A DNA stretch of 64,000 bases from the NCBI GenBank assembly GCA_963676835.2, contig CAXXFF010000003.1, positions 288,001 through 352,000 of the forward strand. The letters run 5' to 3'. Below the pieces are notes generated by a model, which did no database searches, was not told the origin of the DNA, and saw only the letters and a program-made list of their open reading frames with translations. How positions within the stretch are numbered: position 1 is the stretch's first letter; every line of letters begins with the position of its first letter. Position numbers and translations under genes: made by a program. This document shows, piece by piece, positions 1 to 64,000 of this stretch. The DNA is from Marispirochaeta sp. Lineage in GTDB: Bacteria > Spirochaetota > Spirochaetia > JC444 > Marispirochaetaceae.

Positions 1-405
1 AAAATCTTTATCGTATCCTTTATCAATCATTGTCGGAATTAATATCCCACCAACGGATGCAGTATCTGATGTAGCCGACCCAGTTATGCCAGCAAAAAAC
101 ATACTCGATACAATATTTATGTATGCCAACCCACCTCGCAAGAAACCTACTAAGACAGTAGACAAATTTATAAGATCTTTTGTTATACCGCCAAGTGCCA
201 TGAAGCGTCCTGTTAATATAAATAGAGGTACTGCAATAAGTGTAAAAGAATCCATCCCAACATATATTCTCTGAACAGCGACCATCAAAGGCACTCCAGA
301 AGAAACAATTATGCCTCCAATAGCTGCTAACCCAGTACAAACAGCAATAGGAACATTTATTAACATCAGACCAATCATAATAGCAAAGGAAACTGCAATT
401 ACCAT
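1..405 (-). CDS. dctM: TRAP transporter large permease DctM (5' part; runs off window start)
   Basis: Not in the ORF track. Manual translation from ATG at 405 gives MVIAVSFAIMIGLMLINVPIAV...DSFTLIAVPLFIL...GGLAYINIVSSMFFAGITGSATSD, which are DctM motifs. Follows dctQ. Confidence 0.9.
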   Translation of the reverse strand, partial: MVIAVSFAIMIGLMLINVPIAVCTGLAAIGGIIVSSGVPLMVAVQRIYVGMDSFTLIAVPLFILTGRFMALGGITKDLINLSTVLVGFLRGGLAYINIVSSMFFAGITGSATSDTASVGGILIPTMIDKGYDKDF

Positions 406-408
406 TAG

Positions 409-906
409 TTATCTCTCTTTCGGTATTGAATTGTTAAACTTGCTATTGGAAAGGGATTCCCACAGCATATATAAAGATACTATTAAGAACAGCATACCAG
501 TCACAGGAATCACTGCATAAAAATAAGACATCGGAATGCGCATAACTGACGACACTTGCTTATGCATCACCAACATCATACGAATCCCATAAAACGTAAT
601 AATAAAGCTAAATACACAAATTATTATATTAATAATAATATTAAATATTTTTTGTCTTTTTTCACTCATCTTGTTTACTAAATAATCAATTCCAAGATGC
701 GCTTTATGTTTCATAGCAAGCCCACTCCCTAAGAAACAAAACCACATAAAAGTGATACGAGAGAATTCTTCAGTCCATGCAAACGGAACCTTCATAAATG
801 CTCTTGAGAAAATTTGCAGCAATATTGTCAGCACCATGACGATACCTATTATCTTCACAAAACTACCCACAAATTTATCATAAATAAAATCTATTGCCCG
901 TCTCAT
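409..906 (-). CDS. dctQ: TRAP transporter small permease DctQ
   Basis: 165 aa, about 4 TM segments, QIFSR...WTEEFSR...HLGID motif; lies between dctP and dctM. Confidence 0.9.
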   Translation of the reverse strand: MRRAIDFIYDKFVGSFVKIIGIVMVLTILLQIFSRAFMKVPFAWTEEFSRITFMWFCFLGSGLAMKHKAHLGIDYLVNKMSEKRQKIFNIIINIIICVFSFIITFYGIRMMLVMHKQVSSVMRIPMSYFYAVIPVTGMLFLIVSLYMLWESLSNSKFNNSIPKER

Positions 907-944
907 TAATCTATTATTCCTCCCGTATCACCTTGGAATTTTAA

Positions 945-1931
945 CTAGTTAAGAAACTTAGCTAAAATGTCTTTCCCAATTTTGTCAGAATACTCATCAT
1001 ACAGGGGCATCAAAGCCTTAACAAAAGAATCTTTATCCACATCATCAACTATGCTCATTCCTTCTGCTTTAAGATCTTTTAATGTTTTTTCTAATCCATC
1101 AGAATCCAATTGCTGCGCGTATACACCTGCATTTTTTGCTTCTTCCAATACAATAGTCCTAAGATCCTCCGGCAATCCATCTATAAAACTTTTAGAAAGT
1201 GCTATTACATTTGGCGTGCAAAAGTGTTCAGTAAGAGACAAATAGGAAGTTACTTCATATTCTTTTTGCGCCACAACTATGGCTGGCGAATTTTCTGCGG
1301 CATCTACCACTTTTGTTTGTAGTGCCATGTAACGCTCAGAAGCGGCAACGGGAACAGGAGTGGCTTGTAGAAGTTCCATAGTCCGAATCATAATAGGACT
1401 ATCCATAACACGTATTTTAAGTCCTTTAAAATCTTCAGCAGAATTAATTGGTCCACGAGAACTATATACACTCCGTGGGCTACGAATCATCCAACCGCCT
1501 ATTACAATACTCGCTTTATCTTCAAGTTTTTTTGACAAAGTTTCACCAATGCCACTGTTTATAACATCACGTTCATGATCCATTCCTTTTACAATGTAAG
1601 GAAGATCAAAAACCATGAACGCAGAGTCAATGGAGTTTAGAACAGATGTGTTAATCTCAGCACCCTGGAGACTGCCAATCTGCAAGGCTCCAATATAGTC
1701 TTTATGATCACCTAACTGTCCGCTGTCGAATACTTGAACATCAATTCTTCCATTAGTAGCCGCTTCAACTTGCTTCTCAAAGTAATAAAAAGCCTTAACA
1801 TTATTATCTTCAGGATTACTTGGAGACGCCATCTTCATAACAATTGGTTTTTCGTTATTTTCCCCCTGTCCACCAGCCATTGCGGGTACTACAAAACAAA
1901 GTGCAAGTAATACCATTACTACCTTTCTCAT
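945..1931 (-). CDS. dctP: TRAP substrate-binding protein DctP
   Basis: Signal peptide, GQLG, FDLPY, GLKIRVM, DAAEN motifs; GGAGG RBS. Confidence 0.92.
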   Translation of the reverse strand: MRKVVMVLLALCFVVPAMAGGQGENNEKPIVMKMASPSNPEDNNVKAFYYFEKQVEAATNGRIDVQVFDSGQLGDHKDYIGALQIGSLQGAEINTSVLNSIDSAFMVFDLPYIVKGMDHERDVINSGIGETLSKKLEDKASIVIGGWMIRSPRSVYSSRGPINSAEDFKGLKIRVMDSPIMIRTMELLQATPVPVAASERYMALQTKVVDAAENSPAIVVAQKEYEVTSYLSLTEHFCTPNVIALSKSFIDGLPEDLRTIVLEEAKNAGVYAQQLDSDGLEKTLKDLKAEGMSIVDDVDKDSFVKALMPLYDEYSDKIGKDILAKFLN

Positions 1932-1949
1932 TATAAACCTCCTGTATCG

Positions 1950-2143
1950 CTACATGTTGTTTTCTTAACGATACATCTTGTATTGATTTAACATGATCGT
2001 AACACAGGTTTTTTTAGAACACAACTTAAATAAGTCCACTTTTAGCATTATTTATACTGTTTTTTGCTGATTTTAGAATATTTAGGGTAGTTTTTTTACA
2101 ACATGTAGTTTTTTTTAGTTGACATCTTGCGTATACATGTATC
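1950..2143. promoter_or_regulatory. Divergent promoter region with repeated ACAT(G/C)TTG-like boxes (candidate operators for the GntR/LacI regulator)
   Basis: CTACATGTTGT (1950-1960) is the exact reverse complement of ACAACATGTAG (2098-2108); ACATCTTG occurs at 1973 and 2122. Confidence 0.45.
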
Positions 2144-2203
2144 ATAGTAACGATGATGCAAGTTAACATTGCTAAATGAAAGATTATATGGAACAATACA
2201 TTT

Positions 2204-3310
2204 ATGAGTGATATGCAGTCGAAGAAATTTCGTTATATACGAATCTATGAGAGTCTTGTTTCTAAGATATCTTCTGGTGACTATCCTGTAGGAAAACTAA
2301 TCCCTTCAGAAAAGGAACTTTGTAGAATTTATAAGGTAGAACGCACTACCGTACGTAAAGCATTAGATCTTTTAGTAAAAGACGGAATGTTGAAAAAGCT
2401 TCAAGGCGTTGGTGCTGAGGTTATTAGTACTGAAAGTCTTAGCCACCCAGAAAATAGCTTCCAAAATAATGATATAATTTTATTTTTCCTTGCTACAACA
2501 CCTGAGAAAACTGATCGGCTCACACAACCGTTTTACTCTTCAATGTTTTTTCATATAGAAAATGACTTTAAGAAGAGAGGATATAAAACGATATATTCAA
2601 CTATCAGTGAAAATGACAATATAAAAGATATTTTAGATCAGTATGACTTCGCTGGTATCATTTTTGCTAGCTATGGTGTAGCGAAACAACATATAGAGTA
2701 TGTTGAAATTAATAAAATTCCTTACGTTACCATTAACAAGGATTATGATAATTCTGTATTTATTGCTTCAGATAACTACGAAGGTGGATACTTAATGGGC
2801 AAGCATTTACTCAGTTTGGGGCATACAAAAATCGGTTTACTAAAAGGAACTGATACTGACAACTCTTGTAATAAGAGATTAGCAGGTTTAACAGTGGCTC
2901 TAAATGAAGAAGGCATTTCTATTAACGAAAGCTATGTTAGATCCGCCAATTGGGTAGCAGAACAGGGATATATTCAAATGAAAGATCTAATAAACACAAA
3001 TTTAGACGACTTACCTACCGCAATATTTGCATTCAATGATGCCACTGCATTAGGTGCAATTCGCGCTATCCATGAAATGGGATACAAAATACCAGAAGAT
3101 ATCAGTATTGCAGGTTTTGATAATATTGATCAATCAGAATTCTCTTCCCCACCAATGACCACTATAGACTGTAATGTTGAGAACATCAGTAAGACTGCTG
3201 TTACAATATTACATGATAAAATTCATGGAATGGGTCTAAGTAATATCAAAATATTAATTCCTGTAAATATGGTGATCAGAGAATCAACGGGTCCTGTTAA
3301 ACGTGCATGA
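2204..3310 (+). CDS. GntR-family regulator with C-terminal LacI/GalR-type sugar-binding domain (AraR-like architecture)
   Basis: N-terminal wHTH IPSEKELC...RTTVRKAL; C-terminal PTAIFAFND...IPEDISIAGFDN...PPMTTI. Confidence 0.88.
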   Translation: MSDMQSKKFRYIRIYESLVSKISSGDYPVGKLIPSEKELCRIYKVERTTVRKALDLLVKDGMLKKLQGVGAEVISTESLSHPENSFQNNDIILFFLATTPEKTDRLTQPFYSSMFFHIENDFKKRGYKTIYSTISENDNIKDILDQYDFAGIIFASYGVAKQHIEYVEINKIPYVTINKDYDNSVFIASDNYEGGYLMGKHLLSLGHTKIGLLKGTDTDNSCNKRLAGLTVALNEEGISINESYVRSANWVAEQGYIQMKDLINTNLDDLPTAIFAFNDATALGAIRAIHEMGYKIPEDISIAGFDNIDQSEFSSPPMTTIDCNVENISKTAVTILHDKIHGMGLSNIKILIPVNMVIRESTGPVKRA

Positions 3311-3334
3311 AATACATCAAAGGAGATCACTAAA

Positions 3335-3775
3335 ATGCTTAAAAACATACCAGAAACATTATCCCCAGATTTATTAAAGATACTCATGGAAATGGGCCAT
3401 TTTGATGAGATCGTTATTGGAGATGGAAATTTCCCTGCTGCATCAAACGCCAAACATCTGGTCAGACTCGATGGTATAGGAAGTACGAGGATACTAAATG
3501 ATCTCCTACAGTTCTTTCCACTTGATGATATAAATCCACAATGTGCAACTTTAATGGAGGTTTCTCGTAAAGGATACGACACCCCTCCAATATGGTCAGA
3601 ATATAAAACAATAATTGAAAAATGGGAAAAGAAAACTGATTGTATACGGTTTTTACCACGATGGGAGTTTTATGAAAAAGCCAAAGCTGCCTATGCAGTT
3701 ATTGCTACCAGTGAATCTTCACTCTTTGCAAATATTATTCTTACAAAAGGTATCATTCGTAACGATTTAAGTTAA
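3335..3775 (+). CDS. RbsD/FucU-family sugar mutarotase/pyranase
   Basis: MLKNIP..LSPDLLKILMEMGHFDEIVIGDGNFP and FYEKAKAAYAVIATSE..FANIILTKG family motifs. Confidence 0.88.
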   Translation: MLKNIPETLSPDLLKILMEMGHFDEIVIGDGNFPAASNAKHLVRLDGIGSTRILNDLLQFFPLDDINPQCATLMEVSRKGYDTPPIWSEYKTIIEKWEKKTDCIRFLPRWEFYEKAKAAYAVIATSESSLFANIILTKGIIRNDLS

Positions 3776-3902
3776 TCCACATTGTATTATTCACTTTTCT
3801 CTCTGAGTAATTTGATTTCTCTCAGTGTGAGCTAATAAAAAGTTTACCTACAGTATTTCACGAATATCGTATGTGAATTATATATTTTCTAAGGAGTTGA
3901 TT

Positions 3903-4667
3903 ATGGGTCTAATGAAAGGAAAAACTGTTTTAATAACTGCTGGTGCTCAGGGAATTGGCCTTGCAATAAGTGAATGTTTTATTAAAGCCGGTGCAAATGT
4001 TGCTGTTACCTATTTAACTAGTGATGCAGGAATTAAAACTTTAAAGACAATTGCATCTCAACAAGGTTCAAAATTTATTGCAATTCAAACCGATTTAACA
4101 AAGAGAGATAATTGCATACGCGTAGTAGATGAAACATGTGAAAAACTTGGTACGATACATTGCCTTATCAATAATGCCGGTTCGCTAATAGAACGAAGGA
4201 GTATTGAAGAACTTGACTCTGACTTTCTTAACCGAACAATTGATCTGAACTTGGCAAGTACAATATGGGTAACCCAAAAAGCCGTACCTATACTATCTAC
4301 CCATAAAGATGGCAGTTCAATTGTGAATCTGGCGTCATTAGCAGGGAGGACAGGAGGACACCGTGGTTCTATCGCCTATTCGACCACAAAAGGTTCAATC
4401 ATCACCTGGACTCGTCATTCATCAAAAGAATTAGGTGATCGAGGAATAAGGGTCAACTGTGTAGCTCCTGGATTAATTCTAGGCACATCGTTTCATAATA
4501 CTTTTACAACTGACGAATCAGCAAAAAAAACGATAGAGACGATTCCCCTTGGTCGCGCGGGATCACCCGATGATGTTGCTAGAGCAGTTTTTTATTTAGC
4601 GAGCGAATATGATGGATTTATATCAGGTATTACATTAGACATTAATGGTGGTTCCTACGTAGCTTAG
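3903..4667 (+). CDS. SDR oxidoreductase, resembling DEH (4-deoxy-5-hexoseulose uronate) reductase-like SDRs
   Basis: TAGAQGIG, NNAG, YSTTK catalytic motif, GIRVNCVAPG. Start placed at ATG 3903 after AAGGAG. Confidence 0.85.
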   Translation: MGLMKGKTVLITAGAQGIGLAISECFIKAGANVAVTYLTSDAGIKTLKTIASQQGSKFIAIQTDLTKRDNCIRVVDETCEKLGTIHCLINNAGSLIERRSIEELDSDFLNRTIDLNLASTIWVTQKAVPILSTHKDGSSIVNLASLAGRTGGHRGSIAYSTTKGSIITWTRHSSKELGDRGIRVNCVAPGLILGTSFHNTFTTDESAKKTIETIPLGRAGSPDDVARAVFYLASEYDGFISGITLDINGGSYVA

Positions 4668-4669
4668 AT

Positions 4670-4721
4670 ATTTAAAAATAGCCAATATCCTTTTTACAGT
4701 AAGGATTTGGCTATTTTAAAT
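4670..4721 (+). terminator. Long hairpin / intrinsic terminator after the SDR gene
   Basis: AAAATAGCCAATATCCTT...AAGGATTTGGCTATTTT inverted repeat. Confidence 0.7.
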
Positions 4722-4857
4722 CACTTATTTAAAAATAGCATGATTGTATTTTTTTCCATCATAGAATATCTACAAATCAAAAGTAACCGTCAATTAAACC
4801 CCACCTTATGCCGACATCAATGAATGCCCTACAATCCTCCCTTAATGGAGGAATCGC

Positions 4858-5186
4858 ATGGTCAAATATAATCGGGAACAGCAGTGTGAACATCTTAGAA
4901 ATTGGGAAAAAGTGGGTTAAGCGGGCAGGAGTATTGCCGGCAGCACGAAATACCACCCACAACATTTTACAGCTGGAAAAAAGCCGAAAGGAAACGTGCC
5001 GTACAAACAGGATTAGCTTCTGAAACAGCAGCAGCCGGGTTCATACCAGTAAAAAGCTCTTTTCATCATTTATCCAAAAAAGAAACCATTACCATAAAGT
5101 TGCACGATATTGTTATTACTCTGCCGGTAACAGCAAACCATGACCAGCTTAAAGCAGTATTAACAGCCTTGAGGGTTTATGAATGA
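4858..5186 (+). pseudogene. tnpA: IS66 TnpA accessory protein, frameshifted
   Basis: From ATG 4858 the frame reads MVKYNREQQCEHLRNWEKVG*. The A-run is A5 here but A6 in the intact copy 2 (109 aa). Confidence 0.85.
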
Positions 5187-5530
5187 CCCCAGATTTATCA
5201 GCGGTACAGATATTTATCCGGCCAGGCATCACTGATATGCGTAAAGCAATCAACGGCTTAGTTGTCATGGTGCAGGACTATATGAATGAAAATCCGTTAA
5301 GCGGCAATCTGTTTCTGTTCTGCAACCGCGAACGACGAATTATGAAAGCCCTCTACTGGGACAAGAACGGATTCTGTCTCTGGCAGAAGAAACTGGAAAA
5401 GCATAAGTTTCCCTGGCCCGTAACCGAAGAAACTGCACGTATGATTACCCCGGAACAGCTATCGATGCTGTTGAAAGGCATCGATTTTTGGAATGAACAT
5501 ACTAGTTTGGAATATTCGCGGGTTTCGTAA
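5183..5530 (+). CDS. tnpB: IS66 TnpB accessory protein
   Basis: TDMRKAINGL...LFLFCNR...KALYWDKNGFCLWQKKLE; ATGA overlap with tnpA. Confidence 0.95.
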   Translation: MTPDLSAVQIFIRPGITDMRKAINGLVVMVQDYMNENPLSGNLFLFCNRERRIMKALYWDKNGFCLWQKKLEKHKFPWPVTEETARMITPEQLSMLLKGIDFWNEHTSLEYSRVS

Positions 5531-5591
5531 GCATATTATTGGTGTAAAGGAATTTACATAGAATGTACGGCATGCTAGAATTCTTATTAGC

Positions 5592-7112
5592 ATGGATGTT
5601 ACAGAACTTCCCAGGGAAGTACAGGACTATATCCACGAACTTAATAGTTCCTGGGAGCAGCGTTATGGTGCCTTGGAAGAGCAGTACAAATTGCTTCTTC
5701 TTCAGAAATTTGGCCGTAAAAGTGAAAAAGAACAACAGGATGAGTATCAACCGCTGTTGTTCGGACTTGAAGAGAATGGTACTTCGGAGAACGATGCATC
5801 AGAGACTTCCGTACCAGTTCAGTCCCATCCCCGCAGGAAATCCGGCAGAAAACCAATTGATGAAAGCCTTCCCCGGGATGAGATCATCATTGATATTCCC
5901 GAAGAAGAAAAACAGTGTGCCTGCGGCCATGCGCTGGTTCGTATCGGCGAAGAGACCAGCGAGCGCTTACAGGTAATCCCCCCGAAGATGTGGGTGGAAC
6001 GGATTATCCGCCCCAAGTATGCCTGTAAAAACTGTGAAGGCTCCGGGGATGAAGAGAAGCCGGCGGTAAGGGTTGCTGATCCCCCTGCAAGTATTATCCC
6101 TAAAAGCATTGTAACGCCAGGATTGATCTCCTTCATCATAGTGAACAAGTTTGTCGATCATCTGCCCTATTACCGGCAGGAGAAACGGTTTGAAAGAATC
6201 GGCATCCACATAAGCCGTCAGAACATGAGCAACTGGCAGCAGGCGGCGTTTGATAAAATTGAACCGTTAATAGAAACACTGAAAACGCATATCCGGTCAG
6301 GGCCGGTCATCAACATGGATGAAACCCCGGTCCAGGTACACGGAGAACCGGAACGCCCTGACACGGCGAAATCCTATATGTGGCTTGCCCGCGGCGGCCC
6401 TCCGGAAAACCCGGGATTGCTTTACTCATACCGGGAAACCCGCGGGTCCCGGCATATTAAAGAACTTCTCGATGGATTCAGCGGCTTTTTACAGACCGAC
6501 GGCTATGATGCGTATCGTACAGCCCTGGCGGGGAATGAACAGATAGTCCATGTCGGCTGCATGGCCCATGTTCGGCGAAAGTTTCATGAAGCTGCAAAGG
6601 CCTCGAAGAAAGCAGCAAGTGCACAGGAAGCATTGAATGCCATCAGGAAACTGTATGGAATTGAAGAGCGTCTTCGCAGTATGGAATTGCCCGAAGACCA
6701 GTTTGTTGACCAGCGCAAATCTCAGGCGGAACCGGTTTTGCAGAAGTTTAGAACCTGGCTTGAAAAACGCAGTCAGCAGGTTCCTCCTTCGTTATTGCTT
6801 GGGAAAGCAATTCAGTACACCTTGAACGAATGGGAGAAACTGGTACACTACCTCGATTCTCCCTATCTGACACCTGACAACAATAGCGCGGAACAGGCTA
6901 TTCGGCCGTTTGTTCTGGGCCGAAAGAACTGGTTATTTTCCGGTAGTCCAAAGGGGGCTGAAAGTTCCTGTGCCATGTATTCACTGATTGAGACAGCCAA
7001 ACAAAATAATGTGAACCCGAACGACTACCTGAGACGCGTTTTTGAGGAAGCTCCACTCATGAATGAATCTGATAACTGGGAAAAATTGCTGCCATGGAAT
7101 ATTTCCCTCTGA
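5592..7112 (+). CDS. tnpC: IS66 DDE transposase TnpC
   Basis: Zn ribbon CACG...YACKNC, MDET, LQTDGY, CMAHVRRKF, DNNSAEQAIRP..LGRKNWLF. Confidence 0.97.
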   Translation: MDVTELPREVQDYIHELNSSWEQRYGALEEQYKLLLLQKFGRKSEKEQQDEYQPLLFGLEENGTSENDASETSVPVQSHPRRKSGRKPIDESLPRDEIIIDIPEEEKQCACGHALVRIGEETSERLQVIPPKMWVERIIRPKYACKNCEGSGDEEKPAVRVADPPASIIPKSIVTPGLISFIIVNKFVDHLPYYRQEKRFERIGIHISRQNMSNWQQAAFDKIEPLIETLKTHIRSGPVINMDETPVQVHGEPERPDTAKSYMWLARGGPPENPGLLYSYRETRGSRHIKELLDGFSGFLQTDGYDAYRTALAGNEQIVHVGCMAHVRRKFHEAAKASKKAASAQEALNAIRKLYGIEERLRSMELPEDQFVDQRKSQAEPVLQKFRTWLEKRSQQVPPSLLLGKAIQYTLNEWEKLVHYLDSPYLTPDNNSAEQAIRPFVLGRKNWLFSGSPKGAESSCAMYSLIETAKQNNVNPNDYLRRVFEEAPLMNESDNWEKLLPWNISL

Positions 7113-7242
7113 TTTTTTTCTCTGGGTGAAGTTTAATTGACGGTTACAATCAAAATAGTTTAAAAGAACAAATATCATCATCCAAGAAAAGATCATTTTT
7201 TCAATGGACGAATACCTTGGTTTATTATACCATTTCGTAAGA

Positions 7243-10200
7243 ATGGATAGTCTCGAAACGATCCTGAATTCAAGCCTACTATTAGACTTAGAGACTGCCC
7301 TTGATGGCACAATACTCAAGGTGGGAGCGGTTTCAGGACAATAAAAAGTACATTTTCAAGGTCATTTTAAACGATCAGATGTCGTAAATTCCCTGAATGG
7401 TATTAGTCAAAACTCAAAATTCATTATTGGACACAACATAGTTGATCATGATTTGCCTTTGCTTAAGGAAAAGATGCCCGACCTTGATCTTCTTAAGTTA
7501 CCAATTATCGATACGCTTTTACTCTCCCCATTAGCATTTCCCAAGAACCCATACCACAAGCTGGTAAAAGATTACAAGCTAGTACATACAGCCATCAATG
7601 ACCCGGTTGAAGATGCAAAGAATGCTGCACTACTGTTTGAAGATGAAGTTAGGGTATTTGTAGAGCTAAAGCAAACAGATATTGGCCTACTAAAGTTCAT
7701 TGCTTGGGCATTCTCAGACACAATGGATGTACTATTTAATACTTTAGAAGTAGTGCCTTGGCATGACCAGGAGGCTAAATCATTTTTTACAGATTATGCG
7801 TCAAGGTACGCGTGCATAACCGCTTCTCAGCAGATAGATTTACAGGATTCAAAAGCTTCTGCTTACACACTCTCGTGGCTCAGAGTAGCTGGTTCCAACT
7901 CTGTTCTACCACCTTGGGTTAGACATCGTTATCCCGCAGTAGTTCATATTATTCGTAAGCTAAGAGATACCTCCTGTGATGATCCACAATGTTCGTATTG
8001 TCTAGTTGATAATAATCCACAGAAGCAACTACAGCATTTTTTTAAAGATGAAGAAGGAAAGCCATTTGAGAATTTCAGAGAAAAACCATCATTAAAAGAT
8101 GGGAGCAGTTTGCAGGAAGCTATAGTACGAAGTGGTATGAGTAACGAACCTTTGCTGGCCATACTGCCAACCGGTGGGGGCAAATCACTCTGTTATCAGC
8201 TACCTGCCCTTGTACGGAACCAAAGGTGTGGCGTTTTGACTATTATCATTTCACCACTACAGGCCCTAATGAAAGACCAAGTCGATAACCTTAAGCGTTT
8301 TACCGGTTATGACTTTGCAGCAGCACTATATGGAATGTTAACACCACCAGAACGTGGCAATGTAATGGAACGGGTCCGCCTTGGTGATGTTGCCCTTCTT
8401 TATGTATCGCCTGAACAGCTACGCAATGTTTCATTTAGAAACCTAGTTAAACAGCGAGAGATTGGCTGTTGGGTTTTTGATGAAGCACACTGCTTGTCAC
8501 GTTGGGGTCATTCATTCCGTCCTGACTATCTCTACGCATCTCGTTTTATACGTGAATTGGCGGATATTCATCATGTTGGAAATCCCCCAGTTGCTTGTTT
8601 TACCGCAACCGCCAAAAAGGATGTTATTGAAGAAATCCAGCAACATTTTAAGACTGAACTGGGTCAAACATTAGTCACATATGATGGCGGAGCTGAAAGA
8701 ACTAATCTAATGTTTGAAGTTCAGCTCGTTAATTCCGCCGAAAAAAGAGCACGCGTCTTGCAACTGTTAGAAGAACGGGTACCAAAAGAAGGTTCTTCAG
8801 TTGTCTATTGCGCAACACGTAAAGGTACGGAGGAGATGGCTGAATGGCTTAGACGGTCAGACTTAAACGCAGAAGCCTTTCATGCTGGGTTAGAACCACC
8901 TGAGAAAAGAAGAATACAAGACGGTCTCATAGTTGGAGATATTGATCATATATGTGCGACCAATGCTTTTGGAATGGGTATCGATAAAGATAATGTGAGA
9001 TTGGTTGTGCATTCAGATATTCCTGGTTCTCTTGAAAACTATCTGCAGGAAGCAGGACGTGCTGGACGAGACCGTGACCCTGCTCAATGTGTTTTGCTAT
9101 ACGATGAGAAAGATATCGAAACTCAATTTTCGATGAGTGCATCTTCAAGACTTACCCGTAATGACATTGCTCAAATTCTAAAAGGACTGCGGCGGTCAAA
9201 ACGTGACGAAAATAACACAGTCATTATCACTTCAGGAGAAATCCTTCGTGACGACGAAGTAGAAACACGCTTTGATACAAACGACCCTATGGCGGCCACA
9301 AAGGTTAACACTGCTGTGTCTGTTCTTGAGCGTGGAAGTTTTATTGAACGGAATGAGAACTGTACAAACGTAATTCAGGTAAAACCTCTCATGCAAACCT
9401 TGAAAGAGGCACAAGCCAAGATTTCAACCTTAAACCTTTCAGAAAGCGTAACAAAACAATGGCAGGAAATCATGATGCAACTTTTTGATCATGATCCAAC
9501 CCACCCCATAAGTGCAGATAATTTAGCTGAGCTACCTTCAATGGAAGCAGCACAAGATTCTACCGATAACCAGATATTACAACATGACACCTTGCCAGTA
9601 TTAAGAATCCTCAATGATATGGTGAACGCAAGCCTCGTAAAAAAAGATACTCTCCTGAGTGCCTATGTTAAAGTCCGCTGTACGAATTCATCTGACAAGA
9701 TCTTTACTGATATTTGTGCGTTAGAAACCGCTATGATTGATTTAATGTGCGAGGAAGAACCTGATCCTGAAGGCTGGATGGTATTAAGCCTACGTCGACT
9801 CAATCAGCGCTTACTGGATAATAGCCATATAAGTGCACCCGAATTACTCCGTAATCTATTGAATAGCCTATCTCTTGATGGACAAGGCTTAGCTGGGAAA
9901 CAAGGTAGCATCTTATTAAGATATCGAGATAAAGATCATTATCTTGTTAAACTCCAAAGATCATGGAGTGATTTACGCACTACTGTGGAACGACGTCAAA
10001 CCGTTGCAAGTATTATCCTGAAAACAATCTCAGAGAAGATTACACCGGGAAATAGTGGAGAGCACTTGGTTGAATTTGGCGAAAGTGAATTAATAGAAGC
10101 ATTGAAATCTGACATGTTCGTTTCTGCACAAATTAGAGACTTTAGTGCTGCTATTGAACGAAGCTTACTGTATCTCCATGAACAACGCTGTATTATCTTA

Positions 10201-12296
10201 CAACAAGGTTTGGCAGTATTTCGGTCAGCCATGACTATTAGTATTCTTCCAAGTGCCAAGGGGCGACGCTTTACCGATGGCGATTTTTCTTCCTTAAAGG
10301 AACACTATAGGGAACGAAATTTCCAAATACATGTAATGAATCGCTATGCATCGCTTGGGTTAGATAAGATTCAGGATGCACTTAATATGGTTATCGCGTA
10401 TTTCACCATGGAAAAAACAGAGTTTGTAGAACGCTATTTCCCGGGTGATGAGGAAATGCTTGATCGAGCTACCAGCGCTGAATCATACCAAAAAATTGTT
10501 GATGAACTAAAAAATGGGGTTCAGGTTGCAGTCGTATCCGCAAAAAAAGATAAAAACATGCTGGTATTGGCAGGTCCTGGTTCTGGCAAAACACGGGTGA
10601 TTGCTCATCGTTGTGCCTATCTTTTACGAGTTGAGCGGGTACGCCCACGGGAAATTCTTGTTGTATGCTTTAACCGTGCAGCAGCAATGATTCTAAGACA
10701 ACGCATTTTTGACTTGGTAGGTAAAGATGCTGCAGGTGTTACTATCCAGACATATCATGGGTTGGCAATGCGCCTGACTGGGAAATCCCTATCTGCACAT
10801 CTTGAGAATAGCAAAGAAAGTTTCGACTTAGACTCTCTTATTCCTCAGGCAACTGCTATGCTTCGAGGAGAGTGTGATATTCCAGGGCTTGAACGAGATG
10901 AAATGAGAGAGCGCTTGTTGGCTGGCTATCAGCATATTTTGATTGATGAATACCAGGACATAATGAAGATGCCAAACTTTCCATCCTGGCAGTTGGTGAC
11001 GATGATCAAAGTATCTATGCATTTAGAGGCGCCAATGTTCGGTTTATCCGTCAATTTGAAGAAGATTATGGTGCACAACTTCATTATCTGGTGGAAAATT
11101 ATCGGTCAACACAGAATATCATTGATGTTTCAAATAAGCTAATCGCTCTAAATCAGGATAGAATGAAGACAGAACATCCTATTCAGATAAACCATACCCG
11201 CAAAATGGAACCACACGGTAAATTAATATGTATCGCACACTGTTCTGATGCTTTACATCAGGCACGCCATGTCCTAAAAGAAATCACCAACTTAGTCAGT
11301 ACAGGTGAAAGTATTGCTGTCTTATCTCGCACAAACAAAGAACTAAATCCCATCCGTGCAGCTTTAGAATTTGGAGGAATCCCCTCCTCTGTAGCAGCTG
11401 AGAAAAACAAGGGAATTCCCTTTCATAGATTAAGAGAGTTCTTGGCATTAATAAATCAAATAAAAGAGTTAAAGCAAAAGGCTATAACAGCAGAAGAGTT
11501 ACGAGTATTATTTAATCAAGGTAAAAACAACCATCATGGAAACGTCTGGTCTACCTTGCTTGATACAATCCTTGCACAGTGGAAGGATGAAACTCATAAT
11601 AATGCAACCACACCTGTTGAAGCATTAGATTTTCTCTATGAGTCTATTCAAGAATACCAACACAATGGTTCTCAGGAAAATTCAATTTATCTCTCAACAG
11701 TATACGCAGCAAAGGGGTTAGAGTTTGATCATGTATTCATCCTGGGCAATTGGACTCATCAACAAAATCGAGAGAAACAGGAGGAGGAACGTCGTCCATA
11801 CTATGTAGGCATGACCAGGGCACGAAAGACATTAACCTTGTATGAATTAGCGAATATTCAGAATCCCCATACCTCTGAGCTACACGGGTCGGCAATTAAA
11901 CATCTTGATATAGGGGCATTACCTGGTCCATCTGAAGAAACACTGAGGCAATGTTATTCAACCCTTGATCTTTCTTCAATTTGGATCGGGTTTCCTGTAA
12001 CAGGACCAAAGGCTACTCTTATCCGAAGTGATATATCTAAGCTGCAACCTGGTGAGATTGTATCGCTGACCAAAGCAAAAACAAGTGATCGTATCTTCAT
12101 CAACAACACTGAAGGCAATCGAGTTGGTGCGTTATCTATGGATGCTAGCCTAAAATGGGGAGAACGCATAGAAATGATCCAATCAGTTAAGATTCATGCT
12201 ATCATCTCATGGCGTAAAGAATTCTCTGAGATAGCCACAGAGGAGTGCCCTGATGAGTGGGAAGTTCCTTTGATAGAAATTACATGGATAGAATAA
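7243..12296 (+). pseudogene. Disrupted DEDD exonuclease-like + RecQ helicase + UvrD helicase fusion (~1680 codons)
   Basis: In-frame ATG 7243 with LLLDLET and GHNIVDHD motifs. In-frame TAA at 7342-7344. RecQ motifs PTGGGKS, DEAH, ATNAFGMGIDK, QEAGRAGRD. UvrD motifs AGPGSGKT and DEYQD, then a frameshift near 10961 to AVGDDDQSIYAFRGA, ENYRS, AKGLEF and YVGMTRA. Confidence 0.85.
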
Positions 12297-12401
12297 GTAT
12301 ATTGGGACTTATCATAGTTAACTGAAGTAGCCATGGTTATAGAGCCAGTCCCCTGGTCTTGAGGTGATTTCCCTGTCATAATTTTAACTTAAGGAGTGGG
12401 A

Positions 12402-14321
12402 ATGACTAAAGAATCCATCTTCACGACTTTGAAAAAACAGTTCGGCTTTGATGCTTTTCGCGAAGGTCAAGAAGCAGTTATTTCTCGTATTCTTCAAGGA
12501 AAATCAACAGCGGCAATTTTCCCCACAGGTTCAGGAAAGTCTCTCTGTTATCAACTTACGGCGGTAATGCTGCCTGGATTGACTATAGTAGTTTCTCCGC
12601 TGCTGTCGCTGATGCACGATCAACTCACTTTCCTAAAGTCAAAGGGAATTGCTGCGGCTTCCCTCGACTCCACTCTCAGCCGTGATGAATACAACAACAT
12701 TCTTAAACTAGCGGAAGATGGGGCATACAAAATTTTAATGATATCTGTGGAAAGATTCCGCAACGAAAGATTCCGATATCATCTTACAAAAATGGATATT
12801 TCTCTTCTTACAGTAGACGAAGCGCACTGCATTTCAGAGTGGGGGCACAACTTCCGCCCCGAATATCTAAAGTTAGCGCACTACGCCAACGAGTTTAATA
12901 TACCTCAGGTGCTTCTGTTAACAGCTACAGCCACAGTAGAAGTGGCAAACGACATGTGTCAAAAGTTTGGCATATCAAGCGAAGATTGCATACGAACCGG
13001 GTTTTACCGGAAAAATCTCTATATCGGTATGACTCCAGTCGCAGAAGATCAAAAACTAAATCTTCTTAAACTGCGGATAGCTGATAATAGTGGAAGTATG
13101 ATTGTCTATGTGACCCTACAGCACACTGCAGACGAAATAGCAAGCAAACTGACTGCGGCAGGGATATCTACAGCATCCTATCACGCGGGTATGGACAATG
13201 AGGCTCGAAAAGATGTTCAAGACCGGTTTATGAACAGCAAAATTCAGGTGGTGGTGGCAACAATCGCTTTCGGTATGGGAATAGATAAGAGTGATATCCG
13301 CGGGGTGATTCACTATGATCTTCCTAAATCTATTGAAAACTACTCCCAGGAAATTGGACGAGCCGGCCGTGATGGGAAATTAGCCCGCTGTGAACTCTTC
13401 GGATGCGGTGATAACATTCCAGTACTGGAGAACTTCGTTTATGGGGATACCCCTGACAAAGAGTCTATCGCCGTTGTTCTGAAGCAGATAGTCGAAGCAG
13501 GAAGTCAGTGGGAAACTCAGATCTATACCCTTAGCAGGGACAGCAATATCCGCGAACTACCGTTGAAGACGTTGTTGGTGCATCTCGAAATGGAAGGGAT
13601 TATTACACCTTTGTTGACATATTTCGGCGAGTACAAATTCAAGACAGATCTTACCGGCTCTGAGATTCTGAAAAATTTCAGCGGCGAACCGCAAAAATTC
13701 CTGAGACAGCTGTTCGGTTATGCTAATAAAAAAAAAGTATGGATATCGCTCGACATACAACGATTCTGTGCAGAAACGGGAGCAGATCGAAAAAGGGCGG
13801 TAGCTGCCCTCGAATATTGTGACAATCTCAATCTGATAGAGCTCTCCGTAACACGCGCAATCGATATGTACCGGGTTAATACTGTCCTTATAGACATCAC
13901 TGTACTTGCTGAAAAAATGGCAACTCATTTTACACAAAAAGAAGCACAGGAGATCAGGCGTATAAATCAGATGATCGATTTCTTTGAACAAAATAACTGC
14001 CTATCCTCTGAACTTTCCAGTTACTTCGGCCAGAAACTTCCTAACCCATGCGGACATTGCTCTGTATGCAATGGTAAAGAGGGGAAGATGATCCGAAATA
14101 ATGCGAAAAAGGTTACTACACAGAGAATTGCATCCTATGTATTGGATTTTAAATCAGCAGCGGCAGAATGGTGTTCTCCGGAAACTGCAACGCGCTATCT
14201 CTGCGGCATCGCAATGCCTATAACCAACCGTTTAAAATTGAAACAGCTCAAAGGGTTTGGGATTTGCGAATCAATGCCGTATGCGAATGTTCTCCAGGCG
14301 GTAAAACAGATTATTTCATAG
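12402..14321 (+). CDS. RecQ-family ATP-dependent DNA helicase (no obvious HRDC domain)
   Basis: PTGSGKSLCYQL, DEAHCISEWGHNFRPEY, ATIAFGMGIDK, QEIGRAGRDG, C..CGHCSVC zinc site. ATG 12402 follows AAGGAG. Confidence 0.92.
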   Translation: MTKESIFTTLKKQFGFDAFREGQEAVISRILQGKSTAAIFPTGSGKSLCYQLTAVMLPGLTIVVSPLLSLMHDQLTFLKSKGIAAASLDSTLSRDEYNNILKLAEDGAYKILMISVERFRNERFRYHLTKMDISLLTVDEAHCISEWGHNFRPEYLKLAHYANEFNIPQVLLLTATATVEVANDMCQKFGISSEDCIRTGFYRKNLYIGMTPVAEDQKLNLLKLRIADNSGSMIVYVTLQHTADEIASKLTAAGISTASYHAGMDNEARKDVQDRFMNSKIQVVVATIAFGMGIDKSDIRGVIHYDLPKSIENYSQEIGRAGRDGKLARCELFGCGDNIPVLENFVYGDTPDKESIAVVLKQIVEAGSQWETQIYTLSRDSNIRELPLKTLLVHLEMEGIITPLLTYFGEYKFKTDLTGSEILKNFSGEPQKFLRQLFGYANKKKVWISLDIQRFCAETGADRKRAVAALEYCDNLNLIELSVTRAIDMYRVNTVLIDITVLAEKMATHFTQKEAQEIRRINQMIDFFEQNNCLSSELSSYFGQKLPNPCGHCSVCNGKEGKMIRNNAKKVTTQRIASYVLDFKSAAAEWCSPETATRYLCGIAMPITNRLKLKQLKGFGICESMPYANVLQAVKQIIS

Positions 14322-14572
14322 ATTACAACCGGGATAACCCTTAATCTGGATTGTATAGTACACCACGTTCAAAGCCTTGGGCGGTCTGAACTGAACCACC
14401 CCAAGGGAATCGGATCCTGTTTTTTTGAGTCTGCACAATTAATTATTAGAGCATTATGTACTATTTTCCAGTACATTCTACACCACATATAGTATCAAAT
14501 ACTATTAAAAAACTGATAACGCCTATTTATCTTGACTTTCTATTGTATTAATATCACATCACATCAAAATGT

Positions 14573-14621
14573 TAGGATCCACCACAATTCGCTTGTACTG
14601 TGGTAGATTCTATCATATAAT
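14573..14621 (+). promoter_or_regulatory. abiE promoter (TTGTAC-17-TATAAT) overlapped by a 14-bp imperfect inverted repeat (candidate AbiEi operator)
   Basis: -35 at 14593-14598, -10 at 14616-14621; TAGGATCCACCACA / TGTGGTAGATTCTA arms match 12/14. Confidence 0.7.
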
Positions 14622-14626
14622 AAAGA

Positions 14627-15226
14627 GTGGATCAGAAGACCAAAAGTAAAATTGAAGCTTATTTTAAAGAACATGAAGGCATTGCACGTACCTCGGGATT
14701 CCAAAGAAACGGATTTCATAATTCTTATCTAACAGAATTAGTCGAAGAAGGATATCTTATCCGACTGAAAGCTGGACTCTATCTCATGGCAGAGAAGCAG
14801 AGTGTTTCCGGATTCCATGAAATCCAAATATCAATTCCTTCTGCTGTAATATGCCTCGCATCGGCACTGTCTGTTTATGAGCTTACTACTTATGAACCAC
14901 CAGCAGTACACATCGCTATACCAAGGGATGATAGAACCTCACCTCCCGACTATCCACCTGTGAGGAAGTTTTCTTTCGGAAAAAAACGATATACATTGGG
15001 GATGACTAAAATTGAAATTGAAGGCAAAGAAATCGCTATATATGACAAGGAAAAAACAATCTGTGATAGTATTCGTTATCGACGAGTACTCGGCCAGGAC
15101 ATTGTAAATGAAGCTGTTCGAAAATACCTTGGCAGCCAGAGAACTAATATAGACAAGCTTATCGAGTACTCACGAATCCTCAAGTCCGAAGGTCCTCTAC
15201 AGACCCATTTAAAACTTATGGCATGA
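14627..15226 (+). CDS. abiEi: Type IV TA antitoxin AbiEi
   Basis: N-terminal wHTH (LIRLKAGLY), ICLASALSVYELTT..P, IYDKEKTICD; overlaps the toxin by ATGA. Confidence 0.88.
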   Translation: MDQKTKSKIEAYFKEHEGIARTSGFQRNGFHNSYLTELVEEGYLIRLKAGLYLMAEKQSVSGFHEIQISIPSAVICLASALSVYELTTYEPPAVHIAIPRDDRTSPPDYPPVRKFSFGKKRYTLGMTKIEIEGKEIAIYDKEKTICDSIRYRRVLGQDIVNEAVRKYLGSQRTNIDKLIEYSRILKSEGPLQTHLKLMA

Positions 15227-16095
15227 AAAACATATCAGCTTCAATCAGAGCAAAACTACTTAACAAGGCAAAGGAAGAACATATTCCATTTCAGCGAATT
15301 CTCACCCTTTACAAGCAGGAAGGCTTACTACATCGCATTGTAATGACAAAGAACAGTAACGAGATTGTTCTTAAAGGTGGGCTTCTTTTCTTTCAACTCC
15401 AGGGACTATCCGCCCGCCCTACAAAAGACATTGATCTTTTAGGATCAAAAATAAATCATACTGAAACTAAGTTGCGAGAATTACTAATAGATGTTTGTGG
15501 GATAAATCTTGACGATGGACTTCAGTTTGATATTTCATCGATTGAATTTAGCCCTATTACAGGCCAGACAGATCATGGTGGAATCAGAGGCTGGATAACA
15601 GCATTTCTCGGCGAATCCCGCACCAGACTTCAATTAGATATGGGATTCGGAGATGTCATCACTGGCGGTCCGTTGATCAGACCTTATCGAACTCTTCTTG
15701 GAAATCGCTCTTTCTTTATTCAGACCTATTCTGACGAGACCGTGGCGGCGGAAAAACTTGAAGCTCTGGTCTCTCTCGGTACAATAAACAGCCGTTATAA
15801 GGATATCTATGATCTATATGAACTTCTCATAGAATCAAAATTAACTAAAGATAAGGTGATTGCAGCTGCATGCAACACATTTATTAACAGAAATACTTTT
15901 TTGCCTGAGATTCCAGAGAGCCTGACCGAACCTTATTGGGCTTCATCTTCATTTATAACCGATTGGAGTCGCTACCTTAAACGAATTGCGGCTACCGAGC
16001 CAACACAAGATCAATTAATAAAAAACCTTCTTCCAAAATTACAGAATATCTACAGCGTTATAAGAGAGAAGGTGCTTAAGCAAAGGCTTAATTAA
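15223..16095 (+). CDS. abiEii: Type IV TA toxin AbiEii nucleotidyltransferase
   Basis: ASIRAKLLN, VLKGG, RPTKDIDL, AEKLEA, NSRYKDIYD motifs. Confidence 0.9.
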   Translation: MKNISASIRAKLLNKAKEEHIPFQRILTLYKQEGLLHRIVMTKNSNEIVLKGGLLFFQLQGLSARPTKDIDLLGSKINHTETKLRELLIDVCGINLDDGLQFDISSIEFSPITGQTDHGGIRGWITAFLGESRTRLQLDMGFGDVITGGPLIRPYRTLLGNRSFFIQTYSDETVAAEKLEALVSLGTINSRYKDIYDLYELLIESKLTKDKVIAAACNTFINRNTFLPEIPESLTEPYWASSSFITDWSRYLKRIAATEPTQDQLIKNLLPKLQNIYSVIREKVLKQRLN

Positions 16096-16145
16096 AACGC
16101 CCATAAGTAATCAGGAAAGCCGTATACGGCCTTCAGTCATGCAAT

Positions 16146-16174
16146 TTGACAATCAGATACCCCGGGTATAGTAT
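16146..16174 (+). promoter_or_regulatory. Sigma70-type promoter for the secreted orphan gene
   Basis: TTGACA-17-TAGTAT. Confidence 0.6.
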
Positions 16175-16214
16175 GTAATCGCTCTTGTTTCACATACACA
16201 TAGGGGGCTGCGGT

Positions 16215-17840
16215 ATGGGGAAATTTTTTGCTGTTTTTTGCCTCTGTCTTCTTCCTTTCCAGCTGTATGCCCGCGACATTGATGTTGGGTCGCCGCACTA
16301 TTGGGAAGTTCTTAACGTCGACCGTCCGAACAGAAGCCCGTATGCCGATCCGGAGTCGTTAACCGCCACCGATATTTCAGGTGAGGAGATTTTCAGCTTA
16401 CCTCTCCGCCTGACGAATCTGCGCAACGTTCGCAGCAGCCGCAACATCTCGGAGCTTCCGAACTGGAACGGGAACTATAACTTCGGGTGGATATTCGACA
16501 ACGCCTCGAATGTTTCACCCCATGATTACGAGCGGGACTGGGGACATGAAGGATGTGGATCTGACAATTTCTTCGGCAGAAGCATATTTCTCAATGTTTA
16601 CGATCCCGACTACAAGGCATTTTCGTTCCACAAATACATCCAGGGGGAGGACATTGAAGTCACCCAGCCGAAGATGGTGGACTTCTCTCGCCTGGGAACA
16701 CCGGGAAAAAACTTCCGTATCCTGGTTTCCACGAGTCCGTACTACCCCAATGGTTCCGGAGAGCTTCTGCTCTTCATTCCCTACCTAAACGGCTTGCGGA
16801 TCATAAACGTAGGGGGCCGGTTGGTACGAATCCCTTACGATGAACGGAGCAGTTCGAACTACGATCCCGGCCGAGTGGATCCCGGGGATGGAAGGACATC
16901 AGGAATCTGCCTTGTATTTCATCCCATCAGCACCGATACTCCCCATGACATCTATCCCCAGAAAAATGATAAAACCGTCATGGACGGCGCCGCAATGTCG
17001 TCCTTCCGCAACAAATCCATCGTGGAGTATTCCGAAGAACAAGGGGCCGATCTCTTTGCCGTGGACTGGGGATACCAGGGCTACTACGAAGAGTATGAAG
17101 ACATCGTCACTGAGAATCTCGCACCTCTTCTGAATGAAGACTGCCGCTGCATCAACAGTTCCTATGATGTCGTCGGATACAACGGGACGACGATTTTCCA
17201 GATGAGCTGTCGGGACCGGGCCGCCGGTCAGGCTCCTGTAGAAGTTCTTCAGAGTCTCGACCTGACCGAGCATTTTATCCTCATCAACGGAAAAGTCCCC
17301 TTCTTCGACGGCTCACAGCCTGGACTCTTTAATGGAGCCGACATCGGCTACGCCTATTCCTATGCTGTGAAAAACCAGGATTTCACGTCGGCGAAAATCA
17401 GGAATGGATCGAACGGGAATATTCTGGCCCTCACCCACTATCCCAGGGGCCCGCTGAGCATCAGTCCCCAGGACGTCCAGGGTCGCTACATCGTCGCAAC
17501 CCTGGGGTTCAGCAGGGAAGCAGCGGAATCCCAGATTGCCACAGCTATTTCGACAATAAGCCACCCTAAAGGAAGAATCATATCCGCTTTAAGAGAACTC
17601 CCTATAGAACTGCCGGAATCAGTTAACGTTGATATTCAGGAAGCCCCGATGGATGACTATACCATTCTGGAAGCAGCCAGGAGCGCCGAAGGCGGGTGGG
17701 TCATACTCGCTGAATGCCCCATGGAGGACATCATGACATCAGTCGTGGAACCAGCGCTGACAAGGCATCGCAACAAGATCTCTCCTCCACTCAATGTACC
17801 GGCCCTGATGGACCGGCTCCGTGAGACTCTGTTTAACTGA
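16215..17840 (+). CDS. Hypothetical secreted protein (~541 aa)
   Basis: Long ORF; signal peptide MGKFFAVFCLCLLPFQLYA from ATG 16215; visibly more GC-rich than the flanks; no family recognised. Confidence 0.75.
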   Translation: MGKFFAVFCLCLLPFQLYARDIDVGSPHYWEVLNVDRPNRSPYADPESLTATDISGEEIFSLPLRLTNLRNVRSSRNISELPNWNGNYNFGWIFDNASNVSPHDYERDWGHEGCGSDNFFGRSIFLNVYDPDYKAFSFHKYIQGEDIEVTQPKMVDFSRLGTPGKNFRILVSTSPYYPNGSGELLLFIPYLNGLRIINVGGRLVRIPYDERSSSNYDPGRVDPGDGRTSGICLVFHPISTDTPHDIYPQKNDKTVMDGAAMSSFRNKSIVEYSEEQGADLFAVDWGYQGYYEEYEDIVTENLAPLLNEDCRCINSSYDVVGYNGTTIFQMSCRDRAAGQAPVEVLQSLDLTEHFILINGKVPFFDGSQPGLFNGADIGYAYSYAVKNQDFTSAKIRNGSNGNILALTHYPRGPLSISPQDVQGRYIVATLGFSREAAESQIATAISTISHPKGRIISALRELPIELPESVNVDIQEAPMDDYTILEAARSAEGGWVILAECPMEDIMTSVVEPALTRHRNKISPPLNVPALMDRLRETLFN

Positions 17841-17895
17841 CACATCGGGATGAAAAAAACGTAACCGTCAATTAAACCTCACCCAGAGAAAAAAA

Positions 17896-19416
17896 TCAGA
17901 GGGAAATATTCCATGGCAGCAATTTTTCCCAGTTATCAGATTCATTCATGAGTGGAGCTTCCTCAAAAACGCGTCTCAGGTAGTCGTTCGGGTTCACATT
18001 ATTTTGTTTGGCTGTCTCAATCAGTGAATACATGGCACAGGAACTTTCAGCCCCCTTTGGACTACCGGAAAATAACCAGTTCTTTCGGCCCAGCACAAAT
18101 GGCCGGATGGCCTGCTCCGCGCTATTGTTGTCCGGCGTCAGATAAGGCGAATCAAGGTAGTGTACCAGTTTCTCCCATTCGTTCAAGGTGTACTGAATTG
18201 CTTTCCCAAGCAATAACGAAGGAGGAACCTGCTGACTGCGTTTTTCAAGCCAGGTTCTAAACTTCTGCAAAACCGGTTCCGCCTGAGATTTGCGCTGGTC
18301 AACAAACTGGTCTTCGGGCAATTCCATACTGCGAAGACGCTCTTCAATTCCATACAGTTTCCTGATGGCATTCAATGCTTCCTGTGCACTTGCTGCTTTC
18401 TTCGAAGCTTTTGCAGCTTCATGAAACTTTCGCCGGACATGGGCCATGCAGCCGACATGGACTATCTGTTCATTCCCCACCAGGGCTGTACGATACGCAT
18501 CATAGCCGTCGGTCTGTAAAAAGCCGCTGAATCCATCGAGAAGTTCTTTAATATGTCGGGACCCCCGGGTTTCCCGGTATGAGTAAAGCAATCCCGGGTT
18601 TTCCGGAGGGCCGCCGCGGGCAAGCCACATATAGGATTTCGCCGTGTCTGGGCGTTCCGGTTCTCCGTGTACCTGGACCGGGGTTTCATCCATGTTGATG
18701 ACCGGCCCTGACCGGATATGCATTTTCAGAGTCTCAATTAAAGGTTCAATCTTTTCATACGTCATCTGCTGCCAGTTGCTCATGTTCTGACGGCTTATGT
18801 GGATGCCGATCCGCTCAAATCGTTTCTCCTGCCGGTAATAGGGCAGATGATCTACAAATTTATTCACTATGATGAAGGAGAGCAATCCAGGCGTTACAAT
18901 GCTTTTAGGGATGATACTTGCAGGGGGGGCAGCAACCCTTACTGCCGGCTTCTCTTCATCCCCGGAGCCTTCACAGTTTTTACAGGCATACTTGGGGCGG
19001 ATAATCCGTTCCACCCACATCTTCGGGGGGATTACCTGTAAGCGCTCGCTGGTCTCTTCGCCGATACGAACCAGCGCATGGCCGCAGGCACACTGTTTTT
19101 CTTCTTCGGGAATATCAATGATGATCTCATCCCGGGGAAGGCTTTCATCAATTGGTTTTCTGCCGTATTTCCTGCGGGGATGGGACTGAACTGGTACGGA
19201 AGTCTCTGATGCATCGTTCTCCGAAGTACCATTCTCTTCAAGTCCGAACAACAGCGGTTGATACTCATCCTGTTGTTCTTTTTCACTTTTACGGCCAAAT
19301 TTCTGAAGAAGAAGCAATTTGTACTGCTCTTCCAAGGCACCATAACGCTGCTCCCAGGAACTATTAAGTTCGTGGATATAGTCCTGTACTTCCCTGGGAA
19401 GTTCTGTAACATCCAT
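17896..19416 (-). CDS. tnpC: IS66 transposase TnpC
   Basis: Near-identical to 5592..7112. Confidence 0.97.
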   Translation of the reverse strand: MDVTELPREVQDYIHELNSSWEQRYGALEEQYKLLLLQKFGRKSEKEQQDEYQPLLFGLEENGTSENDASETSVPVQSHPRRKYGRKPIDESLPRDEIIIDIPEEEKQCACGHALVRIGEETSERLQVIPPKMWVERIIRPKYACKNCEGSGDEEKPAVRVAAPPASIIPKSIVTPGLLSFIIVNKFVDHLPYYRQEKRFERIGIHISRQNMSNWQQMTYEKIEPLIETLKMHIRSGPVINMDETPVQVHGEPERPDTAKSYMWLARGGPPENPGLLYSYRETRGSRHIKELLDGFSGFLQTDGYDAYRTALVGNEQIVHVGCMAHVRRKFHEAAKASKKAASAQEALNAIRKLYGIEERLRSMELPEDQFVDQRKSQAEPVLQKFRTWLEKRSQQVPPSLLLGKAIQYTLNEWEKLVHYLDSPYLTPDNNSAEQAIRPFVLGRKNWLFSGSPKGAESSCAMYSLIETAKQNNVNPNDYLRRVFEEAPLMNESDNWEKLLPWNISL

Positions 19417-19477
19417 GCTAATAAGAATTCTAGCATGCCGTACATTCTATGTAAATTCCTTTACACCAATAAAATGC

Positions 19478-19825
19478 TTAAGAAACCCGCGAATATTCCA
19501 AACTAGTATGTTCATTCCAAAAATCGATGCCTTTCAACAGCATCGATAGCTGTTCCGGGGTAATCATACGTGCAGTTTCTTCGGTTACGGGCCAGGGAAA
19601 CTTATGCTTTTCCAGTTTCTTCTGCCAGAGACAGAATCCGTTCTTGTCCCAGTAGAGGGCTTTCATAATTCGTCGTTCGCGGTTGCAGAACAGAAACAGA
19701 TTGCCGCTTAACGGATTTTCATTCATATAGTCCTGCACCATGACAACTAAGCCGTTGATTGCTTTACGCATATCAGTGATGCCTGGCCGGATAAATATCT
19801 GTACCGCTGATAAATCTGGGGTCAT
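19478..19825 (-). CDS. tnpB: IS66 TnpB
   Basis: Protein identical to 5183..5530. Confidence 0.95.
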   Translation of the reverse strand: MTPDLSAVQIFIRPGITDMRKAINGLVVMVQDYMNENPLSGNLFLFCNRERRIMKALYWDKNGFCLWQKKLEKHKFPWPVTEETARMITPEQLSMLLKGIDFWNEHTSLEYSRVS

Positions 19826-20151
19826 TCATAAACCCTCAAGGCTGTTAATACTGCTTTAAGCTGGTCATGGTTTGCTGTTACCGGCAGAGTAATAACAATA
19901 TCGTGCAACTTTATGGTAATGGTTTCTTTTTTGGATAAATGATGAAAAGAGCTTTTTACTGGTATGAACCGGGCTGCTGCTGTTTCAGAGCCTATTCCGG
20001 TTTGTACGGCACGTTTCCTTTCGGCTTTTTTCCAGCTGTAAAACGTTGTGGGTGGTATTTCGTGCTGCCGGCAATACTCCTGCCCGCTTAACCCGCTTTT
20101 TTCCCAATTTCTAAGATGTTCACACTGCTGTTCCCGGTTATATTTGACCAT
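19822..20151 (-). CDS. tnpA: IS66 TnpA (intact)
   Basis: WEKSGLSGQEYCRQHEI...FYSWKK HTH; GGAGG RBS. Confidence 0.92.
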   Translation of the reverse strand: MVKYNREQQCEHLRNWEKSGLSGQEYCRQHEIPPTTFYSWKKAERKRAVQTGIGSETAAARFIPVKSSFHHLSKKETITIKLHDIVITLPVTANHDQLKAVLTALRVYE

Positions 20152-20416
20152 GCGATTCCTCCATTAAGGGAGGATTGTAGGGCATTCATTGATGTCGGCA
20201 TAAGGTGGGGTTTAATTGACGGTTACAAAAAAACAGGTGCGGACCACCAAAGAGTGCGGGGTTGATTATCAATCCCACCAGTCCATATTCTTTTCTTAAT
20301 TGGGCGTACTTTTTAGATTTTAAGTTTCTTAAAGAAAGATTTACCCATAGAGCTTTTACATCTTGCTGTTTCAGTAATTTACTGAAGTGATATTAGTGCA
20401 GATATATCGGGAATTG

Positions 20417-21010
20417 TCAGTTCAGCGTAATAACATCACCTTCGATTGTAAAATACCAGGTTCGGGTTCCTTTATTTTCCCGTATTTTACTGTAAGAATA
20501 TAGACTGCCGCCTGCTATTGAAAATCCCAACCCCATATTCAACGGTATATTCGTTTCTCCGATAGTAGTGGACTCCTCAGGAAGAATAGCTCCCATTAGG
20601 ATGAATGTTCCACCTGCAATCAACCATCCACGACCGATTATCCTGGTCTCAAAAAGTCCTACTTCATCATTGCGAACAATTTGACGAGCATCAATCTTTA
20701 AATTAACTATTGCATCACCCTGCTCTGAATCAAGTAGTTTTTTTAAATCATCACTTAAATCAACCTCAATGACTTTGTCCGAACCTTTTTTAATTGAGCC
20801 GATGATTTCCTTATCCAATTCAAAATGTCTGACTACAGTATATTCATTTTCTTCAATAAGGATCCCATTTTTTGCAATAAAATTTTTTGTTAAAGAAATA
20901 GGGAAAGGCGAATCAACTGCGGTAAAGTCCAAGGTATGATCAATTGTCGTGGAGCATGAACAATAAAACACAACTATATGCATTAATATTAAGAACTTTT
21001 TCATTATCAT
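20417..21010 (-). CDS. Hypothetical lipoprotein/membrane protein
   Basis: MKKFLILMHIVVFYCSC lipobox-like start; C-terminal hydrophobic hairpin. Confidence 0.7.
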   Translation of the reverse strand: MIMKKFLILMHIVVFYCSCSTTIDHTLDFTAVDSPFPISLTKNFIAKNGILIEENEYTVVRHFELDKEIIGSIKKGSDKVIEVDLSDDLKKLLDSEQGDAIVNLKIDARQIVRNDEVGLFETRIIGRGWLIAGGTFILMGAILPEESTTIGETNIPLNMGLGFSIAGGSLYSYSKIRENKGTRTWYFTIEGDVITLN

Positions 21011-21444
21011 TCCTCAAAGGCTGTGCCGGATATCTTTGCACGGTATTCATTATATGTATTTCCGAAAAGATATTTGTAAATGGTAACGTATTGAAGATTA
21101 TCAATGATGATGTATTTATCCAGTTCATTGATTTCCCCAATCAATTGTGAAGAAAGCGGTTCGATTGAGTCTTTTGTTACTTTCTTTGATTTAGTTACTG
21201 TAATATACCCATACGTTGTAGTACTGCTTGAATGAAAACGTGAGCTAAATACTTCCGCTGAAATTTGTCGACCATTATCATGGTCAGATACATGATTCAA
21301 CATCAGAGGTGTATCTTCCGATGAAAAGTCGACAATAAATGTTTTAGGATAATCAACAGTCTGACAGGAACAAAAAAATAGGAGCAGGATTATTATTACA
21401 AGAGGAAACAGAACTATTTTTTTCTCGAAATATAGATTTTTCAT
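21007..21444 (-). CDS. Hypothetical lipoprotein
   Basis: KK + hydrophobic stretch + FFCSC lipobox; overlaps the downstream gene by 4 nt; start uncertain (21444 or 21489). Confidence 0.65.
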   Translation of the reverse strand: MKNLYFEKKIVLFPLVIIILLLFFCSCQTVDYPKTFIVDFSSEDTPLMLNHVSDHDNGRQISAEVFSSRFHSSSTTTYGYITVTKSKKVTKDSIEPLSSQLIGEINELDKYIIIDNLQYVTIYKYLFGNTYNEYRAKISGTAFEE

Positions 21445-21913
21445 CTTTTGCAACCTTATGTTTATAAACAGGTAAGGCTTGATGCACAAATCTTGCTACA
21501 ATTATAACATTTCTCTGTACGATTGCAACTATTATTATCACTACACTTTTTATAGTATTTGAATTCCTGATAATACTTCGTAGGTATCTCACCTAAATAT
21601 ATGAACGAACCGCCCCGCCCCCCAAGGTGGCAATACCGTCCGCCACATTGACATCTCCTGCATGTCAAATAATATACACTCTATATTACCTTTATATACA
21701 AGACTATAGCCGGGCCTCAGATGCTCCAATCCATCCTGGCAACTAAAACTCTCAGGAAATAACCTTCAATCTTTCCAAATTCAACAGCCCAAAACGACTA
21801 TAACCCTACAGTTGAACTATTCGGTAATAATAACAGCCCTTTATTTCGGGATTTTTTGTTCGATACTTTTCGTTTATGTTTGACTTCTTTCTCACATAGT
21901 GTATATTTACAAT

Positions 21914-23164
21914 ATGACCAGCATAAAGCTGAAAAATCTTCGTATTCTGTATTCCGCTCACCTATTTCTCCATTACCTCCCCCTGGGGCTGTTTTTCCCC
22001 GTCAGCACCCTGTTTCTTCTGGATAAAGGTTACTCCCTGGGGTGGATAGGAACCGCCATGGCTGTATATTCGGTTACCGTAACCATACTTGAATTACCTA
22101 CAGGAGGAGTTGCGGATAGATGGGGAAGACTTCTTGTTTACCGTATAAGTCGCATTTTTTACCTGATAAGTCTTGCTCTTATTATTTTCAGCACCAGCAT
22201 AACCATTCTCTGTCTCGGCATGTTCTTTTACGGCGTATCACGTGCCCTGAGTTCCGGATCAATGGATGCCTGGTATGTTGATATGCATGAAAAAGCCGGG
22301 GATGATGAACTGCAGAAGAGCATCGCTTTTTCAGAAGTCGTTGCAACAGCAGGGCTTGGTATCAGTACCCTGTTAGGCGGATTGATTCCTTATCTTGGAA
22401 AAGATATGAATCTTCCCTTTGGACGATACAGCTTCAATATGCTCATTGGAATAGCGGTTGTTTTCCTTCACCTGTTTCTGCACTTTGTCGTATTCACACG
22501 AGAACAATCGGACAATAGCACAACCGATGCCATTAACTTCCTTGACGGTATAACAGGAATTTTCAAGAAATCACGTACACTGCAATTACTTATAGCGGTA
22601 TCATTTGCATTGGGTGTGGGTTTAAGCGCGGTTGAAGGATTCTGGCAGCCGAGAGTACGCGAGTTAAGCTCCGATGCACCTTCAATAATCCTTGGGATTC
22701 TTGCTTCAATCTATTTTTTTACTGCCACTGCAGGCAGTTTATTATCGCTTACACTAATTAAACAGATCGGACAAAAAGCAACCCTTATTTGCATGAAATC
22801 TTTCAACGGAATTGCACTGATAACCCTGGGTCTATGGAGCAGTATTTCCGGTTTCTCCTTTGGATTTGCAATCATTTTTATATTTCATGGAGTAGCAAGT
22901 GTTCCCCATCAAACAATTCTGCATAAATCGATTCCTTCATCTTTCCGCTCAACCCTTCTCTCTATGGATTCTCTTGCTTTAATGACAGGTGCCGGCATAG
23001 CATCAGCTCTCTTCGGATGGCTTGCCCAGATTTATTCCATAACCCTGGTATGGGGAGCAGCGGGAACTCTTGTTCTGTTATCAGCAATTCTGTATTTGCC
23101 CATGGAGACAGCGCCTATGGAGAAATCGGCATTAAAGGAGACACTCAATGAACCTTCAGTATAA
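21914..23164 (+). CDS. MFS transporter (efflux-like)
   Basis: About 12 TM segments; LELPTGGVADRWGR and ALSSGSMDAW motifs; ATG 21914 lies just after TTGACT-16-TATATT. Confidence 0.88.
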   Translation: MTSIKLKNLRILYSAHLFLHYLPLGLFFPVSTLFLLDKGYSLGWIGTAMAVYSVTVTILELPTGGVADRWGRLLVYRISRIFYLISLALIIFSTSITILCLGMFFYGVSRALSSGSMDAWYVDMHEKAGDDELQKSIAFSEVVATAGLGISTLLGGLIPYLGKDMNLPFGRYSFNMLIGIAVVFLHLFLHFVVFTREQSDNSTTDAINFLDGITGIFKKSRTLQLLIAVSFALGVGLSAVEGFWQPRVRELSSDAPSIILGILASIYFFTATAGSLLSLTLIKQIGQKATLICMKSFNGIALITLGLWSSISGFSFGFAIIFIFHGVASVPHQTILHKSIPSSFRSTLLSMDSLALMTGAGIASALFGWLAQIYSITLVWGAAGTLVLLSAILYLPMETAPMEKSALKETLNEPSV

Positions 23165-24182
23165 CAGTGCCGTCGAACTGGTTTCAGCCTTTTTTGCATG
23201 GACCAGCTGGCATCGTCTGACCGAAACAAATCGCATAAAAATGGTTCCGGAAGAACTTCTGGATTGGAAAAAGACACTTGATCAGATATTCCCACACTAT
23301 TCGCTTGAACAGGCAAAACCCCTGGCATCAGAGTTTCTTTTATTGATTTTCTCCCTCTTAAAAGCGGTGGTGATAAAATCTCTTTTAACACCGGAAGAAC
23401 TGCTGAACTGGCTTTACCACTGCAGCGGCAAAGAACTGGCGGAAATGGTAGTAGAAGGAGAAGGATTTCCTTTTTCCCTCGAAGAGATGCTTAAAACCCC
23501 GGAAAAAGGCAAGGAAGCGTTAAAACAATCTCACGGAACAGTGCGCTTAGGCGAAGATGAACGCTTCGTGGATTTTCTTGGACATCCGGATTATTATAAA
23601 ACTAAGCTGCTTATACTTTTAACGGAGTTCCACACCCTTGCCTTCGCCCCGTTCCAGGCAGAAATTACCAGAAAAATGGTTGTCTTCCTTGATTCTGAAC
23701 AAAAGGCTTCTGAAAAAAACCCACAGAAATTTCTTGAAACCAGGCTTCTGATAAAAACAGAAGGCCAAAGCGAGGATATACCCTCAGCTATTTTTATCAG
23801 TTATTATAACTTTATCGACTGCCTTATTCAGGATGAGCCTTCTATTGCTGTCTACGGCTGGAAAAACGCAGAGTCCGTACCGCAGCCGGATTTGGAAGAC
23901 ATTTACAGTTTGTTAACCGATGACACCAGGCGGAGTATCCTTAAGAGGCTCGCCAAAAAAGCTATGTTCAGCAGGGAAATCGCTGAAACCTGGAATTTAT
24001 CTCCTTCCACTGTTTCCTATCATATGACACGTCTCTACATGCTTGGCTTGATCAGCCACCGCACTGGTCCACGGAAACGAATCTATCACGAACTGAACAA
24101 AGAGAGATTAAACGAATTGCTTGAGTTGATAAAATTTGACCTTATAGGAACAGACGATAACGCTTTTACGATAAACAGGTAG
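23148..24182 (+). CDS. Transcriptional regulator with C-terminal ArsR-type wHTH
   Basis: LLTDDTRRSILKRL...EIAETWNLSPSTVSYHMTRL; AAGGAG RBS; overlaps the MFS gene. Confidence 0.85.
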   Translation: MNLQYNSAVELVSAFFAWTSWHRLTETNRIKMVPEELLDWKKTLDQIFPHYSLEQAKPLASEFLLLIFSLLKAVVIKSLLTPEELLNWLYHCSGKELAEMVVEGEGFPFSLEEMLKTPEKGKEALKQSHGTVRLGEDERFVDFLGHPDYYKTKLLILLTEFHTLAFAPFQAEITRKMVVFLDSEQKASEKNPQKFLETRLLIKTEGQSEDIPSAIFISYYNFIDCLIQDEPSIAVYGWKNAESVPQPDLEDIYSLLTDDTRRSILKRLAKKAMFSREIAETWNLSPSTVSYHMTRLYMLGLISHRTGPRKRIYHELNKERLNELLELIKFDLIGTDDNAFTINR

Positions 24183-24399
24183 GCGTTTCTTTAGCATTAC
24201 CAATGAATCTCAAAATAATGGTTTATCAGCAGCTTTTTGAAAATACGCAATAATAAACTCTCAATTTGAGTGTAATTTTTTTTTGAAAACTATCATTCTT
24301 TATGCCGGGCATTCTGCATGAGTTAGCTCCAACATTACAATAGCCAATATATATCATTACACTACAATAAATTACATAATCTGCTCAGAATAATCATCC

Positions 24400-24416
24400 T
24401 TGGCATAATCCTTGCT
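24400..24416 (+). promoter_or_regulatory. Sigma54 (-24/-12) promoter upstream of the PilZ pair
   Basis: TTGGCATAATCCTTGCT fits TGGCAC-N5-TTGC with exact GG-N10-GC spacing. Confidence 0.75.
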
Positions 24417-24472
24417 TTATATTAGTCAGCCAGGTTTTTACATACTGCCTGTATAACCATAGGAGGACAATT

Positions 24473-24799
24473 TTGACTGAAAAAACACTAATTAAACGGG
24501 CACCGCGAATCCCGTTGGATGCCGAAGTTAATTGCGATGGGAACAAATTTGTTTACAGTAAAAACATCAGCGCCTCCGGTATTCTACTTATAGCCGATAC
24601 AGAATGGCCGGAAGGAAAGATTATTCAGTTGAGCTTTCTGCTGCCCAATACAGGAAATAAGGTTACCGCCTTCGGTAAGGTTGTACGAACTAAACGAATT
24701 TCGGAGAATTTCTTTGAAATTGGACTCAACTTCTGGGATATTTCAGAAAAGAACAAGAAAATTCTGGACAATTTTTTTGCCAGCCAACTTAATCAGTAA
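24473..24799 (+). CDS. Stand-alone PilZ-domain protein 1
   Basis: RAPR...NISASG...GKVVR...EIGLNF; AGGAGG RBS with TTG start. Confidence 0.85.
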   Translation: MTEKTLIKRAPRIPLDAEVNCDGNKFVYSKNISASGILLIADTEWPEGKIIQLSFLLPNTGNKVTAFGKVVRTKRISENFFEIGLNFWDISEKNKKILDNFFASQLNQ

Positions 24800-24887
24800 G
24801 GATTTCATTCTGGCTGTAAGTACACTCTATGCTTTTTGTTTTCCTTCCCGTTTTTATAGGTTACATTAAACATAGGTGGACAGATAA

Positions 24888-25211
24888 ATGACAGATAACT
24901 ATCTGACCGCACGAGCCCCCAGATACCCCCTCGATGTAAAAGTTAACTGCGATGGAGATAAGTTTGTATACAGCAAAAATATCAGCGCCTCTGGTATCCT
25001 GCTGATTTCAGACATTGATTTTCCTGAAGGAAGAATATTGCAGATGAATTTTCTTCTACCCGCCGGAGACAAGGAAGTAAGCGCATTCGGTAAAGTAGCC
25101 CGAATAGAACAGGTTTCAGAAAACTATTACGAAATTGGTATCCGGTTCTGGGATATTGATGATGACGACAAGAAACTGATTGAAGATTTTTTTAATAATC
25201 AGACAGAGTAA
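24888..25211 (+). CDS. Stand-alone PilZ-domain protein 2 (paralogue of the upstream gene)
   Basis: RAPR...NISASG...GKVAR...EIGIRF; roughly half of residues identical to PilZ 1. Confidence 0.85.
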   Translation: MTDNYLTARAPRYPLDVKVNCDGDKFVYSKNISASGILLISDIDFPEGRILQMNFLLPAGDKEVSAFGKVARIEQVSENYYEIGIRFWDIDDDDKKLIEDFFNNQTE

Positions 25212-25338
25212 AACCGCCAATTTCCGCATTAACGCAACAATCTGCTCCAAATAATTTGAGAAAACAATATCAGCCACTTATACTAGTCATATAGAAATAC
25301 CTGTTTAAATTATATGAGTTTATGTAAAGGCAGGAGTA

Positions 25339-27180
25339 TTGAAGCTTTTTTTCAGACTGGTGTTAACCATAACACTGGTATTAGCCGGTTTTACCGTCTC
25401 GTTCTCACTTATGGCAAGGTCCATTATTTTCAGCAGTCAGACACGGCAGCTTGAGAATGAGGGTATTTCCTTGCTGAAATCCTATTACACAATGCAGAAC
25501 ACAGCCAAAGATCTTCTCTACGGAGAAATGCAGCTTAAAACCCTCTATCTTCAGTGGCTCAATGCTGTGGAAGATTATAAAACAAGTATGTCTCCCCTTA
25601 TTGCGGAGAACGTAAGCCCCAGGTATAGTCCTGTGTTTCGCAATAAACTTATTAATCTCGCAGAGACCTGGGAAGATATCGAAACAAGACAGCTTTTTGT
25701 CAGTAAGCATATAGATTCCGTACTGAGCATAGAAACCCTGTACGATGCGGAGAAAACAGGCATTTTACCTATCATTCAGATAATACGTGTACGAAATATT
25801 CAGGTACAATCGGATGCAGCATTTGATCTTATACAAATCAGGGACCATCTTAACTACATAACCCGCACTGGTTCCGACAGGCTTATTTTCGCCATTACCG
25901 ACCTTATGGATCAGATAACCGCCGAAACAATTCATATCATGAAAAAAGGACTGTTTCTGTCCCTGGGAATTGTTCTGAGCCTTACGTTCCTGTTCTTTTT
26001 AACCTCCGTATATCTTTCCAGAAAAATTGCCGTCTCAATTATTAAAAACGAAAAGGAAATTATTAAGCTGAACAGGGAACTCGAAAGCAAAGTAACGGAA
26101 CGTACAGAAGAACTGGCTCAGGCTAATGAGGAACTTCTGATAAGCAACGAGACCCTGATTAAAACAAACAGCGATCTTGAAAACACCCTGGAACAGCTTC
26201 ATTTGACACAGGATAAACTGGTTAAAACCGAGAAATTCGCCCTGGTGGGACAAATCTATGCCGGCATTTCCCATGGCTTTAACACTCCCCTTGCAGCAAT
26301 CAAATCCTCAGCGGAAAACATACAGGCTTACCTTACAAAAGTAAAAAACAGTTTTTCCGATTCCGTCTGCCACTGGAAAGCGGAAGATATCCTCAGATGG
26401 AATGAACTGACAACCCAGGTATCAGGCTCCAGCGCAATCGATCTGAACTCAAAAAGAAAGGTCAGAAAAAGAATCAAGTCAGAGCTGGAACTGAACAATA
26501 TCAAGAACCCGGAGTTTATTGCGGATCTTTTTATTCAGATGGAGATCCCGGAGAAGGAAAGTTCCGCATTTATCCAGCTTATAAGGAAAAATGACGGGAT
26601 AGACATGTGCCTGGTCTACTCATATATCTCCGGTCTTAGCTTGTCGGGAAAAATTATCGAAACTTCCCGGCAGAAGCTGTCTGAAATCGTGCGTTCAATA
26701 AAAACAGTTATACATGATGATTTGACAGAAAGCCTTAATTCAATAGATATAGCAGAGCATTTAGAATCAGTAATCAAGATGTACTACAGTAACTTTCATG
26801 ATTTTGTTTTGGAAAGGGATTTCATAACACGTCCTGTTATCACTGCATCGGAAGAAAAACTGGAGCTCATCTGGATCAATATTATCAACAATGCACTGCA
26901 GGCAACCGGGTATCAGGGAAAACTTGTTATATCCCTATATGAATCAGATGGTGAGATACTTGTCTCCTTTACAGATAACGGCCCGGGAATTGATCCTGCT
27001 TTACAGGAAAATCTACTGTCGGGTTTTACCACAACCAAAAAATACGGCGAAGGCAGCGGTCTGGGCTTAACCCTGAGCCAGCGGATTATCGGACAGATGA
27101 ACGGATATCTTTCTTTTGAGAGCATACCCGGCAAAACCACTTTTACTGCACACTTTCTTAAAAAACAGGAGCTGGCATAA
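25339..27180 (+). CDS. Membrane sensor histidine kinase
   Basis: Two TM segments around a periplasmic domain, coiled coil, H-box SHGFNTPL, N-box NIINNALQA, DNGPGI, GSGLGL. Confidence 0.9.
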   Translation: MKLFFRLVLTITLVLAGFTVSFSLMARSIIFSSQTRQLENEGISLLKSYYTMQNTAKDLLYGEMQLKTLYLQWLNAVEDYKTSMSPLIAENVSPRYSPVFRNKLINLAETWEDIETRQLFVSKHIDSVLSIETLYDAEKTGILPIIQIIRVRNIQVQSDAAFDLIQIRDHLNYITRTGSDRLIFAITDLMDQITAETIHIMKKGLFLSLGIVLSLTFLFFLTSVYLSRKIAVSIIKNEKEIIKLNRELESKVTERTEELAQANEELLISNETLIKTNSDLENTLEQLHLTQDKLVKTEKFALVGQIYAGISHGFNTPLAAIKSSAENIQAYLTKVKNSFSDSVCHWKAEDILRWNELTTQVSGSSAIDLNSKRKVRKRIKSELELNNIKNPEFIADLFIQMEIPEKESSAFIQLIRKNDGIDMCLVYSYISGLSLSGKIIETSRQKLSEIVRSIKTVIHDDLTESLNSIDIAEHLESVIKMYYSNFHDFVLERDFITRPVITASEEKLELIWINIINNALQATGYQGKLVISLYESDGEILVSFTDNGPGIDPALQENLLSGFTTTKKYGEGSGLGLTLSQRIIGQMNGYLSFESIPGKTTFTAHFLKKQELA

Positions 27181-27181
27181 A

Positions 27182-27580
27182 ATGACATCAGGGAAAAGCA
27201 GAAAAGTTATTCTTTGTGTAGATGATGAAGCCATAATTCTTTTGTCAATGAAAACATTTTTGATAAATACATTCGGAGACAGGTTCCTGTACGAAACCGC
27301 ATCCAACGGCAGGGAAGCACTTGAAATTATCCATGAACTTAAAGAAGAGGGAAAAGATCTTTTTCTGCTTATAACCGACTGGGTTATGCCGGTAATGAAC
27401 GGTGAGGAACTGATAAACAATCTTAACGATAAATATTCTCAGCTGAATATTGTTGTTTTAACAGGGCTAATGGACAGTTCAACCAGTCAGGAATTGAAAC
27501 AGCGGTCAGATATAGAAGCAATACTGAAAAAACCCTGGCGCCTTGAAGAGTTAACCGAAATTATTCGCAATTTATCCTGA
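27182..27580 (+). CDS. Single-domain response regulator (CheY-like)
   Basis: ILCVDDE, ITDWVMP.MNG, VVLTG, KKPW; ATG 27182 immediately after the kinase stop. Confidence 0.9.
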   Translation: MTSGKSRKVILCVDDEAIILLSMKTFLINTFGDRFLYETASNGREALEIIHELKEEGKDLFLLITDWVMPVMNGEELINNLNDKYSQLNIVVLTGLMDSSTSQELKQRSDIEAILKKPWRLEELTEIIRNLS

Positions 27581-27614
27581 ACCTTCTATACTCTACAGAG
27601 AGGCCCATATATAC

Positions 27615-28979
27615 ATGAAAAGATATGTAAGTATTATATTGCTTCCAAGCATTCTTGTTCTGCTTTTTTCCTGTGCTAAAGAACAATCTGCAGCTGAATC
27701 TGTATCCGGATTGCAGGAAAAGCCGGGCGAAATATTAACAATCATGCTCAACCAGCATCCATACGCCGATGCAATCATTATGAAATTTTCCGATTTCAAA
27801 GAAAAAACCGGTATTGATGTACGTTTCACCGTTACGCCCGAATCAGAATATTTTGACAAATTAACAAGTAATCTTATCAGAGAGAATTCAAGTCCCGATG
27901 TATTTATGACCGGGGTATATCAGGTTTGGGATTATTCCGTAGAAGGCCATCTTGAACCCTTGGATGAGTATATTGCAGACACGAGCAAAACTTCCGAAGA
28001 CTACAATCCCGAGGATTTCTTTCCCAATGTTCTGAATGCTTTCAGATGGGACATGAAAGAAGGACATCCTGTCGGATCAGGACCACTCTGGGCGATTCCA
28101 CTCGGTTTTGAACAGTATGTGCTGGCGTACAACACCAGGATTTTTTCCGAAGAAAGCCTTGCTCCGCCAAAAACAATGGAAGAACTGCTTTCCGTATGTT
28201 CCACTCTAAGAGAAAGGCGGACGGATATTTATCCTCTGGCTGTCCGAGGTTCCCTCAACTGGGCAACAATCCACCCTGGGTTTATGACAACCTTTGCCAA
28301 CTATGGTGCATCCGATTTTATTGTTGAAAATGGCCACCTTAAATCACAAATAAACTCACCCCAATCGAAAAATATGATAAAAGAGTGGATGAAGCTTATA
28401 CAGACAGGGGGTTCTCCTTTCTGGTCCAGTTATACATGGTATGAAGCCAGCTCGGATTTCGGAGCCGGAAAAGCGGCAATGCTCTTCGATGCCGACATAG
28501 TAAGTTACTTTCAATCTCCCGCCGGGGCATCACTGGAAGCGGGAAACATTTCCTGGGTCCCCGCACCCATCCCGGAAAACCTTCACCCCGATAACCGGCG
28601 TTCTAATCTCTGGGTCTGGGGCCTTGCAATGAACAGTCACAGTCAGAACAAATCCGACGCCTGGAAGTTTATTGAGTATTTTACATCACGTGATTTTTTA
28701 CTCTGGGGCGCAATTAACGAGAAAATGGTTGATCCTCCCAGAAAGAGTATCTTTGAAAATTCAGAGTTCCAGGACGTAATAAAGGGTGCTAAAGGATACC
28801 TGGAAACATTTAATGAAACCATAAACGGAACAGGCATTCTTTTTACTCCTCATTCCAATTTTTTTGATGTTACCACAGAGTGGTCTGCAGTGCTGAGAAG
28901 CCTGACAGGAAAAACTGAAAGAGAAATAGACCAGGTTCTCGATAATTTTGCTGATACGCTTAACCGGAATATGCCCTGA
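27615..28979 (+). CDS. Sugar ABC-type extracellular solute-binding lipoprotein (no adjacent permeases)
   Basis: LLFSC lipobox, FKEKTGIDV, FGAGKAAM, WGLAMN..S.NK..AWKFI. Confidence 0.85.
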   Translation: MKRYVSIILLPSILVLLFSCAKEQSAAESVSGLQEKPGEILTIMLNQHPYADAIIMKFSDFKEKTGIDVRFTVTPESEYFDKLTSNLIRENSSPDVFMTGVYQVWDYSVEGHLEPLDEYIADTSKTSEDYNPEDFFPNVLNAFRWDMKEGHPVGSGPLWAIPLGFEQYVLAYNTRIFSEESLAPPKTMEELLSVCSTLRERRTDIYPLAVRGSLNWATIHPGFMTTFANYGASDFIVENGHLKSQINSPQSKNMIKEWMKLIQTGGSPFWSSYTWYEASSDFGAGKAAMLFDADIVSYFQSPAGASLEAGNISWVPAPIPENLHPDNRRSNLWVWGLAMNSHSQNKSDAWKFIEYFTSRDFLLWGAINEKMVDPPRKSIFENSEFQDVIKGAKGYLETFNETINGTGILFTPHSNFFDVTTEWSAVLRSLTGKTEREIDQVLDNFADTLNRNMP

Positions 28980-29201
28980 AGCCACCCTTTGTCGAGAGTT
29001 AACAATATCTTACACTGAGGTATATAAGATTACCTAATTGAAATATGTCCGGTAGTTTTTTACAGAGAAGTTAAATAAAAAGAGTAAAAACTTCTTCTTT
29101 CCTCCTGCTGCAAAAATCTCCATTTAAAAAAATTTTCGTAATTTGTTTTACTGTAATAATTTACATTGCTTAATATTTTTCTCAGCTTAAAAAAACAGTG
29201 T

Positions 29202-29218
29202 TTGGCCGGGTTTTTGCA
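29202..29218 (+). promoter_or_regulatory. Sigma54 (-24/-12) promoter upstream of the 82-aa gene
   Basis: TTGGCCGGGTTTTTGCA with GG-N10-GC spacing, about 32 nt upstream of the ATG. Confidence 0.65.
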
Positions 29219-29250
29219 CTCTCATAGATAATTTTTGTTAAGGAGGTTTT

Positions 29251-29499
29251 ATGGGACTTAGACAAACATGGGAAAAGATTCTGGAATACGCAAGCTCACC
29301 GCTTCACGGAACATTATCCAGAAAACAGCGATCCGGCGTAAAACTGCAGATTAATGAAAGTGAAGTCTTTCAGAATGCACAGATTTTCCTGGGAGAAGAG
29401 TTTATTCGTATCACCGAGAACAAGGAAGGTGAAACAGTAAACATCTACTACGATTGGGAAAAGGTAAGCTCTATCAAGACTGTAAGCAAAAAAGAGTAG
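29251..29499 (+). CDS. Small hypothetical protein (82 aa)
   Basis: Strong TAAGGAGG RBS, own promoter and downstream hairpin. Confidence 0.8.
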   Translation: MGLRQTWEKILEYASSPLHGTLSRKQRSGVKLQINESEVFQNAQIFLGEEFIRITENKEGETVNIYYDWEKVSSIKTVSKKE

Positions 29500-29507
29500 T
29501 TATTCCC

Positions 29508-29540
29508 GGGGGTCTGGAAATCGAATCCTCCAGACCTCCC
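29508..29540 (+). terminator. Hairpin / terminator after the 82-aa gene
   Basis: GGGGTCTGGA...TCCAGACCTCC. Confidence 0.65.
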
Positions 29541-29705
29541 TTAAAGTTATTTTTCCTTCTTCTATCCTTAATCTTATATGAAGTTTGTTTACATTGAGTA
29601 AACTAAGCCTGTTTGAGATACTTTTTCCAGTACTACCATTTTTCCAAGCAACAATGTATAGTTTCAGCTCTACTGAAATAATAATTTTTCAAAGGAGATT
29701 ATATT

Positions 29706-30722
29706 ATGAGAAAATTAACAGCATTGACAGTACTTGTACTGCTTGCAACCTCTGTACCATCAGTGCTTTTTGCCGGAGGACAGGCAGACACCGCCGCGTC
29801 CGACAAACCTGTTACCCTTAAGCTTGCAGTTGAAAGTGCAGTAGGAACTCCCGGAGACCTGTCCGGTAATGATTTCAAGCGCATTGTTGAAGAAAAATCC
29901 AATGGAATGATTCTTGTTGAGTACTACCCTGCAGGGCAGCTTGGAACCGGTGATGATCTTACAGAAGCAATGCAGACAGGCACCGTGGACATGACCTGGA
30001 GAGCACTTGACTGGTATTCCAAGTTTGAAAACGGCTGGAATGTACTGCTGTTGGGGTTCACCTTTGTCAGCCAGGATCACCTCGCCGCGTTCCTTGAAAG
30101 CGAGAAGCACGCTGAGTTCAAGGACAACCTGATAAAGAAAGCGGGCATTAGAATTGTCGCGGACAACGGCTTCGGGTCTCCCCGGGTTCTTATTTCCAAA
30201 AACCCGGTTACATCACCTGCAGACATGAAAGGCATGAACATGCGGGTCCCCGGAATTGCCATGTATCAGAAAACATGGGGTGCCGTGGGAGTCAATATTG
30301 TCTCCGTACCCTGGGGCGAAGCATATATGTCTCTCAAACAGGGAGTTGCAGATGCACTGGAAGCACCCCTTGGATCAATCTACGGTATGAAATTCCATGA
30401 AGCAGCCAAAAATATTACCATGACCAACCACCTTTACAGCCTCTACGTAATGGGAATCAATGAAAACTCCTTTCAGAAACTGACTCCCGAACTGCAGAAG
30501 GTTCTCATTGATTCCGCCATGGAAGCTGGAGACCTGTATGTAAAGTATGATCAGGAATCTGTTACCAACAGAAAACAGGAAATGCTGGACAGCGGAGTTA
30601 ACTTTATTACCGATTTTGACATAGATGCTTTTCAAGGTAAGATTGTCTCTACCGCAGACAAGCTTGAAGCAGACGGTATGTGGCCCAAAGGACTCTACGC
30701 ATACATTCAGAGCTTAAAATAG
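29706..30722 (+). CDS. dctP: TRAP substrate-binding protein DctP
   Basis: YPAGQLG, GMNMRVP, AYMSLKQGVADALEAP; AAGGAG RBS. Confidence 0.92.
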   Translation: MRKLTALTVLVLLATSVPSVLFAGGQADTAASDKPVTLKLAVESAVGTPGDLSGNDFKRIVEEKSNGMILVEYYPAGQLGTGDDLTEAMQTGTVDMTWRALDWYSKFENGWNVLLLGFTFVSQDHLAAFLESEKHAEFKDNLIKKAGIRIVADNGFGSPRVLISKNPVTSPADMKGMNMRVPGIAMYQKTWGAVGVNIVSVPWGEAYMSLKQGVADALEAPLGSIYGMKFHEAAKNITMTNHLYSLYVMGINENSFQKLTPELQKVLIDSAMEAGDLYVKYDQESVTNRKQEMLDSGVNFITDFDIDAFQGKIVSTADKLEADGMWPKGLYAYIQSLK

Positions 30723-30733
30723 TCTTTTTATCC

Positions 30734-30768
30734 ACAGCAGCTGAAATAATTCAGCTGCTGTATCTTTT
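30734..30768 (+). terminator. Hairpin between dctP and dctQ (partial terminator / mRNA stabiliser)
   Basis: ACAGCAGCTGAA-ataa-TTCAGCTGCTGT perfect 12-bp stem followed by T-rich sequence. Confidence 0.7.
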
Positions 30769-30846
30769 AAAAAAATCCATTTTATTTAATAATATGCTCC
30801 AATCTGTTTACACCTGTGTTATATCGACAAAAGAAAGGATAGCTGC

Positions 30847-31347
30847 ATGATCCCCGTTATAGAAAAGCTTCAATACCTGATTGTTAAACTCTTTATGGGC
30901 ATAGTGTATATATCTGCAACAATTATTCCGGCATCTCTGTTTATTCAGGTAATATTCAGATATTTTCTTCACAACCCTTTACAGGGGATAGAGGAAATTG
31001 CCGTTCTGAGCTTTAAGTGTCTGGTTATATTCGGCAGCGCCGTACTGTTCAAGGAAAACCAGCATATTGTCGTAGACATGTTTGTACAGAAGTTAACCGA
31101 ACGTGCAAGGAACATTGTATCCCTGCTCAATAACCTTCTAATGGCAGCTATTATTGTTCTGGTAATTCAGAGCAGTATCAACGCTCTCCCCTTTCAGAAA
31201 TTTTATAAATCGGTTATTTTCGGCATCCCAAAATCCCTGTATACCATTATGCTGATAATCAGCCTGTCCTTCATGCTTCTTTCCATTATTTTTTCCCTGC
31301 TTAAACTTGCTGATACGGGTTTTTCCGGTGCTCGAAAAAACAGTTAA
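30847..31347 (+). CDS. dctQ: TRAP small permease DctQ
   Basis: QVIFRY...EEIA...HIVVD; 4 TM segments. Confidence 0.88.
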   Translation: MIPVIEKLQYLIVKLFMGIVYISATIIPASLFIQVIFRYFLHNPLQGIEEIAVLSFKCLVIFGSAVLFKENQHIVVDMFVQKLTERARNIVSLLNNLLMAAIIVLVIQSSINALPFQKFYKSVIFGIPKSLYTIMLIISLSFMLLSIIFSLLKLADTGFSGARKNS

Positions 31348-32611
31348 AACTGACATTATTGTTGCAGGGGGAGGAATAGCAGGAGTAATTTCTGCGGTCG
31401 CAGCGTCGAAACAGGGATACCGGGTTACCATTGTAGAAAAAACATCCTGTCTCGGCGGAACCGCAACAAGCGCCATGCTGGGCGAGATGAACGCTGCCTA
31501 TTTCAGGGGAAAACCCTTTATTTCCAACACCGGTAAAGAGATAGTTACACAGCTCATGGATCTGGAATCTGCTGTTGTACATGCCGGGGTATCAATGACA
31601 TCGAACCCGTCAATACAGGTAGACAGGGTACGCTACAACAGCGAAATACTGAAGCTTGTCCTCGACTCTATGGTTCAACAGCAGAACATTGATGTTTTCT
31701 TCAACAGTACAATTGATGCTGTAAAAATTTCAGGCTCAAATTCCGTCACAGTCTCATTCGGCACTAATTATGAACGTGTTCGAATACAGGGCAATACTCT
31801 TATTGACGCAAGCGGTAATGCCGACTGTTTCCACCTGCTTGGAGCACCAACTCAAAAACAGCAAAGTGAAAAATCCCAGCCGGTTACTCTTATGTTCAAA
31901 ATCGGCAATGTAGATATTAAATCATTTCGGACCATAACAAAGGACACCATTCAATCCCTGCTGAAAACAGGCTATGAAAAAGCTATTCTTCCGGCAAAAA
32001 TACTGGCTCTCTCCGAAATTCCAGGGACCAATGAAATAGCCGTCAACGCCACCCGCAGCGTGAATGTTGATCATGAATCATCGGAGGAGCTTTCTGCTGC
32101 ACTGTTTGAAACAAGAAAGCAGGTACCGCGCATCTGGCAATACCTGAAGCAGAACGCAGCGGGGTTTCAGAATTCCTTCATATCAACTATCAGTTCCTCG
32201 CTGGGCATCCGCGAGAGCAGACGTATTAAAGGCAGTCATACACTCACCGGGGATGAGATACTTAATGCCAGTCACTTTGATGACGCCGTCGCCACAGGTA
32301 CATATCCGGTGGACATTCATAACAGCGAAACAGGTTCTGTTGATTTTTTTGAAATAAAAGGATCCGGCCAATATTTTATACCCTATAGCAGCATGATCTG
32401 CGATGGTTTTGATAATGTCATAGCCAGCGGGAGATGTATCTCAGCGGATGATATAGCCTTCGGGTCTATCAGGGTTATGGGAACTGTAATGAATACAGCA
32501 GAGGCTGCCGGAATCGCAGCAGCACTTGCCCTCAAAAACAGCACCCCGGTAGGTAAAATAAACATTAAAGATTTGCAGGCTCTTCTACGGGCCGAGAATA
32601 TGCCAATATAG
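31307..32611 (+). CDS. FAD-dependent oxidoreductase (FAD_oxidored / PF12831-like)
   Basis: DIIVAGGGIAG, LGGTAT, IDASGNAD, GIRESRRIKG, YPVDIH, GRCISAD, SIRVMG; true start may be GTG 31328. Confidence 0.85.
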   Translation: MLIRVFPVLEKTVKTDIIVAGGGIAGVISAVAASKQGYRVTIVEKTSCLGGTATSAMLGEMNAAYFRGKPFISNTGKEIVTQLMDLESAVVHAGVSMTSNPSIQVDRVRYNSEILKLVLDSMVQQQNIDVFFNSTIDAVKISGSNSVTVSFGTNYERVRIQGNTLIDASGNADCFHLLGAPTQKQQSEKSQPVTLMFKIGNVDIKSFRTITKDTIQSLLKTGYEKAILPAKILALSEIPGTNEIAVNATRSVNVDHESSEELSAALFETRKQVPRIWQYLKQNAAGFQNSFISTISSSLGIRESRRIKGSHTLTGDEILNASHFDDAVATGTYPVDIHNSETGSVDFFEIKGSGQYFIPYSSMICDGFDNVIASGRCISADDIAFGSIRVMGTVMNTAEAAGIAAALALKNSTPVGKINIKDLQALLRAENMPI

Positions 32612-32640
32612 ACTTTCTGCACTATTCAGGAGTTACCTTT

Positions 32641-33921
32641 GTGGAACTAATAGCACTTTTAATCACCTTTTTGATCCTTCTCTCTCTTGGCGTTCCTGTA
32701 GCAATGACCATGTTAGGTTCTTCACTGGTCTATATTTTTCTTAATCCGTCAATTAATGCGGCCAACATAACCACTCTGATTTTAAAAGGCATCAGCGGAT
32801 ACTCTCTTCTGGCCCTGCCGCTCTACATTATGGCCGGGGAAATAATGAACTCTGCGGGCATTACCCGAAAGCTGTTTAATCTTCCCTTGAGCATTGTAGG
32901 TCATATCCGCGGAGGGCTGGCTCATGTAAACATCCTGGCCAGTATGCTGTTTGCAGGGATGTCCGGAGCAGCTATTGCAGACACTGCCGGGCTTGGTAAG
33001 ATTGAACTTCAGGCAATGGAAGAAGAGGGTTACGATTTGGGCTTCAGTGCAGCCATCACCGCAGCATCATCGACAGTGGGGCCTATAATTCCGCCAAGTA
33101 CAACCCTGATTGTATATGCTGTAGTGGCAGAAGTTTCGGTAGCCCGGCTGTTCATCGGCGGCTTTCTGCCTGGACTGCTGATCGGTCTGCTGATGATGGC
33201 CTATGTTCATTTTATCGCATCAAAACAGTATCACTTTCCCACCCGGCCTAAACAGAATTTGAAAGAACAGATAACAGCAGTGAAGGATGCCTTCTTTCCC
33301 CTTTTAACTCCGCTGATTATCATTCTGGGGATTGTCTCGGGAATCACCACCGCAACAGAAGCTGGCGCTGTAGCAGTTATGTACACCCTGGCTCTGAGCT
33401 ATTATTACAACAGGTTCCCTTTTCAGGATTTTCTTTCCATGCTGAAAAAATCTTCCTACACCACTGTTAAAATCTGTTTTATTGTAATGGCATCCGGTCT
33501 TTTCGGCTGGGTAATTACCATTGCCCAGATTCCTGCCATGCTTTCCGATTTTCTGCTGACCGTAGGAATAAGTAAATGGCTTCTGATGATCATCATAAAT
33601 GTATGTCTGCTTTTCCTGGGCTGTTTTCTGAGTATTACCTCATCAATATTGATTGCCACCCCCACACTGGTTGCCCTTGCGGCTATTTATAATATTGATC
33701 TCGTTCACCTTGGGGTAATAATGACATTGAATCTGACCATAGGGCTTCTCACCCCGCCGGTGGGCTGGAACCTTTACATTGTCAGTGAACTGGCGGGAAT
33801 CTCTTTTGATAAAATGGTAAAAAGCGTATTACCCCTCCTGATTCCGCTGGTAATAGCGCTGCTTCTTATGACCTATCTGCCGGCGACGGTCTTATGGCTT
33901 CCAAACCTTCTGCTGAAGTAA
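32641..33921 (+). CDS. dctM: TRAP large permease DctM
   Basis: LLALPLYIMAGEIMN, GGLAHVN, GMSGAAIAD, IIPPS, GLLTPPVG. Confidence 0.93.
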   Translation: MELIALLITFLILLSLGVPVAMTMLGSSLVYIFLNPSINAANITTLILKGISGYSLLALPLYIMAGEIMNSAGITRKLFNLPLSIVGHIRGGLAHVNILASMLFAGMSGAAIADTAGLGKIELQAMEEEGYDLGFSAAITAASSTVGPIIPPSTTLIVYAVVAEVSVARLFIGGFLPGLLIGLLMMAYVHFIASKQYHFPTRPKQNLKEQITAVKDAFFPLLTPLIIILGIVSGITTATEAGAVAVMYTLALSYYYNRFPFQDFLSMLKKSSYTTVKICFIVMASGLFGWVITIAQIPAMLSDFLLTVGISKWLLMIIINVCLLFLGCFLSITSSILIATPTLVALAAIYNIDLVHLGVIMTLNLTIGLLTPPVGWNLYIVSELAGISFDKMVKSVLPLLIPLVIALLLMTYLPATVLWLPNLLLK

Positions 33922-33926
33922 GGGCT

Positions 33927-36900
33927 TTATATAAGGTCCAGTTTGGCAAACTCCGTTTGGGCCTTCAGGAAATCGTAGCTGTCAACGGCGTTCATAAAAC
34001 GACGGAACCCGGGTGTATGGCTGCGACTTCCAAGAACCTTCTGAAGTTCTTCAGCAACCTGAAGGACCTGGGTATCAAATTCATCCAGGAGTACGGTGAT
34101 TTCTTCAACAAGCCTGCGTACAGTTTCAGAATCCGGTTTCAGTTCATCGGCGGAAATCTCTTTTTCCTGCGTAACTGCATAAAGAGAAATCTGGTCAAGC
34201 ACCGGTCCAAGAAGATTAAGACTGCCGGAAAATAATCCGAGAATGTCCTCCCTCTTACCGCGTTTTCTAACAGCAGACTCAAGAACGGCAGCTGCTTCGG
34301 CTATATCATTGGCACCAAGGCTTGCCGCCGAACCTTTCAGTGAATGGGCAAGCCGTTCGGCAGTTACCAATTCCTCGTTATCCATGGCCTGTAAAAACTC
34401 GGATTTGAAGTTTCTGAAAAGATGGAGAAACTTGATAATGAGTCGGGAATAAATACTGCGGTTACCCCCTGCTGTTCTTAATCCTGCGACAGAATCTATG
34501 CCGGTTATCTCTGGTATTTCTTTGTCAACTTCAGAATTATTCTGCTCTGTCTCAATCGCAATATCAGTTACAAGAAAGGAGGGTTTAATCCATTGCAGCA
34601 GAACATTATAAAAGGTTACCGGCTGAAAGGGTTTGTTCAAATGATCATTCATCCCTGCATCAAGAGATTTTTCCCGGTCACCGCTTAATGCATTGGCAGT
34701 CATAGCTATGACAGGAAGGCCTCTATACCTGTCATCCAAACGGATCCTTCTTGTAGCCTCATATCCATCCATAACCGGAAGCTGACAGTCCATAAGAACT
34801 CCGTCAAACTCTTCTTTTTCCAGAATATTAAGGGCGTCCTGTCCATGTTCGGCAACCCGGGTGGTAATCCCTACCCGGGATAAAAGGGCAAGGGCTAGGT
34901 CCTGATTAACAACATTGTCTTCCACCAGCAGAACCTTTGCTCCCCTGAGATTTTCGGTGGCCTTACGAATGAAATCATCTTCTTTCTCACCTTCATCTCT
35001 CTCAGACTGAGAATTACTGACTACCTGCATGACTGCATCATATAAAACCGCAGGCATAAACGGCTTTTCCAGAACATCAATAATATTCGTATCGTCCTGA
35101 ATAAGGTTCAGAGCATCGTCACGGCCATAGGCGGTAATCAGATATACCCTGGGAAGTAAAAATACTTCATCTGCTTCTCTCATCATGCGGTTGAATTCAA
35201 TTCCGTTTTTGTCCGGCATCATCCAGTCGACAAAGGCAATGTCATACTGCCGCGATTCTGCCTGCCGTATCACCAGATCAAGTGCTTCATCGGCACTATT
35301 TACAGCATCAACTTCAAAACCGAACTGCACCAGGTTTTGGGAGAGGATATCTCTGGACGCATGGTTATCATCAACAACCAGAATATAGGGAAGCCTATCG
35401 GACTCAACAGCCATCCGCTTTTCACGAAAGGTCTCTTTTTTCTGTTCTCTCAGGCAGACGGTAAAACTGAAGGTACTTCCGTGGCCCAGAGAACTCTCTA
35501 CCCTTATCTCACCACCCATTAACTCAGTCAGTTTACGGGAAATTGCCAGTCCGAGACCTGTGCCGCCATATTCGCGGGTGATGGAAGAGTCAGCCTGACT
35601 GAACTGCCGGAACAGACGCTTCTGCTGCTCATCCGACATCCCTATACCCGTGTCTCTTACCTGAAACAAAAAGACCGTACCCTCTTCTGTCTGATGCTGC
35701 CGTCTTACGGCGATAACAATTTCCCCATTTTTGGTAAACTTCACCGCGTTGTTAGCCAGGTTAAGCAGTATCTGCCCGAGCCGCAGGGCATCCCCGGAAA
35801 GAAAGGTATTCATATCTGCCGGGATATCATACAGAAGCTCAAGTTCCTTTTCTTTTATTTTTAATGAAAGTAGATTTCCGAGGTGGGAGAAAACATCCTC
35901 CAGGGAAAAATCCTTTTCTTCAAGCTCAATTCCACCGGCTTCAATTTTAGAAAAATCGAGGATATCATTTAAAATCCCCAGTAGATTTTCGGCCGAGTTA
36001 TACACCATTTCTATATAACGCCGCTGAGTCTCATCCAAAGCGGTTTCCAGAGCCAGATGCGACAGCCCGATTATAGCATTCATGGGAGTGCGGATTTCGT
36101 GGGACATATTGGCCAAAAACTCTGATTTCACCAGAGCCGCTTCTTCCGCGGCATCCCGTGCAGCAGCCAGTTCATTTTCAGTTTTTTTGCGGTCACTTAT
36201 ATCTTCTATCAGCCCCTCAACAGAAGTTAGATTTCCGTCTTTATCAAAAATCGGATGATTGGAAACAACTATGGTGCGTATACCGTTATCGGGGTGTCTA
36301 TAGCGCAGTTCAAACTGTTTGTAACTTGCTTGCTCCTCAATCAGGTCATGAATCATGGCTACAGCTTTATCAACTTCACCGGGGAGCCATTCATGTATAG
36401 CCCGCCAATCCCTGCCGATTACATTTTCTCTACTTATACCGAAAACATTCTTAATACCTTCGCTGGCAAAGGTAAGGATATTATCAGCCGTATGGCTGTA
36501 GATGAAAAATTTATCCCCCAGATCCTCAATGAGGGTCGCATACTGTTCCCGACTTTTTTCAAGCTCAGTTTCAATAATTTTGCTGCGGGTAATATCCACA
36601 GTCCAGCCCAGCATCGCTTCCTTTCCTTCATATTCGAAAGGATAAAGACTGAATAGCACATTACGGAGACCTTCGGGAGATAGAATCTCTGCTTCATAAT
36701 TAACACAGGAGCCTTCTCTGCGGAAAATATCAAAAATATTCCGGTAATCATGCTCACGCATGAGACTGTCTCTTGGATCAATGCCAACCTCAAGGCCCAT
36801 CATCCGGCCTGCGGGGTTTGCATATACCACAGAAAAATCAAGGGTTATCCCTACACCGACAGGGCTTGTTTCTAGTATTCGTGTCAGCCGGTCCCGCTCT

Positions 36901-38699
36901 TTTTTAACCGCCTGCTGCATTTCATCTTCAATGGAAATATCCCTAAGGGTTGCAACAAAACTGCTTTCCCCATTAACAATCATTACATTGGTGGCAATCT
37001 CAATGGGAATTACCTCACCATTTTTCTGAATACCTTTAATTTTAAAACGCCTGCCGAGAATTCTGGGACGTCCCCCGTTGTTATAACTTTCAAGAGCCTG
37101 GCTGACAATATCCCGGAACGGTTCATCAAGCAGTGTTCCTACAGGCTTTCCTATAACCTCTTCACGGCTGTACCGGAAAATTTCTTCAGCCTCCGGACTG
37201 AACTCGGTCAAGTTCCCATATTTATCTATAACCAGAATTCCATTCATGGCTGTCTGGATTATACCCGACAGCCAGGCAGTTCTCTCGGCAACCTGTTTTT
37301 CCAGGTCTTTTTTTGCTGCATCCAGCTGTCTGTTTATCTCTTCTACTTCAGTAACATCTGCAAATGTTTCAAGGATAAGCCTTTTTCCATCCCGTTCCAG
37401 GGATGATACATATTTTAATACCGGGATTGTCTCCCCGTTCTTTCTGGTTATGGTTCTTCTCAATCCCTCTGGGAGACCTGTATTTAGCAGCACATTGTGG
37501 CAGTCTTGATGTGTATCGGAACAGCTGAACCCTCTACATTGATGTCCAACAATTTCATCACGGTCACGGCCCAAAAGGTTGAGGGCATACTCATTCACAT
37601 CAACAACTACATGAGCATCAGGATCAATAAGTAATATACCGGTAGCAACTCCGTCGAGCAGCCGGGAAAGATACAGTTCCTTCTGTTCCAGATTCTCGAG
37701 CATCCGGTTTATTCCAATACTCAGATCAACTATTTCATCTTTCCCTTCAATCCTGGTACGCCTGCCGCGGTTATTATTATCAATGGTACTTACCTGGTTA
37801 ATAAGCGATTCGATCTTCCGCAGAATCTTTTTGGATATAAAGCTGTAATAAAACAGGGCAAAAGCAATTATGATAGCCAGCATGGCCATGTAATACCCTT
37901 TTACCTGGTTTTGAATCATTATATATGGAGAGCGATCTTTTAAAACGCTTAGTTCAGCAAGGATATTTCCATGGGTATCAGGCAAAAAAGTGCTGATCCG
38001 GGCGGTATAGGTATATGGATAACTGATATAATCAGCACCGGCATGTCTATTTTCATCACCTGCTTTTGCAGGAACCGCTTTTATATAGATGTCCATGCCC
38101 ATAAGAGAAGAATATTCCTGAAGAATTTCTGAAGAGACTCTGGATACAAAATACATCCGGCCCGCCTGGGGGCCCCAGTCACGGCTCATAAGCACTGGCC
38201 GGGAGACGATAAAACCGAGAGTCCCGTCTTCCAGCCCGATAAGGCCGCCCCGTATCCCTTTATCCTCGTTTACCAGAGGCAGCTGCAAATTCCTGACTAC
38301 ATTCCGTATCTGTGTATCAAGGTAAAGGTTCTCCCGGTACTTTGAATCAAGAGCCCTGGAATAGACCGGTTCACCGGCATTATCGGTAATTAAAACTGCG
38401 GTGATTCCCAGTGAGCTAAATGTCTCGGGGACAAGGTTGGATTCAACATATTCCATATTCCCATTCTGAACAAACTCATAGGTATCATCCCAGCTTGACC
38501 AGTCGTGGAGGATATAATCCAGATTTATTATTAAGTGCTCAAGAAGCTTACGGGCTCTGTAAAGATCACTTTCAAGTTCCTGCTCTTCCCGTTCTACATT
38601 CTGTTTTTCTATTATACTTCTGGAAAGGGCAAACTGGCCTGCAAAAAGCAGCAGAAGGAAAAATAACAGGGAGATGCTGTAGAAATGTCGGAGTTTCAA
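33927..38699 (-). CDS. Hybrid sensor kinase: CHASE4-HAMP-multiple PAS-HisKA-HATPase-REC-REC-HPt
   Basis: [12 protein letters not shown] (CHASE4), PAS/PAC repeats, [21 protein letters not shown], two receiver domains, AHSLKGSA (HPt). Confidence 0.93.
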
Positions 38700-39760
38700 C
38701 CGGGCTCTCCGTTATTCTCCCGGGAAGATGAGACGATATCCGCATGGGTCTGTATGATCTCAAGAATTTCCTCCCTGCTTGCAAGAAAAGCCTTGATCAG
38801 TTGTGGATCAAAATGTTTACCCGATTCTTTTTGCAGATGATTAAATGCATCATCAATACTCCAGGCTTTTTTGTAGGGACGCTCGGAGGTAAGGGCATCA
38901 AAAACATCTGCAATTGATAGAATCCTCCCCACAAGAGGAATATCCTCTCCGCTCAAACCGACGGGATACCCTGTACCGTCCCATTTTTCATGATGAGTCA
39001 ATGCAGCAATTCGGGCGGTATTGAGAAGGCGGTCGTTATGATTACCTATAATTTCAGCACCGAATTCACAATGCTTCTGCATAACAAGCCGTTCTTCATC
39101 GGTCAGCCGTGCGGGTTTCATAAGAATGCTGTCGGATATTCCTATTTTGCCCACATCATGCATGGGAGCAGCATTCAGGATAATATCAGCTTCACTGGTA
39201 TCCAGTCCAATTTTACGAGCGATAAGTCTGGCAAAATAGCTCATCCGGATAACATGCATACCCGTCTCATTGTCTCTGTACTCAGCAGCCAGACCAAGTC
39301 GCCGGATAATCTCCAGACGGCTTTTTGCAACTTCTTCTGTACGCTGACTCACCTTCTCTTCAAGTATTCTGTTCTGATTATATAAAGCAAGCTGAGTTTT
39401 TACCCTGGCCATTACAATAGGAGGGCTTACCGGTTTGGTTATATAATCGACTGCTCCCAGTTCAAACCCGAGGCGCTCGTCGTCAACCTCTCCGAGGGCG
39501 GTAATAAATATAACCGGGATATTACGGGTACGAGGGTCAGCTTTCAGGCGTCGGCAGACCTCATAGCCATCGTAGCCAGGCATCATAATATCCAGAAGTA
39601 TAATATCCGGTGGATTTTTGACCGCCAGCAGCAGGGCGGTTTCACCGGAATTCGCAGCCAGAACCCGGTAGGTACTGGACAGTATGGACGAAAGCAGAGT
39701 TATATTATCTGGTAAATCATCTACAACCAGTACAATCGGTTTTTCCGCTGCCTTATTCAC
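38696..39760 (-). CDS. RpfG-like response regulator with HD-GYP c-di-GMP phosphodiesterase domain
   Basis: REC domain; [40 protein letters not shown]. Confidence 0.93.
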
Positions 39761-39925
39761 GGTTCAAAGTGTAATTTATCCTTTCCTGTATAGCAATTAG
39801 ATTTATGACTCCGCTGTTAAAAAACTGCCACCGTCATAAAAATTATTGCACAATCCGCCGTTTTTTTTTACAATTACGGGGACTATATTTTTTGGATACT
39901 ATTCTGCACCGGGGAGGATTCTACC

Positions 39926-41086
39926 ATGCAGTCACTTTTTCGTTTTCCTGTTATTCTGATCTTGTCTTTTCTGGTTATTCCCGGCTTTGCAGACACCCTT
40001 GCAATCCCAAATGCTGTTGTAGGAGATGATGTTCCGTCAACCGTAAGCGTCCCTGTTGCTGATAAAATAGCAGAAGCAATTGTCTCATCCAAAATTTTTG
40101 ACGTTCTTGATCGTGCCTATGTAGAGCAGATTATGGAAGAACAGAACTTTCAGCTCTCAGGTATTGTCAGCGAAGACGAAATTGCCAAGGTTGGAGCCTT
40201 TATCGGTGCCGACTACGTCTGCGTCTCCCGGGTTACCCGTATAGAGATGATATACTCCATCAGTTCCAAGATTATCGAAGTTGAAACCGGTAAGGTAGCA
40301 GCCCAGACATCTGCAGAAGCTGCAGGAACAACCATGGTAATATTCAACCTGGCAAGTCAGGTAGGAAACAAGCTTGTTGCCTCCCTTGGCGGCGAGGTTC
40401 CGGAATCCGCGGTTGCCGCCGGTGCTGCAGGCACTGCGGCAGCAACTACTCCGACGGAACCGGCTAAACCAGCTCAGGAACCTGCCCAGAAGCCCGTCGA
40501 ACGGCAGAGACCGGTTACTACCACCAACACCTCCTCCCAGCCCAGCCAGAAGAATTTCAGCCATTTTAATTTTAACTGGATGATTCCTACTTTTGGAGGC
40601 TCCGCTGCAGATGTTTTAGCCAGTTACTATTCTGGATCGGAAGAAATTACTCCCAACGGATTCGATATGCATCTTCTCCTTGATTCAACTGAAGGTCTGT
40701 ATCTCGGCCTCAGTCTGGGATATGGATGGCAGGATGTGGTAGATAGTGCTTACTCAGTAGATGGTACGGACTTCTCGGTGATGGACCTTCGGGTGACTAT
40801 CGGCGGCCTGATGCCGATTGGTAATGTGTTTTCCACCTATGGTGGGATTGGGCTTACCTACACCGCATTAATGCTTGATGAGAATTGGGGCACCTTTGAA
40901 GGGAATGTTGATAGTGGTGTAGGACTTTGTTTTGAGGCGGGCGCTGATCTATTCTTTGGTGATGTTTGCCTTTCCGCCAGATTGAACTATACCTATGTTC
41001 CAGAATTATCGACCGACGAAGTATTCGCTTATACCGAAGATCTGGATGTCCTCGGTATAATGATTGGATTAGGCTTCGGATTATAA
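39926..41086 (+). CDS. Secreted protein: CsgG/TolB-N-like N-domain, Pro/Ala linker, predicted outer-membrane beta-barrel C-domain
   Basis: Signal peptide; FDVLDR..VEQIMEEQNFQLSG...KVGAFIGADY; alternating beta strands ending IMIGLGFGL. Confidence 0.7.
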   Translation: MQSLFRFPVILILSFLVIPGFADTLAIPNAVVGDDVPSTVSVPVADKIAEAIVSSKIFDVLDRAYVEQIMEEQNFQLSGIVSEDEIAKVGAFIGADYVCVSRVTRIEMIYSISSKIIEVETGKVAAQTSAEAAGTTMVIFNLASQVGNKLVASLGGEVPESAVAAGAAGTAAATTPTEPAKPAQEPAQKPVERQRPVTTTNTSSQPSQKNFSHFNFNWMIPTFGGSAADVLASYYSGSEEITPNGFDMHLLLDSTEGLYLGLSLGYGWQDVVDSAYSVDGTDFSVMDLRVTIGGLMPIGNVFSTYGGIGLTYTALMLDENWGTFEGNVDSGVGLCFEAGADLFFGDVCLSARLNYTYVPELSTDEVFAYTEDLDVLGIMIGLGFGL

Positions 41087-41088
41087 AT

Positions 41089-41655
41089 CTATTCGACCAA
41101 ATCCGCTGTCTGAACAACAGCCTTGAACATACCGGAACGGGAGTAGTCCATGGAAATAACGCGGACTATTCCCGTTTTTTTATTGCTTGTACCCAGAGCA
41201 TCCAGAACAGCTTTCTGCCCGGGCTGCATGCGGATTCGACTGCCGGAATAGAGGTCGTCAAGAGAGAATTCAACGGTAATCTTCTCTTCATTTGTATAGC
41301 TGACAGCGGTTTTCGGAATAATTTCCATTGATAATTCCATTAGCTGCAGCTCACCGGCACTCCCTGCGGGCTCAGTTTTCTTGATTGGCATGGAAAACTC
41401 CCTGGAAGTACTCACGGAGAAAGCACCGCCTGAAGCAGTAAACTCCTGAAAAAGGTAAGCGGCAGCTTCAACGGAAGCGGTTCTGGCAGTACTTCCCACA
41501 CGGCCGTTCAGAATATAGACATCCACAGTTCGTTCAACTTCTGTTTTATCCGCTGCAGGTTTCTCTTTTGACCCGAAGGCAAATAAATTGGCAGAAAGAA
41601 GGGTGGATATAATAATTGCAAGCATCAGTACATAAAATCTGTTTTTCATAAACAT
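41089..41655 (-). CDS. Hypothetical exported protein
   Basis: Signal peptide ending LFA-FGSKE; GGGAG RBS. Confidence 0.7.
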   Translation of the reverse strand: MFMKNRFYVLMLAIIISTLLSANLFAFGSKEKPAADKTEVERTVDVYILNGRVGSTARTASVEAAAYLFQEFTASGGAFSVSTSREFSMPIKKTEPAGSAGELQLMELSMEIIPKTAVSYTNEEKITVEFSLDDLYSGSRIRMQPGQKAVLDALGTSNKKTGIVRVISMDYSRSGMFKAVVQTADLVE

Positions 41656-41818
41656 CTCCCGGCTGTAACAGCCTCGCTAGAGGAATATACCGCCATGCTT
41701 TCACTATTTCCACAATTTTTAACCCTCCTTTCTTCTAATGAAACAATCTGATGACTCTATTTACTACCAAGGGGAGTAACTATTGAAAAAGGACACCCTT
41801 GGCTGGTAAGTTGTTCTG

Positions 41819-42910
41819 GTGCAAAATCTTAATATTCTTTTTCTTGAACCTTTCTATGGCGGGTCACATAAAGCCTTTGCTGACGGCCTAGTGCAAAACA
41901 GCAGACACACCTTTTCTCTGGTTACCATGCCTGCCCGCTTCTGGAAATGGCGAATGCGCGGAGCCGCTCTATATTACCTGGAAAAAATTACAAACTGGGA
42001 AGAATACGACCTTATTTTTGCCACTGATTTGATGAGCATCTCCGATCTTAAAGCCTTGTGTCCTGCAAAGCTTCCCCCTGTAATACTCTATTGTCATGAA
42101 AGCCAGTTGTCTTACCCCCTACCTGAAGGGGAACAGATGGATTATCAGTTTGGTTTTACCGATATAACCAGTGCCCTGGCGGCAGATAGCGTTCTTTTTA
42201 ACTCCCGCTTTCATTTTGACCAGTTCTTTAAGGAACTTCCCCGGTTTATACGTAAAATGCCGGAATTCCTGCCAAAATGGGCAGAAGCTGCAATAAGACA
42301 AAAAAGCCGGGTGATCTATCCCGGGGCCTCCCTTCACCAGTTCAGTAAAATAACCAAAGAAGCCAATAAAATTCCGAGGATTCTCTGGAATCACCGATGG
42401 GAATTCGATAAAGATCCTGAGCTTTTTTTTGAAGTACTTGAAGCCATAGACAGAAAGTCGATTGATTTTGAACTCATCCTGCTTGGTGAGAACTTTCAGA
42501 AAGTACCAAAAGCCTTTATCGCTGCCAAAGAGCGCTACGGAAAACGTATTCTAACCTACGGTTATGCTGAGAGCCGGGAAGAGTACTACCAGTGGCTCAG
42601 GTCGGCAGATATAACTATATCCACGGCCATCCAGGAAAATTTCGGTCTGTCTATTGTTGAGGCCGTCGCAGCAGGCGCGTATCCTCTGCTGCCGAAACGG
42701 CTATCGTATCCGGAAGTGATTCCGGGCCGCTTCCACGCCGACCATATTTATGAGAGCAAAAAAGATCTTCAACAGCGCCTCGTGAAACTTCTCACAAATG
42801 GAGTGCCGGATACCACAGCTTTGAGTTCAAATATGAACATTCACGACTGGTCCAATAGAATTACGGAATACGACAGTTTCTTTTCCGCAATGATGGAAAA
42901 AGAGTGCTAA
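41819..42910 (+). CDS. DUF3524 GT-B glycosyltransferase (GTDC1/QTMAN tRNA-queuosine mannosyltransferase-like)
   Basis: LEPFYGGSH, PARFWKWRMRG, YCHESQLSYP, WNHRWEFDKDP, QENFGLSIVEA, PKRLSYPE. Confidence 0.85.
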   Translation: MQNLNILFLEPFYGGSHKAFADGLVQNSRHTFSLVTMPARFWKWRMRGAALYYLEKITNWEEYDLIFATDLMSISDLKALCPAKLPPVILYCHESQLSYPLPEGEQMDYQFGFTDITSALAADSVLFNSRFHFDQFFKELPRFIRKMPEFLPKWAEAAIRQKSRVIYPGASLHQFSKITKEANKIPRILWNHRWEFDKDPELFFEVLEAIDRKSIDFELILLGENFQKVPKAFIAAKERYGKRILTYGYAESREEYYQWLRSADITISTAIQENFGLSIVEAVAAGAYPLLPKRLSYPEVIPGRFHADHIYESKKDLQQRLVKLLTNGVPDTTALSSNMNIHDWSNRITEYDSFFSAMMEKEC

Positions 42911-42911
42911 T

Positions 42912-43721
42912 ATGGCTAGAAAAAAGAGCAAACCAGATTTTGAGACCTGGTACTCCGACCTGTTCAAAGAAAGATGGAAAGAACTCCGTCACAGCATGGA
43001 AAAGCCAGGAACCCATTTTGAACTTAACAGGGGTTTACTGATACCATATTTTCTGGACAGGGCGTCCCTTTATCCGGTAGAAGCCCTGAAGCTGTCTAAG
43101 GCTGAACATATTCTCGATATGTGTGCCGCTCCCGGCGGCAAAAGTCTTGCCATTGCGACACAAATGCCCGAATCGGCCCTTCTAACCTCAAATGACCGCT
43201 CCGCCAATCGAAGGGGACGCTTAAAAAAAGTTCTGGATGAGCATCTTCCGGAAGGTATCCGGGCCAGGGTTACCGTCACCGGTCACGATGCATCCCGTTG
43301 GGGGCTCCATGAACAGAACTGCTATGACCGCATTCTTGCGGATGTTCCGTGCTCCTCCGAGCGCCATCTGGTACAGGATCCGGTCTACCTGAAAGATTGG
43401 AGCCCCGCCAGAACCCGGCACCTTTCGGTGCAGGCTTACGCCATTCTGGCAGCAGCTTTTACCGCCCTCAAGCCCGGCGGCCGAATCGTCTATTCCACCT
43501 GTGCACTTTCTCCTATGGAGAACGACGAAGTAATCCGCAAACTTAAAAAAAAGCACGGCACATCAGCAGTGTTTTTTTCAGATAGTACCTGTAACTCTCC
43601 GGATACTGAAAATAGTGGTGAAGCCACTGAATTCGGCAGGATTATTCTACCCGATACATGCGGAGGGTTGGGTCCGATTTTTTATGCATGCATCGGAAAA
43701 CTGGATGGTTCCCCTGCCTGA
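42912..43721 (+). CDS. RsmB/NOL1/NSUN-family RNA m5C methyltransferase (catalytic domain only)
   Basis: YFLDRAS, LDMCAAPGGKS, ILADVPCS (motif IV), VYSTCAL (motif VI); starts 1 nt after the GT stop. Confidence 0.9.
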   Translation: MARKKSKPDFETWYSDLFKERWKELRHSMEKPGTHFELNRGLLIPYFLDRASLYPVEALKLSKAEHILDMCAAPGGKSLAIATQMPESALLTSNDRSANRRGRLKKVLDEHLPEGIRARVTVTGHDASRWGLHEQNCYDRILADVPCSSERHLVQDPVYLKDWSPARTRHLSVQAYAILAAAFTALKPGGRIVYSTCALSPMENDEVIRKLKKKHGTSAVFFSDSTCNSPDTENSGEATEFGRIILPDTCGGLGPIFYACIGKLDGSPA

Positions 43722-43825
43722 GAAGGTGTGCAAGGATCATTTTTTCTGGTATGATCCACTGGTTTTTGCAGCAAAATCACGTGTGAAGCACACCCCAAAA
43801 CTATCCTGTAATTCAAGGCGGCCTG

Positions 43826-44299
43826 ATGAATCCCATACTGTTTACCATTATTCTAGCCATGCTTCCCATCTCTGAACTACGCGGTGCAATACCCTTCGCT
43901 TTATCCCAGGGTTATTCCATTCTTTATGTGTATCCGCTTTGTGTTATTCTAAACGGACTTGTTGCTCCTTTGGTGTTTATATTTCTCAGTACTGTTCACG
44001 TCTGGATGAACCGCTTTACCTGGTACCATAAACTGGTTAACCCTTTTATTGAACGCGCCCGCCACAAGGTATCAGCCCAGGTGGAAAAGTACGGGTACCT
44101 TGGCATTATGCTTTTTGTAGCAATACCGCTGCCGGTTACCGGAGCTTACACAGGAACCCTTGGCGCCTGGATTCTCGGGCTCAGCCGCCGCCGCACCATA
44201 ATTGCAGTATTCGCAGGTGTTATTATTTCCGGGCTAATTGTCAGCCTGGTTAGTATACTTGGCCTGGAAGCATTCAGCTTTTTTACCAAAAGCGTATAA
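43826..44299 (+). CDS. COG2426 / small multidrug-export-like membrane protein
   Basis: MLPISELRGAIP, FVAIPLPVTGAYTG motifs. Confidence 0.85.
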   Translation: MNPILFTIILAMLPISELRGAIPFALSQGYSILYVYPLCVILNGLVAPLVFIFLSTVHVWMNRFTWYHKLVNPFIERARHKVSAQVEKYGYLGIMLFVAIPLPVTGAYTGTLGAWILGLSRRRTIIAVFAGVIISGLIVSLVSILGLEAFSFFTKSV

Positions 44300-44316
44300 C
44301 CCGATCAGGATATACA

Positions 44317-46320
44317 ATGGATTTTACTTCCGGTCTTAATGATCGCCAGAGACAGGCGGTTGAAACAATAGACGGCCCGGTGCTGATCATAGCAGGTGCT
44401 GGTTCCGGTAAAACCAGAGTTATTACACACCGAATTGCTCACATGCTGACCAAAGGCATACCGCAATCTTCCATACTGGCCCTCACCTTTACCAACAAAG
44501 CTGCCCGGGAAATGTCTGAGCGGGTTCGGGAACTTACCGGGAAAAAACTGTCTAATCTTACGGTATCTACTTTTCATGCCTTTGGAGTCCAGATACTTCG
44601 GAAAACCATTAAACATCTGGACGGTTACCGCGACAACTTCAGCATCTATGATCAGGTGGATAAAAATGCTCTTATAAAGGAGTGTGCCAGGGAACAGGGA
44701 ATGGCACCGGATAACCTTGATCTCTTTGAAATAGGCAACATTTTCTCTTCGGTAAAAACCTTCCGCCATAAATGGGATAACGAAACCCGTATTTACCGTA
44801 AACTCTTTGATGAATATCAGGAACATCTTCAGCTTTATAATGCGGTAGACTTTGATGACCTGATTGTACAACCGATACATATCTTCCAGGATAATCCTGA
44901 TATACTTGAGGCTTACAGAGACCGTTACCGATACATCATGGTTGATGAGTTTCAGGATACCTCCATGGCACAGTACCGCATGGTTAAGATTCTTGCTGAA
45001 ACCAACAGGAATATCTGCGTTGTCGGCGACGATGATCAATCTATCTACTCCTGGCGGGGCGCCAATTACGAAAATATAATCAACTTTGAAAAAGATTTTT
45101 CCGAACTTAACGAAATCAAGCTTGAGCAAAACTACCGCTCAACCCAGAATATTCTGGCAGCGGCAAACGGACTTATTGCCCATAATACAAACCGTAAGGA
45201 AAAAGAGCTCTGGACCGGTACCGGTGACGGAAAAGCAATCGAAATCTATTATCCGGAAAACGAACAACGGGAATCTGATTTCATTACCACCATGATCCGT
45301 ATGCTTAAAAGCCGTAATGAGATTGAATACCACGATGTCGGTGTTTTGATCAGAACCAACTCTTTATCTGCATCACTGGAAGATGCATTCTTGAATGAGA
45401 ACATTCCCTATAAAATTTCCGGAGGGACAAGCTTCTTTCAGCGGAAGGAGATAAAAGACATTATTTCCTATCTGCGTATAATGGCCAACCCGGACGATGA
45501 TCTTAACCTGCTCAGAATAATCAACACCCCCAGGAGAGGCATCGGAAAGCGTACCCTTCAACGTATTCAGGAAACCGCGGAACATAAGCACTGCAGTATC
45601 TACAGCGCCATTTCAGCTCTCAGATATGCTTCAGATGCCGGTCTCAGCGAAAAGGCCCAGGCCGACCTGTCAGATTTTCTTAATCTTATAGACTATTACC
45701 GGGATCAGATTTTTTCAGGGAAAAGCCTCAGCCAGTCTGTTACCAATCTGGTAGACGCTGTGCAGTACTGGCCCTATCTTGTGGGAGAACATCAGAAAAG
45801 TGAGAAAACTGCCCGCTGGAAGTATGGAAATATCTGCAGATTCATTGAGATGATAGCCCAGTGGGAAGAAAACCAGAAAGCCGAAGGCCGGTCCGCTTCT
45901 GTATACAACTACCTGAACCGTATTACCCTTATTACCCGGGACGATGACCAGGATGATACCGACGGCAAGGTTAATATAATGACCATCCATGCAGCCAAGG
46001 GCCTTGAGTTCCAGCTGGTATTTCTGGCCGGCGTCGAGGCCCATCTTATTCCCCATGCAAGGTCGGTCGAAGAAAATCCCGCAAATCTCGAAGAAGAACG
46101 GCGCCTTTTTTACGTAGCCATTACCAGAGCCCGGGAGAAACTCTATATAACATCCTGCCGCATGAGAAAACAGATGCGGGATGTGCTAGTGTGTGAGCCC
46201 TCTCCATTTCTGAAAGAAATTCCCGAAGGGCTTATAGAGAACCATGTAGGCGAAGAAGAGCTGTCCACCGAAGACGCGGTGGAAGCCCTTTCCGCCCTTA
46301 GAGCAAAGTTCAATAAATAA
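44317..46320 (+). CDS. UvrD/PcrA/Rep ATP-dependent DNA helicase
   Basis: AGAGSGKT, TFTNKAA, VDEFQDT, VGDDDQSIYSWRGA, QNYRS, TIHAAKGLEF, EERRLFYVAITRA. Confidence 0.95.
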   Translation: MDFTSGLNDRQRQAVETIDGPVLIIAGAGSGKTRVITHRIAHMLTKGIPQSSILALTFTNKAAREMSERVRELTGKKLSNLTVSTFHAFGVQILRKTIKHLDGYRDNFSIYDQVDKNALIKECAREQGMAPDNLDLFEIGNIFSSVKTFRHKWDNETRIYRKLFDEYQEHLQLYNAVDFDDLIVQPIHIFQDNPDILEAYRDRYRYIMVDEFQDTSMAQYRMVKILAETNRNICVVGDDDQSIYSWRGANYENIINFEKDFSELNEIKLEQNYRSTQNILAAANGLIAHNTNRKEKELWTGTGDGKAIEIYYPENEQRESDFITTMIRMLKSRNEIEYHDVGVLIRTNSLSASLEDAFLNENIPYKISGGTSFFQRKEIKDIISYLRIMANPDDDLNLLRIINTPRRGIGKRTLQRIQETAEHKHCSIYSAISALRYASDAGLSEKAQADLSDFLNLIDYYRDQIFSGKSLSQSVTNLVDAVQYWPYLVGEHQKSEKTARWKYGNICRFIEMIAQWEENQKAEGRSASVYNYLNRITLITRDDDQDDTDGKVNIMTIHAAKGLEFQLVFLAGVEAHLIPHARSVEENPANLEEERRLFYVAITRAREKLYITSCRMRKQMRDVLVCEPSPFLKEIPEGLIENHVGEEELSTEDAVEALSALRAKFNK

Positions 46321-46354
46321 CAAGCATCTTTACGACATTAACGTGTATGAATGT

Positions 46355-46385
46355 AAAAAAAACCGGCCTTTAAAAGCCGGTTTTT
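46355..46385. terminator. Bidirectional intrinsic terminator
   Basis: AAAAAAAACCGGC-ctttaaaa-GCCGGTTTTT between convergent genes. Confidence 0.85.
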
Positions 46386-46405
46386 ACCATTCCATAATCT
46401 GCTGA

Positions 46406-47368
46406 TCAGGAATTCACAACATTTATCGGGCTGCCTTTCTGAAAAGCCGCAACATTATCGACAGCAATATCCATCAGGCGGGCGCGGGCTTCTCCGGTGG
46501 CCCAGGAAATATGGGGTGTAATCCAGCAATTCTTTGCTTTAAGCAAAGGATTGTCTGCCTTGATAGGCTCCGTAGAGACCACATCGAGACTTGCACCGGC
46601 TATTGTTCCATTATTAAGAGCTTCAGCCAGATCTTTTTCAACAATAAGAGGCCCTCTGGAAGTATTAACTATAAGGGCGCTTTTTTTCATCTTCTTGAGA
46701 TTCTCGGCATTGACAATCCCCTCCGTTTCCCGGAAAAGAGGACAATGGAGTGAAATAATATCAGACTCTTTAAAAAGCCGATCAAGATCAACCCATTCAA
46801 AGTTTTCCCGCCCGGACTGATCACTGGGAAACGCATCGTAAGCTATTACTTTGCAGCCGAAGCCTGCAATCATGTCAGCAAATCGCTGTCCGATCCGCCC
46901 GAAGCCGATAACTCCAACGGTTTTTCCTTCAAGCTCAATCAGGGGAAAATCCCAGAAACAGAAATCAGGCTGTGCAGTCCAGCGTCCTTCGGCAACAGCA
47001 ACGGCATGCTCCCTCACCCGCTGGGTAAAATTGAGAATATGAGACACTGCCATCTGCGCGACAGAAGAAGTGCCGTATGTAGGAATGTTGGTAACCGGAA
47101 TACCCAGTTCCTTTGCCGCTTCCACATCAACAACGTTATAACCAGTGGCAAGAACTCCGATATATTTCAGATCGCCTTTAAGAGCATTAAGGGTTTCTGC
47201 AGACAGAGGAGTCTTATTGGTGAGAATAATCTCAGCACCTTTTGATCTGCTGAGAATGTCTGCAGCTTCTGTTCGGTCATACAAAATGACTTCGCCGAGG
47301 GCTTTTAAACCATCCCAGGTTAAATCACCTGGATTCAGGGTAAATCCGTCAAGTACTACAATCTTCAT
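46406..47368 (-). CDS. D-2-hydroxyacid dehydrogenase (glycerate dehydrogenase / hydroxypyruvate reductase-like)
   Basis: MKIVVLDGFTLNPGDL, GFGRIG, SLHCPL, NTSRG, TPHISWA. Confidence 0.9.
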   Translation of the reverse strand: MKIVVLDGFTLNPGDLTWDGLKALGEVILYDRTEAADILSRSKGAEIILTNKTPLSAETLNALKGDLKYIGVLATGYNVVDVEAAKELGIPVTNIPTYGTSSVAQMAVSHILNFTQRVREHAVAVAEGRWTAQPDFCFWDFPLIELEGKTVGVIGFGRIGQRFADMIAGFGCKVIAYDAFPSDQSGRENFEWVDLDRLFKESDIISLHCPLFRETEGIVNAENLKKMKKSALIVNTSRGPLIVEKDLAEALNNGTIAGASLDVVSTEPIKADNPLLKAKNCWITPHISWATGEARARLMDIAVDNVAAFQKGSPINVVNS

Positions 47369-47424
47369 GCTTATGTCCTTATCGTTCAATATTTATCTAT
47401 ATTATATCCAATATGGCTATTAGA

Positions 47425-48708
47425 TCAATATCCCAGAACGATCCTGGGCAGCCACATTACAGTTGCCGGGAAATAGGTAATAATAAGCAGAACGCCAATC
47501 AGAGGTATAAGAAAAGGCATAATCTCTTTATACAGCTTCTCCAGCGGTACATTGGCTATCTTGCTTGAAACAAACAGAGACATTCCCACAGGCGGAGTAG
47601 AAAGTCCTATCATAAGGTTAAGAACAATGACAACGCCAAGATGTACCGGGTTAATACCAATTGCGTTTACCAGTGGCATCAGAAACGGAACGGTAATAAG
47701 CAGGATTGAAAGACTTTCCATAAACATGCCTAGAATTAGGAATACAATGTTCAGAAGAAGCAGTATCAGGTACTTATTGGTGGTTATTGAGAGAAGCCAG
47801 TCGGTAACTGCCTGAGGAATACCTTCCATGGCTATAACCCATGCAAAGGCGGTTGCTGCGGAGATAATAAAAATTACCGTGGCCGAGGTGACAACCGTAT
47901 CAATGAGGATTTTTTTCAAATCGTTAAAACTGATTTCCCTGTAGACAACAACGCCCAGAATGAATGAATAGACCGCTGCCACTACAGCAGCCTCAGTGGG
48001 TGTAAATATTCCACCGAGAATACCACCGATGATTATTACCGGGGTAAGCAGGCTGAGGAATGATTCCTTGAAGGAAACAGCAACCTCTTTGATGCTGAAC
48101 TTTTCACTTCTGGGATATTTTCTCTTCAGAGAAAAAACAAGCACAATAGCCATGGAGGCGAGTCCAAGAAGAAGACCCGGAATGAATCCGCCAAGGAAGA
48201 GAGCTCCAACAGAGACCTCTGCTGCTGCGCCATAGACAATCATGGGAATACTTGGGGGAATAATCGGTCCTATGGTGGCAGATGCTGTAGTTACTGCGGC
48301 ACTGAACTCGGCATCATAACCTTCAGCGGTCATGGCCTGCATTTCCACCTGCCCAAGACCGCCTGCATCCGCAACAGCGGAACCGGACATCCCGGAAAAG
48401 ATAATACTGGCAACAATGTTTGCATGACCCAGTCCGCCGGGAATCCTTCCCACCAGCGCAGTTGCAAAACGGAAAATTTTCCGGGTTATTCCGCCGGTAT
48501 TCATTAACTGGCCAGCCAGAATAAAGAATGGGATAGCCATAAGAATATATGAATCAACCCCGGATGCCATTCTATGAACAATAGAAAGAATGGAATATTG
48601 GCCGGTAATCAGAATAGCCACAATAGTGCTCATTCCCAGAGAGATGGCAATCGGCACACCAATGGACATAAGAATGGCAAAAACAATAAAAAGAACAAAT
48701 CCCATCAT
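47425..48708 (-). CDS. dctM: TRAP large permease DctM
   Basis: AIPFFILAG, GGLGHAN, SGSAVAD, IIPPS, TPTEA, STPPVG. Confidence 0.94.
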   Translation of the reverse strand: MMGFVLFIVFAILMSIGVPIAISLGMSTIVAILITGQYSILSIVHRMASGVDSYILMAIPFFILAGQLMNTGGITRKIFRFATALVGRIPGGLGHANIVASIIFSGMSGSAVADAGGLGQVEMQAMTAEGYDAEFSAAVTTASATIGPIIPPSIPMIVYGAAAEVSVGALFLGGFIPGLLLGLASMAIVLVFSLKRKYPRSEKFSIKEVAVSFKESFLSLLTPVIIIGGILGGIFTPTEAAVVAAVYSFILGVVVYREISFNDLKKILIDTVVTSATVIFIISAATAFAWVIAMEGIPQAVTDWLLSITTNKYLILLLLNIVFLILGMFMESLSILLITVPFLMPLVNAIGINPVHLGVVIVLNLMIGLSTPPVGMSLFVSSKIANVPLEKLYKEIMPFLIPLIGVLLIITYFPATVMWLPRIVLGY

Positions 48709-49217
48709 ATTTCTGCTCCGCTTGATAATGAGTCATCACTCGGCTTGCCGCTGAGTCGCTGGAGCAACCCGTCTATCTGGTTGAGAATCATGGGAATAGC
48801 CAGAAAGGGAAAAGCCAGATAAAAGAAGCCAATAGGCACCGGTATGGTGTTATACACCTGGGCCATGGTGTTCTGCACGAGCTTAAAGCCATTGAAAACA
48901 ACAATCAGAAGCAGAATGGTATTTATAAGCTCAATTCCTACTTCAAGGCCGGTACGTACATTTCCTTTTACGGAATTAAGCAGAAATGTGAGTCGGATAT
49001 GCTCAAATCGGGTAAACGCAATATATACGCCGGAGAAAACCATCCAGGCGAACATCAGTACAATAACTTCATACATCCAGATAATAGGACTCTGGAAAAC
49101 ATAACGGAAGATAACACTGGTCATGGTGCAGATTGTAAGCAGTACAATAAGCAAAAAGGCAAAACCTTCAATGACCTGTCTGACCTTCTCGTTAAAAGCA
49201 TGGAACGTGTCAATCAT
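48705..49217 (-). CDS. dctQ: TRAP small permease DctQ
   Basis: VIFRY...WMYE...HIRL; 4 TM segments. Confidence 0.88.
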   Translation of the reverse strand: MIDTFHAFNEKVRQVIEGFAFLLIVLLTICTMTSVIFRYVFQSPIIWMYEVIVLMFAWMVFSGVYIAFTRFEHIRLTFLLNSVKGNVRTGLEVGIELINTILLLIVVFNGFKLVQNTMAQVYNTIPVPIGFFYLAFPFLAIPMILNQIDGLLQRLSGKPSDDSLSSGAEI

Positions 49218-49442
49218 GTGTCTCCATCCTTACACAGGTAAATTATATGTATAGATCACGGAAAACTGGAACGAACAGCACTTGTTGCATCAAAATCCTG
49301 ACTCCATTATACCTTCAAGTCCGGAATTCCGCCTCAATTTTCTTTAGCCGTGACCGGTTCCGTTTTCATATGCAATAAAATAATCTTACTAGGATAACGT
49401 GATCCTGAAAGGATCAGTGGGATAATTAAGATAATAACCGGT

Positions 49443-49476
49443 AAAAATCCCGGACGGATTTAATTCCGCCCGGGAA
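49443..49476 (-). terminator. Hairpin / partial terminator after dctP
   Basis: TCCCGGGCGGA...TCCGTCCGGGA followed by TTTTT on the minus strand. Confidence 0.7.
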
Positions 49477-49489
49477 CTGTAACAATGCC

Positions 49490-50494
49490 TTATTTTGCAG
49501 CGTCTCTGATCTTTGCGATCAGGTCTTTACCAAGGGTGGATTCCCATTTGGTATAAACACTGGCAGTTGCAGACTGGAAAGCAGCGAGGTCGGGACGGGT
49601 TACAGTCATGCCTTTAGACTCGAGGTCTGCGAGCAGGTCTGCTTCGTTGCCCTGTACCATTGCACGGTGCTCTTTGGCATACTTGATAGCAGCTTCAGAG
49701 AGTACTTTCTGCTGGTCTGCGGAAAGTTTCTTCCATACAGCTTCGCTGATAATCATAGGGCAGCTTTCATACTTGTGATTGGTAATCGCAATGTATGCCT
49801 GAACTTCATCAAACTTTGCAGCATGGATGTTGGTAATTGGATTTTCCTGCGCATCAAATACACCCTGTGAAAGAGCCATGTAGAGCTCAGAGAATGCCAG
49901 AGGTGCGGGACTTGCGCCGAGAGCCTGGAAAATATCCAGAGTCATCTTATTCTCGGGAGTACGGATCTTCAGTCCGTTCAGGTCGGAAGGACTGTTAACC
50001 GCACGTTTGCTGTTGGTAATCTGGCGAAGACCATTTTCCCAGTATGCAAGTACACGGATGCCCTTTTTAGGCAGGTCTTTCGCAAGATCCATACCGATAG
50101 GACCGTCCAGTACGGGGCCGATCTTCTTTCCGGAACTGAACAGGAAGGGCAGCTCAATTGCTGCGAGTTTAGGCTCATAAGCAGCGACAACACCATGTGC
50201 GTTGATACTCATGTCCAGGGTACCAAGAGAAACCGCTTCTCCCATCTGCCGGTCGGTTCCGAGCATTTCTGCGGGGTACAGGTCAATCTTGATAGTTCCG
50301 TTACTCTTTTCTGCGACTTCGGCTGCAAACTTCTCGGCAACAATATGCCGGGGGTTAGTTGTAGGTGCACCATAGCCCAGTTTAAGGGTGGTAACCTTAG
50401 CTTCAGCTGATCCGCCGTCCTGCTGGCCGTTGGCAAATACCATGCCGCCCATAACTGCAAGAACTAAAAGAACAATAGTTAGTCTCTTTACCAT
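49490..50494 (-). CDS. dctP: TRAP substrate-binding protein DctP
   Basis: ELPFLF, WENGLRQ, GLKIRTP, FSELYMALSQGVFDAQENP. Confidence 0.94.
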   Translation of the reverse strand: MVKRLTIVLLVLAVMGGMVFANGQQDGGSAEAKVTTLKLGYGAPTTNPRHIVAEKFAAEVAEKSNGTIKIDLYPAEMLGTDRQMGEAVSLGTLDMSINAHGVVAAYEPKLAAIELPFLFSSGKKIGPVLDGPIGMDLAKDLPKKGIRVLAYWENGLRQITNSKRAVNSPSDLNGLKIRTPENKMTLDIFQALGASPAPLAFSELYMALSQGVFDAQENPITNIHAAKFDEVQAYIAITNHKYESCPMIISEAVWKKLSADQQKVLSEAAIKYAKEHRAMVQGNEADLLADLESKGMTVTRPDLAAFQSATASVYTKWESTLGKDLIAKIRDAAK

Positions 50495-50557
50495 AAAAGC
50501 CTCCTCTTTTCTTACGGTAATAACTTATATAATAGCGAATTCAATTTGAAATCGCCA

Positions 50558-51313
50558 TTAATCCATATGAGATCCGCCGTTTACGTCGATATCTTCTCCG
50601 GTAATATAGGCAGCTCCGTCGGAAGCGAGAAACGCAACGGTTTCTGCTATTTCATCGGGGCTTCCGGGACGTTTCATGGGTATAGTTTCCCATATCGCCC
50701 GCTCCCTCTCATCGGAGAGTCCTTTACGGATATCTGTAGCAATCAGGCCGGGGCAGACACTGTTTATTGTAATGTTATCTTCCACTACTTCCCTGGCGAA
50801 TGCCTTGCTGAAACCGAGGATTCCTGCCTTGGCCGCCGAATAGTGGGAGCCGCCGTAGACACCACCACCTCGTTTTCCGGAAACGGAGCTTATATTTACA
50901 ATACGGCCGTATTTATTCTTCTTCATCACCTTGGCGGCTTCGCGGCTGCAGAGGAATGTTCCGGTAAGGTTGACGGATATAATCCGGTTCCAGTCATCCA
51001 CCGTGGTTTCGAAGGTTGTCACTGGCTGGGTGATACCTGCATTGTTCACCAGAATATCAATCCGGCCGAATACCTCTTCAGCCTTTTCCATCATGGCGAT
51101 AACGCTTGCTTCATCGGTTACGTTGTTTTCTACAGCTATAGCCTTGCAGCCCTTTGCTTCAACCTCTGCGGCAACCTTCCTGGCACCTTCGAGATTCATA
51201 TCCGCAACGACAATATTGGCACCGTATTCTGCCAGTTTAAGTGCTATTGACCGTCCGATTCCACGCTCCGAACCGGAGCCGGTAACAATTGCTATTTTTC
51301 CTTTAAGATTCAT
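50558..51313 (-). CDS. SDR oxidoreductase (FabG-like)
   Basis: TGSGSERGIG, NNAG, YSAAK, ITGEDIDVNGG; ATG 51313 after AAGGAG. Confidence 0.9.
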   Translation of the reverse strand: MNLKGKIAIVTGSGSERGIGRSIALKLAEYGANIVVADMNLEGARKVAAEVEAKGCKAIAVENNVTDEASVIAMMEKAEEVFGRIDILVNNAGITQPVTTFETTVDDWNRIISVNLTGTFLCSREAAKVMKKNKYGRIVNISSVSGKRGGGVYGGSHYSAAKAGILGFSKAFAREVVEDNITINSVCPGLIATDIRKGLSDERERAIWETIPMKRPGSPDEIAETVAFLASDGAAYITGEDIDVNGGSHMD

Positions 51314-51352
51314 AGTGTCTCCTTTCAATAGTTGTTTTTCCGGTATGGAAAA

Positions 51353-52300
51353 TCAACTTTTTCTGGCAATAACATCCTTTACTGCCTGGATAATATGAGG
51401 AGTATTCATTCCATACTCAGTATAAAGCTCTTCAGAAGGTCCGCTTTCTCCGAAAAGGTCGGGGACACCAATCCGCTTGAGAAGAGTAGGACACTCTTCG
51501 GAAAGAACTTCCGCAACTGCCCCGCCAAGCCCGCCGATTATATTGTGGTCTTCAACGGTGACAATAGCACCGGTCTCTTTTGCAGCCTTTATAACTGCTT
51601 CAGAATCAAATGGTTTAAGGGTGTGGAATTCCAGGACACGTACATTTATACCTTCCGCCTTTAACTGATCCGCTACGGCAAGGGATTTTTCCACCATAGC
51701 ACCTGTAGCAATAACAGTGGCATCAGTACCATAATCTTTATGCTGAACTGCCTTTCCTATCTGAAAGTCATAGGACTCAAACAGCACGGGAGAAGGATTG
51801 CGCAAAACACGAATATACACAGGTCCATCTACATCCATTACTGCACGTGCAGCTGCTGCAGCGGACATTCCATCGGAGGGCTGAATAATTGTCATGTTGG
51901 GAACTGCCCGCATTATTGCCATGTCTTCAATTGCCTGATGGGTTGCCCCGTCGGGGCCTACCTGCAGTCCGCCATGAGAAGCAATAATCCGTACCGGCAG
52001 CTTTGGATAGCTGATAAAAGTACGTACCTGCTCAAGAGCACGCATGCTTGCAAAAACACTGTAGGTAGCAGCAAAGGCTTTTACTCCGCTGGCTGCAAAT
52101 CCGGCAGCGATACCCATCAGATTCTGCTCTGCAATACCAAAATTATAGGATCGCTCCGGATATGCCTTGTGAAACATGTCCGTTGAACATGATTTTGCAA
52201 TATCTGCATCGAGCATAACAAAATCGTCCCGCTCAGATCCAATTTTAACAAGCTCTTCACCAAAAGCTTTTCTTGTAGCTATTTTATCTCCAATCTTCAT
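51353..52300 (-). CDS. Transketolase, C-terminal (pyrimidine-binding) subunit
   Basis: GIAEQN, GPDGATHQAIED, GPVYIR, EDHNIIGGLG. Confidence 0.93.
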   Translation of the reverse strand: MKIGDKIATRKAFGEELVKIGSERDDFVMLDADIAKSCSTDMFHKAYPERSYNFGIAEQNLMGIAAGFAASGVKAFAATYSVFASMRALEQVRTFISYPKLPVRIIASHGGLQVGPDGATHQAIEDMAIMRAVPNMTIIQPSDGMSAAAAARAVMDVDGPVYIRVLRNPSPVLFESYDFQIGKAVQHKDYGTDATVIATGAMVEKSLAVADQLKAEGINVRVLEFHTLKPFDSEAVIKAAKETGAIVTVEDHNIIGGLGGAVAEVLSEECPTLLKRIGVPDLFGESGPSEELYTEYGMNTPHIIQAVKDVIARKS

Positions 52301-52320
52301 TTACATACCGCCTGTTAATA

Positions 52321-53148
52321 TCAGTCCGCAAGTTCGGCCATTGCCTGTTTTGTCTGCTCGGCATCCGGAGCAAGTCCATGCCATACACAAACATCTTCCA
52401 TGAATGAGACGCCTTTACCTTTAATAGTCTTGGCAATAATTACGGAAGGTTTGTTATTACTCTTTGCCCATGAAAGAGCCTCGAGAATCTCTTCCATATT
52501 ATGTCCATCAATATTCTTTACATCCCAGCCGAATGCTTCGAATTTGGCATCAATACTGGATGGATCCATAATATCCCTGGTATAACCGTCAACCTGAAGT
52601 CCGTTGTCATCAATGATGGCAACAAGGTTGTTTACTTTATGATGATTTGCAGCCATTGCAGCTTCCCAGATGGTTCCTTCCTGGATTTCACCATCACCAA
52701 GCATAACGAAAACAGAGTAATCCAGCTTTTTCTGTTTTGCCGCAAGCGCCATTCCTATACCGACAGAAAGCCCGGTCCCGAGGGCTCCGGATGTCATATC
52801 AACACCGGGGGTTTTCTTCATATCAGGATGCCCCTGCAGAATTGAGTGCATTCTTCGCAGGGTATCCAGTTCTTTCATGGGATAGTAGCCTTTTTCTGCC
52901 AGTGCAGCGTAAAGAACCGGACAAGTATGTCCTTTGGAAAGAATGAATCGGTCCCGGTCTTCCATTTTCGGATTCTTGGGGTCGACCTTCATGATTTCAA
53001 AATAGAGGGCAGTAACAATATCTGTAGCGGATAAAGATCCGCCCGGGTGGCCCGCATTCGCAGTAGCTATCATATGAATAATATCGCGTCGAACCTGCTT
53101 TGCTGTACTTTCAAGACGTTTGATCGTCTCCGGTGAGTATGAACCCAT
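52321..53148 (-). CDS. Transketolase, N-terminal (ThDP-binding) subunit
   Basis: GHPGGSLS, DRFILSKGH, LQGHP, GDGEIQEG; ATG 53148 after GGAGG. Confidence 0.93.
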   Translation of the reverse strand: MGSYSPETIKRLESTAKQVRRDIIHMIATANAGHPGGSLSATDIVTALYFEIMKVDPKNPKMEDRDRFILSKGHTCPVLYAALAEKGYYPMKELDTLRRMHSILQGHPDMKKTPGVDMTSGALGTGLSVGIGMALAAKQKKLDYSVFVMLGDGEIQEGTIWEAAMAANHHKVNNLVAIIDDNGLQVDGYTRDIMDPSSIDAKFEAFGWDVKNIDGHNMEEILEALSWAKSNNKPSVIIAKTIKGKGVSFMEDVCVWHGLAPDAEQTKQAMAELAD

Positions 53149-53193
53149 ATTTCCTCCAAACCTCATCGGTTCTAATAATTGGACAACATGTTT

Positions 53194-53309
53194 TATGTTT
53201 CACTGTATCATCATCATTCATGAAACATATTTAACAATTATGATAGGTCAGGTTTTCCCATTTGTCAAACAAAATATTTCACAATTTTATCATTTTTTAT
53301 GAAACATAT
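53194..53309 (-). promoter_or_regulatory. Transketolase-TRAP operon promoter (TTGACA-17-TATCAT) flanked by TGAAACATA operator-like boxes
   Basis: -35 at 53263-53268 and -10 at 53240-53245 (minus strand). TATGTTTCA (53194) and TGAAACATA (53221) form an inverted pair, with a third copy at 53300. Confidence 0.7.
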
Positions 53310-53414
53310 TTCGCTGAGATTCGTACACCTTTTTGTAATACAAGAACAGAGCCATTGTATAATTCATATTATTTCTATATAGTTTTTTTAATATACTCAT
53401 AATAAGGAAAAGAA

Positions 53415-53900
53415 ATGGTATCTTTCTTGATCAAACATAAACGGACAATACAGATCAGTGCGGCTATTCTTATTTTCATGTCCCAGCAATACTTCGGATA
53501 TTCCATCTGGTATCTTGTCATTGCAGGATCCGCTCTTGGGATAGTATTTGGAAAGGTTTTCTGTAGATGGGGGTGCCCGATAGGCCTGGTTATGGAAGTA
53601 ATGACCGGAAGTAATCCCGATGCGAAAATGCAGCAGATGTATATGTACCATAAAGTCGGCTGCCCTATCGCCTGGGTTTCCGGGTTGCTTAATAGAATCA
53701 GCTTTTTTAAAATACGGAGAGACATTGACAGCTGTACCTCATGCGGCAAGTGCGATAAAACCTGCTACATATCTACCCTTAATACGGAATACAGCTTATA
53801 TAAAGAAAAAAAGAAACTCCCGGACAGAAGCTACAGCTGTTCAAAATGCCTGGCTTGTGTCGACAGCTGCCCTCAAAATAGTCTAAGCTATAGATTATAG
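53415..53900 (+). CDS. 4Fe-4S binding membrane protein (NapH/YccM-like)
   Basis: FCRWGCP, GCP, CTSCGKCDKTC, CSKCLACVDSCP. Confidence 0.85.
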   Translation: MVSFLIKHKRTIQISAAILIFMSQQYFGYSIWYLVIAGSALGIVFGKVFCRWGCPIGLVMEVMTGSNPDAKMQQMYMYHKVGCPIAWVSGLLNRISFFKIRRDIDSCTSCGKCDKTCYISTLNTEYSLYKEKKKLPDRSYSCSKCLACVDSCPQNSLSYRL

Positions 53901-53918
53901 CTGAACAATTCAGGTTTT

Positions 53919-55085
53919 TTACTGAAGCCAGATAAGCAGAGAGAGCATCAGAAAAACTCCAGCCAGCCCCAACTTTCCAGTAAACAGATGGCGACTGAAC
54001 CATAAGCGAATCTTCTCCTGTTCCATTCCTCCGAAAACCAGAAGAAGCAGAGTAAACAGGGGAAGAATAAATGCTGCATTATAAAGGTTAAGCCATAGAA
54101 ACGGCAGCGCAGAATCCGCCCCGGATTGCACCATATAAGCTATGGTTGGCAGATAAATCTGCCCTGTACAGGCAAGTTCGATTACAGCAACAATAGTACC
54201 GGTAATAAAAAAACCAAATACCATAATAATCGAAATCTTATCGCTTTGTTTGCCGTTCTTCCGTATAACTTTATGGGCTTTCTGTTTCAAAAATTTTGGA
54301 AGCTGAAGTATCATTCCCGAAGTTTTTCCATTTTTTGCGAGGAAGGCATCACGAACAGACAGAGCCGCAAAAATCAACGCTGCTACTGCAAAAATATAAC
54401 GCAGTAGCCGTCTTACCGTTTCCATACCATCAGCTTTCCGCAGAAAACCGGCTATGCCAAAACCTATTAACAGATATGCAATATAGATCCCGCCGATAAA
54501 GGCAATTCCTGTAACAAGAACCCTGTATCGCCCGCCGCCCCTCACGGCAATCCATGACAGAAAGAAAAGCATTGTAGCAAATGCACAGGGGTTTACCCCA
54601 TCAACGAGCCCGGCAACCAGAACCGGAATAATGGAAAGTCTAAGATATTCATCTCCGAATACACCTGCAATGTCAGAGATCCCAGGTCGATAAGAGCCAT
54701 GTTTACTGTAATACTTAAGTTCAGCAGTAATGCTGCTTTCCACATCAGAATTTCCCTGGTATACGTTATTCCCTATTATCAACACCGGGAAAACAGTAAA
54801 TTCCATATTTCTGGCTTCAAGCTCCTTTACACAAAGCTCATACCCTTCCGGGGAAAGAATGTCGTAGTACTCTGCATTTACACTCAGTCCACTGAGTTTT
54901 TCTGCTTCAGGAAGAATATTCTCAGCGAATAGATCGCAGTGGGAGCAGCCTGTTTCGCCAAAGTATTTTAGACCTACACTCGCTTTATTAGTGCCGACTT
55001 CAGGCTCTGCGGTAAGTGAAAAACTAAATAATAACCCTATCAGAAAAAAAATAGGAAGAATTAAATCCAGCGGTTTTCTATTCAC
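53919..55085 (-). CDS. Thioredoxin-like (CSHC) domain + CcdA/DsbD-type transmembrane protein
   Basis: GCSHC, GLVDGVNPCAF, ELACTGQIY. Start moved to GTG 55085 because the longer ORF overlaps the transposase gene. Confidence 0.8.
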   Translation of the reverse strand: MNRKPLDLILPIFFLIGLLFSFSLTAEPEVGTNKASVGLKYFGETGCSHCDLFAENILPEAEKLSGLSVNAEYYDILSPEGYELCVKELEARNMEFTVFPVLIIGNNVYQGNSDVESSITAELKYYSKHGSYRPGISDIAGVFGDEYLRLSIIPVLVAGLVDGVNPCAFATMLFFLSWIAVRGGGRYRVLVTGIAFIGGIYIAYLLIGFGIAGFLRKADGMETVRRLLRYIFAVAALIFAALSVRDAFLAKNGKTSGMILQLPKFLKQKAHKVIRKNGKQSDKISIIMVFGFFITGTIVAVIELACTGQIYLPTIAYMVQSGADSALPFLWLNLYNAAFILPLFTLLLLVFGGMEQEKIRLWFSRHLFTGKLGLAGVFLMLSLLIWLQ

Positions 55086-55122
55086 AGCATATAATACATG
55101 AAATAGAGGGAACCTCTCAATG

Positions 55123-55671
55123 TTAATTACCGGGAATCTGGTTAATATACATTTTATCAGAATCCCATTTTTGAGGGTTATTTTGGATGTATTGTTGAAT
55201 TCGCTTGAATTCAACATCATTCCGTATTATGTGCTCCCAATAATTACGCTGCCAGACCTTCTCACCCGGTGTCCTACACATTTCATTTATTTGTTTGGTA
55301 ACAGACGATTTAAACCCGGCCATCACCGCCCCAATCGATCGTGGTTGTGGCCCATTGGTAGGGGCAACCAGCCGGTTGCCCCTACCAATATCGTTGCCCA
55401 TTCCGTTTATCACCATGATTCCGTGAAAATGATTCGGCATTACCACCCATTGGTCCAATTCAATTTCATTCCGTATTTCTGCGGTTTTTATCCATTCCGC
55501 GGACACGATACGACCATTTTCATTTAAAATCATTTTACCATCAACAATATCTCCAAACAAACATTCTCGTTGATGGGTACAGATTGTTATAAAATATGCT
55601 CCAGGTTGAGAATAATCATATCCTTTTAATCTGATAGAGCGTCGATGGTGGATTTCAGGATTATATTTCAT
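55123..55671 (-). CDS. REP-associated (RAYT / IS200-like) Y1 HUH tyrosine transposase
   Basis: RRSIRLKGYDYSQPGAYFITICT, MPNHFHG (HUH), WQRNYWEHIIR, YIQNNP. Confidence 0.9.
   Translation of the reverse strand: MKYNPEIHHRRSIRLKGYDYSQPGAYFITICTHQRECLFGDIVDGKMILNENGRIVSAEWIKTAEIRNEIELDQWVVMPNHFHGIMVINGMGNDIGRGNRLVAPTNGPQPRSIGAVMAGFKSSVTKQINEMCRTPGEKVWQRNYWEHIIRNDVEFKRIQQYIQNNPQKWDSDKMYINQIPGN
55354..55389. repeat. GTAG-type REP-like perfect palindrome inside the RAYT gene
   Basis: ATTGGTAGGGGCAACC-agcc-GGTTGCCCCTACCAAT, 16-bp arms. Confidence 0.8.
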
Positions 55672-55781
55672 ATGAGCAGCCTATGTTTTTTGGCAATGAG
55701 TTTATCGATTACAAAAATTATGTTTTTTAAATTTTTGCACATAAAACTACTACTTTTATATCTTTTATAATAACACATAAT

Positions 55782-55813
55782 TAAAGAGCGCCGAAGCGCT
55801 CTTTCTCTTTTTT
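55782..55813 (-). terminator. Terminator hairpin after tRNA-Leu
   Basis: AAAGAGCGC-TTCG-GCGCTCTTT (UUCG loop) on the minus strand. Confidence 0.75.
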
Positions 55814-55814
55814 G

Positions 55815-55900
55815 TGCCGGAGACCGGACTCGAACCGGTACGGACCTTTAGGTCCGGGGGATTTTAAGTCCCCGGTGTCTACCAATTTCACCACTCCGGC
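55815..55900 (-). tRNA. tRNA-Leu(TAA); CCA not encoded
   Basis: GCCGGAG acceptor stem, GGGGA-CTTAAAA-TCCCC anticodon arm, long variable arm, GGTTCGAGTCC T-arm; promoter TTGACG-17-TACTAT at 55955-55927. Confidence 0.96.
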
Positions 55901-55981
55901 GGGAATGACTGAATTGTGTAGAAATGATAGTACCTGTCTTGCCTCTCTGCGTCAAGCATTGTTAGGATACGGTAACAGCTT

Positions 55982-56794
55982 ATGAGTACAAGAGATAAAA
56001 CACCACCACAGATTTCATCATATGTAGATACCCACTTTCATCTGCTCCATTCCCGTAAAAAAGGATTGGATCCGGAGGAAATCCTTAAATTGTCATTTAA
56101 TTCCGGAATGTCTTTTGGCCTCGATATTTCAACAGGTCTGGATTATCTCGACGAGCGCCTCACCTTTGCAAAATCATACCCTAACCTCTATTTTTCCATT
56201 GGCTGCTATCCCAGTTATGCGGAAAATCCACTTCCCGTTAAACTGGAAGAAGAATTGACACGACAAGCCTCTCTGAGCAATAAAATTATTGCCCTTGGAG
56301 AAATAGGGCTGGATTACCATTGGGACTTCGGCACCAGAGATGCCCAGAAAGAGCTTCTCCAACGTCAGATTGTTACGGCGAATAAGCTGAATCTTCCGGT
56401 ATTGATTCATTGCCGCGACGCCCAGCAAGACCTGCTTGAAGTTTTTAACACGACACCGCCAGCCCTCCCCGGGGTAATTCACTGCTTTTCCGGTGATTAT
56501 GAGTTTGCCAAAGGCTGTCTGGATGCAGGCTTCTATATCTCTTTTGCCGGGAATGTAACCTACAAAAACGCAGGTGATATACAGGATGCCGCATGCAGAA
56601 TACCTCTGAATAGATTACTGACTGAAACAGATGCACCCTACCTGGCACCGGTACCTTTAAGAGGTAAAACCAATCGGCCGGATTATGTGCGCTTTACCCA
56701 CGCATACCTTGCAGAGTTAAGAGGTATATCCAATGATAACCTTTCAGAAGCGGTGCGCAGCAACACAACAAAAGTATTCAATGTTCCAGTATAA
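55982..56794 (+). CDS. tatD: TatD-family DNase
   Basis: DTHFHL, GEIGLDY, IHCRDA, GVIHCFSG, ETDAPYLAP. Confidence 0.93.
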   Translation: MSTRDKTPPQISSYVDTHFHLLHSRKKGLDPEEILKLSFNSGMSFGLDISTGLDYLDERLTFAKSYPNLYFSIGCYPSYAENPLPVKLEEELTRQASLSNKIIALGEIGLDYHWDFGTRDAQKELLQRQIVTANKLNLPVLIHCRDAQQDLLEVFNTTPPALPGVIHCFSGDYEFAKGCLDAGFYISFAGNVTYKNAGDIQDAACRIPLNRLLTETDAPYLAPVPLRGKTNRPDYVRFTHAYLAELRGISNDNLSEAVRSNTTKVFNVPV

Positions 56795-57989
56795 CAATCT
56801 CAACCCGCCTGTTCAGCGCTCTGCCTGCCTCAGTGTCATTGGGTCCTATTGGCTGACTGCCACCAACCCCGCGGTAAAGAAACTTATCTGCAGAAATACC
56901 CTCTTCTACCAGAAGATCAACAATAGTTTTGGCCCGCTCAACAGATAGGGTTAATTGACTTTCAACACTTCCAACATTCGCCGTATGGCCGATTACCAGA
57001 AATGATCGATCGTTCTGCTGCTTCAGAACTCCTGCGATTTTATTGATACGGTCCTCTTCACCCGGAAGAAGCCGTGGTGAATCTGGATAAAATCGGAGAT
57101 TCCGAAAAGAAACAGCCACACCTTCTTCCTTTATTTCTACTTCTACCTCTGGGATTTTGTTCTCGCGAACAACATCCTGTATAGCCTTTTTTGTGCTGTT
57201 TTTATCCATTACACCGTAATGATCAAACCAGGTCAGTATAAAGCCGGACCGTTCAAGTTTTTGTCCATCGGCATAACCATATTGCTCCTCTACAACATCC
57301 CTCATAAAAGCTTTACGGCTCGATTTGGGATCAACCGGAAGATATATGTCTATTAGATGTTTACCGTGAAGCAGTGATAATTGGGGATCCCCATAAGGGT
57401 CGCTGCCCCGTTCATATCTCACGGCATACTGAGCCTTAATAATATAGGCCTCTTCACCTGCGTAGTCTCCGGTACCGATATATGTGTACTCGCAAAGAAA
57501 CGGTACTCTTGTTCCACCTCTTCGTTGAGGATCAACCAGGCGCACTCCTTCAGATATCCAGCTGTCACCGGGACTCACCGCGTCCGCCGGCAGCATGGGG
57601 AAGTTTCTCAGCTGTGGGTACTCAGCATCAGCCGGGGTCTGCATTTTTCCTGCAGCATCAAATGAAACCCTTACCTCAAGCATATCATCAACCATCCTTG
57701 CGATATGTTTAAGATCACGAGTCATACTTTGCAGTCGATAAAAAGTTCCCTCATAGCGGTTTTCACTGATCCGGGTCAAAGATCCCCGGGTTTCCTCGTA
57801 CACAAAACCCTGATACCGTCCGTTTAAACGCTGACGCATACTTGTTTTTTCAGTAATAGCGTATCTGTCCACCGATGGTCCGGTAATCGATAAACCGGGC
57901 ATATCATTGGCGAAAACATCAGAGGTTATTAAAAGAAGGAATAAAAAAATCCCCCGACATAGCCGGGGGATCGCAAAAAACATTTTCAT
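56778..57989 (-). CDS. OmpA/MotB-type peptidoglycan-binding domain protein
   Basis: C-terminal IGHTA...LSVERA...GRALNRRVEI; N-terminal signal sequence; 17-nt convergent overlap with tatD. Confidence 0.88.
   Translation of the reverse strand: MKMFFAIPRLCRGIFLFLLLITSDVFANDMPGLSITGPSVDRYAITEKTSMRQRLNGRYQGFVYEETRGSLTRISENRYEGTFYRLQSMTRDLKHIARMVDDMLEVRVSFDAAGKMQTPADAEYPQLRNFPMLPADAVSPGDSWISEGVRLVDPQRRGGTRVPFLCEYTYIGTGDYAGEEAYIIKAQYAVRYERGSDPYGDPQLSLLHGKHLIDIYLPVDPKSSRKAFMRDVVEEQYGYADGQKLERSGFILTWFDHYGVMDKNSTKKAIQDVVRENKIPEVEVEIKEEGVAVSFRNLRFYPDSPRLLPGEEDRINKIAGVLKQQNDRSFLVIGHTANVGSVESQLTLSVERAKTIVDLLVEEGISADKFLYRGVGGSQPIGPNDTEAGRALNRRVEIVILEH
57943..57971 (-). terminator. Intrinsic terminator of the flaA operon, embedded in the 5' end of the OmpA ORF
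   Basis: ATCCCCCG-gctatgt-CGGGGGAT followed by a T-run on the minus strand. Confidence 0.7.
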
Positions 57990-58007
57990 TACAAGGTTCC
58001 GGCTAAA

Positions 58008-58721
58008 TCACCAGGAATCCTGCATATCGTCAACATCACGGCTCTCTTCGGAGTAGAGATCGGTAACTGCTCTCATATCATCAAAATAGAGGTAGTAGTT
58101 ACCATAGGTATCAACAGGATCACAAAGAATCTTGAACCCGTCTACCTTGATCCCCATGCGGTTGGCGTGGTGGTAATCCCTCTGAACTATATGGGGCGGA
58201 ATTGCCACGGTCATCTTCTTCCAGCCGGTAAAGTTGAGACTGCCCATGGTTATCTCAGCCTGATTACCGTAATAGTCGCTTATAAGAAGCTTAAGTGTAT
58301 GCTTGTTATTTCTTCCAACAACCCAAACAGAGATTGTTTTGGTAATTCCCTCAATAGCCATTGGCCGTGCAGGGGTTACCAGGAATTCATGAAATCCGCG
58401 CTTGAAGTACTGGACCTTAACACCAAGAACATAACGGTCTACTTCGCTTTGGGAAATACCAATCGCCTCTTCTTCCGGAATCGGCTCTTTATCTATAGGA
58501 CCGCCGGGAAGACGCTTTACACTGATTAAACCATTATCCAGAGGAATAAAGGCATTCCAGAACCCTGCATCTTCATACTTGGTTACCGATACTTCCTTAA
58601 GCTTCTGCTGTGCTGAATCAATCCCGATCTCTTCGGCATTCGGCTCACCAACAGAATAGTTCTGAGCGGTTAATCCGATGGCAGCAAACAGACACACTAT
58701 CAGCAGTAAACTCTTCTTCAT
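58008..58721 (-). CDS. flaA: Flagellar filament outer-layer (sheath) protein FlaA
   Basis: VLGVKV.YFKRG, KTISVWVVGRN, MGSLNFTGWKKM, YFDDMRAVTD. Confidence 0.9.
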   Translation of the reverse strand: MKKSLLLIVCLFAAIGLTAQNYSVGEPNAEEIGIDSAQQKLKEVSVTKYEDAGFWNAFIPLDNGLISVKRLPGGPIDKEPIPEEEAIGISQSEVDRYVLGVKVQYFKRGFHEFLVTPARPMAIEGITKTISVWVVGRNNKHTLKLLISDYYGNQAEITMGSLNFTGWKKMTVAIPPHIVQRDYHHANRMGIKVDGFKILCDPVDTYGNYYLYFDDMRAVTDLYSEESRDVDDMQDSW

Positions 58722-58726
58722 AATAT

Positions 58727-59464
58727 CTATTCCCCTTCCTCTGGCCAGACTTCTTTCCGGGTATCAGGGCGTACGAACTCATCCCCGTCGAAGCGGCTTT
58801 CGAAAACGTCTGTAAGAACTTTTAAATGGTCCAGGTAAAAGTCAAAGCCGGCTACATTTTCCTTGGGTTCGGTTCTGAGAACAAACTTAATTACCTTCAG
58901 ATCCCTGTAATGGGGAATATAAACCTGACTCTGGGGTATGTATGTGGGAATATCAATTCGCAGATTCTGCCAACCGATATAATTCAGACTACCCATGGGC
59001 AGGACATAAACATACCCGCGGTAATCTTCAAGGTGGACTTCCAGAGAAAACTTATACTGGCTGCCCCATGCCCATACATCGAGCTGTTTTGCCCGACCCG
59101 GAATTGAAATCTTTGTTGGAACCTTTCCGTCCGGGCCGTCGACCACAGGGAAGATCTCCAGATAATTGAATCCCTGTCTGTCAAAGGCTGCCTGCATTCC
59201 AAGAACCTGATGGTTCTCTTCATCTCCGGCCCTTCCGTACAGTGCGAAAGGAAAACCGTTAACAGTTTTGAACTTGGGATATCCTTCAGTAATGAACTTA
59301 CTGCCCTGAACATACCATTCATACGATGCGTCATCCGGATCAAAGGTCTCAAGGACCGTGGAAACAAGATTCTGAGTAGATGTATCGGCGACCAGAAGCG
59401 CCATAGGAGAAGTCAGGATGAACAATAAAAGGCAAACAAAGAATAAACGGAAACCGCGATTCAT
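58727..59464 (-). CDS. flaA: Flagellar filament outer-layer (sheath) protein FlaA paralogue
   Basis: FDRQGFNY, LDVWAWGS, MGSLNYIGWQNL, YLDHLKVLTD; ATG 59464 after AAGGAG. Confidence 0.9.
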   Translation of the reverse strand: MNRGFRLFFVCLLLFILTSPMALLVADTSTQNLVSTVLETFDPDDASYEWYVQGSKFITEGYPKFKTVNGFPFALYGRAGDEENHQVLGMQAAFDRQGFNYLEIFPVVDGPDGKVPTKISIPGRAKQLDVWAWGSQYKFSLEVHLEDYRGYVYVLPMGSLNYIGWQNLRIDIPTYIPQSQVYIPHYRDLKVIKFVLRTEPKENVAGFDFYLDHLKVLTDVFESRFDGDEFVRPDTRKEVWPEEGE

Positions 59465-59516
59465 TCTTAACTCCTTTATGTAATTAGAAAAACTCACACA
59501 ACCGTCAGCAAGTTGA

Positions 59517-59545
59517 ATTATATTTCTATCAAAATACTTTGTCAA
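59517..59545 (-). promoter_or_regulatory. Perfect-consensus sigma70 promoter of the flaA operon
   Basis: TTGACA-17-TATAAT. Confidence 0.85.
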
Positions 59546-59675
59546 ACCTTTTTCCTTTTTTTAGAAAATCTTAATTCCTGATAAAATCTGTACTTATATT
59601 TAAACTAAAGCGGCATCATATAAGACAACAGCAAAATAAACGGCAAGGATACCGGTAATATGACTGGTAAAATGG

Positions 59676-60440
59676 TTAATAAAGGGATTCAAAACGCCAA
59701 CGGGGTACAGTAGATCCGGATGAAAGACCTTCGGCATAAACCGCCCCCCAATCCATATGCAGCACAGCAGCAGAACCGGGCTGCTTTTTTCTACCCGCAC
59801 GATCAGTAACAATAAGGAGATCGCCTCCGGAAGTCTTCAGGGAATCAAAGAGATCAATGCTCAAGTCGCCGCAAAAGAGAAGCAGAACCGGAGTTTCGAC
59901 TTTAAAAGATGAAGCCTCTTTACCTACTACCCTGGTTTCCAGAACATTGCCCTCAAACAGCTCCTGCAAAGCTTCTGCCAGAAGAACTTTTGAATATGGT
60001 TCCCGACTGTACACCAGGGTAATGCGCGGATCACCTTCGGGGAAATATTCAGAGATCCACCGATGGATCGCCTCGGCGGCAGTCCCGGCAATCTCCCGGC
60101 TGCTCTGTTTAAATACAGGGATAAATATGTCCATGTCTGCATATTCTTTCTGCAGACCTTCTGCAGACTGCTGCAATAAAGGACTGAAAAGCAGTTTCTG
60201 CCCTTTTTCTATTTTACCTGCCACACCTGCCTGCTCGATCTTTTCCAGAATCCCTGCAGGGTCGAGACGGGTATCATCAAGTATCAGAAACTCAAGTCTG
60301 CCATTCAGGGCTTTCTCAAGCAGAGGCTTTTCGGTTTCTGCAAAATAGTTATCGCTTATACATATAAAAGAAGGAGAAGAGCAGGAAACACTCATAAGCA
60401 GAAGAAGCAACGCTGCCGGAAAAAGAGCCTTTTTTATCAC
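59676..60440 (-). CDS. Hypothetical lipoprotein
   Basis: MIKKALFPAALLLLLMSVSC lipobox; promoter TTGACC-17-TAAACT 6 nt upstream. Confidence 0.75.
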   Translation of the reverse strand: MIKKALFPAALLLLLMSVSCSSPSFICISDNYFAETEKPLLEKALNGRLEFLILDDTRLDPAGILEKIEQAGVAGKIEKGQKLLFSPLLQQSAEGLQKEYADMDIFIPVFKQSSREIAGTAAEAIHRWISEYFPEGDPRITLVYSREPYSKVLLAEALQELFEGNVLETRVVGKEASSFKVETPVLLLFCGDLSIDLFDSLKTSGGDLLIVTDRAGRKKQPGSAAVLHMDWGAVYAEGLSSGSTVPRWRFESLY

Positions 60441-60483
60441 ATCTGGAGTTTACGACCACAGGCATTAGAGGTCAATAGCGGAC

Positions 60484-60512
60484 TTGACACCCATCTACCA
60501 CCTCCCTACAAT
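60484..60512 (+). promoter_or_regulatory. Sigma70 promoter of fba
   Basis: TTGACA-17-TACAAT. Confidence 0.75.
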
Positions 60513-60548
60513 TCAAATAAGAGATAATCCAATAGGAAGGAGCCATAT

Positions 60549-61541
60549 ATGACCTCATATAAAGAGCTTGGTCTTGTTAATACCAAAGAAATTTTCAAGA
60601 AGGCTGTTGCCGGCGGTTACGCTATTCCCGCCTACAACTTCAATAACATGGAGCAGATGCAGGCAATTGTACAGGCCTGTGTTGAAACCAAATCACCTGT
60701 AATTCTTCAGGTATCTTCCGGTGCGAGAAAATACGCAAACTCCACCCTTCTCCGCTACATGGCTCAGGGAGCCGTTGCCTACGCAAAGGAACTCGGATAC
60801 GAGATTCCAATTGTACTTCACCTGGACCATGGCGACACCTTTGAGCTCTGTAAAGACTGTATAGATTCCGGTTTTTCTTCTGTTATGATCGATGGAAGCC
60901 ACCACTCCTACGAAGAGAACGTTGCACTTACCAAAAAGGTAGTGGAATATGCTCACGCCCACGATGTAACAGTCGAAGGAGAACTGGGAGTTCTTGCAGG
61001 CATTGAAGATGATGTGGTAGCCGAAACTTCAACCTACACAAAACCCGAAGAGGTAATTGATTTCGTTGAAAGAACCGGTGTAGATTCCCTTGCAATTTCC
61101 ATCGGAACCAGTCACGGCGCCATGAAATTTACTCCCGATCAGTGTACCCGCAATGCGGAAGGCGTTCTGGTACCCCCACCCCTCCGTTTTGATATCCTTG
61201 AAGAAATTGAGAAAAAGCTTCCTGGCTTCCCCATTGTTCTTCACGGGTCATCCTCTGTTCCCATGGATAAGGTCAATATGATCAATAAATTCGGCGGCGC
61301 CATGAAGGATGCAGTGGGAATCCCCGAGGAACAACTGCGAAAAGCGGCCAAATCTGCAGTCTGCAAAATCAATATCGACTCTGACGGACGTCTTGCTATG
61401 ACTGCTGCTGTTCGTGAGGTTATGGCTACCAAACCTGAAGAGTTTGACCCCCGTAAATACCTCGGACCAGCACGGGATTCGCTGAAAGAACTCTACATGC
61501 ACAAAAATGAAAAGGTACTCGGTTCTGCCGGACAGGCCTGA
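60549..61541 (+). CDS. fba: Class II fructose-1,6-bisphosphate aldolase
   Basis: VLHLDHG, SSVMIDGS, VEGELG, IGTSHG, VLHGSS, KINIDSD, FDPRKYL. Confidence 0.95.
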   Translation: MTSYKELGLVNTKEIFKKAVAGGYAIPAYNFNNMEQMQAIVQACVETKSPVILQVSSGARKYANSTLLRYMAQGAVAYAKELGYEIPIVLHLDHGDTFELCKDCIDSGFSSVMIDGSHHSYEENVALTKKVVEYAHAHDVTVEGELGVLAGIEDDVVAETSTYTKPEEVIDFVERTGVDSLAISIGTSHGAMKFTPDQCTRNAEGVLVPPPLRFDILEEIEKKLPGFPIVLHGSSSVPMDKVNMINKFGGAMKDAVGIPEEQLRKAAKSAVCKINIDSDGRLAMTAAVREVMATKPEEFDPRKYLGPARDSLKELYMHKNEKVLGSAGQA

Positions 61542-61573
61542 TCCGTTTCTTTTGCAATTCAGTACTTAAATAG

Positions 61574-61610
61574 AAAAGCTGCGGCAGATAATACCTGCTG
61601 CAGCTTTTTT
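61574..61610. terminator. Bidirectional terminator after fba
   Basis: AAAAGCTGCGGCAG...CTGCTGCAGCTTTTTT. Confidence 0.85.
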
Positions 61611-61667
61611 ATTGTCTTGATTTTACAAGGAGAGCTGATAGACGATTCAGGGAAAATCCCAAATATG

Positions 61668-62297
61668 TCAGCTGACGATGTTTTCTTTAAGCACCAGATA
61701 GATACTGCCTGCAGCAAAAACGGTAAACAGTGCAGCAGCTCCAAGCCAGTAAAAGCTGTAAAAAAGGGCGGGAACAAGGGCAAATAAAAATGAAACCGCC
61801 AGGGATATGACAACAAAAGCCAGTCCTTTGCTGCTGCCTGACGAGAGGTACCTGCCGAAGAGAGCAGATAGAAGCAATATAAAGGAAAGTATTACCAGGG
61901 GCAGAAAAAAGAGGAGAAAAGGGTCTCTCATTGTTGGGTATCGAATTATGGTATCAATGCCCATGGGGAGAAAAAGCCCCGAAAAGAAGGGATATACTGT
62001 TGCCTCTTTAAGAAATCCGCTGAAAAAACTGCTTTTAAAAACCATTACGCCTAGAAAAGCAGCTATTCCAATACTGAGAAATAACTCCAGGGCCCAGAAA
62101 AAGTAGTCACTGAGAAAAGAAGGGATCATCCCCGCCGGCAGCCTGATAATCCAGGAAACCAGAAGATAAAAGAGGTATGTCCAGAACCCGGCTGCATATG
62201 ATTTCCACCAGATGAGTTTGTCCGGCAGCCCTTTTCGTTTTGTTAAGAACAAGACAAACGGTGCCAGAATCGGAAATACAGCTAAAAACGATATCAT
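61668..62297 (-). CDS. Hypothetical polytopic membrane protein
   Basis: 209 aa, mostly hydrophobic; promoter TTGCCA-17-TACTAT 6 nt upstream. Confidence 0.75.
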   Translation of the reverse strand: MISFLAVFPILAPFVLFLTKRKGLPDKLIWWKSYAAGFWTYLFYLLVSWIIRLPAGMIPSFLSDYFFWALELFLSIGIAAFLGVMVFKSSFFSGFLKEATVYPFFSGLFLPMGIDTIIRYPTMRDPFLLFFLPLVILSFILLLSALFGRYLSSGSSKGLAFVVISLAVSFLFALVPALFYSFYWLGAAALFTVFAAGSIYLVLKENIVS

Positions 62298-62605
62298 AGC
62301 GGTATAGTATCAGGTTAGTTTTCTTGTGGCAATTATCTCCTGAGGATTCAGTTTTCTGTAAATAGAATTGCTGCATTACTCAAATCATGTTAAACACTCA
62401 AACCCGACACATTTTCGAGTATAATTTACCTGTTTACACTTTACCCGTATCGTTTTATTATTGTTCAACAACGCATTATCTCATCACGTGTCAAATATCT
62501 CCATACTGAAGTAATATGTTTATCCGATAGCAGTATTTGAGTTATTGATTCTTTCTATGCAGAATGATATAGTGCCATCTCATATCGGATTATTTTGGAG
62601 GAATA

Positions 62606-63181
62606 TTGGCTGTTAAAGACCTGCGGATCAATGAACAGATCCGTGTTCGCGAAGTACGCTTAATTGATGGTGAGGGTGAACAACGTGGAGTACTACCCGC
62701 AAACGAGGCTATGCAGCTCGCCCAGGAAGCCGGGCTGGACCTGGTAGAGATCGCACCCAACGCGAATCCGCCGGTCTGCAAAATCCTCGACTACGGTAAG
62801 TATAAATTCGAGCAGGAAAAACGCATCCGGGAATCTAAAAAGAAGCAGAAGCTTCTGAAGATGAAAGAAATCAGGATGCAGCCCAAGATCGAAAAGCACG
62901 ACATGGAGTTCAAAGCCAAACACATAAGGACCTTCCTGGAAGAAGGTAACAAAGTAAAAGTTACCATCCGTTTCCGGGGACGTGAGCTGGCTCATACAGA
63001 ACTCGGTAAAGTAGTGCTGGAAAAGATTATGGAGCTACTCGAAGATTCATTTATCGTTGACCGTGCACCTGCAATGGAAGGGCGATTTATGTCGATGATC
63101 CTTAACCCGAAGAACTCCAATAAATCCAAGGCAAAGAAGAACAAAGAAGACGAAACGAAGGAGGAGAGCAACGATGCCTAA
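62606..63181 (+). CDS. infC: Translation initiation factor IF-3 (TTG start)
   Basis: [41 protein letters not shown]. Confidence 0.97.
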
Positions 63182-63368
63182 GATGAAGACGCGAAGAGCA
63201 GCTGCGAAACGGTACTCCTACACCGGAAGCGGCAAAATCAAGTATAAGAAACAGGGTTTGCGCCACATTCTTACCAAGAAAAGTACCAAGCGCAAGCGGA
63301 AACTTCGCAAAAGCGGTATTTTGAGCGAAGCTGAAACAAGACGTGTACGCGTCCTTATGCCCTACTGA
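63174..63368 (+). CDS. rpmI: 50S ribosomal protein L35
   Basis: [13 protein letters not shown]...HILTKKS. Confidence 0.97.
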
Positions 63369-63397
63369 TTATACTAGATTTTTAAGGAGACTATAAA

Positions 63398-63757
63398 ATG
63401 CCACGCGCAGTAGATGGAACCAAACGTCACGATAGACGAAAGAAGATCCTCAAGTCAGCAAAAGGCTATTGGGGACGAAGAAAAAGCAACTTCCGCACAG
63501 CGAAAGATGCCATTGCCAAAGCAGGCAACTACGCATACCGGGACAGGCGTGCAAAAAAGAGGGAGTTCAGAAGACTCTGGATTGCCCGTATTTCAGCCGC
63601 TTGCCGGGACAGAGGCGTAACCTACTCCCGCTTTATAAATGGTCTTACCAAGGCACAGGTTGAAATCAACCGTAAAGCTCTGTCAAACCTTGCTATCGAA
63701 GATCCCAAGGCATTTGACGCAATTGTTGAAACAGCAAAAAGCGCACTGGAGGGTTAA
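63398..63757 (+). CDS. rplT: 50S ribosomal protein L20
   Basis: [34 protein letters not shown]. Confidence 0.97.
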
Positions 63758-63764
63758 TCCTTAG

Positions 63765-64000
63765 ATGATTACCCTTGAACAGGTCCGCCTGCTTGACCAG
63801 AAGGTCAGTCAGGCGGTCGATTTAATCAGTACCCTCAGGGCTGAAAACCGGGTTCTCAACGAGAAACTCGAATCTTACCAGGAAAAAATCGGCGAATTAG
63901 AGGTACTTCTCAGCGGTCTTAAAGAGGATCAGGTCGAGGTTGAACAGAATTTCCAGAAGGCTTTGAGCGCTCTGGATCTGCTCGACTCCGATGAAACCGC
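63765..64000 (+). CDS. Coiled-coil protein, ZapB-like (partial; runs off window end)
   Basis: Manual translation MITLEQVRLLDQKVSQAVDLISTLRAENRVLNEKLESYQEKI...; heptad pattern; follows rplT. Confidence 0.7.
   Translation, partial: MITLEQVRLLDQKVSQAVDLISTLRAENRVLNEKLESYQEKIGELEVLLSGLKEDQVEVEQNFQKALSALDLLDSDET

Follow-up and report, generated by a model that had tools for sequence, protein, structure and literature searches.

A broken, acquired gene for an exonuclease-RecQ-UvrD fusion in Marispirochaeta sp. and the possible role of its intact relatives against foreign DNA

The window analysed here, a stretch of 64,000 nucleotides from Marispirochaeta sp., carries on its forward strand (7243-12296) a gene of a family of about 1700-aa proteins that combine an exonuclease, a predicted zinc site, a RecQ motor, winged-helix units and a UvrD motor, an assignment made by tblastn with five intact relatives and from the size of the family. 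The gene lies between two IS66 copies, together with ORFs for a second RecQ (RecQ2), for AbiEi and AbiEii and for an unassigned 551-aa protein. In this genome it is a pseudogene: its domain architecture is real, and the full protein is not made. Indeed, the five relatives, which are intact single ORFs of 1697-1734 aa, align across both segments of the gene (identity of 65-77% over the first and 52-61% over the second), so the architecture is not due to chance. The GC content of the gene is 41%, versus 48% for the genome, in agreement with the AT-rich DNA of the original prediction, all the named motifs of which were also recovered in the fusion where they had been placed. A comparison with the homologue L001 over 968 codons gave 483 synonymous and 172 amino-acid-changing codons, which is consistent with purifying selection in the past. 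Scans for promoters and terminators gave numbers close to those expected by chance (20 vs 22 and 7 vs 6.7, respectively).

Two lesions interrupt the gene, namely (i) an in-frame TAA at codon 34 (7342-7344, forward strand) and (ii) a frameshifting deletion of 58 nt, whose junction (10961-10962, forward strand) is located just after the DEYQD motif of the UvrD motor and which, according to DNA alignment to L001, L002 and L004, removed about 19 codons. As the deletion lies inside the UvrD motor, this motor is incomplete in this genome, and the complete SF1 UvrD motor in one chain that had been proposed is not found in the window's copy. An assembly error behind both breaks was ruled out: the Logan contig of run X1 has the same bases at the stop codon, is identical across the junction and shows 0 differences from positions 7100-14620 of the window (depth 17), and a loss of 58 nt goes beyond a single-base error. 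Run X1 is probably the source sample of the window, so its contig counts as a second assembly and not as a second strain. A near-identical strain occurs in runs X2/X3, the contigs of which span only pieces of the region.

The N-terminal part is a DnaQ/DEDD-fold exonuclease domain (7276-7617, forward strand), as indicated by a model of the L001 homologue (pLDDT 91), by Foldseek and by the conservation of the four acidic residues D15, E17, D70 and D124; its motifs LLLDLET, GHNIVDHD, DTLLLS and DPVEDA start at 7276, 7429, 7510 and 7600. The best fold match is DinG of Staphylococcus aureus (PDB 9ii8; VIA Z 12.9, rmsd 4.4 over 229 residues), followed by Cap18 (Z 12.1) and Pol III epsilon (Z 11.4), the matches to DinG, Cap18, epsilon and RNase T lying overall at Z 11-13. 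Among 72 divergent representatives of the family (35-50% identity), D15 and E17 are kept in 69 (the other three being gaps), and D70, D90, H105 and D124 in all. The domain is not of the DEDDh type: the histidine position, five residues before the last aspartate, is occupied by Asn in 59 and Ser in 3 of 62 sequences, and by Asn (55), Ser (8) or Pro (5) in the 72 representatives. The invariant H105 lies upstream of this position and, with a non-canonical residue there, nuclease activity would rest on H105 or on another base. The nuclease part was not recognised by Pfam or NCBIfam, and profiles built from the nuclease, the spacer and the C-terminal part gave no significant match when searched against PDB sequences. 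The nuclease is separated from the RecQ motor by a site with four conserved cysteines (codons 191, 245, 250 and 253; 7813-8001, forward strand; 62/62 and 71-72/72 sequences) that is predicted to bind zinc. The CxxxxCxxC motif noted earlier is present at 7975-8001 but is only part of this site, the fourth invariant cysteine being at codon 191.

The RecQ (SF2) motor (8030-9093, forward strand) is matched by Pfam DEAD and Helicase_C and contains a Walker A motif (8167-8187), DEAH (8479) and motif VI (9046-9072). Both the fusion and RecQ2 belong to the RecQ family according to TIGR00614 (282 and 366 bits; cut-off 219.8) and fall below the cut-off of the canonical RecQ model TIGR01389 (323 and 431 bits vs 640); RecQ_Zn_bind has no match in the fusion and is present in RecQ2. 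The motor is followed by a spacer (9094-10494, forward strand) which, in the model of the L001 homologue (pLDDT 81), is made of tandem winged-helix units, one recognised by fold search and four deduced from secondary structure, and then of a long helical hairpin that lacks the zinc-binding cysteines of RecQ. Residues 206-302 of the spacer model resemble a CRP-type winged helix (VIA Z 8.5) and RecQL4 (Z 7.8); Foldseek with the spacer gave no match with E <0.001, the best rows being RPC62. An origin of the spacer in a RecQ2-type C-terminus was considered and is unsupported (hhalign probability 3.6%, E 0.012). The UvrD (SF1) motor, split by the deletion (10495-11830, forward strand), matches PF00580 (UvrD-helicase) and PF13361 (UvrD_C) above cut-off, with GPGSGKT (Walker A) at 10573, DEYQD at 10945, VGDDDQ at 10992 and GMTRAR at 11808; these Pfam matches and motifs place it among the UvrD/PcrA/Rep SF1 helicases, and the motifs are found in 72/72 family representatives, the window's copy being broken. 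The last domain (about 130 aa, ending WEVP; 11900-12296, forward strand) is unassigned and weakly resembles HIRAN (hhalign E 0.0024, probability 12%, 59 columns); PF08797 matched 0/54 family members at E up to 1, the Atlas search gave no named match and Pfam gave no support. Across the representatives, both Walker A lysines, both Walker B pairs and the arginine motifs are present in 72/72; altogether, the DEDD fold, the four cysteines and the catalytic residues of both motors are retained in 69-72/72, so that all three active sites are kept across sequences only 35-50% alike.

Intact relatives of about 1700 aa are common (978 matches), and 58 of the 61 fully contained GTDB copies are intact. 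The gene is an accessory one, as had been proposed: it is missing from 60/60 related genomes and occurs in 1/300 other genomes of the phylum, in 24/121 Desulfobulbales (20%) and in 10/401 Gammaproteobacteria. Its spread is patchy and crosses phyla, and the window's copy is foreign and horizontally acquired. In a FastTree phylogeny, this copy falls in a 21-row clade with Desulfobulbaceae, Pontiella/Kiritimatiellales, Verrucomicrobiota and Gammaproteobacteria labels; as the tree carries long-branch warnings, no donor is named. The fusion is also found on 23 plasmid or chromid records, in one of which it adjoins parA/parB and a replication initiator and in others of which it lies near transposases or integrases. 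These records would fit a gene that serves mobile elements by processing ends or intermediates in the replication, transfer or integration of plasmids or integrative elements; however, 14 of the 23 are non-mobilizable and many are megaplasmids, 50,697 phage records contained no match and the neighbour clusters include no recurrent transfer or replication gene, which makes such a role highly improbable. In the literature searched, no description of the family was found, nor of any single polypeptide that unites a nuclease with motors from two helicase superfamilies; subscription journals and the supplementary tables of defence-gene screens, which could list the family, lay outside the search.

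RecQ2 (12396-14321, forward strand) is intact and codes for a second RecQ of 641 aa that has an RQC zinc site. A gap of 99 nt separates the gene from the stop of the fusion, confirming the separate, co-directional RecQ that had been placed about 100 nt downstream. It is about 50% identical to proteins of Pseudoalteromonas, Aeromonas and Photobacterium, is foreign to the genus and is an ordinary second RecQ. The linkage between the two genes was checked, and the two-gene module put forward in the original prediction was not borne out: RecQ2 is near the fusion at 4/73 GTDB loci, 2/31 metagenome loci and 0/8 plasmid loci, and a RecQ2-type match is lacking in 18 of the 24 Desulfobulbales genomes that carry the fusion. 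These counts and genomes rule out an obligate partnership; RecQ2 is an occasional neighbour of the fusion and not a required partner. A two-gene, three-motor system, perhaps an optional enhanced form, could be suggested by the fact that RecQ2 directly follows the fusion on the same strand in L031, L032 and L101 (one clade) and lies one gene further in L073/L109, all in lineages separate from the window's, when roughly 0.002 cases in 64 loci would be expected by chance, and by the foreign character of both genes in this genus. Co-occurrence points the same way (6/24 fusion genomes vs 8/97 others, p=0.03), but falls to p=0.23 once the two profile-seeding genomes are removed, and in none of the six genomes with both genes are they adjacent and co-directional. 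Moreover, RecQ2 is downstream in 0/14 of the closest GTDB relatives (7/14 with at least 2.5 kb of flank) and is missing from L022, the sister of L031/L032; the third-position GC of the fusion and RecQ2 is unlike (0.33 vs 0.43), and RecQ2 is intact whereas the fusion has decayed. Such a system is thus very unlikely.

Further downstream, the AbiEi-AbiEii type IV toxin-antitoxin pair (14627-16095, forward strand; PADLOC E 2e-55 and 3e-70) is a chance neighbour: it has no close homologue at any other locus, which rules out an obligate partnership. The gene order of three motors and a nuclease upstream of AbiE is as originally described, but with a broken UvrD motor and a fortuitous AbiE pair. The first IS66 copy (4783-7147, forward strand) ends 95 nt before the ATG of the fusion and is bordered by the target duplication AATCAAAA (4775-4782 and 7148-7155), and the second (17861-20226, reverse strand) by AAAAAAAC. 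Since each copy has its own 8-bp duplication, these are two independent insertions and not the ends of a composite transposon; such a transposon was ruled out, as no single duplication is common to the outer ends. The copies do flank the locus, as had been noted, but do not delimit a composite transposon. Neither RecQ2 nor AbiE nor the IS66 pair belongs to the unit of the fusion.

Of 20 fusion loci, 8 have defence components no more than four genes away, versus 1 of 19 arbitrary loci drawn from the same genomes (p=0.02); neither this nor any other count takes account of kinship, kin not being independent in any of them. The neighbours at these eight loci are BREX, Wadjet, type I RM, Azaca plus HEC-05, RM methylases plus PDC-S36, PDC-S43, PDC-S01 and PDC-M09; the other 12 loci have no clear defence neighbour. 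For named defence systems only, the counts are 5/20 vs 1/19 (p=0.18). Among loci L039-L073, 6/35 have a defence neighbour (99/129 cluster representatives scanned). PADLOC rows for RecQ cores (DpdF/PsyrT), sigma54-type RtcR, QatD, mad3, WYL, DEDDh, SNF2 cores, a kinase (PD-T4-6) and partial PycC and PDC-M72A matches were left out of the defence count. The PADLOC mad3 model also matches ABC-transporter proteins. Compared with RecQ2 loci (2/14; two RecQ2 loci had no neighbours), the enrichment is not significant (p=0.14), so part of it may reflect a general crowding of accessory genes. A housekeeping synteny, which would speak against defence, is seen in one Desulfocapsaceae clade, where the gene is stably located beside TRAP-transporter and RNase PH genes at eight loci; elsewhere, the neighbours vary from locus to locus. 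The anti-phage or anti-plasmid module of the original prediction is therefore favoured by the contrast with arbitrary loci and not by that with RecQ2 loci, and does not stand in its two-gene form. On these counts, a defence role of the fusion family is plausible.

No named system had been matched to the locus, and PADLOC indeed matches none as a whole. Its DpdF and PsyrT models share the RecQ core with the fusion and GajB the UvrD core (E down to 2e-103), but every match spans one motor only, the GajB models covering only parts of the UvrD core; no dpd cluster and no PsyrA/DprA partner were found among the scanned neighbours of the fusion, and no GajA among the ORFs between the IS66 copies. 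WRN, a eukaryotic protein with one motor, the DEDDy tyrosine, an RQC zinc site and HRDC, likewise has an N-terminal DnaQ-fold 3'-5' exonuclease, a RecQ motor and winged-helix DNA-binding modules in one chain. The fusion family differs from it by a second, SF1 UvrD motor, tandem winged helices and a four-cysteine site before the motor, and has no RQC cysteines and no HRDC or RQC zinc match; it does not consist of WRN orthologues. RecBCD, AddAB and AdnAB, which unwind and degrade DNA from an end and serve both repair and defence, also combine two motors or a motor and a nuclease, but with SF1 motors in separate subunits and PD-(D/E)XK nucleases instead of SF2, SF1 and DEDD modules in one chain. 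The exonuclease-DinG of S. aureus and B. subtilis (PDB 9ii8; PMC12525004) has a DEDD exonuclease N-terminal to an SF2 helicase, as in the fusion; the SF2 motor of the latter is RecQ-type and not DinG/XPD-type, a second motor is present and the gene is patchy and mobile. A precedent for defence by a single-gene nuclease-helicase is given by Hna, an anti-phage protein with SF2 helicase motifs and a nuclease that has 3'-5' exonuclease action on ssDNA, which is present in about 2% of genomes, a frequency similar to that of the fusion family (PMC13381803). As defined there, the SF2 helicase of Hna is N-terminal and its PD-(D/E)XK nuclease C-terminal; the fusion, with its N-terminal DEDD-fold nuclease and added UvrD motor, is not a member.

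These comparisons also bear on repair. As with WRN or exonuclease-DinG, the intact protein could have an accessory part in genome maintenance; it would act on the host chromosome, resecting and remodelling stalled forks, R-loops or recombination intermediates there, and would lie near defence genes only through the common insertion sites of mobile genes. Every module of the fusion comes from a repair family, the nearest solved nuclease is that of a repair enzyme, and B. subtilis exonuclease-DinG trims forks and R-loops (PMC12525004); the stable Desulfocapsaceae synteny, the frequency of the gene in Desulfobulbales (20%), the intactness of 58/61 GTDB copies and the non-significant excess over RecQ2 loci are in line with such a role. 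However, the gene is missing from most genomes of every sampled group, no repair gene recurs beside it, defence neighbours occur at the eight loci listed above, and the present genome has lost it while keeping its own RecQ and UvrD, the latter a core UvrD ORF at 44317, as had been predicted. Maintenance is hence a credible but less probable explanation, and defence would be slightly ahead of repair as the role of the intact fusion.

We thus read 7243-12296 as a broken, acquired copy of a stand-alone unwind-and-degrade enzyme of about 1700 aa, probably directed against phage or plasmid DNA, and we consider this reading about as likely to be right as wrong. The exonuclease, RecQ and UvrD families all act 3'->5', so one strand could be processed by the three activities in succession. 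The intact protein would bind an exposed 3' single-stranded end or a fork, from which the RecQ and UvrD motors would unwind the DNA, RecQ opening forks and junctions and UvrD stripping proteins and extending the unwinding; the winged helices would hold duplex DNA between the motors, and the DEDD nuclease would degrade the freed strand. The target would be foreign DNA, as suggested by the gene neighbourhoods only; RecQ2 and AbiE would have gathered in the same variable region and would not be subunits. More tentatively, and with somewhat less than an even chance, the family could be an undescribed single-gene immune system found across phyla in a few percent of bacteria. It would then be an analogue of RecBCD in a single protein, in which RecQ and UvrD would deliver DNA to a DEDD nuclease whose histidine is non-canonical and which would destroy phage or plasmid DNA from 3' ends or replication forks, with RecQ2 as an optional booster. 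If defensive, it would be a single-gene system missed by PADLOC 2.0. The family would also offer a bacterial parallel to WRN and a way to test directly how one DNA strand is shared by two motors of the same polarity. As its copy is dead, the window is poor material for such studies; the intact homologues P0003/L001, L009 and L029 would be better suited.

The broken fusion gene of the window (7243-12296, forward strand) is read in one frame from an ATG at 7243, in which all of the nuclease, RecQ and UvrD motifs listed in the original prediction are found, so that this observation is confirmed with corrections. Two lesions interrupt the frame: (i) codon 34 (7342-7344) is TAA, and (ii) the frame shifts after the residues DEYQD, where, aligned with the DNA of three intact relatives, the gene lacks 58 bases at 10961/10962. 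The junction 10961-10962 reads ...GACAT/AATGAAGAT..., and the stretch missing here starts in the relatives with a similar GATGAA/AACCAAGAC; slippage from one short direct repeat to another could explain the loss. An assembly slip is excluded as the cause of the breaks, since a Logan contig of sequencing run X1, probably the source sample and hence not a second strain, covers 7100-14620 with zero differences from the window. Five intact homologues (1697-1734 aa) share 65-77% identity with the first segment of the fusion and 52-61% with the second. Over 968 codons compared with the intact homologue P0003 (locus L001), 483 differences are synonymous and 172 change the residue, which suggests purifying selection through most of the past of the gene and lesions that are likely recent.

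The broken state is an exception, as 58 of the 61 GTDB copies lying wholly within their own locus are intact. With the inter-motor spacer, covered by no Pfam model, as query, 978 proteins were recovered at E<=1e-10 from 7990 candidates scored, and 523 clusters at 50% identity in a further search; full-length matches are mostly 1670-1800 aa long, and the family carries only the database names of RecQ-family or DNA 3'-5' helicases. Residues 1-260 of P0003 are predicted (pLDDT 91) to fold as a DnaQ/DEDD domain, whose model matches S. aureus DinG, Cap18, RNase T and Pol III epsilon (VIA Z 12.9, 12.1, 11.5 and 11.4); Foldseek returned the same families with probability 1.0 but E >0.001. Across 72 representatives (1600 aa or longer, sharing 35-50% identity with P0003), the acidic residues D70, D90 and D124 are invariant, and D15 and E17 occur in 69, the remaining 3 being gaps. 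The usual DEDDh histidine position is Asn in 55/72, and the invariant H105 (72/72), which lies ahead of a low-confidence loop of the model, may stand in for it. Cysteines 191, 245, 250 and 253, kept in 71-72/72, likely form a zinc site. The RecQ core exceeds the TIGR00614 cut-off, and the UvrD motifs, together with the Walker A, Walker B and arginine residues of both motors, are present in 72/72. In the spacer model (pLDDT 81, pTM 0.48), the secondary structure outlines four helix-strand-helix-helix-hairpin units; one of them matched winged helices with middling scores (Z 8.5 for CRP, 7.8 for RecQL4); on our own reading of the secondary structure, the three others could also be winged helices. 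The spacer ends in a helical hairpin without the RecQ zinc cysteines, which are retained in RecQ2, the separate 641-aa RecQ downstream (12396-14321, forward strand). The last 130 aa weakly resemble HIRAN (hhalign E 0.0024, probability 12%), without support in Pfam or Atlas.

DEDD nucleases, RecQ and UvrD all act 3' to 5'. In the simplest model, the intact protein would be a single machine loading at a 3' tail, fork or D-loop: the RecQ motor would open the loaded DNA, the UvrD motor would extend unwinding and clear proteins, the winged helices would hold the duplex and the DEDD nuclease would degrade the freed strand. That none of the three active sites has been lost points to the use of each. 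The family may be likened to a WRN or an exonuclease-DinG with an extra motor, but it fails membership of WRN, Hna, Gabija, PsyrTA and Dpd, and no description of it was found in the article texts searched, few of them from subscription journals.

The fusion gene was found in none of 60 relatives of the window genome, five of them congeners, and in one of the 300 further genomes taken from the phylum. The gene content of the window suggests that its organism is a free-living spirochaete. The fusion is present in 24/121 genomes of the order of Desulfosediminicola (centre genome counted in) and in 10/401 of the class to which a Chromatiales genome belongs. In a FastTree phylogeny of 124 spacers, the window copy is sister to L001/L095 within a 21-row clade labelled with several phyla; its GC content is 41%, and its third-position GC is 0.33 versus 0.46-0.49 in two core genes. 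The mixed-phylum clade and these low values show horizontal acquisition by the window genome. L001 and L050 belong to one MAG (UBA2775) yet to distant clades, which can reflect two copies per genome or a mixed bin; genomes G077 and G403 have split matches. The gene also occurs on 23 plasmid records, with no match in phage records. A function in the service of mobile elements is considered very improbable. Shorter distant members (~1600 aa, spacer identity 22-29%) are found on Aliarcobacter and Bacteroides plasmid records (L081, L082), the Aliarcobacter one adjoining parA/parB and a replication initiator.

Neighbourhoods were scanned with PADLOC (E<=1e-25, up to four genes either side) at 20 fusion loci, 13 from Desulfobulbales and 7 from Gammaproteobacteria, picked for longer contigs among 32 positives of evenly drawn genome samples, centres excluded. 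Clear defence components were detected at 8/20, namely BREX (L135), Wadjet (L137), type I RM (L140), Azaca with HEC-05 (L149), RM methylases with PDC-S36 (L151) and the candidates PDC-S43 (L133), PDC-S01 (L143) and PDC-M09 (L148). The enrichment anticipated in the original prediction was thus found over arbitrary stretches of the same genomes (1/19, p=0.02; named systems only, 5/20, p=0.18) but was not significant over neighbourhoods of RecQ2-type genes, a patchy-gene control (2/14, p=0.14): the defence association is real versus random DNA and unproven versus other accessory genes. Of the plasmid loci read, three lie near TA pairs, one is close to a type I-D CRISPR system and another adjoins type I RM. 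Hna shows that a helicase-nuclease with 3'-5' exonuclease activity, encoded by a single gene, can act against phage (PMC13381803). We give foreign DNA an even chance of being the target of the intact protein. Against defence, many Desulfocapsaceae copies lie among metabolic genes, eight of them share a conserved TRAP-transporter/RNase PH context, and a defence neighbour occurs at only 6/35 loci in L039-L073 (99/129 cluster representatives scanned). Host forks and R-loops are a tenable if less favoured target, a DEDD-SF2 fusion, B. subtilis DinG, being able to serve fork and R-loop repair (PMC12525004). Several copies (L002, L006-L008, L013 and those of the L015 clade) are immediate neighbours of rph or gmk, two genes between which integration is frequent in Proteobacteria. 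The Pontiella fusion is immediately preceded (L009:4079-8008) by a probable Lamassu-type system that consists of an HNH protein, an LmuB-like DUF3732 protein and a 329-aa ORF.

RecQ2 is intact in the window and is, by its distribution, also foreign to the genus: its C-terminal profile matched 0/5 congeners and 1/60 relatives. The genus carries a 605-aa RecQ of its own. RecQ2 is ~50% identical to the ordinary RecQ of Photobacterium, Aeromonas and Pseudoalteromonas. The predicted conserved linkage to the fusion was not borne out, RecQ2 lying nearby at 4/73 GTDB loci (52 with at least 2.5 kb downstream), 2/31 metagenome loci and 0/8 plasmid loci. It is the next gene at L031, L032 and L101 (one clade), is separated by one gene at L073/L109, and lies four genes off on the opposite strand at L071. 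As this co-location is low and 18/24 fusion genomes lack RecQ2, it is not required, and a two-gene system is very unlikely; however, recurrence in two other lineages far exceeds the 0.002 roughly expected by chance, and may reflect a weak affinity or insertion sites that the two genes share. A close homologue of the AbiE pair (14627-16095, forward strand) was found at none of the fetched fusion loci; at L069, an AbiE of another subfamily precedes a broken fusion copy. The proposed nuclease-helicase defence module is supported in part: defence genes are commoner than in random DNA, but the RecQ2 and AbiE neighbours form no system and the window copy is dead. It is the family that merits bench work.

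The first IS66 copy (4783-7147, forward strand) ends 95 nt before the fusion ATG. Since a distinct 8-bp target duplication flanks each, it and the second copy (17861-20226, reverse strand) are separate insertions. The element is present in ~10 near-full copies (94-99.8% identity) on contigs C1-C3 of the genome, two of them in tandem on C2 near 561-566 kb, and the family is active. Window positions 1-33 kb have little synteny with congeners except IS66, synteny with G002 beginning near 33.8 kb. A 551-aa ORF (16185-17840, forward strand) with a signal-peptide-like start and 52% GC, versus 40-44% in its neighbours, has no match in Pfam, PADLOC or NCBIfam, and its DNA is near-identical to DNA in sequencing run X2. 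Just outside the second IS66 copy, two small lipoprotein-like ORFs of 197 and 160 aa (20417-21489, reverse strand) have no Pfam match. A 182-aa ORF (55123-55671, reverse strand) resembles a REP-associated (IS200/IS605-type) tyrosine transposase.
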